Part shown: in pieces, positions 1 to 64,000 of the stretch
Layout: every line of letters starts with the position of its first letter
Numbering within the stretch: position 1 is the first letter of the stretch
Source: Acidobacteriota bacterium
Lineage (GTDB): Bacteria > Acidobacteriota > Vicinamibacteria > Vicinamibacterales > JAKQTR01
Assembly (NCBI GenBank): GCA_040752275.1
Contig: JBFMFH010000002.1
Location: 5,958 to 69,957 of the forward strand
Direction: 5' to 3'
Length of the DNA: 64,000 bases
The notes under the pieces: generated by a model
Seen by the model: the letters and a program-made list of their open reading frames with translations, nothing else
Database searches by the model: none
Told to the model about the DNA's origin: nothing
Position numbers and translations under genes: made by a program

Positions 1-1
1 C

Positions 2-901
2 ACGATCTTCGTTGGCGCGCGGCCATCGACGGCCGCCGCTGTGACTGCCATCGCCAGGGATCGCGGCCTCAGTTTCGAAGGCGTCTCGCGCGTGCCGCAA
101 TCGCCCATGCGGCGCATCGAGTCCGCCAGGATCGGCATCGTCGACGTCTATGGTGGTTCCATGCCCTCGGGGTGGATACAGTGGCTGCTCACGCAGTTCG
201 AGTTCCCGTTCGAGGTCGTCTACCCGCCGGCTCTCGACGAGGGCGATCTCGGCGCGCGCTTCGATGTCCTGATCTTCGAGAACGGACTCATTGCCGAACC
301 CGGCCGGGGGGGTGGCCGATCGTCCGGGCCGGATCCGGCACGCGTGCCCGCCGGGTACCGCAGCCGGCTTGGCGCCGTCACCGCGGAGAGAACGATTCCG
401 CAACTCCGCCGCTTCGTCGAGGGCGGCGGTTCGATCGTGGCCATCGGATCGTCAACTGCGCTGGCGGCGCACTTCGGCCTTGCCGTCAGCAACGCGCTGG
501 TGGACGAGGCGACTGGCCGCTCGCTGCCGGTGGAGAGATTCTATGTGCCCGGCTCGGTGCTGCGGGTGAAGGTCGACCCAACACAGCCGCTCGCGTACGG
601 CCTTGGCGAGGATGTCGACCTCTTCTACTCGAACAACCCGCTGTTCCGAGTGCCGGACGGATCGGCCGTCCGGAAGGTCGCATGGTTCGCGGCCAGCGAT
701 CCGGTGCGCAGCGGCTGGACGTGGGGCGCCTCGAACCTGAAGGACGCCGTCGCCGTTGCTGAGGCGGATCTGGGGAGGGGCAAGGTCTTCCTCATGGGGC
801 CGCTGATCGCGTTCCGCGCCCACCCGCACGGTACGTTCAAGTTCCTGTTCAACGCGCTGTATGGGGAAGGTGCCAGGCGTCGGGTGCCAGGCGTCGGGTG
901 A
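2..901 (+). CDS. C-terminal part of an M14-peptidase-like protein (GATase1-like C-terminal domain); 5' end lies outside the window
   Basis: The frame is open from base 2, with no stop before the listed GTG at 41. The segment RIGIVDVYGGSMPSGWIQWLLTQFEFPFEVVY...FDVLIFEN resembles, from memory, the C-terminal domain of M14 family metallopeptidases. The last codons are encoded by a 14-bp tandem repeat. Confidence 0.45.
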   Translation, partial: TIFVGARPSTAAAVTAIARDRGLSFEGVSRVPQSPMRRIESARIGIVDVYGGSMPSGWIQWLLTQFEFPFEVVYPPALDEGDLGARFDVLIFENGLIAEPGRGGGRSSGPDPARVPAGYRSRLGAVTAERTIPQLRRFVEGGGSIVAIGSSTALAAHFGLAVSNALVDEATGRSLPVERFYVPGSVLRVKVDPTQPLAYGLGEDVDLFYSNNPLFRVPDGSAVRKVAWFAASDPVRSGWTWGASNLKDAVAVAEADLGRGKVFLMGPLIAFRAHPHGTFKFLFNALYGEGARRRVPGVG

Positions 902-939
902 GAGGCATCGGAGAGGATCCCTTGCGCTGAACGCGCGCG

Positions 940-3222
940 CTAGCGCGCCCTCCTGTCCAGGTGCTCCAGGATCCTCTCCGGTCTGATGGGCAGATTCCTG
1001 CAGAAGTAGCCTGTGGCCTCGTGTACGGCGTGAGCGATGGCTGGGGCGGTGGGGCAGGCCAGACCCTCGCCCGCCTCCTTGGCGCCGAAGGGGCCGCCGG
1101 GTTCGAACGTCTCGACCGTCTTCGACACGGAGGGCGGCATGTCCAGAGCCACGGGGATCTTGTAGTCGAGCAGGGTGGTGTTCAACGTCCTGCCGCGATG
1201 CATGACGAGTTCCTCGGACAGGGCGTACCCCAGACTCATCTGGATCGACCCCTCGAGCTGACCCTCCACCGCCATCGGATTCAGCTCCGTGCCGCAGTCG
1301 TGAACCGTGTACATCCCGGCGACCTCGACCACGCCGGTGTCGAGGTCGACGCGGACGTCCGCGACCTGCGCCCCGAAGGAGAAGGCCGGTGAGACGAGGC
1401 CGACGTCGCGCGGCGTGTAGTAACCGGTTGCCCTGATGGGTTCACCGCGGTTGGCGAGTTGCGCCATCTGGACGACCTCGGCGAACGGGATGCCCTTGCC
1501 CGGCTTGCTCTTGGCGTAGATCGTGCCGTGGCCGCATTCGATTTCGTGGATCACGTTGAGGCCGAGCTTGAGCGATACGACCTTGAAGAGCTCGTCCTTG
1601 ATCTTCTTTGCCGCGTCGCGGACCGCGTTGCCCGCCATCAGCGTGACGCGACTTCCCCACGTGCCGAGATCCGATTGCGGACAGGCTGCGGTGTCGCCCG
1701 TGACGAGGCGGATGTCCTCCACCCTCAGGCCGAGCTCCTCGGCCAGGATCTGCGGCAGGATCAGGTCCGAGCCCTGTCCGATGTCGGCAGCCAGCGTGGT
1801 CAGCTGCGCGGTGCCGTCGTCGAAGACCTTCACCTCGGCGCTCGAGAAGGGGTACTTCGTGTTGAACCAGTTGAAGACGCCGCCCGAGATGAAGCTGTAG
1901 CAGGCGATGCCGAGACCCTCACCTGGTGCGCTGGCCGCCCTGCGCTCGTTCCAGTTCGACAGGGTGCGCACCTCCTCCAGGCACGTTCGCAGCCCGCAGC
2001 TGCTGATGCGGGCGACGCCGGGAATCTCGTCTCCCGTCTCCATAGCGTTCCTGAGCCGGAGCTCGATCGGATCGATGCCAAGTGCCTCGGCGGCGCGGTT
2101 CATCTGCATCTCGCCCGCGAACAGCGCCTGCGGCGCGCCAAAGCCTCGCATCGCACCGGCTGGCGGGTTGTTGGTGTAGACGTAGATGCCGCGATACCGG
2201 TACGCCGGCACCTTGTAGAGCATCGCGCTGAAGTTGCCGATCAAGAACGTGGCCGTCGGCCCCATGCCGTTGTAGGCGCCGCCGTCGAGCCTGGCCGTGA
2301 CCTCCTTGCCCGTGATCGTCCCGTCCTTCTTGAACCCGATCTTCGAGGTGATCACGACGGGATGACGACGGCGGCCGGCGGCGAGTTCTTGCTGCCGGTC
2401 GATCGTGATCTTGACCGGGCGCCCGGTCTGGCGCGCCATCCAGGCTGCGGCGAACTCCCAGGGGCGCAACTCCATCTTCCCGCCGAACCCGCCGCCGACA
2501 TGCGGCTTGATCACGCGCACGTCGTTTTCCCTGACTCCCAGGGTGCGCGCCAGCAGGCATTGGATGTAGTACGGCGTCTGCGTGGACGTCCAGACCGTGA
2601 GCCGCCCGTCCGTGTCTGTCCGCGCGACAACCGAGCACGGCTCCATGTAGACGTGGCTCACCGGATGCGTCGAGAACGTATCCTCGAGCACGAGATCGGC
2701 TTCCGAGAGCGCCCTCTCCACGTTGCCGTAGTCGATGTCGCGGGTCAGGCTGATGTTGTCCTGGTGTTCTTCGTGAACGGCCGGGGCGCCCTCGGCCAGC
2801 GCCTCCTCCACGGTGAACACGCCCGGCAGTTCCTCGTACTCGACCTCGATCAACTCGACGGCCCTCTCGGCGGTCTCTCTGTCGATGGCCGCGACGGCCG
2901 CGATCTCGTCGCCGATGAAGCGCACGCGGTCCGTCGCGAGAGCGGTCTCGTCCTGCAGGGCCGGCACGAGTCTCCAGTTGCCGTACTTGACGGCCGGCAC
3001 ATCCTGGCCCGTGATGACGCACTTCACACCCGCGAGGGCTCTCGCGCGTGACGTGTCGATCTTCCTGATGAACGCGTGGGCATGCGGACTTCTCAGGAGT
3101 GCGCCGTGCAGCATGTTCGGCAGCGAGATGTCGTCGGTGTACTGCGCCGCCCCGGTCACTTTCGCCACGGCGTCAGGTCGGGGCACCGACTTGCCGATGA
3201 GCGTGTCCCGCGTGTGGCTCAT
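940..3222 (-). CDS. xanthine dehydrogenase / aldehyde oxidase family molybdopterin-binding large subunit
   Basis: The N-terminus MSHTRDTLIGKSVPRPDAVAKVTGAAQYTDD and the length (~760 aa) fit the family. The ATG at 3222 overlaps (ATGA) the stop of the upstream FAD subunit. The 33 extra codons in the ORF track were rejected. Confidence 0.9.
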   Translation of the reverse strand: MSHTRDTLIGKSVPRPDAVAKVTGAAQYTDDISLPNMLHGALLRSPHAHAFIRKIDTSRARALAGVKCVITGQDVPAVKYGNWRLVPALQDETALATDRVRFIGDEIAAVAAIDRETAERAVELIEVEYEELPGVFTVEEALAEGAPAVHEEHQDNISLTRDIDYGNVERALSEADLVLEDTFSTHPVSHVYMEPCSVVARTDTDGRLTVWTSTQTPYYIQCLLARTLGVRENDVRVIKPHVGGGFGGKMELRPWEFAAAWMARQTGRPVKITIDRQQELAAGRRRHPVVITSKIGFKKDGTITGKEVTARLDGGAYNGMGPTATFLIGNFSAMLYKVPAYRYRGIYVYTNNPPAGAMRGFGAPQALFAGEMQMNRAAEALGIDPIELRLRNAMETGDEIPGVARISSCGLRTCLEEVRTLSNWNERRAASAPGEGLGIACYSFISGGVFNWFNTKYPFSSAEVKVFDDGTAQLTTLAADIGQGSDLILPQILAEELGLRVEDIRLVTGDTAACPQSDLGTWGSRVTLMAGNAVRDAAKKIKDELFKVVSLKLGLNVIHEIECGHGTIYAKSKPGKGIPFAEVVQMAQLANRGEPIRATGYYTPRDVGLVSPAFSFGAQVADVRVDLDTGVVEVAGMYTVHDCGTELNPMAVEGQLEGSIQMSLGYALSEELVMHRGRTLNTTLLDYKIPVALDMPPSVSKTVETFEPGGPFGAKEAGEGLACPTAPAIAHAVHEATGYFCRNLPIRPERILEHLDRRAR

Positions 3223-4085
3223 GCCTGCACCACCAGTCGCTCGAGGGCTCGCCGGACGAGCACGCCGACCATGTGGGTCTTGTACTCCTTCGTCGCGCGA
3301 TGGTCCGTAATCGGCGCGCACTCCTCGCGCGCCGTGCCGGAGGCCCGCTCGAAGAGCCGCAAGTCAGGCCGTGCTCCGGCCAGCACGGCCTCCGTTCGCG
3401 GAGCGCGAACAGGCGTCGGCGCGACCGTCCCGAGGAAGACCCTCGCGCGCTCGATGATTCCGCCGACCAGCCGGATCCCCACGCTCACGTTGACTGCCGC
3501 GATATCGACTTTCGATCGGGGCGAGAACTTGAGGAAGACCGCACGCTCGCCCGGCGCCGGCTTGGGAACGAGGATGCGCTCGACGATGTCGCCCAGCTCG
3601 AGGGCGGTTCGCCGTGGGCCCCTGAAGAAGTCCTCCAGCGGCACGTCGCGTGTTCCTCGGCGGCTTGAGATCCTGACGCGCGCGCCGTACACGAGCAGCG
3701 GCGTCGCGGTGTCGGCGCAGGGGGACGCGTTGCAGATGTTGCCCACCACCGTTCCCTTGGCGCGCGTCTGCGGCGTCGCGAGATCCCTGATGGCATCCGA
3801 CAGGGCCACATAGTGCTCGCGTGTCGCGGGAAAGACGCGGACATCTTCGAGCAGGGCCGTCGCGCCGATGTTCAAACCCTCCGTGTCGTCGTACGCCAGC
3901 CCGTCCAGCCCCGGCACGCGCTTCAGCCAGATGAGATGACTGCAGGTCCTCCGCCCCAGCTTGAGTGAGGGCAGCACATCCGTACCCCCGGCCATGAGCA
4001 TCGCCGCCCCGGCGTGCTCATCGAGGAGATCGAACACCTCCTCAAGCGATGTCGGTACGTGGAAGTCGAAATCGGGGAGCCTCAC
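3219..4085 (-). CDS. xanthine dehydrogenase family FAD-binding (medium) subunit
   Basis: Carries the LMAGGTDVLPSLK FAD-binding motif, CoxM-like. The GTG at 4085 overlaps (GTGA) the stop of the 2Fe-2S subunit. Confidence 0.85.
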   Translation of the reverse strand: MRLPDFDFHVPTSLEEVFDLLDEHAGAAMLMAGGTDVLPSLKLGRRTCSHLIWLKRVPGLDGLAYDDTEGLNIGATALLEDVRVFPATREHYVALSDAIRDLATPQTRAKGTVVGNICNASPCADTATPLLVYGARVRISSRRGTRDVPLEDFFRGPRRTALELGDIVERILVPKPAPGERAVFLKFSPRSKVDIAAVNVSVGIRLVGGIIERARVFLGTVAPTPVRAPRTEAVLAGARPDLRLFERASGTAREECAPITDHRATKEYKTHMVGVLVRRALERLVVQA

Positions 4086-4558
4086 GGCCTGCACCTCGAG
4101 GTGCAGGACGACACCGCCCCGACGATCTTCGTGTACCCGGTGCAGCGGCACAGGTTGCCGCCGAGTTCATGGCGGATGTCCTCCTCGGTGGCGTCGGGTG
4201 CCCGCTCGAGCAGATGGACCGAGGACATGACCATGCCGGGCGTGCAGAAACCGCACTGGATGGCGCCGTGCTCGACGAAGGCCCGCTGCACACGGTGGAG
4301 TTCCGTGCCGGATGGCGCAATCCCCTCGATGGTCCGGACCTCTTGGGCGTCCGCCTCGATCGCCAGCGTCAGGCAGGAATTGACCGGCCGGCCGTTCAGC
4401 AAGACGGTACAGGCCCCGCAGTCGCCTGTCTCGCAACCGACCTTCGTCCCGGTCAGCCGCAGATCGTCGCGCAGTACCTCGGCCAATGTCCGGTTCGGCT
4501 TCACCGCCAAGGAGTGTTCATCGCCGTTGACGACAAGCGTCACGATTCGTGTCTTCAT
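4082..4558 (-). CDS. (2Fe-2S)-binding small subunit of the xanthine dehydrogenase family enzyme
   Basis: Has two Cys clusters, CETGDCGACTV and CGFCTPGMV...CRCTGY. The S-M-L gene order uses overlapping start/stop codons. Confidence 0.9.
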   Translation of the reverse strand: MKTRIVTLVVNGDEHSLAVKPNRTLAEVLRDDLRLTGTKVGCETGDCGACTVLLNGRPVNSCLTLAIEADAQEVRTIEGIAPSGTELHRVQRAFVEHGAIQCGFCTPGMVMSSVHLLERAPDATEEDIRHELGGNLCRCTGYTKIVGAVSSCTSRCRP

Positions 4559-4901
4559 CGTGGCCGCACGTGTGGAATGTCACCCGGCAGACTACGGCCG
4601 GACGAGCGGCGCGTCAAGCGCTGGCACACCACTGGCACGCAGGCGCCATCATCGCCGGCGGCAGGGCGCCGCGGCGAGACGATAGCGGCCCTCACGGCCC
4701 CACTTGAGCGGAACCACCCCAGGCCCGTGCCCCGGTGCCGTGAACCGCCGGCCGCCTGGCGCCCGACTTGTCCTGCCCCGGTTCGATCCGATAGCATGCC
4801 AAGCGTTCGGTAGGTCCCCACGCGCCAGAGCGAAGTGGACGGCGGGCCCCTTCGCGTACTCGGCGTTCACCTTTCCGAGGGCCCGTCACACCCGACATCC
4901 C

Positions 4902-6062
4902 GTGAAAATCCACGAATACCAGGGTAAGGCGATTCTCGCCAGGTACGGCGTCCCGGTGCCGCGCGGTGACGTCGCCTTCAACGCAGACGAGGGCGTCAAG
5001 ATCGCGCAGCGGCTCGGGCTTCCCGTCGTGGTCAAGGCTCAGATTCACGCCGGCGGCCGCGGCAAAGGCGGCGGCGTGAAGGTGGCCAGGACGATGGAGG
5101 AGGTCGAGAAGCAGACGGCCGCGATGCTGGGCATGAAGCTGGTCACGCACCAGACCGGACCCGAGGGAAGGGTCGTCCAACGCGTGCTCGTCGAACAGGG
5201 CGTCACAATCGCCCGCGAGCTGTACCTCGGCCTCGTGCTCGACCGCGCCGCCCAGCGCCCCGTGCTGATGGCCAGTCCGGCCGGCGGCATGGAGATCGAG
5301 AAGGTCGCCGAGGAGACACCGCACCTCATCTTCAAGGAGTACATCCACCCGACGGCCGGCTTTGAGCCGTTCCAGGCCAAGAAGCTCGCCTTCGCCCTTG
5401 GCCTCCAGGGTCCGGCTGTCGGCCAGGCGGTGAAGATGATGACGGCGCTCTACGAGGCCTTCACGGCCAACGATGCCTCGCTCGTCGAGATCAACCCGCT
5501 CATCGTTACCGGCGACGGCAACCTGCTCGCCCTCGACGCCAAGATGAACTTCGACGACAACGCGCTCTACCGGCATCCGGGGCTGCGCGAGTTGCGCGAC
5601 CTGAGCGAAGAGGACCCGCTCGAGGTCGAGGCCTCGAAGTTCTCGCTGAACTACATCCGCCTCGACGGAACCATCGGCTGCATGGTGAACGGCGCCGGCC
5701 TCGCCATGGCGACGATGGACATCATCAAGCTGGCGGGCGGCGAACCGGCCAACTTCCTCGATGTCGGCGGAGGCGCGACGGCGGAGCAGATCCGCAACGC
5801 GTTCAAGATCCTCATGTCCGACACCAACGTGAAGGCTGTGCTCATCAACATCTTCGGCGGCATTCTGCGCTGCGACGTCCTCTCCGAGGGAGTGATCGCG
5901 GCCGTCAAGGAACTCTCGGTCAAGGTGCCCATCGTCATTCGTATGGAGGGGACGAACGTCGAGACGGGCAAGAAGATGCTCATGGAGAGCGGCTTGAACT
6001 TCTCCACGGCCGACACGATGGCCGAGGCCGCGACGAAGGTCGTCGCGCTCGCGCGCGGGTGA
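4902..6062 (+). CDS. sucC: succinate--CoA ligase (ADP-forming) subunit beta
   Basis: Canonical N-terminus (V)[19 protein letters not shown] starting at GTG 4902. The upstream 66 codons of the ORF are an R/P-rich shadow. ATP-grasp fold; the gene is followed by sucD. Confidence 0.95.
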
Positions 6063-6071
6063 GGGGGCAAC

Positions 6072-6944
6072 ATGGCAGTCCTGATTGACACGTCGACACG
6101 CCTGCTGGTGCAGGGCCTCACCGGGCGCGAGGGCACGTTCCACGCCAAGGCCGCCGCGGCCTACGGCACAACCGTCGTCGGGGGCGTGACCCCCGGCAAG
6201 GGTGGCACGACCCACGAGGGATGGCCCATCTTCAACACCGTGGCCGAAGGCGTCGAGAAGGCAGGCGCCAACGCGACCGTCATCTTCGTGCCGCCGCCCT
6301 TCTCGGCCGATGCGATTCTCGAGGCGGCCGACGCCGGTGTGGGCCTGGCGGTGTGCATCACGGAGGGCATCCCGACGCTCGACATGATGAAGGTCATGGC
6401 CGTGCTGAAGGAGAAGAAGACGCGCCTGGTCGGGCCGAACTGCCCGGGCGTGATCTCGGCAGGCCGCGCCAAAGCCGGCATCATTCCTGGTCACATCTGC
6501 AAGGAAGGCCGCGTCGGGATTGTCTCGCGCAGCGGCACGCTGACCTACGAGGCGATTCACCAGTTGACGCTGCTGGGGCTCGGGCAGACCACCTGCATCG
6601 GCATCGGCGGCGATCCGCTCATCGGTACCAACTTCATCGACGCGCTGGCGCTCTTCAACGCAGACCCCGAGACCGAGGGCATCGTCCTTATTGGCGAGAT
6701 CGGCGGCAGTGCCGAGGAAGAGGCCGCGGCGTTCATCAAGGACAACATCAAGAAGCCCGTCGTCAGCTTCATCTGTGGGCAGACGGCGCCTCCGGGACGA
6801 CGGATGGGTCACGCCGGCGCGATCATCGCCGGCGGCAAGGGTACGGCGGCCGAGAAGATGGCGGCGCTCACCGCGGCCGGTGTCCGCGTCGTCAAGAGCC
6901 CCGCCGATATCGGGCAGGCGATGGCGGGAGCGCTGAAGAAGTAG
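6072..6944 (+). CDS. sucD: succinate--CoA ligase subunit alpha
   Basis: Has the CoA-binding motif [12 protein letters not shown] and the catalytic His loop [10 protein letters not shown]. Lies 9 bp after sucC. Confidence 0.95.
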
Positions 6945-7036
6945 AAACGAGCCATGCCCGAGCCTTACCGCAGGATGGCGACGTGGTACGAGATTGAGGG
7001 CAGCAACTTCGGCCTCTTCCTGGCGCGGACGGGCGC

Positions 7037-7435
7037 ATGAGCGTTCCCCGCCCGATCGCGACCGAGAAGAAGACCGTCGCCGCGATGGTGCGGATCTACT
7101 GTGCCGGGCACCACGACGGCGCGGAGGCCCTCTGCCCGGCGTGCGAGACCCTTCAGCGGTACTCGCACGCCCGCCTGGACGCGTGCCCGTACGGTGCCGA
7201 CAAGCCCACGTGCAAGGCCTGCCCGATCCACTGCTACAAGCCCGCGGAGCGCGAGGCGATGCGCGAGGTCATGCGTTTCGCGGGACCGCGGATGATGTGG
7301 CGGCATCCCTGGCTGTCGGTCGTCCACCTCTGGAAGGAACGGTTCAACAAGACGCCGAGGAAGCGGAAGGGCACGAACAGGGCTGTCGCGCCATGCGCTT
7401 CCGGGCGTTCGTCCGGGCATCGCGGCCGGGCTTGA
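7037..7435 (+). CDS. nitrous oxide-stimulated promoter (YgbA-like) family Cys-rich protein
   Basis: Pattern CAGHH...LCPACETLQRYSHARLDACPYGADKPTCKACPIHCYKPAEREAMREVMRFAGPRMMWRHPW matches my memory of the YgbA_NO family. Confidence 0.7.
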   Translation: MSVPRPIATEKKTVAAMVRIYCAGHHDGAEALCPACETLQRYSHARLDACPYGADKPTCKACPIHCYKPAEREAMREVMRFAGPRMMWRHPWLSVVHLWKERFNKTPRKRKGTNRAVAPCASGRSSGHRGRA

Positions 7436-8367
7436 TGCGCATGTTGCGCCGGGTGGCGTCCACGATCGCGGTCATCGCGCTCCTGGCGTGCGCCGGGTGC
7501 GAACGGCAGGGAACGGCGGGCGCCGCGTCCACTTCTCCCAGCCCGACGCCGACTCCGGTTCCGGCGAGCGGCGCGCCGTGCACGGCACGCCCGAACCCGG
7601 CCCCCGGTCCGGTGACCGATCCCAACGGCCCGCTGTTTCATCAGATCGTCGTCGCGCAGACGACCGACGGCCTCACGTTGACTGACGCGCGAATCGTGCA
7701 GCCGTCGGCCTCGGTGCCCGACGGCGTCCGGGCCGCCGACGGCCGGACTCTCGTGTATTACGTCAACGGGGCCCAACACGGCATCTGGGTTGGCGATGCG
7801 ACCGGAGACGGATGGGCGGCGATCAGCCCCATTTCAATCGACGGCGTGCGCGATCCGCTCGGCGTGGTCGACCCCGACGCGTACCGCGTGGGGGATCGGA
7901 TCCGTCTGGCGTACCTCGCGAATTTCACCAGCCAGGCCGAGCGCGCCATCTGCCTGGCCGAGTCGGACGATGGCGTGTCGTTCCGCACGCTGGGGATGGC
8001 CGTCGATCTGCGCGCCGCGGAAACCATGACCGACCCTTCGGTGATTCAGCTTCCGAATGGGTCGTGGCTGATGGCACTGTCGGCCGGTCAGTCGACAGTG
8101 CTGGCGCGATCGGGGGACGGGACGACGTTCACCCTCGGGGAGCGGCTGACCTTCGGCGGCGTTCCCGAACTTGCCCGAGAAGCCGACGGCACGATCCGAC
8201 TCTATGTCTGTGCCGGCGGAATCGTGGCCTACCGATCCGCCGACGCCGCCGCGACATGGCAACGCGAGCAGACCGTCGTATCCAGAGGGCCCAACGGTTC
8301 GATGCTCGCCTGCGATCCGAGCCGGGTCGCCGGAACGAATACCTTCGTGTTCAAGACCGGGATGTGA
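7435..8367 (+). CDS. hypothetical lipoprotein
   Basis: MRMLRRVASTIAVIALLACAGC gives a signal peptide plus lipobox. The ATG at 7435 overlaps (TGATG) the stop of the upstream gene; an alternative ATG lies at 7393. The body is rich in short beta-strand-like repeats and no family was assigned. Confidence 0.6.
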   Translation: MRMLRRVASTIAVIALLACAGCERQGTAGAASTSPSPTPTPVPASGAPCTARPNPAPGPVTDPNGPLFHQIVVAQTTDGLTLTDARIVQPSASVPDGVRAADGRTLVYYVNGAQHGIWVGDATGDGWAAISPISIDGVRDPLGVVDPDAYRVGDRIRLAYLANFTSQAERAICLAESDDGVSFRTLGMAVDLRAAETMTDPSVIQLPNGSWLMALSAGQSTVLARSGDGTTFTLGERLTFGGVPELAREADGTIRLYVCAGGIVAYRSADAAATWQREQTVVSRGPNGSMLACDPSRVAGTNTFVFKTGM

Positions 8368-8402
8368 AGCAGGCGCAGGTCCGCCCGCCGCCTGGCCCGG
8401 GG

Positions 8403-10805
8403 CTACTTCGACGTCACGTGCAGGTAGACCGAATGGCGGCCGTAGGTCTCGAAGAACGGCTTGAGCACGGCATCGCCAATACGGAAACGAAGGGCCGCCG
8501 GGTCGCCGGCGATCGACTTCCCGATGTCGCTGGCGTCGAGCGTCACGTTCCTCCAGTCCGTGCGCGGTCCTGATTCCTCGGCGGCCAGCAACACCGGACC
8601 GTAGAAGAGGCTCGCCACGTTCGGCTGATCGACGACGGGCTCCAGGTAGAAGTGGAACGGCATCCGGAGCTCAATCGTGTCGTGGTCACGCCAGTTCCTC
8701 GAGAGCGTCAGGTAGGTGCCCGGTACCGCCTTCACCGGCTCCTCACGGCCGTTGATCTTCACGAAGAAGCCCCGCGTTGCCCAGTGCGGCACGCGGATCG
8801 CGACGTCGAAGCGGCCGCCCCCGCTTACTGTGAGCCGCGTCGTGTCCGAGTACGGGTAGTCGGTCGCCTGCCTAATCACGACCTTCCGCTCGCTCCAGTT
8901 CAGCGTCGAGGGGACAAAGAGGTTCACGTAGAGCCTGGCGTTGTCGGCGCTCCTGAAGTAGATCGAGTCCTGCAGTTTGGTGTTGCTTTCGAGGGCTGTG
9001 CCGTTGCAGCAGGTGAAGCCGGTCATGTCGGGGTTGGTGAACCGCTTCTGCGCACCGGGATTGAGCGGGACGTGGTACGTGTTCCCGGCATCGTGCTCGG
9101 CCACCGACGCCAGGATGTGGTTGTAGAGCCCACGCTCGTAGTGATCCATGTAGCTGCCGCCCTGATCGAACATGAAGAGCTGGCGATCGAGCTTCAGCAG
9201 ATTGTAGGTGGCGCAGGTCTCGTTCTGGCCGCCAGGTGCGAACCCGTTCTCCCACAGCGAGTCCGGCTCGGCGGTGAAGCACTCCGCGTTGTTCGGGGTG
9301 CGGGCGCCGGCCACGCCGCCGATGCTGTACATGTAGCGGTCGGTCACCATGCGCCAGAAGTTCGTGGCGATCAGGTAGTAGGGCAGCTCGAGCGTGTTGC
9401 GGAACGTCTCGATCGCCCCGGTGATCTGCGGGATGTGCTGGTTGGCGTGCTTGCCGCGGATGGTGTCGACGTTCTTCGCCAGGCCGTGGTCGTGGCCGGC
9501 GTTGCCGAAGAAGAAGGCGGTGTTGTCGAAGAGCTTCGCGCAGTCGAGGTACTGCCGGTCGCCCGTCAGCCGGTGAAGGCGTGCCATCACCTCGTTCATG
9601 CCGCCGTACTCACCAGCAATGTAGCGGTTCCACATGCTGATGCGCGTCTCGCCCGGCAACGCCTTGAGCCGGGCGTACACCCAGGCGCCCATGCCCTTGG
9701 CCACATCCAGTGCCTTCGCGTTGCCGCCGACTTCATAGCAGTCGAGCAGCCCGGCGAGGATCTTGTGCAGCGTGTAGTACGGCGCCCAGATCTGGCTGTC
9801 TTGCGTGCCGTAGGTGGCGCCCCGCTCGAGCATGATGAACTGGTCGGGCGGGTAGGCGCTGATGAATCCGACGCCCCAGTTCCAGTAGTCCGTGCGAATG
9901 GCGCCGGCGCGGAAGTTCGAGTCGTAGCCCGCGCGGCCGGAGCCAGGAGGGACGGCCGTCGGGTCCGCCACGAACGGACCGCCTGCTTCAGCGGGCCTCC
10001 CAGACCTCCGCGACAGATCGTAAATCGTGTCGATCATGTCGTTCATCTTGTGAAGGAAGTCGGCGCGCAGCGCTTCCTCGTACGTCGTGCTCGCGTAGGC
10101 CTGGGCAAGGGCACTCAGATAGTGGCCGGTTGCATGGCCCCTCAGCCTTGTCGTCTGGCTGTCCCACCCTTCGAGCGGCTTCACGCCTCCAGGCTGCGGC
10201 TGCCCGAACGCGTCCCGGAAGGTGTACAGGAAGCTGTCGGGATTGGTGGCGGCGAGCCCTCGGATGAACTTGTCCCGGTTCCTGATGAACGGCGTGTCTC
10301 GGCCTTTCGTGTCCCGCTCGAGCACGACCCGGTCCAAGGGAAACGACTCGACCGTGCGGCTCGGGACGGCGACCCTTGCCGGGACAGGCTTCACAGTAAC
10401 CACGGCCTTCGGTTCGAACGCCGTTCCGGGCACCCTGCCGGTGACGGTGTAAGTGCCGGGCGCGAGAACCTCGCTGTTGTCCCTGGGGGCCGGCCAGATC
10501 ACGCGAACCTCCGGGCCGGGGGCGTTGCCGCGGTACACCGCCGGGACCGTGGGCGGCAGATGTGGCAGCGTTCCGAGAATCGTATCGACCGCGACATCGG
10601 GCACGCGCTCGATCCGCGACGCCAGCGGCGATTCCTTGGGGATGGCCGCATTGGAGATGACCGGGGCTGCTCCGCGTCCTCCAGCCTGCCGGCTCGACGG
10701 CGCGTTCAGGAACTGATCGCCCTCGACGGCCAGGCTTCTCGTGGTGGCAGCCGGGAAGACCGACGATAGGGTGAGGAGCAACGCGAGGAAGATCCGGTTG
10801 ATCAT
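8403..10805 (-). CDS. secreted glycoside hydrolase, GH127/DUF1680-like (beta-L-arabinofuranosidase family)
   Basis: Signal peptide MINRIFLALLLTLSSVFPAA starts at ATG 10805. Motifs HATGHYLSALAQAY, ETCATYNLLKL and FTCCNGTALES resemble GH127-type enzymes. The upstream 129 codons of the ORF were not accepted as part of this protein. Confidence 0.7.
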   Translation of the reverse strand: MINRIFLALLLTLSSVFPAATTRSLAVEGDQFLNAPSSRQAGGRGAAPVISNAAIPKESPLASRIERVPDVAVDTILGTLPHLPPTVPAVYRGNAPGPEVRVIWPAPRDNSEVLAPGTYTVTGRVPGTAFEPKAVVTVKPVPARVAVPSRTVESFPLDRVVLERDTKGRDTPFIRNRDKFIRGLAATNPDSFLYTFRDAFGQPQPGGVKPLEGWDSQTTRLRGHATGHYLSALAQAYASTTYEEALRADFLHKMNDMIDTIYDLSRRSGRPAEAGGPFVADPTAVPPGSGRAGYDSNFRAGAIRTDYWNWGVGFISAYPPDQFIMLERGATYGTQDSQIWAPYYTLHKILAGLLDCYEVGGNAKALDVAKGMGAWVYARLKALPGETRISMWNRYIAGEYGGMNEVMARLHRLTGDRQYLDCAKLFDNTAFFFGNAGHDHGLAKNVDTIRGKHANQHIPQITGAIETFRNTLELPYYLIATNFWRMVTDRYMYSIGGVAGARTPNNAECFTAEPDSLWENGFAPGGQNETCATYNLLKLDRQLFMFDQGGSYMDHYERGLYNHILASVAEHDAGNTYHVPLNPGAQKRFTNPDMTGFTCCNGTALESNTKLQDSIYFRSADNARLYVNLFVPSTLNWSERKVVIRQATDYPYSDTTRLTVSGGGRFDVAIRVPHWATRGFFVKINGREEPVKAVPGTYLTLSRNWRDHDTIELRMPFHFYLEPVVDQPNVASLFYGPVLLAAEESGPRTDWRNVTLDASDIGKSIAGDPAALRFRIGDAVLKPFFETYGRHSVYLHVTSK

Positions 10806-11206
10806 CGCTGACTGACTCCGCGCGATCGCGTCGCCCCGGGCGTACGACCCAAAGAAACGAACCAACACGACCCGCTCGCCGAACCGGCGGCGCAGTCCAG
10901 TCACACTCGCCTGAGGCGGTTCGTGGACCGGTGCCGGAAGCCGTGCACCAGCCACGCTCGTCATGGTGCGGTCATTGTACCACCGCCGACATCGGCCCAG
11001 ATTCGGATGAGTTGGTGCTACTCTAGTCTGACCGGAGCCGGTTTCGTCACCCACCCTCGCTCGAACTGCAGGGCTGACGCCCTGCACGACGTGGTCATGG
11101 AACCGGTTCTTCGGTGCGACCCGGGCGACCTTTCGAGGATCGAGTCCGGATCCGCCCGTGCCGCCCGAAGCGACGTTCACACCAAGGCTCACGCTGGGGG
11201 TGTCAC

Positions 11207-12088
11207 ATGACGTGGTCTCGTGCCTTCGTCGTCCTCATCGTTCTCCTGATACTTGCCGCACCGGTTGTCGCCCAGAAGGCCCCGCCCGTTGCCGATATCC
11301 TCCGCGTCGCCAACGAGTACCTGGCCTCGTATGCCCCGCGCCTCTCGGGCGTGTCGGTCGAGGAGGAGTACACGCTGCTCGACGTCTCGGGGGGCCGGGT
11401 GGTGATGACGCGGCGCATCAACTCCGATGTCGTCCTGCTGAACCTCGCCGGCAGGGTCGTCGGCCTGCGCGACCCCTTCTCGGTCGATGACAACCCCCTG
11501 CGCGAGCGAACGCCGCGCATCACGTCGCTGCTGGCAAAGCCGAGCGAGGCGGCGTGGGCCCAGGCACAGGCCTACGCCGGGGAGTCGGTTCGGTACTTCG
11601 AGGACGAGCTCATCCTCCGCCTCAACGAGCCAACGCTTACCCTTCAGTTCGTCGCGCCGGAGAACCAGGCGCGCGTGACCTACAAGGTCGACGGCCGAAA
11701 GAAGATCGACGGCGTCGAGACCATCGTGCTGAAGTTCCAGGAGACCAAGGTCAAGCCGCCGGACTACATTCTCGACACACCCGGCGCGGCCGTCGCATCA
11801 GGCAAGCTCTGGGTCGACCCCGCGACGGGACGGATCCACCGAACTGAGCTGTCGATGCAGTCCGACTCGGAGTCCGCGCACATCATCGTGGACTACGCGC
11901 GCCACGCCGGGCTCGACCTGTGGCTGCCGTCGTCCATGGTCGGTACTTACGAGGTGACCGAGCGGGTCGGCCCCGGCATGAGCAACCTGGGGGCCGGCAC
12001 GCCGGGAATCGCACGCCGCGCGTTCGACTGCCGCGCGAACTACTCGAACCCGCGGCTGACGCCGATCGACATGCGCGTGACCAGGTAG
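11207..12088 (+). CDS. secreted hypothetical protein
   Basis: MTWSRAFVVLIVLLILAAPVVAQ signal peptide at ATG 11207. Codon third positions are GC-rich. No family recognised. Confidence 0.55.
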   Translation: MTWSRAFVVLIVLLILAAPVVAQKAPPVADILRVANEYLASYAPRLSGVSVEEEYTLLDVSGGRVVMTRRINSDVVLLNLAGRVVGLRDPFSVDDNPLRERTPRITSLLAKPSEAAWAQAQAYAGESVRYFEDELILRLNEPTLTLQFVAPENQARVTYKVDGRKKIDGVETIVLKFQETKVKPPDYILDTPGAAVASGKLWVDPATGRIHRTELSMQSDSESAHIIVDYARHAGLDLWLPSSMVGTYEVTERVGPGMSNLGAGTPGIARRAFDCRANYSNPRLTPIDMRVTR

Positions 12089-12234
12089 CCGACCGTCCGT
12101 GATGCAGTCGGACCCGGTGGTTTGGACGAGTCGCTCGGGCGGCCGCACGGCCTGCCGCGCCAGAGCCGGGTGTCGTGTCACCGGCTCCGGCGGGCCGCGG
12201 CCTGGCTCTCGTCCCGTCTCCCGGCGCCCGATTT

Positions 12235-12242
12235 GCTATACT
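12235..12242 (+). promoter_or_regulatory. extended -10-like element TGCTATACT upstream of korA
   Basis: Same TTGCTATA(A/C)T string as the one upstream of ndk. A/T-rich in a GC-rich spacer, about 100 nt before ATG 12346. Confidence 0.3.
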
Positions 12243-12345
12243 TACCAGTTTAGTGGGCAATTGACTCTCCTAGCCTGTGGAGTGCGCGTTCCGGCGGGTG
12301 GTCCGTCGGGCGGACGCTTCGCGCGTCGTCCTCCAGGATTGAAGG

Positions 12346-14196
12346 ATGTCCTCTGAACTCGCCGTGCAGGGCCGGCCGTCGGCTGCGACCCGGGCCGAAG
12401 TCGTCAACGACTTCAGTATCCAGGTGGCCACCGTCAACGGATCCGGCAGCCAGACCGCCAACTTGGTCCTGATTCGGTCCATCTTCCAGATGGGCGTGCC
12501 CGTGTCGGGGAAGAACCTCTTCCCATCGAACATTGCCGGCCTGCCGACGTGGTACACGATCCGGGCGAGCAGGCATGGGTACATCGGGCGCAAGAAGGAA
12601 ATCGATCTGCTGATCGCCATGAATCCGGAGACGGCACAGGAGGACGTGCGCGCCCTCGACACCGGTGCGGCCGTCGTGTACGACGCGCCGCTCAAGCTGG
12701 ACGAGGTCCGCGATGATCTCGTCTTCTACCCGGTGCCGTTCGACAAGCTGGTCGCGCCGGCGTGCCCCGACGCCAAGCTCCGCCGTCTCGTCCGCAACAT
12801 GATCTACGACGGCATCCTGTCGAAGCTGCTGAGCATCGACATGGCCGAGATGGAGAAGGCGCTGAACCGCCAGCTCGGGAAGAAGGCGAAGGCCGTTGCC
12901 CTGAATCGGGCGGCGCTCGACGTGGGGTACCAGTACGCCGAACAACACCTGCCGAAGCGCGATCCGTTCCGGGTGGAGCGGATGGACAGGACCTCCGGCA
13001 AGATCCTCATCGAGGCCAACGCAGCCATCGCCATCGGCGCGATGATGGCGGGGGTGACCGTGGTCACCTGGTATCCCATCACGCCGTCATCCACGGTGTG
13101 CGAGACGCTCATCGACTACATGAAGAAGTACCGGATGGAGACGTCCACCGGGAAGGCGACCTTCGCTATCGTGCAGGCCGAGGACGAACTGGCCTCGATC
13201 GGCATGGCGCTCGGGGCCGGCTGGGCCGGTGCGCGGTCGATGACCTCGACCTCGGGCCCGGGCATCTCGCTGATGTCGGAGTTCACGGGCCTGGGCTACT
13301 ACACCGAGGTGCCGGCGGTCATCATCGACGTGCAGCGGGTCGGGCCCTCGACCGGGCTGCCGACGCGCACGGCTCAGGGCGACATCCTGTCGACCGCGGT
13401 GCTGTCACACGGCGACACCAAGCACATCCTGCTCATCCCCTCGTCGGCCGAGGAGTGCTACGAACTGACGATGACGGCCTTCGATCTGGCCGAACGGTTC
13501 CAGACGCCCGTGTTTGTCATGACGGACCTCGACCTCGGCATGAACACGTGGATGGCCGACCGGTTCGCCTACCCGGATCGGCCCCTCGACCGGGGGAAGC
13601 GGCTCGATGCCGACACGCTCGCGCGCCTGGGCGGCTGGGGGCGCTACCATGACGTCGATGGCGACGGCATCCCGTACCGGTCGGTCGTCGGCGACGGCAT
13701 GCCGTCGTACTTCAACCGCGGGTCCGGCCACAACGCCCGCGGGCAGTACAGCGAGCGCGCCGACGATTACACGGCGAATGTCGACCGTCTGGCCAGGAAG
13801 TTCGAGACGGCCCGCTCGTGGGTGCCGAGGGAGCACATCGACGTCGACCCGGACGCGGAGGTCGCGCTCGTGGCGTACGGCAGCAGTCATGGGGCTGTCG
13901 AGGAAGCGCGCGATCAGCTTCGTCAGGAAGCGGGCATCAGGACCTCCTACATGCGCCTGCGGGCGTATCCCTTCACGACAGAGGTCGAGCGGTTCATCGA
14001 CCGGCACACCCGCGTGTATGTCGTCGAGCAGAACCGTGACGCGCAGATGTTGAGCCTGCTCAAGCTGGATCTGACCCCCGGTCAGATCGGGAAGCTGCGG
14101 AGCGTGCTCTACTACACTGGGCTGCCCATCGATGCCCGGACGATCAGCGACGAGGTCACGGCACAGGAGGCGGACATCCGCACGGCGAGAGGTTGA
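12346..14196 (+). CDS. korA: 2-oxoacid:ferredoxin (acceptor) oxidoreductase subunit alpha
   Basis: N-terminus VNDFSIQVATVNGSGSQTANLVLIRSIFQMGVPVSGKNLFPSNIAGLPTWY is typical of the fused gamma/alpha KorA. Followed by the beta subunit. Confidence 0.9.
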   Translation: MSSELAVQGRPSAATRAEVVNDFSIQVATVNGSGSQTANLVLIRSIFQMGVPVSGKNLFPSNIAGLPTWYTIRASRHGYIGRKKEIDLLIAMNPETAQEDVRALDTGAAVVYDAPLKLDEVRDDLVFYPVPFDKLVAPACPDAKLRRLVRNMIYDGILSKLLSIDMAEMEKALNRQLGKKAKAVALNRAALDVGYQYAEQHLPKRDPFRVERMDRTSGKILIEANAAIAIGAMMAGVTVVTWYPITPSSTVCETLIDYMKKYRMETSTGKATFAIVQAEDELASIGMALGAGWAGARSMTSTSGPGISLMSEFTGLGYYTEVPAVIIDVQRVGPSTGLPTRTAQGDILSTAVLSHGDTKHILLIPSSAEECYELTMTAFDLAERFQTPVFVMTDLDLGMNTWMADRFAYPDRPLDRGKRLDADTLARLGGWGRYHDVDGDGIPYRSVVGDGMPSYFNRGSGHNARGQYSERADDYTANVDRLARKFETARSWVPREHIDVDPDAEVALVAYGSSHGAVEEARDQLRQEAGIRTSYMRLRAYPFTTEVERFIDRHTRVYVVEQNRDAQMLSLLKLDLTPGQIGKLRSVLYYTGLPIDARTISDEVTAQEADIRTARG

Positions 14197-14205
14197 GGAT
14201 CCATC

Positions 14206-15258
14206 ATGTCGACGGCAACGCCAGCAGCGCCCACACCGGGCAAGAAGGTCAACCGCATCAACCTCGACGTCCAGGCGTACCGCGGAGGCAAGACCACGCT
14301 GTGCGCCGGGTGCGGCCACAACGCCATCTCGGAGCGCATCGTCGAGGCGTTCTTCGAGATGGGTGTCGACCCCACCCGGGTGATCAAGCTTTCGGGGATT
14401 GGGTGTTCGTCGAAGAGCCCGGCGTACTTCCTCGGCTCCGCGCACGGTTTCAACGCCGTCCACGGCCGGATGCCCGCGGTGGCGACCGGTGCCGTGCTGG
14501 CGAACCGCACCGTGATGCCCGTCGGCGTGAGCGGGGACGGCGATACGGGCGCGATCGGAACGGCGCACTTCGTCCACCTGATGCGCCGCAACATCCCCAT
14601 CATCTACATCGTCGAGAACAACGGCTGCTACGGCCTGACGAAGGGGCAGCTGTCGCCCACGGCGGACATCGGCTCGAAGCTGAAGAACGGCGTCGTCAGC
14701 GATCTGCCGCCGATGGACCTGTGCGCCCTCGCCATCCAACTCGGCGCGTCCTTCGTTGCACGGTCGTTTTCGGGCGACAAGAAGCAGCTCTCGGCGCTGC
14801 TCAAGGCGGCCATCGCGCACCGCGGCACGGCGCTCCTCGACGTGATCTCCCCCTGCGTGACCTTCAACGACCATGAGGGGTCGACCAAGAGCTACGCGTA
14901 CGTCAAGGACCACCAGGATCCGCTCAGCGAGATCAGCTTCGTGCCGTTCTTCGACGATATGAGCGTGGACTACGAGCCGGGCACGACCGAGACGGTGACG
15001 ATGCCGGATGGGTCACGGATCGTGCTGAAGAAGCTCGACGAGGGGTACGACCCCCACAACAGGGTGGCAGCGCTGACGCTCCTGCACGAGAGTAATCAGA
15101 AGGGCGAGTTCGCCACCGGGCTGATCCACATCGAGCCCGACCGCGAGACCTTCATCGATCTGCTGGATCTGGTGGACACGCCCCTGTCGATGCTGGGGGA
15201 AGATCAGGTCCGCCCGCCGAAGGCGGTGCTGGACGAGATCATGGATGGGCTTCAGTAG
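14206..15258 (+). CDS. korB: 2-oxoacid:ferredoxin oxidoreductase subunit beta (TPP-binding)
   Basis: Has CAGCGH and the TPP motif VSGDGDTGAIG...ENNGCYGLTKGQ. Confidence 0.9.
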   Translation: MSTATPAAPTPGKKVNRINLDVQAYRGGKTTLCAGCGHNAISERIVEAFFEMGVDPTRVIKLSGIGCSSKSPAYFLGSAHGFNAVHGRMPAVATGAVLANRTVMPVGVSGDGDTGAIGTAHFVHLMRRNIPIIYIVENNGCYGLTKGQLSPTADIGSKLKNGVVSDLPPMDLCALAIQLGASFVARSFSGDKKQLSALLKAAIAHRGTALLDVISPCVTFNDHEGSTKSYAYVKDHQDPLSEISFVPFFDDMSVDYEPGTTETVTMPDGSRIVLKKLDEGYDPHNRVAALTLLHESNQKGEFATGLIHIEPDRETFIDLLDLVDTPLSMLGEDQVRPPKAVLDEIMDGLQ

Positions 15259-15298
15259 GCGACGGGCGCCAGGAGACAGGAACCTCGCCTACCGCTGT

Positions 15299-15349
15299 CG
15301 CCTGACGCCGCTGTCCCTGTCGCCCGTCGCCTGACGCCTGACGCCTGTT
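15299..15349. repeat. degenerate heptamer tandem array (CGCCTGA / CGCCTGT; reverse complement CAGGCGT)
   Basis: cgcctga cgccgct gtccctgt cgcccgt cgcctga cgcctga cgcctgt, in the convergent spacer after korB. Confidence 0.6.
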
Positions 15350-15350
15350 C

Positions 15351-15533
15351 TTACCCCTGCGTCTCGTCGACCTCCGCCCCGAGCACATCCTCCGCAATCG
15401 CAACTTCGTCGTCGGGCAGGCCATTCTCGTCCAGGGCTTCGCCGTGGAGGTTCCATTGCTGCGGATCGGTCGGCCGATCCCCTTCGAGCGTGCCCTTCTT
15501 CGCGAACTGATCCCGGTGGGCCGGCGGGTGCAT
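15351..15533 (-). CDS. small acidic hypothetical protein (60 aa)
   Basis: MHPPAHRDQFAKKGTLEGDRPTDPQQWNLHGEALDENGLPDDEVAIAEDVLGAEVDETQG, with GC-rich third positions. The start is uncertain (ATG 15533 or 15550). Confidence 0.35.
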   Translation of the reverse strand: MHPPAHRDQFAKKGTLEGDRPTDPQQWNLHGEALDENGLPDDEVAIAEDVLGAEVDETQG

Positions 15534-15772
15534 GACGGGCGCTACGATCATGAGGCCCCCATTCGGCGCGATCGCGCCAGATGATGGCCCCAGCTTACGC
15601 GGCTTTCGCGCTGAGATCAACGCACGCGACACGCCCGCGCGAGTCCCACACCCGGTCGTGCCGTCGCTGCTTCCCACCCGCCATTCTGAGGACGCGCCGC
15701 GCGAACGGAATGCCGTGGTGCGTCGAGGGCGTCGGTTCCAGCGTTCGTGGACACGACGGGAACCGGCCCCTT

Positions 15773-15780
15773 GCTATAAT
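15773..15780 (+). promoter_or_regulatory. extended -10 TGCTATAAT, 9 nt upstream of the ndk ATG (leaderless or near-leaderless mRNA)
   Basis: Perfect TGnTATAAT at 15773-15780. The ATG is at 15790 and no SD lies between them. Confidence 0.4.
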
Positions 15781-15789
15781 CGACAGGAT

Positions 15790-16203
15790 ATGGAACGTAC
15801 ACTCGCGATCATCAAACCCGACGCAGTCGAGCGGAAGCTCGCTGGCCGCATCCTCCAGCGCATCGAGGAGGCCGGCTTCACGATTCGCGCCCTGCGCCTG
15901 GTTCACCTCACCCGGACCGAAGCAGAGGGGTTCTACGCCGTCCACCGCGGCAGAGGGTTCTTCGAGAGCCTGACGGCCTTCATGTCCTCCGGACCGTGCA
16001 TCGTCATGACGCTTGAAGCCGACGGCGCGATCAGGAAGTGGCGGGACCTGATGGGCGCCACCGACCCGGGCAAGGCGGCTCCGGGCACGATTCGGGCCGA
16101 GTTCGGATCGAGCATCGAGCGCAACGCCACGCACGGATCGGACGCGCCCGAGACGGCGGCGTTCGAGACGGGGTACTTCTTCCGGGGTCTGGAACTGGTG
16201 TGA
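15790..16203 (+). CDS. ndk: nucleoside-diphosphate kinase
   Basis: MERTLAIIKPDAVER...NATHGSD, with the active-site His. Confidence 0.95.
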   Translation: MERTLAIIKPDAVERKLAGRILQRIEEAGFTIRALRLVHLTRTEAEGFYAVHRGRGFFESLTAFMSSGPCIVMTLEADGAIRKWRDLMGATDPGKAAPGTIRAEFGSSIERNATHGSDAPETAAFETGYFFRGLELV

Positions 16204-16286
16204 CGCGCAGAGACGCGACTCGTGTCCCCGGGGCCGAGGCCCCTGGGTGCGGCGAAGCCCTCAGGGAGCGACGGGGGACTCCAGGC

Positions 16287-16496
16287 ATGGAGATGACCAC
16301 GCTCGGCAGGTTGCTCGTGTTCGCCGGCCTCGTGGTGGCCGTGGCCGGGCTGCTGCTCTGGTGGGGTGTGCCGTTTGGCCGCCTGCCCGGCGACATCGTC
16401 GTGCGCCGGGAGAGCTTCAGTTTCCACCTGCCGATCACGTCGTCGATCATCGTGAGCGTCGTGCTCACGCTGCTGCTGGCGCTCTTCAGGCGTTGA
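16287..16496 (+). CDS. DUF2905-like small membrane protein
   Basis: GRLPGDIVVRRESFSFHLPITSSIIVSVVLTLLL with two TM segments, 69 aa from ATG 16287. Confidence 0.65.
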   Translation: MEMTTLGRLLVFAGLVVAVAGLLLWWGVPFGRLPGDIVVRRESFSFHLPITSSIIVSVVLTLLLALFRR

Positions 16497-16497
16497 T

Positions 16498-17775
16498 ATG
16501 ATCCCAGCCATCCGTGGTACGCGCGACATCCTGCCGGGAGAGGTCGAGCGCTGGCAGCGCGTCGAAGAAACGGCCCGCCGCGTGTTCGAGCGCTACGGCT
16601 ATGCCGAGGTCCGCACCCCGATCATCGAGCGCGAGGAACTCTTCGCCAAGGGGACCGGCGAGACGACCGACATCGTCCAGAAGGAGATGTACGCGTTCAC
16701 CGACAAGGGCGGCGAGCGCGTGACGCTCCGCCCCGAGGCCACACCCAGCCTGGTGCGCGCCTTCGTGGAGCACAGCCTCGAGCAGGACATGGCGGTCCCG
16801 AAGCTCTACATGATGGGGCCGATGTTCCGCTACGAGCGTCCCCAGAAGGGACGATACCGGCAGTTCCATCAACTCGACGTCGAGGTGTTTGGCGTCAGCG
16901 ACCCGGCCATCGATGCCGAGGTCGTCGACCTCGCGTGGACGCTGGTGTCCGAGCTGGGGATCCGGGACGTCGCGTTGCACGTCAACTCCGTCGGCTGCGC
17001 GGCCTGCCGGCCATCCTTCAGCGCCGCCCTCGTGAGGGCGCTCGGGCAGGACGTCTCGAAGCTGTGCGGAGACTGCCAGCGGCGGGCCGTGACCAACCCG
17101 CTGCGGATCTTCGACTGCAAGGTCCCCGCTGACCAGCCGACGATCGACGCGCTGCCGCACTCGATCGACTACCTCTGCGAGGCGTGCCAGGAACACTTCC
17201 GGGCCGTCGGGCGCCACCTGAGCGCGTTCGGCATTCCGTTCACGGTGTCGCACCGCCTCGTGCGCGGCCTCGACTACTACACGCGCACGACGTTCGAGAT
17301 CCTCTCCGGGAGCATCGGCGCGCAGAACGCCATTCTTGGCGGCGGACGCTACGACGGACTCGTGAAGCAGCTCGGCGGGCCGGACCGCGTCGGCATCGGG
17401 TTTGCTGCCGGCATCGAACGGCTGGTGCTCGCGATGCCGGTCGGCTGGGGGGCTCCCGAGCGCTGGCGCGTGTTCGTGGCCGCCATGGGGAACGCCGCAC
17501 GCGAGGCGGCGATCGGCCTTCTGCGCGAACTGCGCCACGTCGGCCTCGAAGCGCACATGGAGTACGAGGGACGGAGCATCCGGTCGCAGATGAAGCGGGC
17601 GGACAGGCTTGGGGCACACGTTGCCCTGATCATCGGCGAGGACGAGCTGGCCCGCGGTGATGTGACGGTGAAGGACATGGTGAAGGGGGAACAGACCCGC
17701 GTCGCGCGCGCCGAGCTCGTGGCGTACCTGAAGGGGAGCGGCACGGAACTGAAGAGGAGCCATCCCCGTGGTTGA
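16498..17775 (+). CDS. hisS: histidine--tRNA ligase
   Basis: IRGTRDILPGE, MGPMFRYERPQKGRYRQFHQ and RGLDYYTRTTFE class II motifs. Confidence 0.95.
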   Translation: MIPAIRGTRDILPGEVERWQRVEETARRVFERYGYAEVRTPIIEREELFAKGTGETTDIVQKEMYAFTDKGGERVTLRPEATPSLVRAFVEHSLEQDMAVPKLYMMGPMFRYERPQKGRYRQFHQLDVEVFGVSDPAIDAEVVDLAWTLVSELGIRDVALHVNSVGCAACRPSFSAALVRALGQDVSKLCGDCQRRAVTNPLRIFDCKVPADQPTIDALPHSIDYLCEACQEHFRAVGRHLSAFGIPFTVSHRLVRGLDYYTRTTFEILSGSIGAQNAILGGGRYDGLVKQLGGPDRVGIGFAAGIERLVLAMPVGWGAPERWRVFVAAMGNAAREAAIGLLRELRHVGLEAHMEYEGRSIRSQMKRADRLGAHVALIIGEDELARGDVTVKDMVKGEQTRVARAELVAYLKGSGTELKRSHPRG

Positions 17776-19534
17776 CAAGCTCGGAGATTGGGCACGCACG
17801 CACACGTGCGGCGAACTGCGTGTGGAGCATGTCGGGCAAGAGGCCCTGTTGCTGGGGTGGGTGCACCGCGTGCGCGACCTCGGCGGCCTGGTCTTTCTCG
17901 ACCTGCGCGATCGGCACGGACTGACCCAGATCGTGTTCGACCGCCACGGCTTGTGCGAGCGCGCCCGGCAGGTCCGCGCCGAGTTCGTGGTCGGCGTCCG
18001 CGGCCTGGTGCGCCATCGGGCCGGAGACGCCGTCAATCCAAGGATGCCCACCGGCGCCGTCGAGGTCGTGGCGGGCGAGTTCAAGATCCTCAGCCACGCC
18101 CGCGTCCCGCCCTTCGTGATTGCCGACGAGGTGGCGGCCTCCGAGGAATTGCGGCTGCGATACCGGTACCTCGACCTGCGCCGGCCGGCCCTGCAGGCCA
18201 ACCTCGGGCTCCGGCACCGCATCACGATGGCCGTGCGCAAGTACTTCGACAGCGTCGGTTTCTGGGAGGTGGAGACGCCCGTCCTGACCAGGTCGACGCC
18301 GGAGGGCGCCCGCGACTACCTCGTGCCAAGCCGCGTGCATCCTGGCGAGTTCTACGCCCTGCCGCAGTCGCCGCAGATCTTCAAGCAGATCCTGATGATT
18401 GCCGGCACCGACCGCTACTTCCAGATCGTCAAGTGTTTTCGCGACGAGGACCTGCGGGCGGACCGGCAGCCGGAGTTCACCCAGATCGACGTCGAGATGT
18501 CGTTTGCGACACGCGAGATGGTGTTTGCGACCATTGAGCCGCTCATCCGGGACGTGTTCCGGGTCATCGGGCGCGATGTCAACATGCCGTTTCCCCGCAT
18601 GACCTACGCCGACGCGATCGCAAAGTACGGGTCGGACAAGCCGGACCTGCGCGTCGGAATGGCCATCACCGACGTGTCCAGCGTGTTCGTTGGGTCAGGC
18701 TTTGGCCCCTTCCGCGACGCTGTGGCTGCCGGCGCTGCAGTGCGTGGGTTCGTCGTGCCAGGCGCCTCGGCCTTCTCGCGCAGGCAGCTCGACGACCTGA
18801 ACGAGCGGGCGCGCGCGCTGGGTGCAGGCGGCGTGGTCTGGGCCCGGCGTCCGGGAGGAACCGTCCAGAGTTCCGCCCTGAAGGCTGCGGGCGGACCCAC
18901 GGTGACTGCGGCACTCGACGCGGCGCAGGCGGGGGAGCAGGACCTGCTCCTCATGTGCGCCGGGGCGCCGGACGCCGCCTCGAAGGTGCTCGGCCAGTTG
19001 CGCCTCGACATCGCAAGGAGCCAGGGGTGGCTCAAGCCCGACGAGTTTGCCTTCACCTGGGTGACGGAATTCCCCCTGCTCGAGCGGGACGAGGCGGAGG
19101 GGCGCTGGGTGGCCATGCACCACCCGTTCACCTCGCCGATCGAGTCCGACATGGATCGTCTCGAAGAGGATCCGGGCGGCGTGAAGGCCCAGGCCTACGA
19201 CCTCGTGCTGAACGGCGCCGAGATTGGCGGCGGCAGCATCCGCATCCACGACAACGCCTTGCAGAAGAGGATGTTCCGGGCGCTGGGCATCAGCGACGAC
19301 GAGGCGAGGCTTCGATTCGGGTTCTTCCTCGAGGCCCTCGAATACGGCACGCCGCCTCATGGCGGCATCGCCCTCGGTCTCGACCGCATCGTCGCCATGC
19401 TGGCGGGCGAGCCGTCGATCCGTGACGTCATCGCCTTCCCCAAGACAACCCAGGCGGTCGACCTGATGTCGGCCGCGCCCTCCGCCGTTGACGGCCGCCA
19501 ATTGAAGGACCTCCGGCTGCGGGTCGAACCTTGA
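17768..19534 (+). CDS. aspS: aspartate--tRNA ligase
   Basis: THTCGELR...FLDLRDRHGLTQIVF anticodon-binding OB fold, plus QSPQIFKQ and GGIALGLDRI. The GTG start overlaps the hisS stop. Confidence 0.95.
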   Translation: MVDKLGDWARTHTCGELRVEHVGQEALLLGWVHRVRDLGGLVFLDLRDRHGLTQIVFDRHGLCERARQVRAEFVVGVRGLVRHRAGDAVNPRMPTGAVEVVAGEFKILSHARVPPFVIADEVAASEELRLRYRYLDLRRPALQANLGLRHRITMAVRKYFDSVGFWEVETPVLTRSTPEGARDYLVPSRVHPGEFYALPQSPQIFKQILMIAGTDRYFQIVKCFRDEDLRADRQPEFTQIDVEMSFATREMVFATIEPLIRDVFRVIGRDVNMPFPRMTYADAIAKYGSDKPDLRVGMAITDVSSVFVGSGFGPFRDAVAAGAAVRGFVVPGASAFSRRQLDDLNERARALGAGGVVWARRPGGTVQSSALKAAGGPTVTAALDAAQAGEQDLLLMCAGAPDAASKVLGQLRLDIARSQGWLKPDEFAFTWVTEFPLLERDEAEGRWVAMHHPFTSPIESDMDRLEEDPGGVKAQAYDLVLNGAEIGGGSIRIHDNALQKRMFRALGISDDEARLRFGFFLEALEYGTPPHGGIALGLDRIVAMLAGEPSIRDVIAFPKTTQAVDLMSAAPSAVDGRQLKDLRLRVEP

Positions 19535-19624
19535 CGGTTCCTGGATCGTATAGTACCATTCTGCCGCTGTTAAAGTGCTGTAAGGTAAGGAGATAGGTTC
19601 ACGACCGCACCGCCGCACAAGATC

Positions 19625-20581
19625 GTGCTCCCCGACGAGGGCCTCGAAGCCCTGTTCGGGTCCTACGACGAGAATCTCCGATACATCGAGTCGCTGGCCA
19701 ACGTCCGCCTGTCGACGCAGGGGCACGAACTCCTGGTGGCCGGTGACGCGTCCGGTGTCGCGCAAGTCGATCGCCTGGTCGACGGGCTGGTGAGTCTCCA
19801 GCGAGACGGGTACCGGGTGACGAATGGCGACGTGAAGACCGCGGCGGACTTGGTCGCCCGCGATCAGTCGGTGGACCTCCGCGACTATTTCCTGAAGGCT
19901 CCCCTGCGAACGGCCGGGCGCCGGCAGGTTGCGGCCAAGAGCGTCAATCAGCGCCGCTACCTGGAGGCGATCGACCGCACGGACATCGTCTTCGGCATCG
20001 GCCCCGCCGGCACGGGCAAGACCTACCTGGCGATGGCCCAGGCCGTCTCCTACTTGCTGGCGAAGAAGGTGAGCCGGATCGTCCTGGCGAGGCCGGCGGT
20101 CGAAGCGGGGGAGCGGCTGGGCTTCCTGCCCGGCGACCTCCAGGAGAAGGTCAATCCCTACCTGCGCCCGTTGTACGACGCCCTGTACGACATGCTTGAC
20201 GGCGAACGGGTCGAACGGCTCCTCGAGCGAGGCACCATCGAGATCGCGCCGCTGGCGTTCATGCGCGGCCGGACGCTCAACGATGCCTTCGTCATCCTCG
20301 ACGAGGCGCAGAACACGACGACCGAGCAGATGAAGATGTTCCTGACACGGCTCGGGTTCGGCTCGAAGGCCGTGATCACCGGCGACATCACGCAGATCGA
20401 CCTGCCCGATGGAAGAACGTCGGGGCTCATCGAGGCGATCCGCGTTGTCGGACACATCGAAGGGATCACCTTCGTGTATTTCGACGAGCGGGACGTCGTG
20501 CGGCACCGGCTCGTACAGATGATCATCAAGGCGTACGAGTCGTCCTCCGGGAACGGCTCCGGCAGCCCCTCGCCCGGCTGA
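19625..20581 (+). CDS. phoH: PhoH-like ATPase
   Basis: Walker [12 protein letters not shown] plus [12 protein letters not shown] 19625 is the only canonical in-frame start after the stop at 19586. Confidence 0.85.
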
Positions 20582-20586
20582 CCCCG

Positions 20587-21171
20587 ATGTCGCCGCCTGA
20601 CCGACGTCGCCGCTCGCTCACGGTGAAGGTCGTCAGCCAGACGAGACCTCCCTTGCGGGCACCCGGTCTGCGTGCGTGGGTCGAGAACATGGCGCCGGCC
20701 AGGGCCCTGGGTGAGGTGACTGTGGCGTTCGTCACCGACGGGTGGATGCGGCGCCTCAACCGAGAGTGTCGCGGAGTCGATCGGGTCACCGACGTACTCT
20801 CGTTTCAGGCCTCCGAGGCCCCTGCCCGGCACGGCGAACCCCTGGGCGACATCGTGATTGCGTCGGGCGTGGCCAGGCGCCAGGCCAGGCGGGCCAAGCA
20901 CCCGCTGGGTGTCGAGGTGCGCGTGCTCGCGCTGCACGGCCTCCTGCACCTGCTCGGGTACGACCACGAGACCGATGACGGGGCGATGGCCCGATTCGAG
21001 GCCCGCCTGCGCCGACAAGGCGGGCTCGGCACCGGCCTTATCGAGCGGGCCGTATCGCCCAAGGCCGAGACCGTGGGCGAACGAACACGGCAGAACCGGC
21101 CTCGGGGTGGCAGTCGTAGGCCCAGGGCTTCAGACCCGGGCGACAGGCAGACACCGAGGGCGCGGCCGTGA
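20587..21171 (+). CDS. ybeY: rRNA maturation RNase YbeY
   Basis: Zinc motif HGLLHLLGYDH. Has an unusually long basic C-terminal tail. Confidence 0.85.
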   Translation: MSPPDRRRRSLTVKVVSQTRPPLRAPGLRAWVENMAPARALGEVTVAFVTDGWMRRLNRECRGVDRVTDVLSFQASEAPARHGEPLGDIVIASGVARRQARRAKHPLGVEVRVLALHGLLHLLGYDHETDDGAMARFEARLRRQGGLGTGLIERAVSPKAETVGERTRQNRPRGGSRRPRASDPGDRQTPRARP

Positions 21172-22439
21172 TCCCCCTTGGCCTGTTCCTGCTCGCATGC
21201 CTGGCCGTGTATCTGGGCGCGATCGGCGCGGCTTTCGCCGTGCTGATGCGCCTGTCGCTGCGTCTCGTCGCCGAGCGGAGCGGACGGTCGGTGCGCTTGG
21301 GCGTCTATCTGGACGACCCGATTCTGCTGTTCCTGCCGGTCCGGGCCTCTCTCGGGGCCGTGCACGTCCTGGTCACGCTCGGTATCGTTCGTCTCGTCGG
21401 ACTGGGTGGAATCCAACAGGTGCTCGGCGTCATCCTGACGATTGCGGCCTTCGTGCTGCTGTTCGAGCACCTCATTCCGTACCTCATCGTCCGGCGCGAC
21501 CCCGAGCGCGTGCTGGATCTACTGCTGCCGTCCTTCGACTTTCTCGTGCGCGCCATGTGGCCCTTCGTCTCTCCGCTTCGCCTCGTGCTTGCACCGCGCG
21601 TGGAGCGAGAACCCGTACCGGCGGGGATCGACGTCGAAGAACAGCAGGTGGCAACGACCGCGTACCTCCAGGCGGGCGAACAGGAGGGCCTGATCGAGCG
21701 GGACGAGCGCCAGCTCCTGCAATCGATCGTGGATTTCGGGGATACGCTCGTCCACGAAGTGATGACGCCGAGGCCGGACATCGTGGCGATCAGGGCGTCG
21801 GCGACGCTCGACGACCTGCGCGCGTTCTTCCGCGAGCAGGAGTACTCGCGGATTCCCGTCTACACCGACTCGCTCGACGTCATTGTCGGCTTCGTGTTCA
21901 TCAAGGACCTCATGCGGCTTCGGGCCGACCAGCCGGGGGACGCGCCGGTCACGACGCTCGTGCGCCCGGCCCACGTCGTGCCTGAGACCAAACGGGTTTC
22001 CGAGCTGCTGCGCGAGTTCCAGCAGCAGCAACTGCAGATTGCGATCGTGGTCGACGAGTACGGCGGCACCGCGGGCCTGGTCACCCTCGAAGACCTGCTC
22101 GAGGAGATTGTGGGCGAGATCCGCGACGAGTACGACGTCGAAACCGAGTCGATCGTCGAAGAGGACGGCGGCGTCTTCCTGGTGACGGGCAAGGCTGATG
22201 TCGACCGCGTGGCCGAGCGGCTGGGGATTCGCATCGAGGTCGAGGGTTTCGAGACCTTCGGTGGCTACATCCTCGCGCGCCTGGGCCGCGTGCCCGGGAC
22301 CGGCGAGGTGTTCGACATCGACGATCTCAACGTCGAGGTCGTCGATGCGGAGCGCCGCCGCGTCATTCGGCTGCGCGTGCGCCGCCGCCCGGCCGAGGTC
22401 TCGGGTGCCGGGGTAGCGGCAGGACCATCCGGGACATGA
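21168..22439 (+). CDS. hemolysin-family / CNNM (DUF21)-CBS-CorC_HlyC membrane protein
   Basis: N-terminal TM helices, then a CBS pair (VHEVMTPRPDIVAI...), then the C-terminal FLVTGKADVDRVAERLGI domain. GTGA overlap with ybeY. Confidence 0.85.
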   Translation: MIPLGLFLLACLAVYLGAIGAAFAVLMRLSLRLVAERSGRSVRLGVYLDDPILLFLPVRASLGAVHVLVTLGIVRLVGLGGIQQVLGVILTIAAFVLLFEHLIPYLIVRRDPERVLDLLLPSFDFLVRAMWPFVSPLRLVLAPRVEREPVPAGIDVEEQQVATTAYLQAGEQEGLIERDERQLLQSIVDFGDTLVHEVMTPRPDIVAIRASATLDDLRAFFREQEYSRIPVYTDSLDVIVGFVFIKDLMRLRADQPGDAPVTTLVRPAHVVPETKRVSELLREFQQQQLQIAIVVDEYGGTAGLVTLEDLLEEIVGEIRDEYDVETESIVEEDGGVFLVTGKADVDRVAERLGIRIEVEGFETFGGYILARLGRVPGTGEVFDIDDLNVEVVDAERRRVIRLRVRRRPAEVSGAGVAAGPSGT

Positions 22440-23326
22440 GATGCGGCCTGGTTGCGCTCGTCGGCCGGCCCAACGCAGGGAAGTCGACCTTGCTGAACAG
22501 GTTGGTCGGGACCAAGGTGGCCATCGTCTCGGACAAGCCGCAGACCACCCGTAACCGCATCGTTGGCGTGCGCAACGCGCCCGGTGCGCAACTCGTGTTC
22601 GTCGATACCCCCGGCATCCATCGGCCCCTCCACCGGATGAACGTGCGGATGGTGGACCTGGCCGTCCAGAGCATGACCCAGGCCGACGTCGTCTGCGTCG
22701 TGGCCGATGCGACCGGCGCGATCGGCGGTGGCGACACCTACCTGGCCGACCTCGTGAGTCGGGTTCCGGCCCCGGTCGTGCTGGCGCTCAACAAGGTCGA
22801 CCTGGTCGAGAAGCCGGCCCTGCTGCCGCTGATCGACCGGTGGTCGGGAATGGCTCGCTTCGCCGATCTCGTGCCAATGTCGGCTCTGACGGGAGAGCAG
22901 GTCGATCGGCTCGAACAGGTGCTCATCGGGCACTTGCCGGAAGGCGAGCCGTTCTACCCGGACGACTACGTAACTGACCAGCCGGAGCACGTATTTCTGG
23001 CCGAAATCGTCCGCGAGAAGGTCCTGGCCCACACCCGGGACGAGCTGCCGTTCTCGTCGGCGGTGCTGGTGGACCACATTGATGAAGCGGACGAACGGGG
23101 CCTGGTTCGCGTCTACTGCACGATCTTCGTTGAGCGGGACTCCCAGAAGCCCATCGTCATCGGCCGGGGCGGGAGCATGATCCGGCTGATCGGCACGGAG
23201 GCCCGGCAGGAGATGGAGCGGGTGCTCGCCGCCCGGGTCTTCCTGGACCTGCGCGTGAAGACCAAGGCCGGCTGGCGAGAGGATTCCCGCCTGCTGGATC
23301 AGCTTGGCGTGGTCGAAGAGGACTGA
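22436..23326 (+). CDS. era: GTPase Era
   Basis: G1 GRPNAGKST, G3 DTPG, G4 NKVD and a C-terminal KH domain. ATGA overlap with the upstream gene. Confidence 0.95.
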   Translation: MRCGLVALVGRPNAGKSTLLNRLVGTKVAIVSDKPQTTRNRIVGVRNAPGAQLVFVDTPGIHRPLHRMNVRMVDLAVQSMTQADVVCVVADATGAIGGGDTYLADLVSRVPAPVVLALNKVDLVEKPALLPLIDRWSGMARFADLVPMSALTGEQVDRLEQVLIGHLPEGEPFYPDDYVTDQPEHVFLAEIVREKVLAHTRDELPFSSAVLVDHIDEADERGLVRVYCTIFVERDSQKPIVIGRGGSMIRLIGTEARQEMERVLAARVFLDLRVKTKAGWREDSRLLDQLGVVEED

Positions 23327-23333
23327 CGCGGGA

Positions 23334-23339
23334 TAGAAT
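23334..23339 (+). promoter_or_regulatory. -10-like GGATAGAAT upstream of recO
   Basis: TAGAAT lies 30 nt before ATG 23370. The same GGnTAGAAT string recurs at 38871, 52632 and 61281. Confidence 0.3.
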
Positions 23340-23369
23340 GGCCCCTGACCCGTTGTTGTCCGCCTGGCG

Positions 23370-24134
23370 ATGCCGCTCTATACGACCGAAGCGCTCATCC
23401 TTCGCACCTACAAGCTCGGCGAAGTCGATCGCATCGTCGTGTTCCTCACCGAGGATCGGGGCAAGCGCCGCGGCGTGGCCCAGCGCGCGCACGGGCCGAG
23501 GACCCGTTTCGCGGGCGCGCTCGAGCCGATGACCCGGGCCGGCGTGGCGTACTTCGAGAAGGAACGGCGGGAGCTGGTGGCACTGAACTACGCGGAGCCG
23601 ATTGCATCGCCCTTGAGGGCGCCCCGGGGCGGCGGGATTGAGTACGCCGGGTATTTCGCGGAACTCATTGATGAGTGGGCTCCTGAGGCCGACCCGAACG
23701 AGAAGTTGTACCGGCTTGGCTGCGGCGTCGTGGACGCCATGACTCACGGTGTGCCGATCGAGCCGCTGGCGCGGTACTTCGAGTACTGGCTCCTGCGGCT
23801 GCAAGGTGTCTACCCGTCGACGACGGCCTGTGCCGGATGCGGTGGTCCCCTCGGACGCGATGCCCGCGGCGGTGCGGTGCTTGGCGCCGGGGACAGGCAC
23901 TACTCGTGCCCGGCTTGCGTGCGGCCCCGCGGAACCCGGGCGCTGGTGCTCTCGAGCGAGGCGGTCCGGTTCATCGGCGCGCTCGGCGGGCTCGCTCCGG
24001 TAGCCGTTGGGCAACTGGGCGCATCGGAGCAGGCGATTCGCGAACTCGAGGCGGCGCACCGGGAGCTGATTGCGACGCACCTCGAGAAGGAACTGAAGTC
24101 GGTCCGCGTTCTGAGGGAACTGCGCGGGCACTGA
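23370..24134 (+). CDS. recO: DNA repair protein RecO
   Basis: N-terminus TEALILRTYKLGEVDRIVVFLTEDRGK (OB fold) and a Cys4 zinc motif CAGCG...CPAC. Confidence 0.85.
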   Translation: MPLYTTEALILRTYKLGEVDRIVVFLTEDRGKRRGVAQRAHGPRTRFAGALEPMTRAGVAYFEKERRELVALNYAEPIASPLRAPRGGGIEYAGYFAELIDEWAPEADPNEKLYRLGCGVVDAMTHGVPIEPLARYFEYWLLRLQGVYPSTTACAGCGGPLGRDARGGAVLGAGDRHYSCPACVRPRGTRALVLSSEAVRFIGALGGLAPVAVGQLGASEQAIRELEAAHRELIATHLEKELKSVRVLRELRGH

Positions 24135-24156
24135 CCCGTAACCCTGGCAACGGCCA

Positions 24157-25053
24157 TTGAGCATTCAGACCTTTCAAGACCTCATCTCGACGCTCTCGCA
24201 GTTCTGGGCCTCGCGCGAGTGCCTCGTCCAGCAACCGCTGGACCTCGAAGTCGGAGCCGGCACCTCGAGCCCCGAGACGCTGCTGCGGGTCCTGGGCCCG
24301 CGACACTGGAACATCGCCTACGTCCAGCCGTCGCGGCGGCCCGACGATGGGCGGTTCGGGGAGAATCCGAACCGCCTCTTCAAACACCATCAGCTCCAGG
24401 TCATCCTCAAGCCCTCTCCCGACGAGGTCCAGCGCATCTACCTCGACAGCCTCGAGGCGTGCGGAATCGACCCGCGCGTTCACGACATCCGGTTCGAAGA
24501 GGACAACTGGGAGTCACCGACGCTCGGGGCCTGGGGTATCGGTTGGCAGGTGATGCTCGACGGCCAGGAGATCACGCAGTTCACGTACTTCCAGCAGGTC
24601 GGAGGCCTCGATCTCAGCCCGGTTCCCGTGGAGATCACGTATGGCCTGGAGCGGATCGCGATGTTCCTCCAGAAGGTGGACAACGTCTACGACCTGCAGT
24701 GGGGACACGGCGTGACCTACGGCGACGTCAGGCTCCGGGACGAGATCGAGCAGTCGAAGTACTCCTTCGGGGCCGTGGACATGCCGCGCGACGAGTTCGT
24801 GGCCCTGCACCGGAGTCTCTTCGACAGGTACTTCGACTTCTCCCAGGTGCTCGTGCAGTCCGGGCTGGTGCGCCCCGCGCTCGAGCACTGTCTCAAGTGC
24901 TCGCACCTGTTCAACGTCCTGGATGCGAGCGGCGGGATTGGCGTCACCGAGCGGACGGCCTATATCCTCCGGGTCAGGCAACTGGCTGTGGCCATCGCTC
25001 GGACGTATGTCGAGCAGGAGACCCGCGCCGCGGGGGAATCGCCGCGCGCGTGA
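24157..25053 (+). CDS. glyQ: glycine--tRNA ligase subunit alpha
   Basis: (TTG)[17 protein letters not shown]...[20 protein letters not shown]. Confidence 0.95.
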
Positions 25054-25121
25054 CGTCGCCGGCCGCGAGGCTCGATCGTGCGGCGTGAACGCCGGCGAGC
25101 TCCGGAGGTCATTGGTACGGT

Positions 25122-27368
25122 ATGGATCGCGAACTCGTCATCGAAGTCGGCTGCGAGGAAATCCCCGCCGGCTGGCTGCCGTCGCTGACCGCGCAGATCG
25201 GCGAGCGGACCGCCGCTCGGCTCGCCGCGGCCCGCCTGGACAGGCAGTCGCCGGTCGAGACCTTCAGCACGCCCCGGCGGTTGACCGCCCGCGTGGCCCA
25301 GCTGGCCGAGCGGCAGGCCGACCTCGAGGAGCTGCTGATGGGGCCCGCCGTCCGGGCGGGCTTCGCGGCTGACGGATCGCCGTCGGCGGCCGCGGCCGGG
25401 TTTGCCCGCAAGCAAGGGGTGGACGTCGGGGATCTCGAGCGGGTCGAGACGCCCAAGGGGGAGTACCTGGCCTTCCGGAAGAAGGTCCGCGGAAGGCCCG
25501 CCGCCGACGTGCTGCCCGGCGTCCTGGCCGGCGTCCTGCGCGATCTGTCGTTCCCGAAGCAGATGCACTGGGACGCTGAACTGGACGACGGCCGCGGCGA
25601 ACTCCTGTTCGGCCGGCCCATCCGCTGGATTCTGTTCCTGTACGGCGGGCGTGTCGTTCCGTTCGTCATCGGCCGCTCCGGCGCGGCCCAGTCCCCCCTG
25701 GTGCAGGACATCCGTTCGTCGGCGGTCACCTTCGGGCACCGCTTCCTGACGACAAGCGGACGACCGGGCCGTGCCCTCAAGGTGCGCTCGTTCGACGAGT
25801 ACCGAGCCAGGCTCAGCGAGAACTTCGTCATCCTCGACCGCGGGGAGCGACATGCGAAGATCGCCCGCGAGCTCGACGCGCACGCGAAGCGGCTGGGCGG
25901 ACGCGTGAGCACCGCCGCCGCCAGGGAATCGCGGCTGCTGCAGGAGGTGCCCGACCTCGTCGAATACCCCTCGGTGCTGGACGGGGCGTTCGCGCCCGAG
26001 TTCCTCGAACTGCCCGAAGAAGTGCTGGCGACCACGATGATTCATCACCAGCATTTCTTCCCTGTCGTCGACGAAGGCGGCCGGCTGCTGCCGGCGTTCC
26101 TGGCCGTCGTCAACACGGAGCCGCCGGACCGGACGATGATGGCGCGGAACTTCGAGCGCGTCCTGGTTGCGCGACTGCGCGATGCCCGCTTCTTCTGGGA
26201 TGCCGACCGCCGCGTGCCGCTCCGATCCCGGATGTCGCGGCTGGACACGGTGCTCTTCCACAAGCGGCTGGGATCCTACCGGGCGAAGGCCGAGCGCATC
26301 GAGCATCTCGCCGGATGGGTTGCCGGCGAGGTGCTGGGTGTGCCGGAGGCCGTGGACCACGCGAGAGAGGCGGCCCGGCTGGCCAAGGCCGACCTGGCGA
26401 CCGACATGGTGCGCGAGTTCACCGAGCTGCAGGGCACGATGGGGGGCATCTACGCTCGGGAGGAGGGGCGGCCCGCGGCGGTGTGGCGGGCCGTCTATTT
26501 CCACTACCTGCCCGTGGCCGTGGAGCCGGACGCCGCGCCGGCCCGGGCCGACGTGGCCGGTGCCGAGCCCGTGTGGGCGGCCGTGGCCATGGCCGACAAG
26601 CTCGACACCATCGTCGGGCTGTTTGCGGCCGGCGAACGTCCGACAGGGACGCGCGATCCCTTCGGATTGCGCCGCCAGGCGCACGGCCTGCTGCGGCTCA
26701 TGGTCGATCTTCCCGAGCTGACGGGCCTCGACGTGGCCATGCCCGTCGATCGCCTGCTCGACGAGTCGCGGGCCAGGATCGGTGAGTTGCCGGCGGACGA
26801 CCGGTCGGATCTCGGGAATCTCGTCGAGGATCCACCAGCCTGGAAGCCGGCCGCCACGGCCTTCCTCGTCGAGCGATTGCGCTACCTGTTTGAGCAACGC
26901 GGCTACGGCCACGATGAGTTGAACGCCGTGTTCGCCGGCCGGACCGGGGTGCCCGATCCCATCGACGTGCGGCGGCGCCTCGAGGGTCTGAAGGCCGTCC
27001 GCGGTTCCGCCGACTTCGAGGCCCTGGCCGTGGCGTTCAAGCGCGTGAAGAACCTGTCGCGCGAGCTGAAGGGGGAGCCGGTCGATCGGCTCGACCGGCT
27101 CACCGAGCCAGCCGAACTCGCGCTGATGGCCGAATTCGATTCCCGATCGACGGCGATGAGGCAGGCCATCGCCGCGCGGGCGTACGAACACGCCTGCCGT
27201 CTGGCGTCGGGGTTCCGCCCGGTGGTCGATCGATTCTTCACCGACATCTTCGTCATGGTCGACGACGAAGAGCTGCGGACCCAGCGGCTGAGCCTGCTGC
27301 GGCGGATGCACGAGCTGCTGCTCGAGCTGGCGGATGTTTCCGAGATTGCCCCCGAGACGGAGTCATAG
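25122..27368 (+). CDS. glyS: glycine--tRNA ligase subunit beta
   Basis: LVIEVGCEEIPAGW N-terminus, 748 aa, directly after glyQ. Confidence 0.9.
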   Translation: MDRELVIEVGCEEIPAGWLPSLTAQIGERTAARLAAARLDRQSPVETFSTPRRLTARVAQLAERQADLEELLMGPAVRAGFAADGSPSAAAAGFARKQGVDVGDLERVETPKGEYLAFRKKVRGRPAADVLPGVLAGVLRDLSFPKQMHWDAELDDGRGELLFGRPIRWILFLYGGRVVPFVIGRSGAAQSPLVQDIRSSAVTFGHRFLTTSGRPGRALKVRSFDEYRARLSENFVILDRGERHAKIARELDAHAKRLGGRVSTAAARESRLLQEVPDLVEYPSVLDGAFAPEFLELPEEVLATTMIHHQHFFPVVDEGGRLLPAFLAVVNTEPPDRTMMARNFERVLVARLRDARFFWDADRRVPLRSRMSRLDTVLFHKRLGSYRAKAERIEHLAGWVAGEVLGVPEAVDHAREAARLAKADLATDMVREFTELQGTMGGIYAREEGRPAAVWRAVYFHYLPVAVEPDAAPARADVAGAEPVWAAVAMADKLDTIVGLFAAGERPTGTRDPFGLRRQAHGLLRLMVDLPELTGLDVAMPVDRLLDESRARIGELPADDRSDLGNLVEDPPAWKPAATAFLVERLRYLFEQRGYGHDELNAVFAGRTGVPDPIDVRRRLEGLKAVRGSADFEALAVAFKRVKNLSRELKGEPVDRLDRLTEPAELALMAEFDSRSTAMRQAIAARAYEHACRLASGFRPVVDRFFTDIFVMVDDEELRTQRLSLLRRMHELLLELADVSEIAPETES

Positions 27369-27373
27369 ATCCC

Positions 27374-30157
<2,784 letters not shown>

Positions 30158-30166
30158 AGTGGCGCC

Positions 30167-31129
30167 ATGGTCGACATCTACGTCCATCGCAACGGTCGCA
30201 CCACCCGCGAGACGACCCTCGACCCCGCGTGGCTGCGCCCGGATGCTGGCGCAGTCACGTGGGTCGATTTCGTTGACGCCACGGGCGATGAGTTCGGTCT
30301 GCTCGCCGACCCGTTCCGCTTCCACGCCCTCTCCATCGAGGACGCGACGGCGGAATCCCACCATCCGAAGATCGAGACCTACGACGGCTACCTCTATGCG
30401 ATCCTCCACGGGATCGACTCAACTGCCGAGGAGCTCGCGACCCACGACGTCGACTTCTTCCTCGGACCGAACTACCTGGTCACGGTGCGCGACGGACGGT
30501 CACGCTCGTTCCCCGAGGTGGCCGGGATCTGCCTCCGGAACGAACGCGTGCTCGCTGAGGGACCGGCGGCGCTCATGCACAGGCTGCTCGACACGATGGT
30601 CGACCACTACGGCCCGGAGGTCGATCGAATCGAGGAACGGCTCGACGCGCTGGAGGACGCGATCCTCGAGTCGGTCGACAGCCGCGAGACGACGCGCCAG
30701 ATCCTGGCGTTGAAGCGGGAGGTGACCGCACTTCGCCGCGTGATCCTGCCGCAGCGCGACGTGATGGGGCGACTGGCCCGCCGCGAGTTCGTCCAGGTCA
30801 GCGATGAGGTCGCGTACCGGTTCCGCGACGTACACGACCACGTCGTCCGCGTGGCCGATGAAGCGCTCCTGTTCCAGGACCGCATCACCGCCATGTTCGA
30901 GGCGTATCTGTCGAACGTGTCGAACCGCCTCAACGAAGTGATGAAGTTCCTCACGATCCTCTCTACCGTATTCCTTCCGCTGACCGTCCTCACCGGCGTC
31001 TACGGGATGAACGTGGTTCTGCCGCACCTGCCTGGCGGCGACGGCGCGCAGTTCTGGTGGGTGCTCGCACTGATGGGTCTGCTTTCAGCCGGGATGCTGG
31101 GGATCTTCCGCCGCAACCGGTGGCTGTAG
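30167..31129 (+). CDS. corA: magnesium/cobalt transporter CorA
   Basis: YGMNV (GMN) motif between two C-terminal TM helices. Confidence 0.9.
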   Translation: MVDIYVHRNGRTTRETTLDPAWLRPDAGAVTWVDFVDATGDEFGLLADPFRFHALSIEDATAESHHPKIETYDGYLYAILHGIDSTAEELATHDVDFFLGPNYLVTVRDGRSRSFPEVAGICLRNERVLAEGPAALMHRLLDTMVDHYGPEVDRIEERLDALEDAILESVDSRETTRQILALKREVTALRRVILPQRDVMGRLARREFVQVSDEVAYRFRDVHDHVVRVADEALLFQDRITAMFEAYLSNVSNRLNEVMKFLTILSTVFLPLTVLTGVYGMNVVLPHLPGGDGAQFWWVLALMGLLSAGMLGIFRRNRWL

Positions 31130-31133
31130 CGAC

Positions 31134-32918
31134 ATGGGCCGAATCACGCGCCTGTCCCCGGAACTGGCGAACCAGATCGCGGCCGGCGAGGTCGTCGAGC
31201 GTCCCGCCTCCGTCGTCAAAGAGCTGGTTGAAAACAGTATCGATGCCGGTGCCACGCGCACCGTCGTGGCGGTCGAGATGGGCGGCAAACGCCGGATCCG
31301 CGTGGAAGACGACGGGTCGGGCATGGAGCCCGGCGACGCCCGCCTCGCACTCGAGCGGCACGCGACGAGCAAGATCGCACGAGCCTCGGATCTCGAAGCC
31401 ATTGCCACCATGGGGTTCCGCGGCGAGGCGCTGCCGTCGATCGCGTCGGTGTCGCATTTCGTCCTTCGCACGCGCCCGGCGGACATGGTTGCCGGCACGG
31501 AGATCACCGTCAACGGCGGCACTCTGGCGTCGGTGACCGAAGTCGGCATGGCGCCCGGGACCATTGTCGAGGTAGACGATCTCTTCTACAATCTCCCGGC
31601 TCGGCGCAAGTTTCTGAAGTCAGACGTTGCCGAGACCACCCAGGTCTCGCGCATGGTGACGCTGCTTGCCCTTGGGCATCCCGAAATCGGCTTCACCCTC
31701 ACCAGCGGCCCGCGGACGCTCGTGCAGTGCCCGCCGGTGGCCAGTGTGGCGGATCGGTTCTACCAGCTCTACGGCGATCGGAAAGACCTCGTGCCGGTCC
31801 GCACCGAGGCGGGTGGCCTCCGCGTGTTCGGCTACGTGGCGGCGCTCACCGAGCAAGGACCGGTCCGGGGCGTCCAGCAGTTCTTTGTCAACCGGCGGAT
31901 CGTCAGGGATCGGACGATTGCCCACGCCGTCAGCGCCGCGTACGCGAGCGCCACCGCCAAGGAGCGCAGTCCGGAGGTGTACCTGTTCCTGGAGCTGGCG
32001 CCCGACACCGTGGATGTGAACGTGCATCCCACGAAGGCCGAGGTGCGATTCCGTCACCAGTCGCTCGTGCACGAGGTCGTGCGCAGGGCCGTACAGGAAG
32101 CGGTGGGGGAGGGGCCGGCCCCCGAGCTCACCCTGGCGGCGCCCGCCGGCGGGGCCTCACCCGCCGCCAGCCTGTCGCTGCCCAACCTCATGTCGGCCTT
32201 CCAACGGACCGAGACCAGTCCGGGGAGGCCGGCGAGCCCGCTCATGCCCCCGCCACCTCCGTCGCTCGGCGGTCCCGCGGTGAGGTTCGAAGACCGGGGC
32301 GCCCAGGGAGTCGGCCGCGAGCCGGCGACGGCCGTGCCCCTCAAGCCGCTGGTGCCATTGGGGCAGTTCCGGAACACGTACATCATCGCCGTCGACGAGG
32401 AGGGGATTGCCGTCATCGACCAGCACGTGGCCCACGAGCGCGTGCTCTACGAACGCGCCATCGCCAGGCTCTCGTCGGGCGCCCTCGAGAGCCAGCGGTT
32501 GCTCACGCCGCTGCTGCTGGACGTGCCGCCCGAAGCGCGTGAGGTCCTGCTCGGCCACACCGGTGAACTGCACCAGTGCGGCTTCGAGGTCGAGGACTTC
32601 GGGCCCTCCAGCGTCAAGGTGACGGCTATGCCGGTTCTGCTCGGGCGCGATGAGGGCGCCGAAGCGCTCCGGGCCCTGTCGGCGGATCTCGAGCGGCTCG
32701 GCGGCCGCGCTCCCGTCGAAGATCACCTGCGCCAGATCGCCGCGACCATGGCCTGTCATGCCGCCGTCAAGGCACACGACCCGCTGACCCACGAGAAGAT
32801 GGTGCACATTCTCGAAGAACTCCGCGAGACCGCCTACTCGACCGTCTGCCCGCACGGACGGCCGGTCATGCTGCGGCTGTCCCGCCGCGAAGTCGAGAAG
32901 AACTTTCAACGGATCTGA
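31134..32918 (+). CDS. mutL: DNA mismatch repair endonuclease MutL
   Basis: IAAGEVVERPASVVKELVENSIDAGA GHKL ATPase motif and C-terminal CPHGRP. Confidence 0.95.
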   Translation: MGRITRLSPELANQIAAGEVVERPASVVKELVENSIDAGATRTVVAVEMGGKRRIRVEDDGSGMEPGDARLALERHATSKIARASDLEAIATMGFRGEALPSIASVSHFVLRTRPADMVAGTEITVNGGTLASVTEVGMAPGTIVEVDDLFYNLPARRKFLKSDVAETTQVSRMVTLLALGHPEIGFTLTSGPRTLVQCPPVASVADRFYQLYGDRKDLVPVRTEAGGLRVFGYVAALTEQGPVRGVQQFFVNRRIVRDRTIAHAVSAAYASATAKERSPEVYLFLELAPDTVDVNVHPTKAEVRFRHQSLVHEVVRRAVQEAVGEGPAPELTLAAPAGGASPAASLSLPNLMSAFQRTETSPGRPASPLMPPPPPSLGGPAVRFEDRGAQGVGREPATAVPLKPLVPLGQFRNTYIIAVDEEGIAVIDQHVAHERVLYERAIARLSSGALESQRLLTPLLLDVPPEAREVLLGHTGELHQCGFEVEDFGPSSVKVTAMPVLLGRDEGAEALRALSADLERLGGRAPVEDHLRQIAATMACHAAVKAHDPLTHEKMVHILEELRETAYSTVCPHGRPVMLRLSRREVEKNFQRI

Positions 32919-32920
32919 GA

Positions 32921-32944
32921 CCAGGGACCCGGGGGCCAGGGACC
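32921..32944. repeat. CCAGGGACC direct repeat (two copies, 15-bp period) in the convergent spacer mutL/rarA
   Basis: ccagggacc at 32921-32929 and 32936-32944. Confidence 0.5.
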
Positions 32945-32957
32945 GGATCCCGGCTCC

Positions 32958-34316
32958 CTACGTATCCCTGCCCTTCCGTCGCTCCTCCTTGAGCGCTCTC
33001 CACCCGTCCAGCCGCCGCTTCAGCTCCTTCTCGAACCCCCTCGTTGTCGGCTCGTAGTAGGTGCGGCCACGCAGGGCCGGCGGCAGGCATTCCATGCCGG
33101 TCACGGCGTCGCGATCGTCGTGGGCGTACTCGTAGCCCCTGCCGTAGGCGAGGTCCTTCATCAGTCGCGTCGGAGCATTGCGCAGGTGCAGCGGCACGGG
33201 CTCGGCCTTGTCGTGATGTGCATCGTCGGCCGCGCGGAGGTACGCCGAGTAGACCGCGTTGCTCTTCGGTGCGGTGGCCAGATAGGTCGCAGCCTGGGCG
33301 AGGGCCGTGTTGCCCTCCGGCATGCCGATGAAGTGGACGGCGTCCTTGGCGGCGACTGCGACCTGCAATGCCTGCGGATCGGCATTGCCGACATCTTCGG
33401 AGGCGAACCGGACAAGCCGCCGGGCGACATACAGTGGATCCTCGCCGGCCTCGAGCATCCGCGCGAGCCAGTAGACCGCGGCGTCTGGATCGCTGTTGCG
33501 CAGCGACTTGTGCAGCGCGGAGATGAGGTTGTAGTGCTCCTCGCCCGCGCGATCGTAGAGCAACGCGCGACGCTCGATGGACTGGCGCAGAAACCCCTCG
33601 TCCACCACGTGCACGCCGTCGACGATGGGCGCGGAGAGGGCGGCGAACTCGAGCAGGTTCAGCGCCACGCGGGCGTCGCCGTTGGCGTAGTTCGCCATCG
33701 CGTCGAGCGCGCCTGGCGTAACCTGCAACGACAGTGCGCCCAGCCCCCGTTCGGGATCCGCGAGCGCCCGCTCGAGCAGCGCCCGCAGGTGCGCCGGCTC
33801 GAGCGCCTGCAGCACGAACACCTGCGAGCGCGAGAGCAGGGGAGCGTTCACCTCGAACGACGGGTTCTCGGTGGTGGCGCCCACGAGGATGATGTCGCCC
33901 GCCTCGACCCGAGGCAGAAACGCGTCCTGCTGCGCCTTGTTGAACCGGTGGATCTCGTCGACGAAAAGGATCGTGCGGCGGCCCAGCCGCTGCCGGACGC
34001 GCTGGGCCTCGGCCATGACGGCCTTGATCTCCTTGATGCCAGACAGCACGGCGCTGAACGCCACGAAGCGCGCCTTCGTCGTCTCGGCAATCAGCAGCGC
34101 CAGACTGGTCTTGCCGCTGCCGGGCGGGCCCCAGAGGATGACGGACTGCAGCAGGTCCCGCTCGATGGCCTCCCGCAGCGGGCGCCCGGGCCCCAACAGA
34201 ACGTCCTGGCCGACGTATTCGTCGAACGCGCGCGGGCGCATCCGCTCGGCCAGGGGCGCCCGCGAAGGGGGGCCGTCCTCGCCAGGCTCGTCGAATAGCC
34301 GGAGATCGTTTGTCAT
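32958..34316 (-). CDS. rarA: replication-associated recombination protein A (AAA+ ATPase)
   Basis: The true start MTNDLRLFDE at ATG 34316 overlaps (ATGA) the stop of the upstream methyltransferase. Walker A GPPGSGKTS. The 192 R/G-rich upstream codons were rejected. Confidence 0.9.
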   Translation of the reverse strand: MTNDLRLFDEPGEDGPPSRAPLAERMRPRAFDEYVGQDVLLGPGRPLREAIERDLLQSVILWGPPGSGKTSLALLIAETTKARFVAFSAVLSGIKEIKAVMAEAQRVRQRLGRRTILFVDEIHRFNKAQQDAFLPRVEAGDIILVGATTENPSFEVNAPLLSRSQVFVLQALEPAHLRALLERALADPERGLGALSLQVTPGALDAMANYANGDARVALNLLEFAALSAPIVDGVHVVDEGFLRQSIERRALLYDRAGEEHYNLISALHKSLRNSDPDAAVYWLARMLEAGEDPLYVARRLVRFASEDVGNADPQALQVAVAAKDAVHFIGMPEGNTALAQAATYLATAPKSNAVYSAYLRAADDAHHDKAEPVPLHLRNAPTRLMKDLAYGRGYEYAHDDRDAVTGMECLPPALRGRTYYEPTTRGFEKELKRRLDGWRALKEERRKGRDT

Positions 34317-35110
34317 GTCCGGCCCCTGCGTTGGCGGCCCGCCTCGAAGAGCGTGATCCCGACGGCCACGGCGACGTTGAGCGACTCGACGGCACTTCGC
34401 ATGGAAATGGTGATGCACACCTCGAGGTCCGAGGCGACACCCGCAGCCAGGCCCGAACCCTCGGCCCCGGCGACGACCAGCGCCGGGTGCTCGAGGTCCG
34501 CGTCGTACAGGCTCACGCCGTCGCGCGGCACGAGCCCGACCAGGCGCAGGCCCAGCGACCGGGCCTGATCCCGCACGACGCTCCAGTCGGTCTCGACGGC
34601 CACGGGCAGACGGAATGCCGAGCCCATCGCTCCCCGAAGCGCCTTCCAGCCGAACGGATCCGCGGTGGGCCCGACGGCGACGACGCCGGTTGCCGCCGCC
34701 GCATCGGCGGCCCGGACAATCGCACCGACGTTGCCCGGATCCTGCACGCCCGCGATCGCCACCACCAGGGCATTCGGCCCGGCGAGGGCCTTCGCCAGCG
34801 GCCAGGTCGGCCGCGCGGCGATCGCGAGAGTCCCGCTCGGGGTCTGCACGGGACTGGCGGCATCCAGGACGCCGTCCGACACGTCGAGGCACGGCGTGCC
34901 TGCGTCTTCGAGCCGGGTGCGGAGCTGAAGGGCGGAGGGTCGGCTCAGAGCACGACGGCTGATGGCTGCGAGATGCACGGTGACGCCCGCCGACAGCGCC
35001 TCGTCAACAAGGTGTTCGCCATCAAGCAGGATGTCGCCGTCGCCTCGCCCGCGGACGATGTCGCGGCAACGCCGGACGAACGGGTGCTGGCGGCTCGTGA
35101 TGATGGTCAT
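34313..35110 (-). CDS. TrmH/SpoU family RNA 2'-O-methyltransferase
   Basis: SpoU motifs QDPGNVGAIVRAADAA and SLNVAVAVGITLFE. Confidence 0.8.
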   Translation of the reverse strand: MTIITSRQHPFVRRCRDIVRGRGDGDILLDGEHLVDEALSAGVTVHLAAISRRALSRPSALQLRTRLEDAGTPCLDVSDGVLDAASPVQTPSGTLAIAARPTWPLAKALAGPNALVVAIAGVQDPGNVGAIVRAADAAAATGVVAVGPTADPFGWKALRGAMGSAFRLPVAVETDWSVVRDQARSLGLRLVGLVPRDGVSLYDADLEHPALVVAGAEGSGLAAGVASDLEVCITISMRSAVESLNVAVAVGITLFEAGRQRRGRT

Positions 35111-35247
35111 GATGGCGGGGCGGAGGGCGAGTCGAGCATACCAGATGTGCTAGACTCCGAGTTTAACCCTGCTGTGGCGAACCGGCGAGAGAGGCCCGTC
35201 GCGCGGCAGCGCCGGCGTGACGGCGCCGACATCCGGGTCGCCGCGAG

Positions 35248-35748
35248 GTGGCCGATCAAGGCGAGACGATTGAGACCATGAAGGCACGCATCTTGAAACG
35301 GTTCGAAGACGAAATCGCGGAGCTCGACCGCGAGTTGCGCACGGAACTGCCGCAGGAGATCAAGCGCGCGCGCGAGCATGGCGATCTCAGCGAGAACGCC
35401 GAGTACCAAGCGGCCAAGGAGCGGCAGTCCTACGTCCAGGCCCGGATCGGCATGCTGCGCAAGCGGATGGCCGAGATTTCCCTGATGAACCTCGATCGGC
35501 TGCCGACCGACCGCGTCGCGTTCGGCTCGAGCGTCGTGCTGATCGAGGACGGCAACGGGGCCGAGGTGACTTACCAGCTCGTGATGCCGGAGGACGCCGA
35601 CGCCACCAAGGGACTCATCTCGACGAGTTCGCCGATCGGCAAGGCCCTCCTGGGGAAGCAGCAGGGCGACGAGGTCGTCGTGCCCACCCCGACCGGCGTC
35701 CGGCGCTTCGAGCTGGTCAAGCTGACGACAGTCCACGACGCTAAGTGA
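35248..35748 (+). CDS. greA: transcription elongation factor GreA
   Basis: HGDLSENAEYQAAKERQ coiled-coil tip plus a C-terminal FKBP-like domain. The start is either GTG 35248 or ATG 35278 (MKARILKRF). Confidence 0.9.
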   Translation: MADQGETIETMKARILKRFEDEIAELDRELRTELPQEIKRAREHGDLSENAEYQAAKERQSYVQARIGMLRKRMAEISLMNLDRLPTDRVAFGSSVVLIEDGNGAEVTYQLVMPEDADATKGLISTSSPIGKALLGKQQGDEVVVPTPTGVRRFELVKLTTVHDAK

Positions 35749-35833
35749 TGTCGGCGCTCATGTGGTGTTCGCTCCAGTGCCGCGGGCTGACGCCCGCGAC
35801 CCGCGACAGCACTCCCGGCAACGGTGGCGGTTC

Positions 35834-37255
35834 ATGACCGAGCCCTGGCTGGAAGCGACGCGACCGGGCCAGACCGGCTACTCACCCAAGAGCCGGACTG
35901 CGCTGATCCTGACGGGCGCGGGCACGGCGGGCGCCTACCATGCCGGAGTGCTGCGGGCGCTGGGCGAGGCGGGCGTACGGGTCGACCTCGTGGCGGGGCA
36001 GGGGATCGGCGTCGTTGGCGCCTATTTCGCGGCCATCGACGGTGCCAGCCGCCTGTGGGGTGCAGACGGGCTGTGGAGGAGCGGCGAGGTCGTCAGCCTC
36101 TACCGATGGCGCGCTGCCCTCCGCTGGCTGGCCTGGGGTGCCGGCGCGGCCCTGGCAGTCGTGGCGGTACCGCTCGTCGCGCTGGCGGCTGGTCTCGGCG
36201 TCTTCGTGGTGGCGTTCCTCGGGAGTCTCGTGGGGCTGTCGGCCAGCGAGCAGATTTCAGACCGCTACACTGCGATCGTGCACGACCTCTTTCTGCCGGG
36301 CCGCCTGCCGGCGTGGGTGGCCCAGGCGGCGGTCTTCCTTCTGGCAGTTGTCTTCATCATCCTGCTCATTGCGGCCATGCGTGGCGCGCCGAAAGGGCGC
36401 CATCGCGAGCGCGGCCGCTTCTGGTGGCGCGTGCTCGGCGCACCGCTGTCGGCACGCGGAGCCGTCGGCGCGTCGCGGCGGGCGCTGTGGCGGCTGATCG
36501 CCGGCGGGGCCCGCGTGGCCGAGCCGGACGCCCTGGAACTCTCGCACCGTTACGCGGAGTTGCTGGCCGACAACCTGGGCCAGCCCGGTTTCCGTGAGCT
36601 CATCGTCCTCGTGCACGACCTCGACACCAGGCGCGATCTCATTGGCGCCGCGCTGGGCGAGGCCTATCGTCAGGGCTTCTTCGGCCGTCGCCACGGGGCT
36701 GGGGCCTGGCCCGCCCGTGCGGGAGAAGCCCTCGACCTGGCGGGCATGGATCGGGACCATGTCATGGACGTTCTTGCGGCGGCCCTGTCGGTGCCCGTCG
36801 TCAACGAACCCTCGAGCCTGACCTTCTCCCCGGAGGGCTACTGGCGGGGCGAGACCCACCGCGTCTGCGACCGCCCCGGATCGGTGGCGCGGCTCCTCGA
36901 GGAAGTGTCCGCCGCCGGAGCGGAACAGGTGATCGTGGTCTCGGCGTCCGCGGCGCTCGAAGAGCCGCACACCTTGGAGGTCCTGCGAATCGACGGGCGG
37001 GGCAAGGTGGGCGCATGGCTGGCCGCCCAGGAGATGGCCTCGACGCGCGACGCCGTGCGGGCGCGCGCATCGTCGTTCCGCAATGTCCACTGGATCCGGC
37101 CCGCGCACAACCCGGTCGGACCGTTCGGCTTCGGCGGAGTGTTCGACGAACGATCGGACCGGATGTTGTCGATTGGCGAGCTCGTCGACCGCGGGTACGA
37201 GGACGCCTTCCGGCAGTTCATCGAACCGGTGGTGGGAGGCACGGATCAGGCCTGA
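35834..37255 (+). CDS. patatin-like membrane protein lacking the canonical nucleophile serine
   Basis: Oxyanion-like LILTGAGTAGAYHAGVLRAL is followed by VAGQGIGVVGA where GxSxG is expected. Two or three internal hydrophobic helices (AALAVVAVPLVALAAGLGVFVVAFLGSLVGL; AAVFLLAVVFIILLIAAM). Confidence 0.65.
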   Translation: MTEPWLEATRPGQTGYSPKSRTALILTGAGTAGAYHAGVLRALGEAGVRVDLVAGQGIGVVGAYFAAIDGASRLWGADGLWRSGEVVSLYRWRAALRWLAWGAGAALAVVAVPLVALAAGLGVFVVAFLGSLVGLSASEQISDRYTAIVHDLFLPGRLPAWVAQAAVFLLAVVFIILLIAAMRGAPKGRHRERGRFWWRVLGAPLSARGAVGASRRALWRLIAGGARVAEPDALELSHRYAELLADNLGQPGFRELIVLVHDLDTRRDLIGAALGEAYRQGFFGRRHGAGAWPARAGEALDLAGMDRDHVMDVLAAALSVPVVNEPSSLTFSPEGYWRGETHRVCDRPGSVARLLEEVSAAGAEQVIVVSASAALEEPHTLEVLRIDGRGKVGAWLAAQEMASTRDAVRARASSFRNVHWIRPAHNPVGPFGFGGVFDERSDRMLSIGELVDRGYEDAFRQFIEPVVGGTDQA

Positions 37256-37291
37256 CGGCGGGACTCACGCGTCGGCGGGCACGACGGAGCG

Positions 37292-38737
37292 TCAGCCTCC
37301 CTTCTTCCTCTCGGTCCTTTCGCTACCCGCATGATCGTGCAGGAACTGCATCGCGAGATCGCGGATCACGCAGCCCAGCTCATCCTCGGACCCGGCGCCG
37401 TACTTCTGCTGGAACGCTTCGAGCGGCACGACCGCCTTGGCCATGGCGCGATGACCCCCGGCGCTGCCGAGGTCGGCGAAGATCCTGCGGACCATCTCGC
37501 CCGCGTTCCGCGTATAGCCCAGGTTGCGGACCGAGACGACGAGCGTGGGCCCGACCGTCCCTGCGACAATCGTCCACTTGACGTCTTCGACCTGCAGGAA
37601 GAAGTCGGCGACATAGGGGATGAAGTCCTCCCTCGGCAAGCTGCCCAGGTACACCGAGAACACCTGTTCGTCGAGCGTGCCCGTCTGCTGCGCCAGGGTG
37701 ACGTACTCCAGACGCTCGCTAGTGATTTCGGCGCCCTCCATCTTGCGGATCAGAGCGGGATCGGCGAGGGGGTACAGGTAGGAGAAGGCCTCGATGTCGA
37801 CACGGCTGGCCTGCCGGTTGAAGAAGAGCGTGTCGGACTTGATGGCGTACAGCATGGCCGTCGCGGTGCGTTCCGAGATGTTCACGTCCACGGCCCGGAG
37901 GTGCTCGGTCAGGATCGTGCAGGTCGAACCGTAGTCCGGCCTGATGTCACGGAACACGGCGCTGTATCCCGCTTGCTGCGGGTGGTGATCGATGACGAGA
38001 TCGACGCGGTCGATGAGGCCGCCGAAGTAGTGCGGCTGGACGTCGACCATGGCCACGGCATCGAACTCCTGCAGGGCGGCCGCCGGGATGGTGTCGACGT
38101 GAATGTCGAGGAGGTTCACCATCCGGAGGTTCTCCGGACGCGTCACGCCCTGCAATGCGCCGATGATGGCGGTTGCCTTCGTCCGCCGCAGGAGGTTGCG
38201 CAGCGCGAGGCCCGACGCCATCGCGTCCGGGTCAGGGTCGTTGTGCAGCAGGATCAGGACGCGGCTGACATCGTTGAAATACCGCTGGTACTGCTGGACT
38301 CGTGCGCGGGTCATCGACCGGCTGATTTCTCCCACCAGCGGGCCGCCGATCAACTCGGGCATCTCGAGGAACCCGATTTCCGGGAAGACGGCGCGCAGCT
38401 GCTCCTCCCGCTTCTCGCGGCCCTTGCCGTTTCGCGAACCGGGGGCGGCCAGGACGTACACGAGCAGGCCACCCGCGCCGCGGATGGCTTCGGCGATGCG
38501 CTTCAGGCTCGTCCGCCCGTTGTCCTCGATGATGACGCAGGTGTTCGGCGACAGATCGGCCTTGAGAAAGGTATCGGTCCGGCGGATATCGGCCGCAGCA
38601 ATCGTCAGCCCGGCGTCGTGGAGTCGCCGTGCGAGGGGACGGCTCTCGACCAGGAATTCGACGTCGAATCTGGGCGGCAGCACCTCTTCGAGAAGCCTGA
38701 CGACCAGCTCGCTATGACAAACGGCCAGACATCTCAT
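37292..38737 (-). CDS. DHH/DHHA1 family phosphoesterase with an N-terminal regulatory-type domain
   Basis: HNDPDPDAMASGLAL, DHH (VIDHHP) and C-terminal GGHRAMAKA motifs. Confidence 0.75.
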   Translation of the reverse strand: MRCLAVCHSELVVRLLEEVLPPRFDVEFLVESRPLARRLHDAGLTIAAADIRRTDTFLKADLSPNTCVIIEDNGRTSLKRIAEAIRGAGGLLVYVLAAPGSRNGKGREKREEQLRAVFPEIGFLEMPELIGGPLVGEISRSMTRARVQQYQRYFNDVSRVLILLHNDPDPDAMASGLALRNLLRRTKATAIIGALQGVTRPENLRMVNLLDIHVDTIPAAALQEFDAVAMVDVQPHYFGGLIDRVDLVIDHHPQQAGYSAVFRDIRPDYGSTCTILTEHLRAVDVNISERTATAMLYAIKSDTLFFNRQASRVDIEAFSYLYPLADPALIRKMEGAEITSERLEYVTLAQQTGTLDEQVFSVYLGSLPREDFIPYVADFFLQVEDVKWTIVAGTVGPTLVVSVRNLGYTRNAGEMVRRIFADLGSAGGHRAMAKAVVPLEAFQQKYGAGSEDELGCVIRDLAMQFLHDHAGSERTERKKGG

Positions 38738-38778
38738 CGCGCGCTCGATGACGGCCGCCGGGAGGGGCGCAAAGACAT
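38734..38778 (-). CDS. 14-codon upstream ORF (MSLRPSRRPSSSAR) translationally coupled to the DHH gene
   Basis: AAGGAG (38790-38785), then 6 nt, then ATG 38778. Its TGA overlaps (ATGA) the DHH ATG at 38737. TATAAT lies immediately upstream at 38796-38791. Confidence 0.3.
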   Translation of the reverse strand: MSLRPSRRPSSSAR

Positions 38779-38872
38779 ACCGAACTCCTTATTATACGAT
38801 CTCCGGGCGGGCGAGGAGGGGTTGCTGCGCGGGCGAAGCCGTGAAGCCCCGGGCCTGCCGCCCGCTTGAAGG

Positions 38873-38878
38873 TAGAAT
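38873..38878 (+). promoter_or_regulatory. -10-like GGTAGAAT upstream of the VWA gene
   Basis: TAGAAT lies 48 nt before TTG 38927, in a divergent 190-bp spacer. Confidence 0.3.
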
Positions 38879-38926
38879 CTCGACGAGCCCACAGGGGGCA
38901 CGTACTCGTCCCGGAGGCCACCCGCC

Positions 38927-39832
38927 TTGCGACTGCCTCGCGTGTTCGTCGTAGCCCTGCTCGCCGGCCTGTGCTGGGTCAGGCCCGGAGCTCAGGTCTT
39001 CCGGAGCCAGGTCGATCTCGTCAGCTTCGGCGTGACGGTCGTGGACCGGAAGGGTGGCCTGGTGTCCGACCTGACAGCCGAGGACTTCGACCTCGTGGAG
39101 GATGGTGCGCGCCAGTCCCTCTCGCTCTTCGCGCGCGGCAATCGGGCCGAGTCGAGACCGGACCTGCACCTGGGCCTGCTGTTCGACACGAGCGGCAGCA
39201 TGGACGACGACATCCACTTCGCGCGGGGGGCGGCCATCAAGTTCCTCAACGCGCTTCCGGAGGCGGAGGACGTGACCCTGGTCGACTTCGACACGGAGGT
39301 CCGTGTCGCCCGCTACGGCCAGAATGACTTTGCCCGCCTCGTCGAGCGCATCCGCCATCGCCGGCCGGATGGCATGACGGCCTTCTACGACGCGATCGGC
39401 GTGTATCTGGACGGCGCAGCGTTCCAGGACGGGCGGAAGATCCTGGTCGTCTACACCGACGGGGCCGACACCGAGAGCACGATGGGATTCTCTGAGATGG
39501 TCGACCTGCTGAAGGCGTCGGACATCACGCTGTATGCCGTCGGCTTCCTCGAGCATGTGCCACGATCGGTCGTGATGGAGTTGCGCCTGCGTCTGATTCG
39601 ACTGGCCGAGATGACCGGGGGCCAGGCCTACTTTCCGGTGGTCGCCAAGGACCTGGACAGATCGTACGACGAGGTGCTGGCGGAGATCCGGGCGCAGTAC
39701 ACGCTCGGCTACGTGTCGACGAACCGCAAGCCCGACGGGACGTGGCGCAAGGTCCGGATCACGGTGAAGCGTCCCAGCCTCAAGGTGCGGGCCCGGGAGG
39801 GGTACTTCGCTCCCTATCGGGAGCGTCCGTAG
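38927..39832 (+). CDS. secreted VWA domain protein with the 'VWFA-related Acidobacterial' N-terminal motif
   Basis: TTG start 9 nt after GGAGG, followed by a signal peptide. [40 protein letters not shown], then a MIDAS-like LLFDTSGSM. Confidence 0.8.
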
Positions 39833-39867
39833 CGAACCTGCCGCGCCCCGAGGTGCGGCCATTTGCC

Positions 39868-41904
<2,037 letters not shown>

Positions 41905-42021
41905 GCCCTGAGCTCGCTCTATTGACGCTCCTCGTCCCGAGGCCAGGATCACGCTTCCCGTGTGCAGGGTTGTACAATGGACGACGAGGGGTTTGTGTTC
42001 CGATTCCAAGGAGACAGGACT

Positions 42022-42297
42022 ATGGGCAGTGAACGAGACCATGGAGCGGCCGGCGTCGTCGTGGCCTTTGCCCTTGGCGCACTTGCGGGGGCGGTGGTGG
42101 CCCTCCTTTTTGCCCCGGCGAAGGGCGGGGACACCCGCGGATACCTCAGCGACAGGGCCCGAGAGGGGCGCGAGAAGGTGAAGGACGCGGCAGGCAAGAC
42201 CCGGGAGTACCTGAACAAGCAGAAAGAAACCCTGGCGTCCGCGATCGACCGCGGGCGCGAGGCGTACCAGGCGGCGCGGGAGAAGGAGCAGGCGTGA
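42022..42297 (+). CDS. YtxH domain protein
   Basis: AAGGAGAC SD, then ATG 42022. TM helix plus LFAPAKGGDTRGYLSDRAREGREKVKD. Confidence 0.7.
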   Translation: MGSERDHGAAGVVVAFALGALAGAVVALLFAPAKGGDTRGYLSDRAREGREKVKDAAGKTREYLNKQKETLASAIDRGREAYQAAREKEQA

Positions 42298-42722
42298 CAG
42301 ACGTGTTTCTCGGCGTGATTGCCTTCGCCACCGTGACGATGGCCATCGTGCAGGTGCTGATCGTGCTGCATGCTGCCCGGCTGGCCCGGCGAGTCGATGT
42401 GCTGTCCACGCGGGTCGAGACCGAGCTGCAGCCTATTGCCGAGCGGCTGCGGGCGGTCTCGGAGAATGCGCAGCAGATCTCCGTCCTGGCCGCGGCGCAG
42501 TTCGAACGCGTCGATCACCTGGTCAGCAGCCTGTCGCGGCGGATCGACGAGACGGTCGGTCTCCTCCAGCATTCCCTCGTGGGTCCACTGAGGGAAGGGA
42601 TGGCGGTCGTCGCCGCCTTCCGCGGCGTCGTCGCGGCGGTCCGATCGTTCCGGGGAGGTGACGGGCTGCGAGAGGAGACCGGGCCGAGGTTCGACGAGGA
42701 AGACCCGCTGTTCATCGGGTGA
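42294..42722 (+). CDS. membrane-anchored coiled-coil protein (DUF948-like)
   Basis: N-terminal TM helix VFLGVIAFATVTMAIVQVLIVL followed by helical repeats. GTGA overlap with ytxH-like gene. Confidence 0.5.
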   Translation: MTDVFLGVIAFATVTMAIVQVLIVLHAARLARRVDVLSTRVETELQPIAERLRAVSENAQQISVLAAAQFERVDHLVSSLSRRIDETVGLLQHSLVGPLREGMAVVAAFRGVVAAVRSFRGGDGLREETGPRFDEEDPLFIG

Positions 42723-42886
42723 CCTATCCGCCGGCCCTCACGGACCGCAGAACGGCGCGCACCTGGGACGGGCGACAGACACGCACGCTCCAGAACGGTC
42801 CCCGTCGTGCCGTGCGCCCGTTGACGCCGGGTGGCGCGCGGTGGTAGAACACTGGCGACAGTCCGGCCCTCATCAAGGTGACTCTC

Positions 42887-43435
42887 ATGCACATGAGCCC
42901 GCACCGCCTCACGATCCTCCTGACGGTCCTGTTGCTGTTGGTACTGAGCGCGGCTGCGGGCGCTCAGGACCGATCGGCGGCGCTCGTCAAGGAACTCACG
43001 GGCCTGATGGAGACGGCCAAGATGACGACCGTAGCCGCGAAGGACCCGGGCGGCACCGACAGGTACACGGCTGCGATGTTCTTCCCCGGAAGCCAATTGC
43101 TCGTGGTGACGGCGAAGTACGAGCCTGCGGTGCTCCTCGATGACAAGCTCGCCAAGAAGGAATATCAGGACATCTACATCGACTTGAACAGCGCTGCCGT
43201 ACCGAACACGCGGGTGTTCTTCGAGGACCTCGGCGCCGACGGCCTCAAACCGGATCGCGAGGAAGGGAAGGCGATGGACTCGGTGGAGATGGGGGGCAAA
43301 CGCACCATCTTCGACGACGAATGGCGGAAGGACCAGAAGATCTCCGAGGCCGACTGGGCCAAGACGTTCGGCGACGCCGAGAAGGTCTACGTACGGCTGC
43401 TCGAAGCGCTCGTGGCCCAGGCCAAGAGGCGGTAG
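42887..43435 (+). CDS. secreted hypothetical protein
   Basis: Signal peptide M(H)MSPHRLTILLTVLLLLVLSAAAGAQD. Start ambiguous among GTG 42878, ATG 42887 and ATG 42893. Confidence 0.55.
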   Translation: MHMSPHRLTILLTVLLLLVLSAAAGAQDRSAALVKELTGLMETAKMTTVAAKDPGGTDRYTAAMFFPGSQLLVVTAKYEPAVLLDDKLAKKEYQDIYIDLNSAAVPNTRVFFEDLGADGLKPDREEGKAMDSVEMGGKRTIFDDEWRKDQKISEADWAKTFGDAEKVYVRLLEALVAQAKRR

Positions 43436-43614
43436 CAGCGCCAGGGGCGAACATCGCGCCCGACGATTCCCAACGACTGCACCATCGCGGACACGTCCGC
43501 CGCCTTCGTCTTGCAGGCGGTCAACACCTCCAGCGCACAGGATACGCCCGCCTGCGCCGGTCGCATGCGCCCGCGAGCGGCCCGCGTGCAGGCGCGGCGG
43601 AGGGGATCGCCGGG

Positions 43615-43620
43615 TACAAT
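43615..43620 (+). promoter_or_regulatory. -10-like TACAAT 6 nt upstream of GTG 43627 (leaderless candidate)
   Basis: gggTACAATgacagcGTG, with no SD. Confidence 0.35.
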
Positions 43621-43626
43621 GACAGC

Positions 43627-45552
43627 GTGGACTTCCTGGAGCCTTTCCGTCGTTCATCCTGGCGTGGGTCCGTGCCCGCGCTGCTGGCCGGCTCGGCAGT
43701 GCTTCTAGTCGGCGCGGCGTCTCCAGGACCCATCCTGCGCCAGACCCAGCGCGCGCAGCAGCCGCAGGACGTCCAGCAGCCCCAACAGCCCGTGTTCCGC
43801 GCAGGCGTGAGCCTCGTTCGCGTGGACGTGTCCGTGCGCGATCGCCGCGGTCGACCCATCGACGATTTGCAGGCCGACGACTTCGAAGTCTTCGAGGACG
43901 GCGTGCGGCAGACGATCGCGACATTGCAGCTGGTGAGCATCGACGGGCAGCCAGCGCCTGGCGACGACACGTCACTCGAGATTCGGTCCCAGGAGCACGC
44001 GCGGGCCGAGGCGGCGCGCGAGGACGTCCGGCTGTTCGCGATCCTCCTCGACGACTACCACATCTCGAAGCTGCCCCTCGGCATCATGCTGCGGCTTCGT
44101 CCGGCCCTGCTGGACTTCGTCCGCCAGTTCGCGCCAACGGACCTCGTGGCCGTCCTCGACCCTCTCACGCCGTTGAGCGCAGTCGAGTTCACCCGGAGCC
44201 GCTACGAGCTGGAAGAGCGAATCCGGAAGCTCGAGGGGAGGAAAGGGGAGTATTTCCCCATCAAGAGTGCGCTCGAGGAGTTTCACGCGCGGCAGCCGAA
44301 CGTCGCAGAGCTTCGGGCCGACCTGTCGCTCTCGACGCTCGAGGCTATCGTGACCTACCTCGGAGGGCTTCGCGAAGGCCGGAAGTCGGTCCTGTTCGTC
44401 AGCGAGGGGCCGCCCTTCACGCGGCCGGGACAGGCGCTCGACCACAGGGTCCGCGCCGTCATCGAGGCGGCGAACCGGGCGAATGTGACCATTCACGTGC
44501 TCGAACCGCGCGAGTTCGGTCCCGGTGACATCTGGGTCCGCGAGGTGCTGTTCCGATTCGCCAGCGAGACGGGTGGGCGACAGATCAGCAATCCCGAGGA
44601 CGACCGGGTGGGACTCAGCCAGGTGATCACGGACGCGAGCGCCTACTATCTGGTCGGCTACACCCCAACCCGGGAGTTCAACGACGGCAAGTTCCACGAG
44701 ATCGAGGTCAAGGTGAAGCGGTCGGGGACACAAGTGGCGGCCCGCAAAGGCTACTGGGCGCCGAAGGCCGAAGACATCGAGGCTGCCGCCAGGGCCGCGG
44801 CCGCGCGGCCGGATGTCCCGGGTCTAGAGGAGGCGCTATCGGGCCTGTCGGGTCCCCGCAGCGGAAGACCCGTTCGACTGTGGCAGGGTTTCGGGCCCGG
44901 GGGCGACTCGCTCACGCGAGTCACGCTGACCTGGGAGCCGGAGGAGGAGGGTGGGCTGCGGGCTGGAACCGCCACCCGCCTCACGATCGAGGTGCCGTCC
45001 GAGGAGCCGGGGACCGAGCCGAGGCTGGCTGTCACCACGGTGAGTGTCGGGAAGGAGGCCGATGGACCGACGGCGGCGTCGTTCGTGCACCCGCCAGGCT
45101 CGGCGACGCTGAGGCTGACCGCCCTGGGTGATGATGGGCGTGTGATCGACAAGTGGACGGCTCGCGTCGACGTGCCTGACTTCTCGGCGGCTCCGGTCGG
45201 CCTGGCGACCCCGCGCTTCTATCGTGCCCGGACGTTCCAGGCGTTCCGCCAACTGCAGGCCGCCGCGAATCCGACGCCGGTGGCCGCGCGGACCTTCCGC
45301 CGAACCGATCGCGTGCTCGTTGACCTGGCCGGCAGCGCGAAGACCGAAGAGCCACCGGCCCTGAAGGTGGAGTTGCTCGGGAGCACTGGGCAGATGCTGT
45401 CCGAGATGCCGCTGCCGGAACCCTCCGGCGGGCGCGTGCGGTTCGAACTCCCGGTTGGGCGCATCGCACCCGGCACATACGTCCTCCGCATCCAGGCGGT
45501 GGCCGGCGACCAGAAGGCCGAGCTGCTGGAGGCGTTCAAGATCGTTCCCTGA
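43627..45552 (+). CDS. large secreted VWA domain protein, second 'VWFA-related Acidobacterial' paralog
   Basis: FRAGVSLVRVDVSVRDRRGRPIDDLQADDFEVFEDGVRQTI parallels the N-terminus of the 38927 gene. Hydrophobic leader SVPALLAGSAVLLVGAASPG. The upstream 102 codons were rejected. Confidence 0.75.
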   Translation: MDFLEPFRRSSWRGSVPALLAGSAVLLVGAASPGPILRQTQRAQQPQDVQQPQQPVFRAGVSLVRVDVSVRDRRGRPIDDLQADDFEVFEDGVRQTIATLQLVSIDGQPAPGDDTSLEIRSQEHARAEAAREDVRLFAILLDDYHISKLPLGIMLRLRPALLDFVRQFAPTDLVAVLDPLTPLSAVEFTRSRYELEERIRKLEGRKGEYFPIKSALEEFHARQPNVAELRADLSLSTLEAIVTYLGGLREGRKSVLFVSEGPPFTRPGQALDHRVRAVIEAANRANVTIHVLEPREFGPGDIWVREVLFRFASETGGRQISNPEDDRVGLSQVITDASAYYLVGYTPTREFNDGKFHEIEVKVKRSGTQVAARKGYWAPKAEDIEAAARAAAARPDVPGLEEALSGLSGPRSGRPVRLWQGFGPGGDSLTRVTLTWEPEEEGGLRAGTATRLTIEVPSEEPGTEPRLAVTTVSVGKEADGPTAASFVHPPGSATLRLTALGDDGRVIDKWTARVDVPDFSAAPVGLATPRFYRARTFQAFRQLQAAANPTPVAARTFRRTDRVLVDLAGSAKTEEPPALKVELLGSTGQMLSEMPLPEPSGGRVRFELPVGRIAPGTYVLRIQAVAGDQKAELLEAFKIVP

Positions 45553-45627
45553 AGGAACTGCGGGATCCGGCGCGGAGTCCACTCGACATCCTGTGGGGGC
45601 GTGTGGGACGGTGACGGGGCCGGAGGG

Positions 45628-45674
45628 GCGTGGTGGGCGCTAGTGGATTCGAACCACTGACCCCCGCCGTGTGA
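45628..45674 (-). repeat. distal att repeat: orphan copy of the 3' half of tRNA-Val (CCA end through the anticodon)
   Basis: Base-for-base identical to 50914-50960. The sequences diverge immediately after gtga. Confidence 0.9.
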
Positions 45675-46057
45675 CGTCGGACTGGTTCGGCTGTCTGTGC
45701 GCTGGGGATCCCGCGCAGGCCGAGCAGTCGTTGATCGGGCTGGTGGCGCGCGTGCCCGCCGAGGTCGGCGCGCCGTCTGCGGAACGCCCGGATCCGATCG
45801 CGCGGTTGCGGGATGAGCTCGCCACATTGGAGGCGGCCGAAGAGCAGGCCGTTGACAACGCGATTTCGGCCGGCGTGATCGTCGCCCATCGGCCCGCGGT
45901 GGTTCAGCGGCGCGAGAACGAGAAGCGCCGGCGCGAGCTCGACGAACAGGCCGTGGCCCGCCGCGCCGAACGCCAGCGCGCCCTCGATGCGCAGTTTGGC
46001 AACCAGGCGCCGCGCGCGATGGCGAGTCAGTACATCGCGTCGAATGGGAAGCTCTGA
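45671..46057 (+). CDS. hypothetical protein (island)
   Basis: GC3-rich ORF with a charged coiled-coil-like C-terminus. Its stop lies 2 nt before the next ATG. The start is uncertain. Confidence 0.35.
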   Translation: MTSDWFGCLCAGDPAQAEQSLIGLVARVPAEVGAPSAERPDPIARLRDELATLEAAEEQAVDNAISAGVIVAHRPAVVQRRENEKRRRELDEQAVARRAERQRALDAQFGNQAPRAMASQYIASNGKL

Positions 46058-46059
46058 CG

Positions 46060-46425
46060 ATGGTCGGCCCCGTAGCGCATCCGCCGCATGCGACCGGCCG
46101 CCTGGCCGACGTGCTCCAGCGCGTCAACCAGGTCTGGCTGAACGGCCCACCGACGCCCGAGCTCGTTCCGGCTCCGCCCGTGTCGCGCCGTGAACGCCCC
46201 GCGTTGAGGACGATCGGCCGTTGGCAACTGTTCATGGGCCGGCCGGCCACGGGGCGAGACATCGGGCCGGCGTTCCGACACGTGCGGGCGCTTCGAGATC
46301 GGGACCTCGTGGAGCGTCGACGGCTGGCGCTCGTGCGTCCGCTGTCCGACCTGTATCGTCAGCGCGTCGACGAGATCGTCCGTCAGGCCACCATCGACCT
46401 GCTCGCCGACCAGGAGACATTCTAG
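46060..46425 (+). CDS. hypothetical protein (island)
   Basis: ATG lies 2 nt after the upstream stop. GC3-rich. No family recognised. Confidence 0.4.
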   Translation: MVGPVAHPPHATGRLADVLQRVNQVWLNGPPTPELVPAPPVSRRERPALRTIGRWQLFMGRPATGRDIGPAFRHVRALRDRDLVERRRLALVRPLSDLYRQRVDEIVRQATIDLLADQETF

Positions 46426-46832
46426 CAGGCCGGGAGTCCCCCGGCTCTGCCGGGGTGGCAGCCAAAGTTTGACGTTTCCGGGAGTGTGTCCACCGGTGGA
46501 TGCCTCCAGCGTGAGCCGCCAAGCGCACGGGTGGAAGCACCGTGGTGGACACGCGATGAGTCTGGTTCACCGGGTCGGGAAGCGCAAGTCACGCGGTGAC
46601 GCTGGACCTCGGCGCTGGGAGTCCGCACGCGTTGCGCGAGGTGCCATGGGGCGCGCCCCGTCAGCCGGGGAGTCGCGAGTTCGCGGCGTTCTTCGGCCGC
46701 TTTGAGCGGCCCCGGAATGACAGCCCCCGACTTTGCCGGGGGATTGTTACCTGATCGAGTCGTGCCGGTCAGGCTCACTCCACCTGATCGGGCGAGCGGA
46801 CTGCGGCCCTTTTCACCTGAGTGAGTGACACC

Positions 46833-47196
46833 ATGCGCACCGACCCCAAGCCGCAAGTTCGCACTTGCCTCGATTGCGGTCGGCGCTTTGAGATCAGCGT
46901 CGACGAGTAACGATTCCTCCGAGAGCGTGAGACGGCCGATGGGCTGCCGTGGGAATTGCCCGCGCGGTGTTTCGAATGCCAGCATGAACGGCGCCGCGCG
47001 TTGCAACGCATCAGCGCGGACGCGGAGGCGAAGGACTACCGCTTCAGGTGCGTCAACCTGCTCGGCGGCATTCGTCTTCACGGCGGATGATGTCGAGCAC
47101 TTTCGTGCGCGCGGTCACTGCTAGCCAAAGCGGTGCCCGGCCTGTCGCGTGGCGCGCCGATCGTCGACACCCGTTTCGACAAGGAGCTCATCGTGA
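46833..47196 (+). pseudogene. double CxxC...CxxC zinc-ribbon protein, inactivated (TAA, +1 frameshift, TAG)
   Basis: MRTDPKPQVRTCLDCGRRFEISVDE-TAA(46908)-RFLRERETADGLPWELPARCFECQHERR...CVN / frameshift / CSAAFVFTADDVEHFRARGHC-TAG(47122)-PKRCPACRVARRS. The final TGA overlaps (GTGA) the next gene's start. Confidence 0.55.
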
Positions 47197-47567
47197 ACGT
47201 GAATCAGCCGTTTCCCCCAAAGTATCTCCGGCCGGCGGACGTGGGCGACACGTCGCCCGCCGTGACCATCGAGCGCGTCGAGGTCGAGGAAGTCGGGCGA
47301 ACGAAGGAAGTCAAGCCGGTCGTGTACTTCGCCGGCAGGACGAAGGGGTTGATCCTCAACCGGACGAACGCCCGGAAGATCGAAGAGCTTGTCGGCTCCG
47401 CCGAAACCCACGACTGGCCGGGGAATCGCATCCGGCTCTGCGTGTCTGCCGTCGAGTTCGGCGGCGAGACGGTCGACGCGTTGCGCATCAAGCCGGCGGG
47501 GCCGTCCGCGGCGATGGCGCCGACACCGCCCGTGCGACGGCCCGCCCCGGCTGACGACGTGACGTGA
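47193..47567 (+). CDS. phage-type small hypothetical protein
   Basis: AAGGAG is 6 nt before GTG 47193. PPKYLRPADVGD...VVYFAGRTKGLILNRTNARKIEELVGSAETHDWPGNRIRL resembles small conserved prophage proteins (from memory). Confidence 0.55.
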   Translation: MNVNQPFPPKYLRPADVGDTSPAVTIERVEVEEVGRTKEVKPVVYFAGRTKGLILNRTNARKIEELVGSAETHDWPGNRIRLCVSAVEFGGETVDALRIKPAGPSAAMAPTPPVRRPAPADDVT

Positions 47568-47611
47568 CCGCCGATGACATTCCGTTCTGACCTGACAGGA
47601 GGCTGCCAGCT

Positions 47612-47860
47612 ATGGCTCGACGACGACAGACCGCCAACCTGATCCGGGAGAGCCGGGTGCTCGCCCGCGGCGCGGCGCACGTCCTGGACGTGCTGAAGGC
47701 GTAGCATCCCGATTGCGACGAGGCCCGCGTGGCGCTCAAGTGCGTGCTGGAGTTCGAGGCCGAGCTCACGGAGGCGGCCGACCGCCTGCCGGCCCCAGCG
47801 CCTCGTAGGGACACGGCCGGATCCAGCCACGCTAACAGCCACGCCACCGGACCATCGTAG
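47612..47860 (+). pseudogene. small ORF with a strong SD, interrupted by an in-frame TAG at 47702
   Basis: AGGAGG is 8 nt before ATG 47612. MARRRQTANLIRESRVLARGAAHVLDVLKA-TAG-HPDCDEARVALKCVLEFEAELTEAADRL..., and coding-like character continues past the stop. Confidence 0.3.
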
Positions 47861-47975
47861 CGTGGCGCCCGAAGTGGAGTGTCCGGCGAGGTCTCCCGCC
47901 GCGGCTGTCGTGGCCGAGCGCGGCGGAGACGGGGGACTTGACGCGCATAAGGAAACCGCTTTATGCTCTGCTGTG

Positions 47976-48158
47976 ATGGCGCGTAAGCTGACGAACTTCT
48001 GGATCGATGCGGACCTGGCGGCCGGGCTGCACGACGTGAAGAACCGTGAGGGGATTCCGGTCGGAGAGCAGATCCGGCGGGCCGTGCGCGCGTGGCTGAT
48101 TGAGAAGCGCGTCATCAAGGCGGAGCGCAAGCGGGCGGGCACCCGCCGGCGCTCCTGA
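47976..48158 (+). CDS. ribbon-helix-helix (CopG-like) DNA-binding protein
   Basis: MARKLTNFWIDADLAAGLHDVKNREGIPVGEQIRRAVRAWL shows a beta-strand, helix, helix pattern. 60 aa. Confidence 0.55.
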   Translation: MARKLTNFWIDADLAAGLHDVKNREGIPVGEQIRRAVRAWLIEKRVIKAERKRAGTRRRS

Positions 48159-48240
48159 ACCGTCAACCTGCGCGAGACAGGCTGGCGATCTGCGGGTGAT
48201 TCTACCAGCAGCCCGCCGGCCTCCGTCCCGGGAGGCCCGA

Positions 48241-48459
48241 ATGGCAATCCTACGACTGCGTACGACCTGGGCGTCGATCCGACGCCTGCCCGAAGACACC
48301 CTCCGCCGTTGCGAAGGCGCAACCCGCTTGCACAATGAGGCGTTGCTCTCCGAGATCGGGCTCGAGCTCGGCGCGGTGCCGGACTGGCTGATCCTCAATC
48401 GGGCGCTGCTGGCGCTCCAGTCGGAGATCCGGGAGGCGCGCGTCTTGGGGCTCGAGTGA
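48241..48459 (+). CDS. hypothetical protein (72 aa)
   Basis: GGGAGG is 6 nt before ATG 48241. Confidence 0.45.
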   Translation: MAILRLRTTWASIRRLPEDTLRRCEGATRLHNEALLSEIGLELGAVPDWLILNRALLALQSEIREARVLGLE

Positions 48460-48495
48460 TGGCCGGTTTGGGCCGTCCACTCAACGTGAGAAGGC

Positions 48496-49161
48496 TCACC
48501 CGGCGTCGAGTCTTGATATGATCAGTTCCCGTGTGAGGTCAATTGCGGCGCGCACGTCTTCAACCTCAAACTCGTCCCACTGTGCGTGCGTTGCCTTTGT
48601 GCGAACGTCGGCGGCAGCGCGAGCGCGCTTCGCCTTCACAGCCGAGAGATCGCCTCGAGAAGCGAGCTCCGAGATCAGGCCATCAAGCTTCCGGTCCTTC
48701 TCGATGAGGCCGGCCTTGCGGCAGGCGCGGCGAAGCACATCCTCAAACACGACACCCGCGATTACACCCGCCTCGTTCTTTCGAGATGCCTCGAGGTAGG
48801 CGTCTGCGTGATCCAGGAAGTCATCAAGAGTCTCCGCCCGAGCACGATCGGCAACAGACGCGAGTAGTCCCGCATCGGCGTCGGCTGCCAGCGCCTGCAG
48901 CACGGCGGCAAGCTCACCAACCGCGTGGTTGACTTCAAAGGCGTGGTCTGCGGTCGCTATGCGATCGGCTTTCTGTCTATAGGGTGCTTCCGGGCTGGGG
49001 CAAACGAAATGAACAGTATTCTGCGCGGCTGTCAGCCAGGCGGAGCACGCTGCCTGCTGGTGTTGGTCAGTGCACTGGCCATACTGGTCACCGACAGCCA
49101 GACGTCCACTCTCGGCGAGGAGTTGCGCGATACGCTGGCGGACGACTTCTTCAATCGCCAT
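48496..49161 (-). CDS. hypothetical protein with a C-terminal HEPN-like (Rx4H) helical domain
   Basis: RTKATH motif is encoded at 48586-48603, within ...GVVFEDVLRRACRKAGL...LISELASRGDLSAVKAKRARAAADVRTKATHAQW.... GGAG is 9 nt before ATG 49161, with an alternative GTG at 49191. Third gene of the operon. Confidence 0.6.
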   Translation of the reverse strand: MAIEEVVRQRIAQLLAESGRLAVGDQYGQCTDQHQQAACSAWLTAAQNTVHFVCPSPEAPYRQKADRIATADHAFEVNHAVGELAAVLQALAADADAGLLASVADRARAETLDDFLDHADAYLEASRKNEAGVIAGVVFEDVLRRACRKAGLIEKDRKLDGLISELASRGDLSAVKAKRARAAADVRTKATHAQWDEFEVEDVRAAIDLTRELIISRLDAG

Positions 49162-49236
49162 AGCTGGAAACTCCGATAGGCCAAGCGGCACCCTGCTTCA
49201 CGTCGTGAAGGAGTGGTCGGGCGCAGCGCGCTGTGA

Positions 49237-49941
49237 TCATGTGGCACCAGGCCGATCTCGGAAGTCGGGCCACTCACGCATGTGGCTCGCGACCCCATCA
49301 ATGGCGTTGGTCAGGATGCCCGCAAACCCAATTCTCGACGCGATTTCCTTCTCATAGAATGGAAGCTTCTTCGGATCAAAGATCGGGCCGAGATGGTGTG
49401 TCCCTCGGCCGATCAGGTCACCCATCGCGATGATGGTCGGATGACTCATCTTGTTGTAGAAACGCTTCGCCTGTGTAGCCACCTCGAGCGCTTCTCGGTT
49501 CAGGCCGAGTTCCTCCGAACGCTTGACGAGCAGGTCTATCGACCTATGAACGGGAAACCGACCTAACCACGCCCGCTGCCGGTACGGCCAGTCGTACTTC
49601 GCGAAGAGGAAGGCCGAGGCAAGAGCCTCCAACGCCTGCCTCTGCGCTCCTCCCGCCATGGTGATGTGCTCGAGGATCAGGAATCTCATCGACAGGAGCA
49701 TCCGAGCCACGACCGTGAAGAGCGCCCCGACAACGGTGGCGCTGTCCTGGTCCCTCGCGAACGTGCTCTCGAACGTTCGCCATCGGTCGTAGACTTCCGC
49801 CGTGGCGGTCTCGAAGCTACTCACTTGAACCTGAAAGTGCTCCAGGAACAGGCGTTCTGTCTCTTCGTCCTGTCGGCCGCGGAGCGCAGCCTGCACTGCG
49901 GCAAGCGCGGACTTGTCCAGCATCGGTTCGTCGTCTGCCAT
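49237..49941 (-). CDS. hypothetical protein (234 aa); faint resemblance to AbiV/DUF5677-type helical proteins
   Basis: Middle gene of the operon. ...HITMAGGAQRQALEALASAFLFAKYDWPYRQRAW...RFYNKMSHPT. Local G+C is low (27 of 60 at 49321-49380). Confidence 0.55.
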   Translation of the reverse strand: MADDEPMLDKSALAAVQAALRGRQDEETERLFLEHFQVQVSSFETATAEVYDRWRTFESTFARDQDSATVVGALFTVVARMLLSMRFLILEHITMAGGAQRQALEALASAFLFAKYDWPYRQRAWLGRFPVHRSIDLLVKRSEELGLNREALEVATQAKRFYNKMSHPTIIAMGDLIGRGTHHLGPIFDPKKLPFYEKEIASRIGFAGILTNAIDGVASHMREWPDFRDRPGAT

Positions 49942-49974
49942 GAACGATCTCGCGCTCGGATGACACCGCTGTGG

Positions 49975-50697
49975 CTACCGCATCGGCGGTCTACTCAGAT
50001 CGTCGGCCTCTCCTGTACGCGGCAACCGGCCGGACGATAGCACGGACCGGTAGCGCTCGATCGACTGCGAGAGCGCTTCAGAAGAGAGCGCACACTCCAG
50101 AAGCACCTCTTCGGCCCTCGCAAGGCCGGTGACACGATCCGGCTGCTCCAGGGCGGCCGCCAGCCTTCTTTGCATCGCGTCGCGGGCCGCCGTGTCGGTC
50201 GGCGCATGCCCCGGAGACGGCTTCCACGCGGCGGTGGCATTCGCGAGAATGCCCTTTCGAAGATCCCAATCGACCGTCACCGTAATCGGGCGCACCAGTT
50301 CCTCTCGGCGTGGCTTGGACACCCCGACGTTGTCTAGGAATCTCTCGAGGTCGTCCCGTCGCCGAAGCATCCTCTCTTGATGATCTCCACCAGCCCAACG
50401 GTTCTCAGACACGATACTGGCAGCCGAAAAGTCCGCCACCCCGATTGCGATGGTCTGGAGCTCCTCGGCCTTCGCGTAGATGTCTGACTTCGCCTGTTGG
50501 ATCTCCCGCAACGTCACGCGGAGGTTCTTAAGATCGAGCACCTGCAGCATGTCGATCCTTGAGATAGCCACAGCCAACAGCAGAGTTGAGACGACGAGCG
50601 TCGTGTACCAGCCGGATCCGAGAGAGCCTGATTGGAGCAGGTGGGTGAAAAGGGCCACGCCGCACACGCCGAGACAGATAGCGATTACGTTGGACAT
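49975..50697 (-). CDS. membrane protein: two N-terminal TM helices plus a coiled-coil/helical cytoplasmic domain
   Basis: VIAICLGVCGVALFTHLL and WYTTLVVSTLLLAVAISRI. GGGGGAGAG SD upstream of ATG 50697. First gene of the operon, adjacent to tRNA-Val. Confidence 0.6.
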   Translation of the reverse strand: MSNVIAICLGVCGVALFTHLLQSGSLGSGWYTTLVVSTLLLAVAISRIDMLQVLDLKNLRVTLREIQQAKSDIYAKAEELQTIAIGVADFSAASIVSENRWAGGDHQERMLRRRDDLERFLDNVGVSKPRREELVRPITVTVDWDLRKGILANATAAWKPSPGHAPTDTAARDAMQRRLAAALEQPDRVTGLARAEEVLLECALSSEALSQSIERYRSVLSSGRLPRTGEADDLSRPPMR

Positions 50698-50913
50698 CTC
50701 GCCGCTCTCCCCCTTTCGGTACGACGGCGCCCCCGCAGCCGGGACCGATGCTCAGGCCGGCCTGAAGGGGAGATGATTGCTTGGCACGTGCCGCCCGTCA
50801 AGCAGGTCCCTGCGCCGTCCTTTCACGCTGCACCACCATTGCACCACGGCCGGAACCACGGGTCCGTTGTCATTTGGAACGCGTGCCCGTAAGTGCTTCG
50901 TGTTCTAGGAGAA

Positions 50914-50960
50914 GCGTGGTGGGCGCTAGTGGATTCGAACCACTGACCCCCGCCGTGTGA
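50914..50960 (-). repeat. proximal att repeat (inside the intact tRNA-Val)
   Basis: Identical to 45628-45674. Confidence 0.9.
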
Positions 50961-50991
50961 AGGCGATGCTCTACCGCTGAGCCAAGCGCCC
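50917..50991 (-). tRNA. tRNA-Val (anticodon CAC), CCA encoded
   Basis: Hand-folded cloverleaf: acceptor GGGCGCT/AGCGCCC, D stem GCTC/GAGC, anticodon stem TCGCC/GGCGG with loop TTCACAC, T arm AGTGG-TTCGAAT-CCACT, discriminator A, CCA. Confidence 0.9.
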
Positions 50992-51075
50992 ACGCCAAGT
51001 GAGTAATCCAGTCTAGTAGATTCCTGCGCACCCGGGCAACTGATCGCAGGTTTGCAAGGGAGCCACCTCTCTCAC

Positions 51076-51930
51076 CTACTTGCGCAGCCCCGGAAGGCGG
51101 CGCCGGCCGGGCCCGTCGTACCAATGGTCCTTCGGGTCGATCTGCCGCATGGTCTTGTGACGGTCGCGCTCTTCGGCGGCGTGGGCCAGGAGCCCGGGCA
51201 CCCGAGCAATGATGAACAGGCCGTTGGCGATCTCGGGGGTGAACCCGAGATCGCCGCAGATGGCGGCGACGGCGCCATCGAGATTGAGGGGCAATGGCTG
51301 TGAAGCCCGTTCCGGCCTGGAGTTGAGCACGCGATCGACGACGCGCAGCAGCCGGCAGTGTTCGCCCTCGAGATCCAGCTCGTGCGAGAGCTGACAGAGC
51401 CGCGCGGCCCGCGGATCGCGCTCGTGAATACGGTGGCCGAAACCTGGCGGCGTCTCGCCCCGATCGAGGCAGTCGCTGACAATCCGGCCGGCCGCCCGAT
51501 CGTACGTGTCGCCGGCGCGCGTCAGCGCGAGGCCGAACTGCAGGAAGCGGAGGGCCGGCTCGATCCCGCTGCCGTGGTAGGTGCCGAATCCCATGATGCC
51601 CGCCGCCACGGCGTCCTTGAGCGGGGCGCCGGTGGTCGCGACGTTGCGGGCCGCAAGCGTTGATGGTGGCGACACGCCGTGGTCCAGCGACGCGACGAGC
51701 ACCGCGTCAAAGAGCCGGCCGATGGCCGGCGTGGGCAGTTCCCCGCGCAGCAGCAGGTAGATGGCCTCGCTGAAGCCGAGCCGGCCCATGAGTTCGTCGA
51801 CGGCGAAGCCGCGGATCTCGACTTCGTTTGGCGCGACGCGCGTGATGGCCGTGGGCCACTGCTCGGGCGAGCGGGGCCGGTCGGGTTCGCAACCAGGACG
51901 GCGGGCGCGGCGCGAAGTGGGTGCGTCCAT
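51076..51930 (-). CDS. short citrate synthase family protein (citryl-CoA lyase-like)
   Basis: GFGHRIHERDPRA motif. About 285 aa, which is much shorter than a true citrate synthase. ATG 51930 lies 23 bp after the upp stop. Confidence 0.7.
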   Translation of the reverse strand: MDAPTSRRARRPGCEPDRPRSPEQWPTAITRVAPNEVEIRGFAVDELMGRLGFSEAIYLLLRGELPTPAIGRLFDAVLVASLDHGVSPPSTLAARNVATTGAPLKDAVAAGIMGFGTYHGSGIEPALRFLQFGLALTRAGDTYDRAAGRIVSDCLDRGETPPGFGHRIHERDPRAARLCQLSHELDLEGEHCRLLRVVDRVLNSRPERASQPLPLNLDGAVAAICGDLGFTPEIANGLFIIARVPGLLAHAAEERDRHKTMRQIDPKDHWYDGPGRRRLPGLRK

Positions 51931-51952
51931 GCCGAGCTCCAGCGTTGGCAGG

Positions 51953-52573
51953 TCAGGTCCCGTACAGCCGGTCTCCGAAATCGCCCAGGCCCGGCACGAT
52001 GAACTTCCGCTCGTTGAGCCTGTCATCGACAACCGGCGTGTAGATGTCCACGTCGGGATGATGCGCGCCCACGAGCCTGATGCCCTCCGGGGCAGCGACG
52101 ATGCACACCATCTGAATCCGCGATGCGCCGGCCGCCTTCAGCAGATCGAGCGCCGCGACGGCGCTCCCGCCCGTCGCGAGCATCGGATCGATGATGAGCA
52201 CGTGGCTGTGCGGCAGGTCCGGGGGCAGCTTCGTGTAGTAGCGCGACGCGACCGCGGTCGACTCGTCCCGCTGGAGCCCGATGTGACCCACCCGCGCGCC
52301 AGGCACGAGTTCGAGGACCGCGTCGAGCATACCCAGGCCAGCTCTCAATACCGGCACCACCACGACGCTCACGGCGAGACGGCGCCCCGGGGCGTCCGAG
52401 AGCGGCGTCCGGACAGTGTCCGGCCGGACGGGGAGCTCCCGCAGCGCTTCGGCCACCAGCAGCACGCTGATACGGTTGGCCAGCCGGCGGAACGTATCGG
52501 GGTCGGTGCGCTCGTCGCGCAGAGAGAGCAGCGTGTCCTGCACGATGGGGTGGGAAACGATGTGGACGGGCAC
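51953..52573 (-). CDS. upp: uracil phosphoribosyltransferase
   Basis: (GTG)HIVSHPIVQDTLLSLRDERT and the PRPP loop LIIDPMLATGGS. TATAGT (52585-52580) is 6 nt upstream of GTG 52573. Confidence 0.9.
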   Translation of the reverse strand: MPVHIVSHPIVQDTLLSLRDERTDPDTFRRLANRISVLLVAEALRELPVRPDTVRTPLSDAPGRRLAVSVVVVPVLRAGLGMLDAVLELVPGARVGHIGLQRDESTAVASRYYTKLPPDLPHSHVLIIDPMLATGGSAVAALDLLKAAGASRIQMVCIVAAPEGIRLVGAHHPDVDIYTPVVDDRLNERKFIVPGLGDFGDRLYGT

Positions 52574-52579
52574 CGGGAC

Positions 52580-52585
52580 ACTATA
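52580..52585 (-). promoter_or_regulatory. -10-like TATAGT 6 nt upstream of the upp GTG (leaderless candidate)
   Basis: Minus strand reads gtgTATAGTgtcccGTGcac. Confidence 0.35.
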
Positions 52586-52633
52586 CACGAAGGCCGGGAT
52601 TCGGGATTCGGCCTTTCGCCGGGGCGCTCGCGG

Positions 52634-52639
52634 TAGAAT
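52634..52639 (+). promoter_or_regulatory. -10-like GGTAGAAT 6 nt upstream of ATG 52646 (leaderless candidate)
   Basis: cggTAGAATacagagATG. Confidence 0.35.
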
Positions 52640-52645
52640 ACAGAG

Positions 52646-54097
52646 ATGCGTAGGCGGATCCCGTCCGTGCCTGCGGTGACGCGTCCGCTGCGGCTGACGT
52701 GCTGCCTGCTTGTTGCCGTGGCCACGCTTGCAGCTTGCCGACCGCAGTCACCATCATCTTCGGCGGCCCAGTCACAAACTCGGGTCTCTCTCATCGTCAC
52801 GGGCGGCACCGTCGTGACCATGGATGCCCAGCGCCGGATCCTCGCGCCTGGCGCCGTCGCGATTGACGGGCCTCGCATCGTGGCGGTGGGCACGCCGGAG
52901 GAGATCGTACGACGCTACGTGGCGGCCGACACGATCCCCGCCGATGGACAGGTCGTGATGCCGGGTCTCGTCAACACCCATACCCACGCGCCGATGGTGC
53001 TCTTCCGGGGGCTGGCTGACGACCTTGCTCTGATGGATTGGTTGAACCACTACATCTTCCCGGCCGAGGCCAAGGCCGTCACGCCGGAGTTCGTCCGGAT
53101 CGGCACGCGCCTCGCCGCGCTCGAGATGATCGAGTCCGGCACGACGACCTTCACCGACATGTACTACTTCGAGGAGGAAGTCGCGCGCGCGGCCAGGGAG
53201 GCCGGCCTGCGCGGCGTGCTCGGCGAGACGATCATCGGGTTCCCGTCACCCGACGCCAAGACCCCCGCCGAGGGCCTCGCGCGCGCCGAGCGTTTCATTC
53301 TCGAATTCAAGGACGACCCCCTGATCACGGCGACCGTCGCTCCCCACGCCATGTACACGCTCGACCCGGCGTCGCTCGAAGCCTGCCGCGATCTGGCGAA
53401 CAAGTACGAGACGCCACTCATCACGCACCTGGCCGAGACCGGCGACGAGGTGCGAATCGCGCGCGAGCGGTTCGGGCGGAGTCCAGCGTCCTATCTCGAA
53501 TCGATAGGCCTGCTCAGTCCGTCGACCATCGCGGCCCACGCGGTCCATCTCACCGCCGAGGACATCGGCATCCTCGTTGGCCATGGTGTGGGCGTGTCGC
53601 ACAATCCCGAGAGCAACATGAAGCTGGCGAGCGGGACCGCACCTGTCTCGAACATGCTCGCGGCCGGCGTGCCGGTCGGACTCGGCACCGATGGCGCGGC
53701 CAGCAACAACGACCTGGACATGTTCGATGCGATGCGTGTGACGGTGCTGCTGCACAAGCTTGTCGAGAGGAACCCGAAGGCGATGCCGGCGGCGGCCGTC
53801 CTGGAGATGGCGACGCTGGGTGGAGCCCGCGCGATCGGCCAGTCGGACCGAATCGGCTCGCTCGAGCCAGGCCGGCTGGCGGACCTGATCGTCGTGAGCA
53901 TGGACTCGCCGCGTCAGACGCCGCTCTACAACGTCGTGTCCCATCTGGTATATGTGACGCGCGGAGACGACGTCAGGACCACGATCGTCAACGGCCGCGT
54001 GTTGATGCGAGACCGGGCCGTCCTCTCGATGGCCCGTGACGAGGTGCTTGCCGATGCCCGCCGGATTGCGGCAGACGTGCGGGCGGCGGTCAAGTGA
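52646..54097 (+). CDS. amidohydrolase (MtaD / 5-methylthioadenosine-SAH deaminase-like) with a lipoprotein-type leader
   Basis: Lipobox LAAC in LLVAVATLAACRP. Metal-binding GLVNTHTHAPM, plus later HAVH and GTDGAASNN motifs. Confidence 0.8.
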   Translation: MRRRIPSVPAVTRPLRLTCCLLVAVATLAACRPQSPSSSAAQSQTRVSLIVTGGTVVTMDAQRRILAPGAVAIDGPRIVAVGTPEEIVRRYVAADTIPADGQVVMPGLVNTHTHAPMVLFRGLADDLALMDWLNHYIFPAEAKAVTPEFVRIGTRLAALEMIESGTTTFTDMYYFEEEVARAAREAGLRGVLGETIIGFPSPDAKTPAEGLARAERFILEFKDDPLITATVAPHAMYTLDPASLEACRDLANKYETPLITHLAETGDEVRIARERFGRSPASYLESIGLLSPSTIAAHAVHLTAEDIGILVGHGVGVSHNPESNMKLASGTAPVSNMLAAGVPVGLGTDGAASNNDLDMFDAMRVTVLLHKLVERNPKAMPAAAVLEMATLGGARAIGQSDRIGSLEPGRLADLIVVSMDSPRQTPLYNVVSHLVYVTRGDDVRTTIVNGRVLMRDRAVLSMARDEVLADARRIAADVRAAVK

Positions 54098-54109
54098 GCT
54101 GGCAGAAGA

Positions 54110-54137
54110 CAGGAGTCAGGAGTCAGGAGTCAGGGTC
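54110..54137. repeat. heptamer tandem repeat CAGGAGT x3 plus CAGGGTC, spanning the hpt stop codon
   Basis: caggagt caggagt caggagt cagggtc. On the minus strand it encodes the hpt tail ...TLTPDS-stop. Confidence 0.7.
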
Positions 54138-54670
54138 TCCGGCGTCTCGTCCAGCACGGCCAGATACGGGAGATTGCGGTACTGCTCCGCGTAGTCGAGA
54201 CCGTACCCCACCACGAACCGGTCCTCGATCGTGAACCCGATATAGTCGACGGCAACATCCACGAGGCGCCGGGACGGCTTGCTGAGCAGGCAGGCCGTCT
54301 TGAGGGTCTTGGGCGAACGGGCGCGCAGGATCTCCTGCAGATACGCCAGGGTAAGACCGGTATCGACAATGTCCTCGACGATGATCACATTGCGACCCTC
54401 GAGACCGGAGTCCAGGTCCTTGAGCAGCCGAACCTCTCCCGACGAACTCGTGCTCTTGCCGTAGCTGGACAACGCCATGAAGTCCATCGACACGGGCCGG
54501 TCCATGGCCCGAGTCAGGTCGCTCAGGAACATGAAGGCGCCCTTCAGCACGCTCACGAAGTGCAACTGCGGGTCGCCAGCGAAGTCGGCGGAGATCTGAG
54601 CCGCCAGCTCCCGCACGCGCGTCTGGATCTGGGCCTCGGTCAACAGCACCGTCGTGGGCGTCAGCGGCAC
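54116..54670 (-). CDS. hpt: hypoxanthine phosphoribosyltransferase
   Basis: PRPP loop VIIVEDIVDTGLTL and GYGLDYAEQYRNLPY. Confidence 0.9.
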   Translation of the reverse strand: MPLTPTTVLLTEAQIQTRVRELAAQISADFAGDPQLHFVSVLKGAFMFLSDLTRAMDRPVSMDFMALSSYGKSTSSSGEVRLLKDLDSGLEGRNVIIVEDIVDTGLTLAYLQEILRARSPKTLKTACLLSKPSRRLVDVAVDYIGFTIEDRFVVGYGLDYAEQYRNLPYLAVLDETPETLTPDS

Positions 54671-54924
54671 AATCGCTCACACTAACACAAGTGCGGCGGA
54701 CCCGTCGTCTCCCCGGCCTGCACGTCTGCACGACACGTGACGACCCGGGCTGACCGCAAGAAGGGCGTGTGGCTTTGCCCGTTCTTTGGCTCCTAGTCTC
54801 GCCTGTCGCAGCCTGGTGGGGTTGAAGCCGTCTCCCGCCGATACAATGACTATATACTTGGATGGCGCGCGCGGGGGGGCGGACACAGGAGTTCCCCGCT
54901 GCCGCTTGCCTTGAGGCCTTCAGA

Positions 54925-55410
54925 ATGCAGCCGAACTCGACGGTGTGGCCATTGCTCTTCTCCTTCAGGGGCCCCGTAATGGGCCAGGGGTTTCTCGCCG
55001 TGGTCGAACTTCGCGGGCGTCTCTTGGCCCGTCAGACCGAGGACGGAATCATCTTGGACGGTGTGAATCCAGGGGGCTTCAGTTGTCAGGCACCGACGCT
55101 CGATCTGGCCAATCTTGATCTTCGCGGCACGCTGCTGGAGATACTCGCGGACGTTGCGTTCGAGGCGCCGACGTTCGATGCTTTCCGTCAGGAGGTGACA
55201 CGTTTCTTCGAAGAGACCGACGCCGAGAGTGTGGACGAATGGCAGGCCGCCGTCGATGCCTTGCGCGCGGCCCGCCTCGCCGAGCCTCCAGAGCCGTTGC
55301 CCCGTTGGCCTGCCGAGCTGGCCCTCGAGGTCCGTGTCATTGAGAAGGACCTAGCGGGCGTCGCGCCGACCGACAACGCGGGACGACCCACGCTCGCTGC
55401 GGCGGCGTAG
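54925..55410 (+). CDS. hypothetical protein (161 aa), first gene of a two-gene module
   Basis: ATG 54925 (MQPNSTVWPLLFSF...). The TAG stop is immediately followed by the ATG of the next ORF. Confidence 0.45.
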   Translation: MQPNSTVWPLLFSFRGPVMGQGFLAVVELRGRLLARQTEDGIILDGVNPGGFSCQAPTLDLANLDLRGTLLEILADVAFEAPTFDAFRQEVTRFFEETDAESVDEWQAAVDALRAARLAEPPEPLPRWPAELALEVRVIEKDLAGVAPTDNAGRPTLAAAA

Positions 55411-55650
55411 ATGGGCTCTGGTGTCCGACGCCTCGCGGACATCTGGCGCATGCTCGACGTCTGTCTGCCGGGCTATCGCCGGCAATTGAAACTCCACCGC
55501 TACTGGGTCACGCACTCCGGCCGGACGTATCGTGGCCTCCCCAAGGGGTCGCACGGATCGACGAATCCCGAGATTCACGTGTCTCATATCCGCCGTCTCG
55601 CGGCCTTCTTCAACATCGTAGCGTGCGCGGAGCGTGAACTCGGGCACTGA
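55411..55650 (+). CDS. small basic hypothetical protein (79 aa), possibly HicA/YcfA-like
   Basis: LKLHRYWVTHSGRTYRGLPKGSHGSTNPEIHVSHIRRLAAFFNI gives a weak pattern match only. Abuts the upstream stop with a 0-nt gap. Confidence 0.4.
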   Translation: MGSGVRRLADIWRMLDVCLPGYRRQLKLHRYWVTHSGRTYRGLPKGSHGSTNPEIHVSHIRRLAAFFNIVACAERELGH

Positions 55651-55659
55651 GCCAGCGTT

Positions 55660-55947
55660 TCACTCACGTCGCGGTCGTCTGTTCAGGCTCGTCGACCGCG
55701 CACGCCGGCGATGTAGCGGCGTATCGTCCGCTCGTCGAGGTGCCCAAGCGGGCTTCGGTCCCCATGTCTTGCCAGGGTGGTAATAGACCACCACCCGTCG
55801 ACGGGTGGCTGCGTTCCCACCCTTGACGTAACCCAACGTGGCCCCGGATTTCGATTCGAGTATCCAGCCGTCCCGTTCTGATGCCCGCCTGAGCGCGTCT
55901 GCGGAGAGGCTTCTTACCTGGCTCCAGACGTGTGAGGGATGGGCCAC
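55660..55947 (-). pseudogene. HicA-like toxin ORF whose 3' end runs into a remnant of an integrase C-terminus
   Basis: The N-terminal part LSADALRRASERDGWILESKSGATLGYVKGG...RRVVVYYHPGKTWGPK is HicA/YcfA-like. In another frame, 55664-55740 encodes SPLGHLDERTIRRYIAGV, which is paralogous to the integrase end at 56380-56450. Confidence 0.4.
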
Positions 55948-56333
55948 TGCAGCTCCAAGTTGCGAAGGAGGGCGCCCACGGGGACCTGGAACTGCTCGTG
56001 TTGTCTCTCCTGCTCAGTCGTCAGATCCGGGCCGATGGGGAAGGGATCCCCATGCTTGACCAGTGACATCAGATATAGCTCGACGGCTTCTTTGGCGTTC
56101 TCCAACGCCTCCGGAACGGAACCGCCGGAAACATGCAGGCCCTTCAGCGCCGGGCAGAATGCGTGAAACTCGTCGCCATCGGGCTCGACGATCACCGCCA
56201 CCGCCAGCTTGACTTGGCAGTCGGGCTGCGACGGTCTACCAAGCAGATGCAAGAGGTTCATGGTCGAAATCACCCTGTCTATCCTATATATCGTTTGACG
56301 CCTGTCAAGGATTAGCGGTTTCAGCGTCCTCAT
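55914..56333 (-). CDS. HicB-like antitoxin (UPF0150 / HicB_lk_antitox fold)
   Basis: VAVIVEPDGDEFHAFCPALKGLHVSGGSVPEALENAKEAVELYLMSLVKHGDPFP. Start is either ATG 56333 (ATGA overlap with the integrase stop) or ATG 56261. Confidence 0.6.
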   Translation of the reverse strand: MRTLKPLILDRRQTIYRIDRVISTMNLLHLLGRPSQPDCQVKLAVAVIVEPDGDEFHAFCPALKGLHVSGGSVPEALENAKEAVELYLMSLVKHGDPFPIGPDLTTEQERQHEQFQVPVGALLRNLELQWPIPHTSGAR

Positions 56334-57010
56334 TTCTTGCCCATCTGAACGGGCAGCCGATCACTCACCTTCGCCGCTGCGTCCGCCTCGAGCTCGTCGA
56401 GCACGCCGGCGAGGTAGCATAGCATCGTCCGCTCGTCCCGGTGGCCCAGTGGGCGACCGGCCAGGGACACAGATCGGGTGGTTCCGGCGACGAGCTCGGC
56501 GAACGAGTGGCGCAGCACGTAGGGCGTCACGTCCTTCGGGATGTGCAGCTTCGGGTGCCGGCGCCGGGCCGCCTTCACCGCCCGGCTGAAGACCAGCTCG
56601 AGCGTCGAGTTCGCGCACCCGCCCCAGGCCTCCGCCTCCCTGAACATCTTGAGCGCCGCGGCGCCCTGCTTCGTGACCGCGCGACGCGTCGCCACGACGC
56701 CCTGACCCTTCAGCCGTTCCGGGGCCTCGAACCGGCCCTCGTCGAGGCGCGCCAGGTGGTCCGGCCTCAGGAGCCCCTGCTGCGCCGGCGGCAGGCCCGT
56801 GTAGGCTTACACGAACAGGCAGGCCTTGGCCTTTGGACCGGGCCTTCGCGCGCGGCTTCACGTCGCGATCGGGGAGCTCGTCGAGGTTGGCGCGGATCGT
56901 GTCATAGGAGGCCCTTCGGCCGCCGCTTCGGCTCCCGGCATGCCGATGAGGACGGTCCCGAGTTGGGCGATAACCTCGACTGGTCCTCGCGTTCCTTGAC
57001 ACCGATACCG
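56330..57010 (-). pseudogene. tyrosine recombinase (phage integrase family), N-terminally truncated, frameshifted, with an in-frame TAA
   Basis: The C-terminal catalytic region is intact in one frame (TPYVLRHSFAELV...GRPLGHRDERTMLCYLAG). Upstream, ...KACLFV-TAA(56807-56809)-AYTGLPPAQQGLLRPDHL. Further upstream, SYDTIRANLDELP is in a different frame. Confidence 0.7.
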
Positions 57011-57223
57011 GTAACTAGATAACCTTGGGGTGTGCACGAAGAAAAACCGAAAGTCGCGTGCGCGATCTCTCCGGACTGGAAGAAACCCCCGGCGAGCCTG
57101 GGGCCTCGCGATGCGGCGACGGCGGCTTCCGCCTCTTCCGCCTCGGGGTGTGTTGACAACGTCCGCCGAATCTGTCACGGTCTTGCGTTGGCCGCAGCGA
57201 CCCACTCATACGACGACACACTC

Positions 57224-58213
57224 ATGGCGATCCTCCTGAATGACGTTGAGCTTAGGAAGCTGCTTGGGACTGTCATCCAGGATGGCGACGCGGAATCGAT
57301 TCGGCCGAATTCGTACGTGTTGCGTCTGGGGCCAATGGGCGAGTTTCTGAACACGGGCAAGGAATTCGAGCTGGGGGACAAGAAGAAGGGAATCCGGATT
57401 GCGCCCGGACACTCGGTCGCGGTCACTGGCCTCGAGACGATCGACTTCCGGCTAGATACGGTCAGGAAGGTATTCCCTGAAAGCGATCTCCATGGCATCG
57501 TAAGCCCAACCACCGACCTGTCACGCGAAGGGATCGTGGCTCCGACTACCCAGATTGACGCGGGCTTCTTCGGCACCCTCAATTGGACTCTCACAAATAC
57601 GTCAAGCGAGGAGCGGCGCTTCGTCCACAAGGAACGGATCTTTCGACTGGCGATCTTCAGACTCGAGAAGGACGAGCGGCCGGAGTCCCTGTACGGTGGG
57701 ACCTATCAGAGCCGGATCGGGTATGTTCGCTCTCAGCGACGAGGTGCGCCCACTGGCATGAAGGAGGTCGAGTGGGAAGATGGTCAGGCAAAGGGAAGCC
57801 CAGAGGATCTGCTCGACAATCTGGTGAAGTCTGGGTATCCGTGGCACGCGCTAGGTCAGCGGCTGATGCTGATCGACCAGCAATTCAAGTCGGTGACGCT
57901 TGAGTACGCCGATCTACGCGAGGCTATTGAGCGTCTGACTGCAGACCTTTCTGCCGTACGTGAACGTCAGGCCGGGATCAGCGACACCGTGCGCGCCGTC
58001 CTGCGGGAGGAGGCCAACGCCTTACAGAACCGATGGTTGCTCGGTTCAGGCTCCTTACTGTTCGCAGCACTCGGGGCCGGCGTGTCGATCCTCGCGAGTG
58101 ACGCTGCTCGTGGGTTTGTGACGCAATATGGCGTCATCGTTGGACTGGCGATCGTCCTGCTAAGCCTAGTAAGCCTAGGCTCTCTGTTCCTCCAATCGAG
58201 ACTGCGACGTTAG
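57224..58213 (+). CDS. dCTP deaminase/dUTPase-fold domain fused to a coiled coil and two C-terminal TM helices
   Basis: MAILLNDVELRKLLGTVIQDGDAESIRPNSYVLRLG... IAPGHSVAVTGLE...SPTTDLSREGIVAPTTQIDAGFFGTLNWTLTNTS...RIFRLAIFRLE...YGGTYQSRIG parallels E. coli Dcd as I remember it. The C-terminus has WLLGSGSLLFAALGAGVSILA and YGVIVGLAIVLLSLVSLGSLFL. The upstream 64 codons were rejected. Confidence 0.7.
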   Translation: MAILLNDVELRKLLGTVIQDGDAESIRPNSYVLRLGPMGEFLNTGKEFELGDKKKGIRIAPGHSVAVTGLETIDFRLDTVRKVFPESDLHGIVSPTTDLSREGIVAPTTQIDAGFFGTLNWTLTNTSSEERRFVHKERIFRLAIFRLEKDERPESLYGGTYQSRIGYVRSQRRGAPTGMKEVEWEDGQAKGSPEDLLDNLVKSGYPWHALGQRLMLIDQQFKSVTLEYADLREAIERLTADLSAVRERQAGISDTVRAVLREEANALQNRWLLGSGSLLFAALGAGVSILASDAARGFVTQYGVIVGLAIVLLSLVSLGSLFLQSRLRR

Positions 58214-58443
58214 TGCCCCGACGGTTTCTTCCACGTTGTGCAAGCGAGGCGGTCGGCAATGTGCGTCATGAACGTAGGCCGACCGTGCGGCAACGGCACT
58301 GTGGATTATCGCGGCACTCCTCTACTTGCACCTGTTCAAGTGAGAGGTGAGCTGCCGCTTCGGTTCGTTCTTGGCTTGGCTGCCGAGGGTCCTACCAGAA
58401 TCGGGCCCGGGTGGGTGAGGTACGGGTTGTCCTGGGTGTCACA

Positions 58444-58462
58444 GGACGTCACCGGACGTCAC
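58444..58462. repeat. tandem GGACGTCAC x2 (10-bp period) near the tRNA-Gly 3' end
   Basis: acaGGACGTCACcGGACGTCACac. A second tandem, GATTGCGG x2, lies at 58519-58535. Confidence 0.5.
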
Positions 58463-58548
58463 ACAACCTGTGGAAAACCGACACGGCGCGACGCGCGAAA
58501 CCGGGCCAGTTCCTGCTGGATTGCGGGGATTGCGGCGCGAAGGTAGGG

Positions 58549-58622
58549 TGGAGCGGGCTACGGGGATCGAACCCGTGTGGCTGGCTTGGGAAGCCAGAGC
58601 ATTACCACTATGCTAAGCCCGC
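58549..58622 (-). tRNA. tRNA-Gly (anticodon CCC), CCA encoded
   Basis: Hand-folded: acceptor GCGGGCT/AGCCCGC, D stem GCAT/ATGC, anticodon stem CTGGC/GCCAG with loop TTCCCAA, T arm ACGGG-TTCGATC-CCCGT, discriminator T, CCA. Confidence 0.9.
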
Positions 58623-58764
58623 AACCGGCATTCAGCCGAAGCCCACACCCTCGGCCAGCGACTTATTCTAGCAGAACGCAAGTTGGTTGTGAGGCGCTCC
58701 GCGTCGGCTCTCCGACGCGGCCCTGGCGGTGGCGGACGGGCAGGACACGACCCGCGCCCGCCCC

Positions 58765-60120
58765 TCACGACCGGATGAAGCCCAGAATCTCGTCGCGGCG
58801 CGCCTCCATCTCGGCGCGGGTCGTGGCTTCGAGATTCAGCCGCAGCAGCGGCTCGGTGTTCGACGGGCGCACGTTGCAGTGCCACGTCGCCGCCTCCACC
58901 GAGACTCCGTCCATCCGGTAGACGTGGGCGTCCTTGTAGCGCTCGGCCAGCGCGTCCAGCTTGGCCTCGACCGCCTCCATCGAGCGGACCTTCGTATTGA
59001 TCTCCCCGGAAATGAAGTACTTCGCCCGCAGCGGCTCGAGCAGCTCGTGCAGTGACTGGCCCTTCTGGGACATCAGCTCCAGGATCAGCAGCGCAGGGAT
59101 GAAGCCGTTGTCCGCGTAGAAGTTGTCTCGGAAGTAGTAGTGGCCGGTCACCTCGCCGCCGAAGACGGCGTTTTCCGCGCGCATCCGCTTCTTGAAGAAG
59201 GCGTGCCCCACGCGGTTCATGAGTGCGCGCCCGCCGTACTGCACGATGGTGTCCTTCACCGCATAGCTGGCTCGCACGTCGTAGACAATGGCAGACTGTG
59301 CATCCCGGCGGAGGAACGCTTCGGCCAGCAGCGCCGTCACGAAGTCCCCAGGGATGAACTCTCCATGCCGGTCGATGAAGAAGCAGCGGTCGGCATCGCC
59401 GTCCCACGCAATCCCGATGTCGGCGCCCAGTTCGACGACCTTGCCGACGATGTCCCGGCGGTTCTCCTCGATGAGGGGGTTGGCCTCGTGGTTCGGGAAG
59501 GTGCCGTCAATCTTGAAACACAGCCGAGTCGTCCTGCACGGCAGGCGGTCGAAGAGCGGCGGCGCCACGAGCCCGCCCATGCCGCTGCCGGCGTCGAGCA
59601 CCACGTCGAACGGCCGGACGACGCACGGATCGATGAACGACATGACGTGATCGACATAGTGGCCGAGGAGGGTGGCATCCTCCGTCAGCGTGCCGCGCGC
59701 CGCGGCTGCAGGGATGGTGCCCCGGCAGACCATCTCCTGGATCTGCCCGATGCCGGCATCGCCGCTGAGCGGGAACGCCTCGGCCCGGACCATCTTCATG
59801 CCGTTGTATTCCTTCGGGTTGTGCGAGGCGGTGATCTCGACGCCCCCGTCGTGGCCGTCTCTGGCCACGCCGAAGTAGAGCATGTCGGTCGCAATCAACC
59901 CATAGTCGACCACATCGGCGCCCTGCGCACGGGCGCCATCGATGAAGGCGGCCGCGATGCCGGGCGACGATAGCCGCATGTCGCGGCCGACCGCGATTCG
60001 TCTCGCGCCCAGGTAGGCGATGAAGGCCCGGCCGATGTCGCGGGCGATCCCTTCGTTGACCTCAGCCGGGTACACGCCACGAACGTCGTACGCCTTGAAG
60101 ATCCCCGGACTTGCCGTCAT
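58765..60120 (-). CDS. phosphomannomutase/phosphoglucomutase
   Basis: FKAYDVRGVY and the phosphoserine loop TASHNPKEYNGMK. Confidence 0.9.
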   Translation of the reverse strand: MTASPGIFKAYDVRGVYPAEVNEGIARDIGRAFIAYLGARRIAVGRDMRLSSPGIAAAFIDGARAQGADVVDYGLIATDMLYFGVARDGHDGGVEITASHNPKEYNGMKMVRAEAFPLSGDAGIGQIQEMVCRGTIPAAAARGTLTEDATLLGHYVDHVMSFIDPCVVRPFDVVLDAGSGMGGLVAPPLFDRLPCRTTRLCFKIDGTFPNHEANPLIEENRRDIVGKVVELGADIGIAWDGDADRCFFIDRHGEFIPGDFVTALLAEAFLRRDAQSAIVYDVRASYAVKDTIVQYGGRALMNRVGHAFFKKRMRAENAVFGGEVTGHYYFRDNFYADNGFIPALLILELMSQKGQSLHELLEPLRAKYFISGEINTKVRSMEAVEAKLDALAERYKDAHVYRMDGVSVEAATWHCNVRPSNTEPLLRLNLEATTRAEMEARRDEILGFIRS

Positions 60121-60141
60121 GACCGTCGTCTCCGCACCTGC

Positions 60142-61206
60142 TCAGGTCCTCAGACGCGAGTAGTCCGTCACGGCCGACTTGTCGCCCAGCACGACGGGGC
60201 CGTCGAGCACGGCGCTCCGCCCGACATGACAGTGGCGGCCCAGGATGGCATGCCGCACCTTCGCATCGCGGGCGACATGCCCGTTCGGCCAGATGATCGA
60301 GGCCTCCACCTCGGCTCCGTTCTCGATGGTGCAGTGGCGGCCAACCACGGTGTACGGCCCGATGCGCGATCCGGCCTTGACGACCGCATCCTCGTCGACG
60401 AACGCGGGGCCGACGACCTCGGCACCGTCCTCCACCCGGGCCCCGGGGGCAGTCCAGACCAGGTCGCGGGGTTGGCCCTGGAAGGGCGGCGCCACGAACC
60501 GCTGGTCCATGATGTCGCGGTGAACCTGCATGTACTTGTCGGGTGTGCCGATGTCGATCCAGTACCCGCGGTAGACGTAGGCCACGAACGTCTCGCCGCG
60601 CTCGACCAAGGAGGGGAAGAAACTGCGCTCGACCGACCAGGCGGTGTCCTTCGGGATGCGGTCGAAGGTCTCGGGCTCGAGCACGTAGATCCCGGCGTTG
60701 ATCGTGTCGCAGGTGATCTCCTCGGGCTTGGGCTTCTCGAGAAAGCGCTGGACGTTGCCCTCCGGATCGGTCTCGACAAGCCCGTACGCCGTCGGGTTCT
60801 CGACCGGCGTCAGCACGATGGTGGCCTTGGCCCGGCGCTCGCGGTGCAGGCGGATCACCTCCGCGAGCGGAACCTGGGTCATCACATCGCCGTTGAACAC
60901 CACGATGGTGCCGTCGTACGCACCGGTCGCGAACTTGATGGCGCCGCCGGTGCCGAGCGGATTGGGCTCGACGACGTAGCTGATCCTGACGCCGAGGCCG
61001 GACCCATCGCCGAAGACTTCGCTGATGCGGCGTGGCTGATAGTTCAGACTGAGCACGACTTCATCGATCTCGGGTACCTGGCGCACGAGGTCGATCTGGT
61101 AGTGCAAGAACGCCCGGCCGAAGATGGGGACGATGGGTTTGGGGGTGTGGAGGGTGAGTGGTCGCAGCCGCGTGCCCTTGCCCCCGGCAAGAAGGATCGT
61201 CTTCAT
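60142..61206 (-). CDS. sugar-phosphate nucleotidyltransferase (mannose-1-phosphate guanylyltransferase-like) with a C-terminal LbH domain
   Basis: LAGGKGTRLRPLTLHTPKPIVP, with C-terminal hexapeptide repeats. Confidence 0.85.
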   Translation of the reverse strand: MKTILLAGGKGTRLRPLTLHTPKPIVPIFGRAFLHYQIDLVRQVPEIDEVVLSLNYQPRRISEVFGDGSGLGVRISYVVEPNPLGTGGAIKFATGAYDGTIVVFNGDVMTQVPLAEVIRLHRERRAKATIVLTPVENPTAYGLVETDPEGNVQRFLEKPKPEEITCDTINAGIYVLEPETFDRIPKDTAWSVERSFFPSLVERGETFVAYVYRGYWIDIGTPDKYMQVHRDIMDQRFVAPPFQGQPRDLVWTAPGARVEDGAEVVGPAFVDEDAVVKAGSRIGPYTVVGRHCTIENGAEVEASIIWPNGHVARDAKVRHAILGRHCHVGRSAVLDGPVVLGDKSAVTDYSRLRT

Positions 61207-61282
61207 GACAACCCTCCTATTCTAGCCGATTCCCCGGTGATGGCCGCCGGCGAGAGGGTTCAACTGGCCTCGGCGGTCGGGA

Positions 61283-61288
61283 TAGAAT
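61283..61288 (+). promoter_or_regulatory. -10-like GGATAGAAT upstream of pgsA
   Basis: TAGAAT lies 33 nt before ATG 61322. Confidence 0.3.
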
Positions 61289-61321
61289 ACCCCCCTCCGT
61301 CCGGAGCCGTGGCCCGAGCGC

Positions 61322-61879
61322 ATGAACCTGCCCAACAGCCTTACGCTCGTCAGGATCTTCCTGGTCCCGCTGCTGGTCGTCGTGTTGTTGACCAAGCCGG
61401 AAGGCCGCATTGTCCCCATCGTCGTCAACCAGGTGCTGGCGGCGGCCATCTTCGGCGTGGCGGCGATGACCGACTGGCTCGACGGGTACCTCGCCCGCCG
61501 GCGGCAGCAGGTGACGGTTATCGGACAGATCCTCGACCCGATTGCCGACAAACTGCTGACGACAGCCGCCTTCATTTCCCTCGTGCAGGTCGACATGGTC
61601 CCCGCCTGGATGGTGGCGGTCATCATCGGCCGTGAGTTTGCGGTAACGGCCTTGCGCAGCCTGGCCTACACTCGCGGGGCCGTGATCCCCTCGTCGCCGC
61701 TGGGCAAGCTCAAGATGGCCAGTCAGGTCGTGGCCATCCTGCTCCTCATCCTCGGACACGCGGGCATCTGGCTGTTCGTGCTGCTGGGGCGGGTGGCGAT
61801 GTGGGTGGTCGTCGTCACCGCGGTGGCCTCAGGGGTGGACTACTTCCGGCGCTACGGCCAGTCGGCGCCGGAAGGCTGA
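61322..61879 (+). CDS. pgsA: CDP-diacylglycerol--glycerol-3-phosphate 3-phosphatidyltransferase
   Basis: CDP-alcohol phosphatidyltransferase motif DWLDGYLARRRQQVTVIGQILDPIADK. Confidence 0.9.
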   Translation: MNLPNSLTLVRIFLVPLLVVVLLTKPEGRIVPIVVNQVLAAAIFGVAAMTDWLDGYLARRRQQVTVIGQILDPIADKLLTTAAFISLVQVDMVPAWMVAVIIGREFAVTALRSLAYTRGAVIPSSPLGKLKMASQVVAILLLILGHAGIWLFVLLGRVAMWVVVVTAVASGVDYFRRYGQSAPEG

Positions 61880-62727
61880 AGACCGAGAGCGTCGGCTCCG
61901 GAGGCCGAGGGCTCAACCCTGTCCTTCTTGCTCTCCCCCATCGCCGCCTTGATCGCCGCGATCTGTTTCTTGGCGTCTTCCAGATGCTCGCTCTCGGCGA
62001 ACTCCTTCACCAAGCGGTCGTAGTACGCCAGGGCCTCGGCCGGGATGCCCACCTTCATCAGGGACTCCGCCAGGTAGAAGTAGACCGCGTCCCGCCGCGA
62101 GTACTCCGGGTCGCGTGACAAAACTTCCTTGAAGCGGTCGATCGCCCCCGGGTACCACTTCGCCCGGTAGTAGAAGTACCCGACGCGGTAATCGGACTCG
62201 CTCAGCCTGTCCTTCGCTTCCCGCAGCTTCTGTGCGACCTCTTCACGGAGCGCGCTGTTCGGGTAGCGCTCCATGAAGATCGTCCACTCCGCGATGGCTT
62301 CCTTGGTCTCGGTCTGGTCCCGGTCGGCCCCGAGCATCTGCTTGTAGTGGGTGAAGCCAAGACGGTACTGCGCATAGTCCGCCCGCGCGTGCGTCGGGTA
62401 GAAGGTCAGGAACTCCCTGAACTGGTTCTGCGCCACGAGGAGCGATTCGATGGAGCCCTCGCCGATGTAGCTGTCGCCGAGGCCAATCTTTGCGTCCGGA
62501 CGATGGGCGCTTTGCGGGTAGTTGTCCAGCAACTCCTCGAAGTACTGCCTGGCCTGGGTCCATTTCCGGTTCTCGAGCAGCTCGATCCCGCGTTCGTAGA
62601 GAAACCGGTCCGCCTCGAGGATGCCGGTCGGCACCACGTCCTTCTTGCCCGCGCAGCCGCTCGCCACGGCGGCGAGCACGATCAGCGCTGCCGATGCCGA
62701 ACGAAGTGTGCGCCTGTCGTCAGCCAT
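61852..62727 (-). CDS. bamD: outer membrane protein assembly factor BamD-like TPR lipoprotein
   Basis: Lipobox VASGCAG after MADDRRTLRSASAALIVLAA (ATG 62727, AGGAAAG upstream). TPR-like repeats with the WTQARQYFEELLDNYPQS pattern. Confidence 0.75.
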   Translation of the reverse strand: MADDRRTLRSASAALIVLAAVASGCAGKKDVVPTGILEADRFLYERGIELLENRKWTQARQYFEELLDNYPQSAHRPDAKIGLGDSYIGEGSIESLLVAQNQFREFLTFYPTHARADYAQYRLGFTHYKQMLGADRDQTETKEAIAEWTIFMERYPNSALREEVAQKLREAKDRLSESDYRVGYFYYRAKWYPGAIDRFKEVLSRDPEYSRRDAVYFYLAESLMKVGIPAEALAYYDRLVKEFAESEHLEDAKKQIAAIKAAMGESKKDRVEPSASGADALGLQPSGADWP

Positions 62728-62750
62728 ACGTTCTTTCCTGCTGCACCTAG

Positions 62751-63701
62751 TCACGCGAGGAGCTCCGGACGGGACACCAGCCACGCGTACTCGGCCTCGA
62801 GGCCCTTGTCCAGCGCGACCGACGGAACGAATCCGAGGTCGGCGCGGGCCTGTGTCGTGTCGGCGAAGGTGTCGCGCATGTCGCCCTTCTGTGGCGGCTC
62901 GCGACGAAGGTCCAGCTCCCGGCCGGCCAGGCCGGCCACCTTGTCGAGCACGCGATTGACCGAGACGCGGGAACCTCCACCGATATTGTATACGGCCCCT
63001 GGAACGCCCCGGCTGCCGGCCACGATGGTGGCCGAGACGGCGTCTTCGACGAAGGTGAAGTCCCGCGTCTGCTCTCCATCACCGTACACGACGATCGGCT
63101 CGGCGCGCAGCGCCGCCCTGAAGAAGCGGTGAAACCCCATGTCCGGCCGCTGGCGCGGACCATAGACGGTGAAGTACCGGAGCGACACGGTCGGCACGCC
63201 GAAGTTGACGTGGTAGAGATAGGCGAGCTGCTCGGCGGCCAGCTTGGTGACACCGTACGGCGACACCGGCCGGGGCACGGCGTCTTCGCGCATCGGGATC
63301 GGCACGAGGTCCCCGTAGACGGACGAACTCGAGGCATAGACGAACCGCTCGAGCGGCCGGGCAGCGCTGGCCTCGAGGAGCACCTGCGTCGCCTCGACGT
63401 TGTTCACGGTGTAGACTTCGAAGTCCCGACCCCAGCTCTTGCGGACTCCCGCCTGCGCCGCGAGGTGGAAGACGTGGCTGATGCCGTCGAGGAGCCGGCC
63501 GAGATCGGCCGCCTGGATGCTGGATTCGATGAAGGTGAAGGCGGGATGCTCCCGGAGATTCCGCAGGTTGTGCTCCTTGATCGACCGGGAGTAGTAGTCC
63601 GTGAAACAGTCTATCCCGGTGACCGTTGCCCCGTGGTCGAGCAGCCGCTCGGCCAGCGTCGACCCGATGAATCCGGCCACCCCAGTGACGAGTGCGTTCA
63701 T
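62751..63701 (-). CDS. NAD-dependent epimerase/dehydratase (SDR family)
   Basis: Rossmann motif VTGVAGFIGS and catalytic YGVTK. Confidence 0.85.
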   Translation of the reverse strand: MNALVTGVAGFIGSTLAERLLDHGATVTGIDCFTDYYSRSIKEHNLRNLREHPAFTFIESSIQAADLGRLLDGISHVFHLAAQAGVRKSWGRDFEVYTVNNVEATQVLLEASAARPLERFVYASSSSVYGDLVPIPMREDAVPRPVSPYGVTKLAAEQLAYLYHVNFGVPTVSLRYFTVYGPRQRPDMGFHRFFRAALRAEPIVVYGDGEQTRDFTFVEDAVSATIVAGSRGVPGAVYNIGGGSRVSVNRVLDKVAGLAGRELDLRREPPQKGDMRDTFADTTQARADLGFVPSVALDKGLEAEYAWLVSRPELLA

Positions 63702-64000
63702 GCAAACAGTGTCCTCACCCGCTCGGGCAGGCGTCGCAATCGGCCGGTCGCGTCCATGGCGGCGTGGATCGTGTGGCCGACGGCGGCCACGACGCCGTCC
63801 GCCTGGCGGACCACCTCGTAGTCGAACTTCACCCGGACGGGGCTCATCAGTGTGCCCCTTGTCCGAATGAGCATCACATCATCGTAGCGCGAAGGCTGCC
63901 GGTACTCACAGTGAGCCTCGATGACCGGGAGCAAGGTGCCGTCCTCTTCCATCTCCCGGTACGACCAGCCGAGCGAACGGAGCCACTCGCAGCGGCCCAC
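63698..64000 (-). CDS. acyl-CoA thioesterase (4HBT/YbgC hotdog family), N-terminus outside the window
   Basis: The hotdog-fold pattern ...LPVIEAHCEYRQPSRYDDVMLIRT...KFDYEV is open to the window edge. Its stop overlaps (ATGA) the epimerase start. Confidence 0.65.
   Translation of the reverse strand: MGRCEWLRSLGWSYREMEEDGTLLPVIEAHCEYRQPSRYDDVMLIRTRGTLMSPVRVKFDYEVVRQADGVVAAVGHTIHAAMDATGRLRRLPERVRTLFA

Follow-up and report, generated by a model that had tools for sequence, protein, structure and literature searches.

A probable remnant of a small phage- or satellite-like integrative element, bracketed by a tRNA-Val(CAC) 3′-half repeat, in an acidobacterial genome

An island of foreign DNA in a soil acidobacterium, bounded by two copies of the 3′ half of tRNA-Val(CAC) (interior, 45675-50913), is probably the decayed remnant of a small temperate-phage-like or satellite-like integrative element that had inserted at this tRNA gene. 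The host sequence is a metagenome-assembled genome (MAG), and the island lies within the window, the whole 64-kb stretch of DNA that was analysed (Table 1). It has little weight beyond annotation, as a degraded integrative element with precise boundaries from a phylum that has been little studied (Acidobacteriota, Vicinamibacterales-like).

Table 1. Features of the island and its boundaries, in order of position in the window.
Feature	Coordinates	Strand	Basis and remarks
Repeat copy 1, orphan tRNA-Val 3′ fragment (presumed attR side)	45628..45674	-	exact repeat; no tRNA called by ARAGORN
o1	45671-46057	+	no family hits; GC3 host-like (o1/o2 0.82-0.85)
o2	46060-46425	+	no family hits; GC3 host-like (o1/o2 0.82-0.85)
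tnpA-less miniature IS200/IS605-like element	46432..46750	+	left end 46432-46551, right end 46696-46750
zf_Tbcl tandem treble-clef zinc-ribbon pseudogene	46833..~47150	+	TAA 46908-46910, frameshift, second in-frame stop
o4, phage-type gene	47196..47567	+	phrog_21613; PHROGs E 2.3e-15
Interrupted ORF, probable pseudogene	47612..47860	+	in-frame TAG 47702-47704
RHH (CopG-type) small DNA-binding protein	47976..48158	+	PF01402 E 0.0055, below cut-off
o7, small ORF, last gene of the plus-strand block	48241..48459	+	ORF
Gene C, DUF4145/HEPN-type	48496..49161	-	R-x4-H motif (RTKATH); family, invariant columns, model
Gene B, all-helical protein	49237..49941	-	small family; 10 proteins reach E <= 0.001, one of them encoded by the MAG itself
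Gene A, N-terminal membrane anchor	49975..50697	-	small family; ORF and homologues
Repeat copy 2, within the intact tRNA gene	50914..50960	-	U33 (anticodon loop) to CCA plus 3 nt (CGC)
tRNA-Val(CAC), intact, 75 nt, CCA encoded	50917..50991	-	ARAGORN; Rfam RF00005, 67.4 bits

The two ends of the island are a perfect 47-bp direct repeat (0 mismatches, same orientation) that occurs exactly twice in the window, has no third copy there when up to three mismatches are allowed, and was matched in 0 of 100 dinucleotide shuffles. Exact matches to the 47-mer are also absent from IMG/VR and the JGI metagenome set, and the comparisons gave no relative of this element that is intact and has an integrase. 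The second copy lies in a tRNA gene that is identical at 75/75 positions to the tRNA of the closest relative found (L001, a Vicinamibacterales MAG), and no tRNA is called at the first, which is thus an orphan piece of the 3′ end, so that the duplication and the assignment of its intact and orphan copies in an earlier note on this DNA were both confirmed. The orphan fragment is situated downstream of the tRNA-Val 3′ end in direct orientation, shares just 4 nt with o1, an ORF without a Pfam domain, and is separated by 75 bp from the stop codon of a VWA-like gene, the C-terminus of which is intact and agrees with its L001 counterpart. The repeat spacing is 5286 bp, giving an interior of ~5.2 kb, and imperfect similarity reaches past the 47 bp to span 58 nt at 93% (45622-45679 vs 50908-50965). 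Inside the island there is no third att-like remnant, the best local alignment scoring 25 compared to 23 ± 2.4 in shuffles. The repeat thus has all of the formal properties of an attL/attR pair produced by integration into the 3′ half of a tRNA gene. By the standard integration model, the 3′ half of the intact tRNA-Val would have come in with the element (attL side), and the orphan fragment would be the displaced native 3′ half (attR side).

Comparison with relatives places the island in a variable locus. The flanks are syntenic in L001 (tRNA-Gly, hpt, amidohydrolase, upp, citrate-synthase-like (CS-like) gene, tRNA-Val, VWA-like gene and DUF gene; flanking gene 79-80% identical at the amino acid level), and this genome has a single copy of the 47-mer and neither the orphan fragment nor the island genes. 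In metagenome loci extending past the CS-like gene, upp, the CS-like gene and tRNA-Val are mostly kept, and neither genes of the island nor another tRNA half occur in any of them. All relatives found thus lack both the orphan fragment and the interior genes, rather than being syntenic everywhere, the outcome that would have spoken for an ancestral origin. The empty site that had been predicted (VWA gene, tRNA-Val, CS-like gene) did not materialize, as tRNA-Val was not found directly beside the VWA-like gene among the relatives. L001 has 6.5 kb of other host-like, housekeeping-like genes between the two, so that the 75-bp junction is the sole guide to the pre-integration state, and the content at this position differs again in each of the more distant relatives, which means that the locus is a variable hotspot and not a simple occupied/empty pair.

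Some of these relatives show integration at the very same tRNA. In L016, a 7.7-kb insert interrupts the native tRNA-Val within the anticodon loop, at CCTTCACACGGC, and the tyrosine integrase (PF00589) of this insert abuts the 5′ part of the tRNA. Two others (L024 and L025) have the tRNA 3′ half only, followed by unrelated DNA, and L023, which is 98% identical to them in the flank, has an intact tRNA and backbone genes. L001 itself shows the same integration signature at its own tRNA-Gly. With three different elements found at this tRNA in different relatives, the region downstream of tRNA-Val(CAC) is a recurrent integration/turnover hotspot in this lineage. The attL/attR signature proposed in the earlier note is therefore upheld by the geometry of the repeat, the absence of the island from relatives, the use of the same tRNA in L016 and L024, and the phage-type interior.

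It is very improbable, in contrast, that the repeat is the leftover of a local tRNA duplication or the product of an assembly chimera joined at shared tRNA sequence. The source is a MAG and tRNA sequence is a classic spot for chimeric joins, but an artefact of this kind would take two joins, independent of each other, at one and the same 47-mer and with the correct order and orientation, and a duplication sits poorly with the single tRNA-Val found at the locus in relatives. Moreover, the fragment is exactly the terminal 3′ piece from the anticodon loop, as in islands made by integrases, and the DNA that it bounds is foreign and partly phage-like.

The phage affinity of the interior comes from the plus-strand block next to the orphan fragment. 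Relatives of o4 occur in five IMG/VR contigs (36-52% identical), and the protein is 33% identical to that of a gene of lambdoid Klebsiella and Pseudomonas phages, in which the homologues are flanked by the Gam and YqaJ genes of the early-left region. The RHH protein has a homologue (65% identical) in a viral contig (L042) that passes the PF01402 cut-off; a tyrosine integrase is encoded 0.87 kb further downstream on the same strand of this contig, which also carries TerL. The RHH protein of the island may be a regulator or an excision cofactor, and a promoter scan placed a promoter-like site (47938-47967) ahead of its gene. No relatives of o1 or o2 are present in IMG/VR. The comparison of the interior with phage databases, as suggested in the earlier note, was therefore positive for protein relatives (o4 and RHH in IMG/VR, o4 in GenBank phages) and negative for DNA, with no match to 50,697 phage records. 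No structural, packaging, lysis or replication gene was matched in the island by Pfam or PHROG.

The same block is also where the island has decayed. The statement that internal genes are broken holds for two of them, the zf_Tbcl pseudogene, the repaired reading of which matches PF13451 in two stretches (E 4e-12), and the interrupted ORF downstream of o4. In a gap that had been taken as "non-coding", a miniature insertion was overlooked, so that the earlier claim about transposases is correct in that there is no transposase gene and incomplete in that an IS200-like element is present without one. Both of its ends are ~77% identical to sequences flanking tnpA in ISMex34-family copies and they have subterminal hairpins (z about -2.9). 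The hallmark ends of the IS200/IS605 family are thus in place while the Y1 transposase gene is not, as all that is left of tnpA is its first two codons, GTG-GAC, followed by a stop. A tblastn search of the element with the ISMex34 TnpA was negative, and Rfam gave no match to it.

An integrase is absent from between the repeats, as had been claimed. No recombinase was found among the island ORFs by Pfam (no PF00589), PADLOC or PHROGs, and six-frame tblastn of the island with three tyrosine integrases was negative (best E 0.2). The nearest integrase remnant (56330-56860) is degraded, lies outside of the repeats at a distance of 5.4 kb, and is part of another island, which is linked to tRNA-Gly. 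An integrase would nonetheless, if L016 and L042 serve as analogues, once have lain between the repeats, in the interval from the RHH and o7 genes to the tRNA. In the history that we propose, a tyrosine integrase would have inserted the element into the chromosomal tRNA-Val(CAC) with crossover in the anticodon loop. The attP of the element would have included a duplicate of the tRNA segment that begins in the anticodon loop and ends 3 nt past CCA, so that integration rebuilt an intact tRNA (attL, 50914-50991) and moved the native 3′ half to the opposite end of the island (attR), beside the VWA-like gene. The integrase would later have been lost without recognisable trace, by deletion or by replacement with the A-B-C block, a 2.4-kb, lower-GC, opposite-strand segment that now fills the expected integrase position. 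The rest of the island is decaying, as the two pseudogenes and the IS200-like insertion show. The element should now be unable to move by itself, but a cognate integrase acting in trans could in principle excise the island because both att copies are intact.

An element that never had an integrase, a hitch-hiking, trans- or cis-mobilised entity like a satellite or a CIME (cis-mobilizable element) using the integrase of a related element at the same tRNA-Val site, is an improbable alternative to this loss. It would account for the lack of any integrase trace in the island and for two perfect att copies around decaying interior genes, integrase-bearing elements of the L016 type share the anticodon-loop site, and CIMEs, in which attL and attR are intact and recombination genes are lacking, form a recognised class (PMC6323972). 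However, neutral decay would not yet be expected to show in a sequence as short as 47 bp, and the perfection of the repeat therefore says little. The 64-kb window contains no visible helper element, the integrase linkage of the RHH homologue in L042 suggests that the ancestral module had an integrase, and the position of the compositionally distinct A-B-C block, exactly where the integrase is expected, fits replacement.

The three genes of this block are intact and co-oriented with gaps of 33-75 bp, and a promoter scan found a promoter-like site (50801-50773) upstream of gene A. Gene C belongs to a family of 220-aa proteins with >1225 homologues (60-73% identity) across phyla, and R187, T188, K189, A190 and H192 of its RTKATH motif are invariant in 31 family sequences. 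Of these relatives, 6/31 match PF13643 (DUF4145) and 3/31 match PF05168 (HEPN), with the window protein below the Pfam thresholds. Its structural model (pLDDT 89.5) has HEPN proteins as its top PDB matches (probability 1.0 but E about 0.1). Motif and fold agree with the HEPN superfamily, which is marked by an R-x4-6-H motif in an up-down bundle of four helices. The model of gene B (pLDDT 82) has no convincing fold match; its homologues neighbour either an integrase or Hachiman, an IS110 element and an Mrr-like gene. Homologues of gene A adjoin a TIR_2 gene, or HEPN_AbiU2 and DruA genes. Elsewhere, A, B and C occur as independent genes in variable contexts, for the most part defence islands or loci with an integrase, and their homologues are never neighbours.

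This bears on the proposal in the earlier note that A-B-C is a three-gene operon retained under selection, which is not supported for the block as a unit. A related possibility, that A-B-C is original cargo under selection (for example, for abortive infection or defence) and that a small, separate deletion removed the integrase, is rather unlikely. The closely spaced intact ORFs, the promoter-like site, the HEPN-type nature of C and the defence-island-like contexts of A and B homologues agree with it, as does a crude Poisson estimate in which about four disrupting lesions would be expected at the decay of the left half (P(0) about 0.02). The frequencies of broken genes (2/7 in the left half vs 0/3 in A-B-C) are not significantly different, however, PADLOC finds no match in the block, and the homologues of the three genes do not adjoin one another in other genomes. 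In addition, the GC3 of A, B and C (0.64-0.75) is clearly below that of the left ORFs (0.71-0.89) and of host genes (0.85-0.88), so that a later arrival and shorter residence explain the intactness as well as selection does. More specific still, and decidedly improbable, is the conjecture that A-B-C, co-oriented behind a single promoter-like site, is an undescribed abortive-infection/defence module captured att-proximally by an integrase-less element, and that this element is still mobile through the integrase of tRNA-Val-targeting relatives; if true, it would be a trans-mobilised "defence cassette" in Acidobacteriota. Genes A, B and C are cheap candidates for defence-gene screens, especially the widespread DUF4145/HEPN family.

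The island can be compared with several known systems. Islander identifies islands from a full tRNA and a terminal fragment that lies downstream in the same orientation, 2-200 kb in size and without conserved-domain overlap, together with a tyrosine integrase (PMC4383910). Here, a cognate tRNA and a 3′-terminal fragment are present downstream in the same orientation, 5286 bp apart and without domain overlap, and the island is absent from L001 and from metagenome relatives that reach the site, an exact empty site not having been found. As in the anticodon-centred "A" sublocation of Islander islands (PMC4383910), identity begins in the anticodon loop and continues up to the 3′ end, and the content is foreign. 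Unlike them, the island has no tyrosine integrase inside or overlapping it; it would therefore be rejected by the Islander integrase filter and is not "putatively active".

Defective (cryptic) prophages and satellites at tRNAs resemble the island in having small ORFs of early-region type, an RHH gene, a PHROG gene, pseudogenes and an IS remnant and, close to the att site, accessory genes that may serve in defence. Defective prophages differ from it in that no structural, replication or packaging genes are found here, and the satellite families P4-like, PICI and PLE encode their own integrase, which this island does not have, nor were any of their hallmark genes detected in it. The 46432-46750 insertion is like IS200/IS605-derived miniature elements in having hairpin ends related to the ISMex34 family and no transposase but, unlike a MITE/PATE family, it is present as a single copy in the window and may be a one-off internal deletion. 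CIMEs, which are known from Streptococcus and other Firmicutes, have intact attL/attR and no integration or transfer genes (ICEberg 2.0, PMC6323972). They are defined relative to ICEs/IMEs and move through accretion with an element that is conjugative, whereas this island is phage-like in affinity, has neither a conjugative element in sight nor a known oriT, and resides in an acidobacterium. It shares with CIMEs the retained att copies (47/47, or 58 nt at 93%), the lack of integration and transfer genes and a plausible derivation by deletion from a once-autonomous element, and it is hence a CIME-like or defective integrative element, a known kind of genomic island remnant.

The window contains exactly two copies of the 47-mer GCGTGGTGGGCGCTAGTGGATTCGAACCACTGACCCCCGCCGTGTGA, in the same orientation, and no further copy was found within the 64 kb when up to three mismatches were allowed, nor did it appear in any of 100 dinucleotide shuffles of the window. 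On the tRNA strand the repeat runs from U33 in the anticodon loop through the T arm and acceptor stem to the encoded CCA and three further bases (CGC). One copy forms the 3′ half of an intact tRNA-Val(CAC) (Table), while the other, at which ARAGORN makes no tRNA call, is a terminal 3′ fragment lying in direct orientation downstream of the tRNA 3′ end. The two exact copies, together with the ARAGORN and Rfam calls, confirm the perfect duplication described in the earlier note. Similarity around the repeat extends more weakly in both directions (58 nt at 93%) and reaches into the 5′ strand of the anticodon stem, a pattern expected of an attP that mimicked the tRNA. An Rfam scan of the island returned the tRNA as the sole match. 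A third att copy inside the island (45675-50913, between the two repeat copies), which would have pointed to tandem accretion, was looked for, but nothing rose above chance; an exact scan of IMG/VR and the JGI metagenomes for the 47-mer gave 0 matches, so no free element bearing attP was found.

Features of the window and of related loci, with their coordinates
Feature	Position	Strand	Remark
Orphan repeat copy	45628-45674		
tRNA repeat copy	50914-50960		
tRNA-Val(CAC)	50917-50991	minus	ARAGORN; Rfam tRNA model, 67.4 bits
Left part of island	45675-48459	plus	
o1, o2		plus	two orphan ORFs
IS200/IS605-like element without tnpA	46432-46750		~320 bp; 'non-coding' gap of island; ends 46432-46551 (left) and 46696-46750 (right)
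ORF with in-frame TAG		plus	left part
o7		plus	final small ORF of left part
Right part of island	48460-50913	minus	A-B-C block
Gene C	48496-49161	minus	
Gene B	49237-49941	minus	
Gene A	49975-50697	minus	
tRNA-Val(CAC)-to-conserved-DUF-gene interval	42878-50913		L001, 11153-20920; L013, L017, L020 and L021, downstream of tRNA-Val
tRNA-Gly-linked island remnants	55690-58622		adjoin tRNA-Gly(CCC), 58549-58622
Short second copy of integrase C-terminal motif	55697-55753		81% to 56398-56454
HicB-like ORF	55914-56333		under Pfam cut-off
Integrase C-terminal remnant	56330-~56860		truncated; stops upstream
393-aa ORF	57032-58213		weak sub-threshold match to dCTP-deaminase-like domain DCD
L001 attL/attR-type scar at tRNA-Gly(CCC)	1541-1614 and 6203-6247		orphan anticodon loop to CCA, 4.6 kb downstream
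L016 element in native tRNA-Val	11124-18942		tRNA 5′ part 11124-11163, 3′ part 18896-18942
L016 element tRNA-Val(CAC)	18511-18587		77 nt, divergent
L024 tRNA-Val 3′ half and anticodon stem	10887-10939		L025 likewise
L023 intact tRNA-Val	4296-4370		

Under the standard model of such integrations, the 3′ half now within the intact tRNA would be derived from the element and the orphan would be the native half that it displaced. What originally followed the tRNA would then be CGCCCCTCCGGCCCC..., with the stop codon of the VWA-like gene 75 bp on, which points to an ancestor in which the tRNA directly adjoined the VWA-like gene. The window sequence is itself derived from a metagenome assembly (MAG; NCBI locus tags AB1806_00395-00405), and the closest relative found, a Vicinamibacterales MAG contig designated L001, was retrieved by means of the flanking citrate-synthase-like (CS-like) protein (79% identity). 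Gene order in L001 matches that of the window on both flanks: tRNA-Gly, hpt, an amidohydrolase gene, upp, the CS-like gene and tRNA-Val lie on one and the VWA-like and DUF genes on the other. Its tRNA-Val is identical to that of the window at 75 of 75 positions, it has one copy of the 47-mer, and it contains no sequence similar to the island. The exact empty site that had been predicted (VWA gene, tRNA-Val, CS-like gene) was not found, since in L001 the gap between tRNA-Val and the VWA-like gene holds 6.5 kb of different genes of host-like GC. Judged from their translations, these look like genes for an FGE-type enzyme, membrane proteins, a GMC oxidoreductase and a Gfo/Idh/MocA oxidoreductase.

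An alignment search with the CS-like protein yielded 17 metagenome loci. Most of those reaching past the CS-like gene retain the run of upp, CS-like gene and tRNA-Val(CAC), the exceptions being L016 and the pair L024/L025. Island genes are absent from all of the loci that reach so far, and a second tRNA half was present in 0 of the 10 loci tested. The possibility that the orphan fragment and the interior genes are ancestral and syntenic everywhere is not borne out by either L001 or the metagenome loci. From the tRNA to the conserved DUF/UvrB/VWA block, gene content differs lineage by lineage, which marks this interval as a hotspot of turnover, and across the lineage it is better described as variable than as a site with two states. 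Measured from tRNA-Val(CAC) to the DUF gene, the interval is different in every relative examined (2.6-8.5 kb), and its contents, as read from translations, include oxidoreductases and RluA-like, PIN-like, Uma2-like and VWA-like genes.

The exceptional loci show that elements also integrate into this tRNA in relatives. In L016 the native tRNA-Val is split at its anticodon loop, whose sequence forms a 12-bp direct repeat, CCTTCACACGGC. A tyrosine integrase (PF00589, E 1.6e-8) encoded in the 7.7-kb insert abuts the tRNA 5′ part, and the insert also carries an XRE regulator and VWA-like and BlaR1/BlaI-type genes. This element breaks the host tRNA-Val without rebuilding it, and the divergent tRNA-Val(CAC) that it carries is apparently a self-supplied replacement for the disrupted gene. 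In L024 and L025, the tRNA-Val 3′ half and anticodon stem stand alone beside the CS-like gene, and the DNA beyond them is unrelated and very GC-rich. L023, which is 98% identical up to the break, has the tRNA whole and backbone genes (read as DUF, UvrB and VWA-like) after it, and these loci look like an occupied and intact allele pair at tRNA-Val in a more distant lineage. Counting that of the window, three different elements lie in the same tRNA-Val, which, together with a scar at tRNA-Gly in L001 (Table), supports site-specific integration centred on the anticodon loop. The attL/attR reading of the repeat in the earlier note is accordingly supported by the repeat geometry, by the single 47-mer in L001 and by the targeting of this tRNA in relatives.

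The left part of the island (GC 0.69, GC3 0.71-0.89) is host-like in composition and is the residue of a temperate-phage-like early/integration region. Its phrog_21613 gene (o4; PHROGs E 2.3e-15) has relatives at 36-52% in five IMG/VR contigs and at 33% in lambdoid phages of Klebsiella and Pseudomonas, whose copies lie in the early-left region, in the gap between the Gam and YqaJ genes. A homologue of the RHH gene (65%) is found on a terminase-bearing viral contig (L042) with a tyrosine integrase 0.87 kb downstream on the same strand. No viral relatives of o1 and o2 were found. That internal genes are broken holds for a tandem zf_Tbcl gene, which is wrecked by two stops and a frameshift and whose repaired reading matches PF13451 (E 4e-12), and for the ORF with an in-frame TAG. 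Compared with 50,697 phage records the island DNA gave no match, its matches to plasmids were confined to the IS200-like ends discussed below, and no intact sibling of the element was found in IMG/VR, the JGI metagenomes or the phage records.

The earlier note also stated that the island contains neither integrase nor transposase. The absence of an integrase holds: no recombinase was detected by Pfam among the island ORFs, and tblastn with the tyrosine integrases of L016, L042 and a further locus, L004, gave only noise within the island (best E 0.2). A transposase gene is likewise absent, but a miniature IS200-like element lacking tnpA is present, in one copy in the window. Its two ends are ~77% identical to the tnpA flanks of ISMex34-family copies on plasmids of Achromobacter, Methylorubrum and Methylosinus, and both form hairpins when folded. 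All that is left of tnpA is GTG-GAC, its first two codons, and tblastn with TnpA was negative.

The window's one integrase-like sequence, a truncated C-terminal remnant, lies 5.4 kb from the island, past four conserved housekeeping genes and beside tRNA-Gly. It was considered as the missing integrase of the island and rejected, because it lies outside the repeats, is truncated and is conserved in L001 (85% nucleotide identity) in a separate tRNA-Gly-linked island. It belongs to a different and older island, further remnants of which are listed in the Table. In L001 the tRNA-Gly pair brackets the homologue of this remnant; no tRNA-Gly orphan fragment was found in the window.

The right part of the island is of lower GC (0.62, GC3 0.64-0.75) and consists of three intact genes, A, B and C, separated by short gaps and preceded by a promoter-like site in a promoter scan. 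None gave a Pfam match above threshold or any match in PADLOC or PHROGs. The family of A, a protein with a membrane anchor, comprises 11 proteins at E <= 0.001, the MAG's own copy among them, and its members adjoin a TIR_2 gene or HEPN_AbiU2 and DruA genes; a gene of 453-479 aa that follows A homologues was considered as a B+C fusion and rejected for want of similarity. The B family (10 proteins at E <= 0.001) occurs near Hachiman genes and an IS110 element, or in a region with an integrase at its end, and a gene near B homologues was read by us as Mrr-like; a fold search with B turned up helical-bundle and HEPN-like proteins, all of them weak matches. The family of C, proteins of ~220 aa, numbers more than 1225 and shows 60-73% identity across phyla (Betaproteobacteria, Nitrospira, Marinimicrobia, Alphaproteobacteria and Acidobacteriota), a level that suggests frequent horizontal transfer. 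An RTKATH motif and one cysteine are invariant in the family and another cysteine is near-invariant; DUF4145 was matched by 6 of 31 members and HEPN by 3 of 31. The predicted model of C is confident (pLDDT 89.5) and most closely matches HEPN proteins in the PDB. C homologues stand singly in unrelated contexts, such as beside tandem integrases or between fic and polA.

A or C was never found beside B homologues, nor B or C beside those of A, nor either partner flanking those of C. A, B and C are thus three independent accessory genes and not a conserved system, and a conserved three-gene operon is rejected. As to the proposal that the operon was retained under selection, four disrupting lesions occur in ~2.07 kb of left-hand coding sequence, and a uniform spread would put ~4 in the 2.09 kb of A-B-C (P of none ~0.02). 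However, three of the four lie in one already-dead gene, and the per-gene count (2/7 versus 0/3) is not significant. The lower GC3 of A-B-C also points to later arrival. Hence the proposal is not supported: selection on these genes is only a possibility.

The most economical account has three steps. A small element would have entered tRNA-Val, recombined into the anticodon loop by a tyrosine integrase. The integrase would then have been lost; by analogy with L016 and L042 its expected site is between o7 and the tRNA, a position now held by the compositionally distinct A-B-C block. Finally, the older part would have gained nonsense and frameshift mutations and the IS200-like insertion, itself then left without tnpA. 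The integrase-less, decaying state of the island is supported, and the island is probably not self-mobile, although it might be excised by a cognate integrase acting in trans.

Islands of this kind are already well known. The Islander criteria for tDNA islands are a tDNA with a cognate fragment that is terminal, on the right side, in the right orientation and clear of conserved protein domains, a span of 2-200 kb, and an integrase within (PMC4383910); the island has every one of these features apart from the integrase inside. Its block of identity, which begins in the anticodon loop, corresponds to the anticodon-centred 'A' class, which accounts for 2083 of 3919 Islander islands (PMC4383910).

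Follow-up and report, generated by a model that had tools for sequence, protein, structure and literature searches.

Three co-oriented genes beside a tRNA-Val of an Acidobacteriota bacterium are likely to be three independently mobile solo genes that were stacked in a decayed tRNA-linked island, of which gene 3 encodes a putative self-contained HEPN RNase. The first-pass annotation of the analysed stretch of 64,000 nucleotides (hereafter the window) had proposed that these genes form a three-gene defence or abortive-infection system. However, when co-occurrence was checked by sequence and profile searches, a second family was found at 0 of 47 loci with a homologue of one of the genes, and only the window has all three. 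Since the homologues never co-occur in these 47 loci and no conserved partner was found, the comparisons argue against a conserved three-gene system; elsewhere, each gene occurs alone.

Table 1. Positions in the window of the three genes and of the features that define the tRNA-Val island.
Feature	Position	Strand	Description
Gene 1	49975-50697	-	240 aa; two predicted N-terminal TM helices, rare orphan family
Gene 2	49237-49941	-	234 aa; predicted all-helical, unnamed family of ~220 aa
Gene 3	48496-49161 (49191 with alternative GTG start)	-	221/231 aa; predicted HEPN protein
RTKATH motif of gene 3 (R187-x4-H192)	48586-48603		
Sigma-70-like promoter match	50773-50801	-	upstream of gene 1
tRNA-Val(cac)	50917-50991	-	intact; presumed integration target
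Partial copy of tRNA-Val (3' part)	45622-45679		displaced; far island boundary; 93% identical to 50908-50965
Remainder of repeat-bounded segment	45680-48495		small plus-strand ORFs, host-like GC3

The repeat-bounded segment is ~5.3 kb long, with genes 1-3 inside it at the tRNA-proximal end, and it is delimited by a 58-nt direct repeat that duplicates the 3' half of the tRNA-Val. The arrangement originally described, i.e., three minus-strand genes by an intact tRNA-Val within a repeat-bounded island, was reproduced from the coordinates and this repeat, and recomputation gave the same short intergenic gaps of 33 bp between genes 1 and 2 and 45 or 75 bp (depending on the start choice) between genes 2 and 3. 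The lower local G+C that had been pointed out was recounted as 27 of 60 at 49321-49380 versus 43 of 60 at 5041-5100. Over their full length, genes 1-3 have a G+C of 0.615 (individually close together, 0.60-0.62) versus 0.685 in the rest of the island and 0.68 in the upstream host DNA, and their GC3 is 0.64-0.745 versus 0.81-0.87 in flanking genes. Genes 1-3 are compositionally foreign cargo beside the tRNA, and the remaining segment has host-like GC3. With the repeat of the tRNA 3' end present, the island is presumed to be a small, integrase-less (decayed) element that integrated into tRNA-Val; a check of every ORF of 98 aa or longer in it revealed no recognisable integrase. In the remainder of the segment, one small ORF matches the phage family phrog_21613, the function of which is not known, and one small ORF is weakly RHH-like.

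All three ORFs are, by homology, real genes, since full-length homologues of each were found elsewhere and all three are annotated by NCBI in the Acidobacteriota MAG from which the window comes; the G+C at their codon positions follows a coding-like pattern. The promoter match upstream of gene 1 is the only sigma-70-like match of the region, and no minus-strand terminator-like site was found between genes 1-3. Because of the similar G+C, the tight co-oriented spacing, the single promoter-like site and the lack of an intervening terminator, co-transcription of the three genes here is possible, and they may have come in together.

The co-occurrence check used tblastn and profile-HMM searches for all three families at 44 loci and profile-HMM searches at 6 later loci; at 3 of these 6, none of the three families has a full-length member. 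For gene 3, 21 of 24 distinct loci extend at least 800 bp upstream, and gene 2 is absent from all of them. Of the 9 gene-2 loci, 7 extend at least 800 bp upstream and lack gene 1 there, and 4 extend at least 750 bp downstream and lack gene 3 there. Of the 4 gene-1 loci, 3 extend at least 800 bp downstream and lack gene 2 there; context comes from four distinct loci for gene 1 and nine for gene 2, and several contigs are short. Near relatives also occur without the partners, namely a gene-2 homologue at 74% identity (L029) and a gene-3 homologue at 70% identity (L048). Two other near relatives lie on stretches too short for the partner test, i.e., a gene-3 homologue at 73% identity with <650 bp upstream (L049) and a gene-1 homologue at 69% identity with ~45 bp downstream (L050). 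No conserved neighbouring ORF, large or small, was found beside any of the three families, and at 23 gene-3 loci no conserved neighbour, antitoxin-like ones included, was found among ORFs of at least 25 aa. A ~520-aa ORF upstream of gene-2 homologues was considered as a partner and rejected, as it proved to be four unrelated things (a Mrr-like protein, an RNxxxH protein and GuaA twice). The family sizes lie ~100-fold apart, with >1,225 homologues of gene 3 versus 10 close homologues of gene 2 and 11 homologues of gene 1. Searches of genes 1-3 against Pfam, PADLOC, NCBIfam and PHROGs returned nothing significant, in agreement with the initial impression that the combination is not a classified system.

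The neighbours of the homologues are a mix of housekeeping and defence/mobile genes, the latter including TIR_2, DUF559, the MTES_1575 REase, MTases, PD-T7-4, PD-T4-10_B, HEC-01A, AriA, DruA, AbiU2 and integrases. One gene-1 homologue (L026) lies beside AbiU2 and DruA, and another (L001) lies beside TIR_2 and an ORF of 453 aa that contains the motif RSSIVH. The ORFs that follow the gene-1 homologues downstream have no relation to each other or to genes 2 and 3, and PDB searches with them gave no informative match. A member of the gene-3 family on 6-11-kb Acinetobacter plasmids adjoins a RelE/ParE pair.

Gene 3 is predicted from its sequence and structural model to be a HEPN (DUF4145-like) protein with an invariant R-x4-H motif. 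Its family comprises >1,200 clusters at 90% identity, with homologues of ~220 aa that are 60-73% identical across phyla, and ranges over Acidobacteriota, Proteobacteria, Desulfobacterota, Nitrospirota, Marinimicrobia, Zixibacteria and KSB1; the Acinetobacter plasmid member bears the PGAP name 'HEPN domain-containing protein'. The protein has an N-terminal four-helix domain (~residues 1-96) followed by a C-terminal DUF4145-like HEPN domain (~residues 99-218). The Rx4H match alone is weak because 43% of shuffled gene-3 proteins carry one by chance, and its weight comes from conservation and fold. Across 23 diverse homologues, some with as little as 29% identity, R187, H192 and E140 never vary, and distant members read RNxxxH at the motif. 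In the AF2 model (pLDDT 91.4), the hallmarks of HEPN proteins are seen, i.e., a four-helix up-down core fold, an Rx4-6H motif at the helix-3/helix-4 junction, where R187 and H192 sit, and an acidic residue on helix 2, which is E140. The top Foldseek matches of this model are almost exclusively HEPN structures (7ae9, 1ufb, 1o3u, 2hsb, 1wol and 5yep), with prob of 0.9-1.0, TM of 0.5-0.65 and weak E-values of 0.05-2. The weak E-values (0.05-0.2 at prob ~1) count against the assignment, although HEPN proteins recur consistently among the hits. In a Pfam scan of 23 family members, 13 matched DUF4145 (best E 1.2e-4) and 7 matched HEPN PF05168, where the values of 1e-4 to 1e-5 for family members are E-values, not gathering scores. 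The window protein itself was below every Pfam threshold, with no match at E <= 10, and PF13643 is precomputed in the database for one homologue. No match was obtained for the family profile against PDB sequences, for the family in 50,697 phage genomes, or for gene 3 and 22 relatives against PADLOC. The earlier reading of RTKATH as a HEPN Rx4H motif is thus borne out by the two invariant residues, the Pfam matches in relatives and the HEPN fold matches.

The other two genes belong to smaller families. Gene 1 is, as judged by homology searches, a rare orphan protein with two TM helices, the homologues of which are 33-69% identical and conserve the N-terminal TM region; it matched nothing in Pfam, PADLOC, NCBIfam, PHROGs or the PDB. 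The two N-terminal TM helices assigned by the first-pass annotation fit the hydrophobic 19-mers that start at residues 1-5 and 32-36 in the hydropathy analysis, and the helices are predicted to span ~residues 1-23 and 32-54, after which comes a helical region in the cytoplasm. The gene-2 family contains 450 clusters at 50% identity (E <= 1e-3, ~220 aa) with the invariant residues G97, R101, E105, H167 and Y196. A resemblance of gene 2 to AbiV/DUF5677 had also been suggested; a faint likeness stood, as 2 of 58 family members matched DUF5677 at a non-significant E of 0.012, but no significant sequence, profile or PDB match was found. Gene 2 itself matched nothing in Pfam or PADLOC, the PADLOC AbiV models included, its family profile, with a cut-off of E <= 10, matched no PDB chain, and the top 50 Foldseek hits of the AF2 model (pLDDT 82) did not include the solved structure of AbiV (9bj7). 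Foldseek gave low-significance matches to the HEPN structures 2hsb and 1ufb (prob 0.9, E ~1), and a profile-profile comparison revealed no relation between genes 2 and 3. Gene 2 possibly has a divergent HEPN-like fold.

Gene 3, the only one of the three to which a mechanism can be assigned, is a putative stand-alone HEPN-type RNase such as those that serve in abortive infection, and by analogy with RAZR/PD-T7-4 it probably acts as a self-contained, trigger-activated RNase. Following established HEPN biochemistry, two gene-3 HEPN domains would come together as a dimer and jointly make up a composite, metal-independent RNase site, and the N-terminal four-helix domain would hold this RNase off, or mediate the hold, until a trigger arrives. 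The trigger, e.g., a phage protein, would alter the oligomeric state of gene 3, and the switched-on protein could then cut cellular RNA (tRNA, rRNA or mRNA) and stop growth, which would amount to abortive infection. Judged from the distribution, genes 1 and 2 would not be needed by gene 3. We tentatively put forward a more specific proposal, which may well prove wrong, that gene 3 represents a widespread uncatalogued one-protein abortive-infection RNase combining a new four-helix phage-trigger sensor with a DUF4145-type HEPN domain, and that gene 2 represents a second new solo family of divergent HEPN-like effectors.

Alternatively, the genes could form one functional defence or abortive-infection system, lineage-specific or newly assembled, in which a membrane sensor/effector (gene 1) works with two HEPN-type proteins. 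The co-orientation and short gaps, the one promoter-like site upstream of gene 1 with no minus-strand terminator between the genes, the similar low G+C of all three, and the gene-1 homologues that adjoin other HEPN-like/defence genes (L026 and L001) would fit this explanation. However, it is largely refuted by the distribution and seems to us quite improbable, as no two families occur together in the 47 loci, nearest relatives included, gene 3, which always occurs alone, has a ~100-fold wider distribution than genes 1 and 2, and the downstream partners of gene-1 homologues are mutually unrelated. An explanation by decay, in which the island is the remnant of a prophage or satellite in decay and genes 1-3 have no function or are degenerating, is very hard to credit: the island without a recognisable integrase and the phrog_21613-matching ORF inside it would agree with this, but the three ORFs are intact and full-length compared with their homologues, keep their key residues and have a coding-like codon-position G+C.

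The family-wide context of gene 3 bears on another explanation, that it is a HEPN-type toxin/addiction module or an RNA-processing/regulatory protein spread by mobile elements for their own upkeep, with genes 1 and 2 as unrelated cargo. The plasmid-borne Acinetobacter member beside the RelE/ParE pair, the many gene-3 homologues that adjoin housekeeping genes rather than defence islands, the lack of matches in the phage genomes and the strong sequence conservation across phyla all speak for it. This conservation appears unusually high, being atypical for fast-evolving defence genes, and counts against an immune reading. We nevertheless regard the toxin/addiction explanation as unlikely, given that no conserved antitoxin-like neighbour of any size accompanies gene 3, that RAZR, a solo DUF4145 protein, has a proven role in defence, and that defence genes are among the neighbours.

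If the genes are indeed stacked solo genes, as we prefer, the gene-3 family is a large, highly conserved solo HEPN (DUF4145-like) family that is missing from PADLOC, Pfam and NCBIfam, and gene 2 adds a second unnamed helical family of ~220 aa in mobile/defence-type contexts. Each family is a single ~0.7-kb gene and is therefore cheap to test; if they are defensive, the RAZR-like class of one-protein, trigger-activated RNases would gain new sensor domains. A novel three-gene system would be notable, but the distribution data speak against it, and the locus cautions that three tightly spaced, co-oriented genes in an island need not be an operonic system but can be independent modules stacked side by side.

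AbiV/DUF5677 is a lactococcal HEPN RNase with an RNA antitoxin (bioRxiv 10.1101/2024.05.05.592566). Gene 2 resembles AbiV as a predicted all-helical solo protein of ~200-230 aa found in mobile-element contexts, with a conserved His beside a low-confidence, probably flexible segment. Unlike AbiV, gene 2 has no conserved Rx4-6H motif, and no repeat or structured RNA was found near it; a check for the kind of RNA antitoxin or repeat array that AbiV or type III TA systems have yielded neither an Rfam match nor tandem repeats. The best structural matches to gene 3 are the HepT toxins of MNT-HEPN (DUF86) TA systems (PDB 7ae9, 5yep and 6m6w), with TM of 0.5-0.65 over ~130 residues. Gene 3 shares with them the Rx4-6H RNase logic, whereas the sequence identity is just 12-17%. 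Assignment of gene 3 as the HepT of an MNT-HEPN pair was rejected, as no MNT nucleotidyltransferase gene lies beside gene 3 or its homologues (23 loci, ORFs of at least 25 aa).

Pfam places DUF4145 (PF13643) in the HEPN clan CL0291, which was defined by Anantharaman et al. 2013 (PMC3710099), and DUF4145 is a HEPN family with many N-terminal fusions (PMC3710099). Gene 3 agrees with this clan in its predicted helical core, in the acidic residue on helix 2 and in the R-x4-H where helices 3 and 4 meet, as well as in its solo or N-terminally fused form in mobile/defence contexts, whereas the Pfam searches matched its N-terminal domain to none of the described fusion partners that they covered. Within DUF4145, RAZR/PD-T7-4, a ring-activated zinc-finger RNase, is a solo protein proven in defence (PMC13017515). 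Membership of gene 3 in RAZR/PD-T7-4 itself was rejected, as the PADLOC model was unmatched and the N-terminal cysteines are not conserved in distant members. The N-terminus of gene 3 is modelled as a four-helix bundle in contrast to the Cys4 zinc ribbon of RAZR, and its Rx4H spacing differs from that of R146/H154 in RAZR. Nevertheless, both are single genes of ~200 aa that occur in many phyla with no partner gene, and in both a non-catalytic N-terminal domain appears to precede a DUF4145-type HEPN domain at the C-terminus, in which an R...H pair is conserved.

All of the structural details reported in the first-pass annotation were reproduced, i.e., the ORFs (see table), the gaps of 33 and 45/75 bp between them, the RTKATH motif of gene 3 at 48586-48603, and the G+C counts (27/60 in the block, 43/60 outside it), and the two N-terminal hydrophobic segments of gene 1 were present upon recomputation. 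The block lies beside a tRNA-Val gene whose 3′ part is duplicated by a direct repeat, enclosing ~5.3 kb, as would be expected if an element had inserted into the tRNA. In the source Acidobacteriota MAG, each of the three genes is annotated by NCBI as a hypothetical protein.

Features of the gene block and the tRNA-Val island
Feature	Position	Strand	Details and source
Gene 1 ORF	49975-50697	-	240 aa, ORF list
Gene 2 ORF	49237-49941	-	234 aa, ORF list
Gene 3 ORF	48496-49161/49191	-	221/231 aa, ORF list
tRNA-Val(cac), intact	50917-50991	-	ARAGORN + Rfam
58-nt direct repeat	45622-45679 vs 50908-50965		93% identical

The G+C content of genes 1-3 is 0.615, compared with 0.685 for the remainder of the island, and their GC3 is 0.64-0.745, compared with 0.81-0.87 for flanking genes. 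Since the GC3 of the island remainder (45680-48495) is host-like, the foreign composition is specific to the three genes nearest the tRNA. No integrase was recognised within 45680-48495; one ORF there (47133-47567, +) matches the phage family phrog_21613 (E 2.3e-15), and another (47862-48158, +) gives a weak ribbon-helix-helix match. A single promoter-like site precedes gene 1, and no terminator was seen in the intergenic gaps, so that the three may be co-transcribed in the window, which is no evidence for joint function.

Two other features of the window were observed. A 393-aa ORF (57032-58213, +) falls in the kilobase of lowest G+C (0.596) of the window, beside tRNA-Gly(ccc) (58549-58622, -). 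Over residues 66-237 this ORF resembles dCTP deaminase/dUTPase chains (2yzj, E 2e-9; 9ln0, E 1.5e-7); it may be another accessory gene linked to a tRNA, perhaps of the dCTP-deaminase defence type. Two small overlapping ORFs (55660-55947 and 55914-56333, both -) look by eye like a HicA/HicB-type toxin-antitoxin pair, and a PDB sequence search with the 139-aa ORF returned no match.

The proposal that the three genes form a new defence system was examined at 50 loci from gene-based look-ups, genome, viral and metagenome scans, and plasmids, at 47 of which one of the genes has a homologue of full or nearly full length. Exactly one family was present per locus in 44 loci searched with tblastn and profile HMMs for all three families, and six later loci searched with profile HMMs alone gave the same outcome; among the loci searched, only the window holds all three. 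Of 24 distinct gene-3 loci, 21 extend at least 800 bp upstream, and gene 2 is absent from all 21. Flanks were likewise informative upstream at 7/9 gene-2 loci (all without gene 1), downstream at 4/9 gene-2 loci (all without gene 3), and downstream at 3/4 gene-1 loci (all without gene 2). The nearest relatives behave alike: a 74%-identical gene-2 homologue (locus L029) lies between an unrelated 531-aa ORF and a DUF1697 gene, and a 70%-identical gene-3 homologue (locus L048) has neighbours other than genes 1 and 2. A 73%-identical gene-3 homologue is on a 1.4-kb contig with < 650 bp upstream; an ORF truncated there by the edge of the contig has no match to any of the three families. When neighbouring ORFs of 25 aa or more were all compared with one another, no conserved partner emerged for any family; an apparently recurring ~520-aa ORF upstream of gene-2 homologues was rejected as a partner, since it comprises unrelated proteins, GMP synthase twice among them. 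The specific claim of a three-gene system is thus not supported, and the block is most likely a stack of three solo genes at that end of a decayed island which adjoins the tRNA.

The homologues occur in heterogeneous contexts: some neighbours are housekeeping genes (guaA, NAD synthase, aminoacyl-tRNA synthetases), others are linked to defence or mobility (TIR_2, DUF559, MTES_1575 REase, methyltransferases, PD-T7-4, PD-T4-10_B, HEC-01A, AriA, DruA, HEPN_AbiU2, IS110, integrases, VapC and RES toxins). Such a mixture is what single-gene modules, each mobile on its own, produce as they accumulate in variable regions. The 531-aa ORF upstream of the closest gene-2 homologue (L029:57-1652) ends in RTIRNVFVHS, and a 453-aa ORF downstream of a gene-1 homologue (L001:5126-6487) contains YGARSSIVHG, both HEPN Rx4H-like by eye; further HEPN-type genes with putative Rx4H motifs may thus cluster with these two families.

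The HEPN assignment of gene 3 was supported. Taken alone, its Rx4H match would lack significance, since such a motif also arises in 43% of shuffled versions of the protein. The protein itself matches nothing in Pfam, PADLOC, NCBIfam or PHROGs. Its family exceeds 1,225 clusters (E<=1e-3), the best 120 of which are all ~220 aa and 61-73% identical across many phyla; genome loci include Marinimicrobia, Beta-, Gamma- and Alphaproteobacteria, Desulfobacterota, Zixibacteria and KSB1. In a 23-member alignment (identity down to 29%), neither R187 nor H192 of RTKATH varies, and E140 and a FDDFLDHA..Y motif vary hardly or not at all; in distant members the RTKATH position reads RNxxxH, which is the classical form in HEPN proteins. 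Scanned singly, 13/23 members match DUF4145 (best E 1.2e-4), 7/23 HEPN PF05168 (best E 1.4e-5) and 1/23 HepT-like. The AlphaFold model is confident (pLDDT 91.4) and all-helical, with an N-terminal four-helix unit (3-21, 33-53, 60-70, 74-96) and a C-terminal unit (99-124, 128-149, 159-168, 174-191, 200-218), in which E140 on helix 2 and R187/H192 at the end of the penultimate helix are placed as in the described HEPN arrangement (PMC3710099). Credible Foldseek matches in the PDB were almost exclusively HEPN proteins, i.e., the HepT toxins 7ae9, 7ae8, 5yep and 6m6w as well as 1ufb, 1o3u, 2hsb and 1wol (probability 0.9-1.0, target TM 0.5-0.65, E-values only 0.05-2). A full-length member on small Acinetobacter plasmids (HMM E 5e-37) is named 'HEPN domain-containing protein' by PGAP.

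That member, WP_005065062.1 (e.g., A. baumannii plasmid NZ_CP133710.1, 4088-4762; locus L045), is carried on 6-11-kb plasmids beside a RelE/ParE-HTH pair and makes the family accessible to experiment from a cultured, tractable organism. Gene-3 homologues (34-60% identity) were also found on four IMG/VR viral or proviral contigs (L035-L038; phage or flanking host DNA), and none among 50,697 GenBank phage genomes. The 70%-identical homologue is preceded, at a distance of 38 bp, by a 145-aa multi-TM ORF (L048:1205-1642) that is not related to gene 1, a second instance of a small membrane protein ahead of a gene-3-type HEPN gene.

Beyond the observed fold, motif and solo distribution, HEPN biochemistry and the single-gene defence protein RAZR/PD-T7-4 suggest by analogy how gene 3 most likely acts in defence. 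It would be a self-contained HEPN RNase with a composite R187/H192 active site that arises on dimerisation; its N-terminal four-helix domain would serve to keep it off until an infection-associated trigger switched it on to cleave cellular RNA and arrest growth. The main alternative, a plasmid/island addiction-type toxin or another RNA-directed function, is suggested by the occurrence of family members on Acinetobacter plasmids of very small size and by a degree of conservation that is unusually high.

Close homologues of gene 2 number only 10; an exhaustive profile search yielded 450 clusters at 50% identity, mostly full-length (~220 aa), and G97, R101, E105, H167 and Y196 are invariant across 58 diverse members. 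The earlier suggestion of AbiV/DUF5677 kinship was not substantiated: only 2/58 members touch DUF5677 (E 0.012), the family has no PADLOC match, its profile finds no PDB chain at E<=10, and AbiV (9bj7), present in the Foldseek PDB copy, is absent from the top 50 matches of the gene 2 model. That model reaches good probability only for the HEPN proteins 2hsb and 1ufb (E about 1), and a profile-profile comparison with the gene-3 family was negative. Gene 2 may have a divergent HEPN-like fold: E105 is part of a helix, and H167 sits where two helices meet, adjoining a low-confidence segment, an arrangement reminiscent of AbiV and its flexible catalytic loop (bioRxiv 10.1101/2024.05.05.592566). For gene 1, 11 homologues were found, which share an N-terminus with two TM helices and continue into a helical tail; gene 1 matches no family (Pfam, PADLOC, NCBIfam, PHROGs), PDB chain or plasmid.

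RAZR is a single-gene protein combining a zinc finger with a DUF4145 domain, is activated by phage ring proteins, and loses defence when its R/H residues are mutated (PMC13017515); solo or fused DUF4145 HEPN proteins were catalogued in 2013 (PMC3710099). Gene 3 is proposed to act like these proteins. It has no zinc ribbon and does not match the PD-T7-4 model, and is therefore not a RAZR member; nor is it an MNT-HEPN toxin, because it lacks an antitoxin neighbour. What the analysis chiefly leaves is a pair of uncatalogued solo families, both easily tested, and gene 3 is best called a putative solo effector of the HEPN/DUF4145 kind whose N-terminal domain is undescribed.
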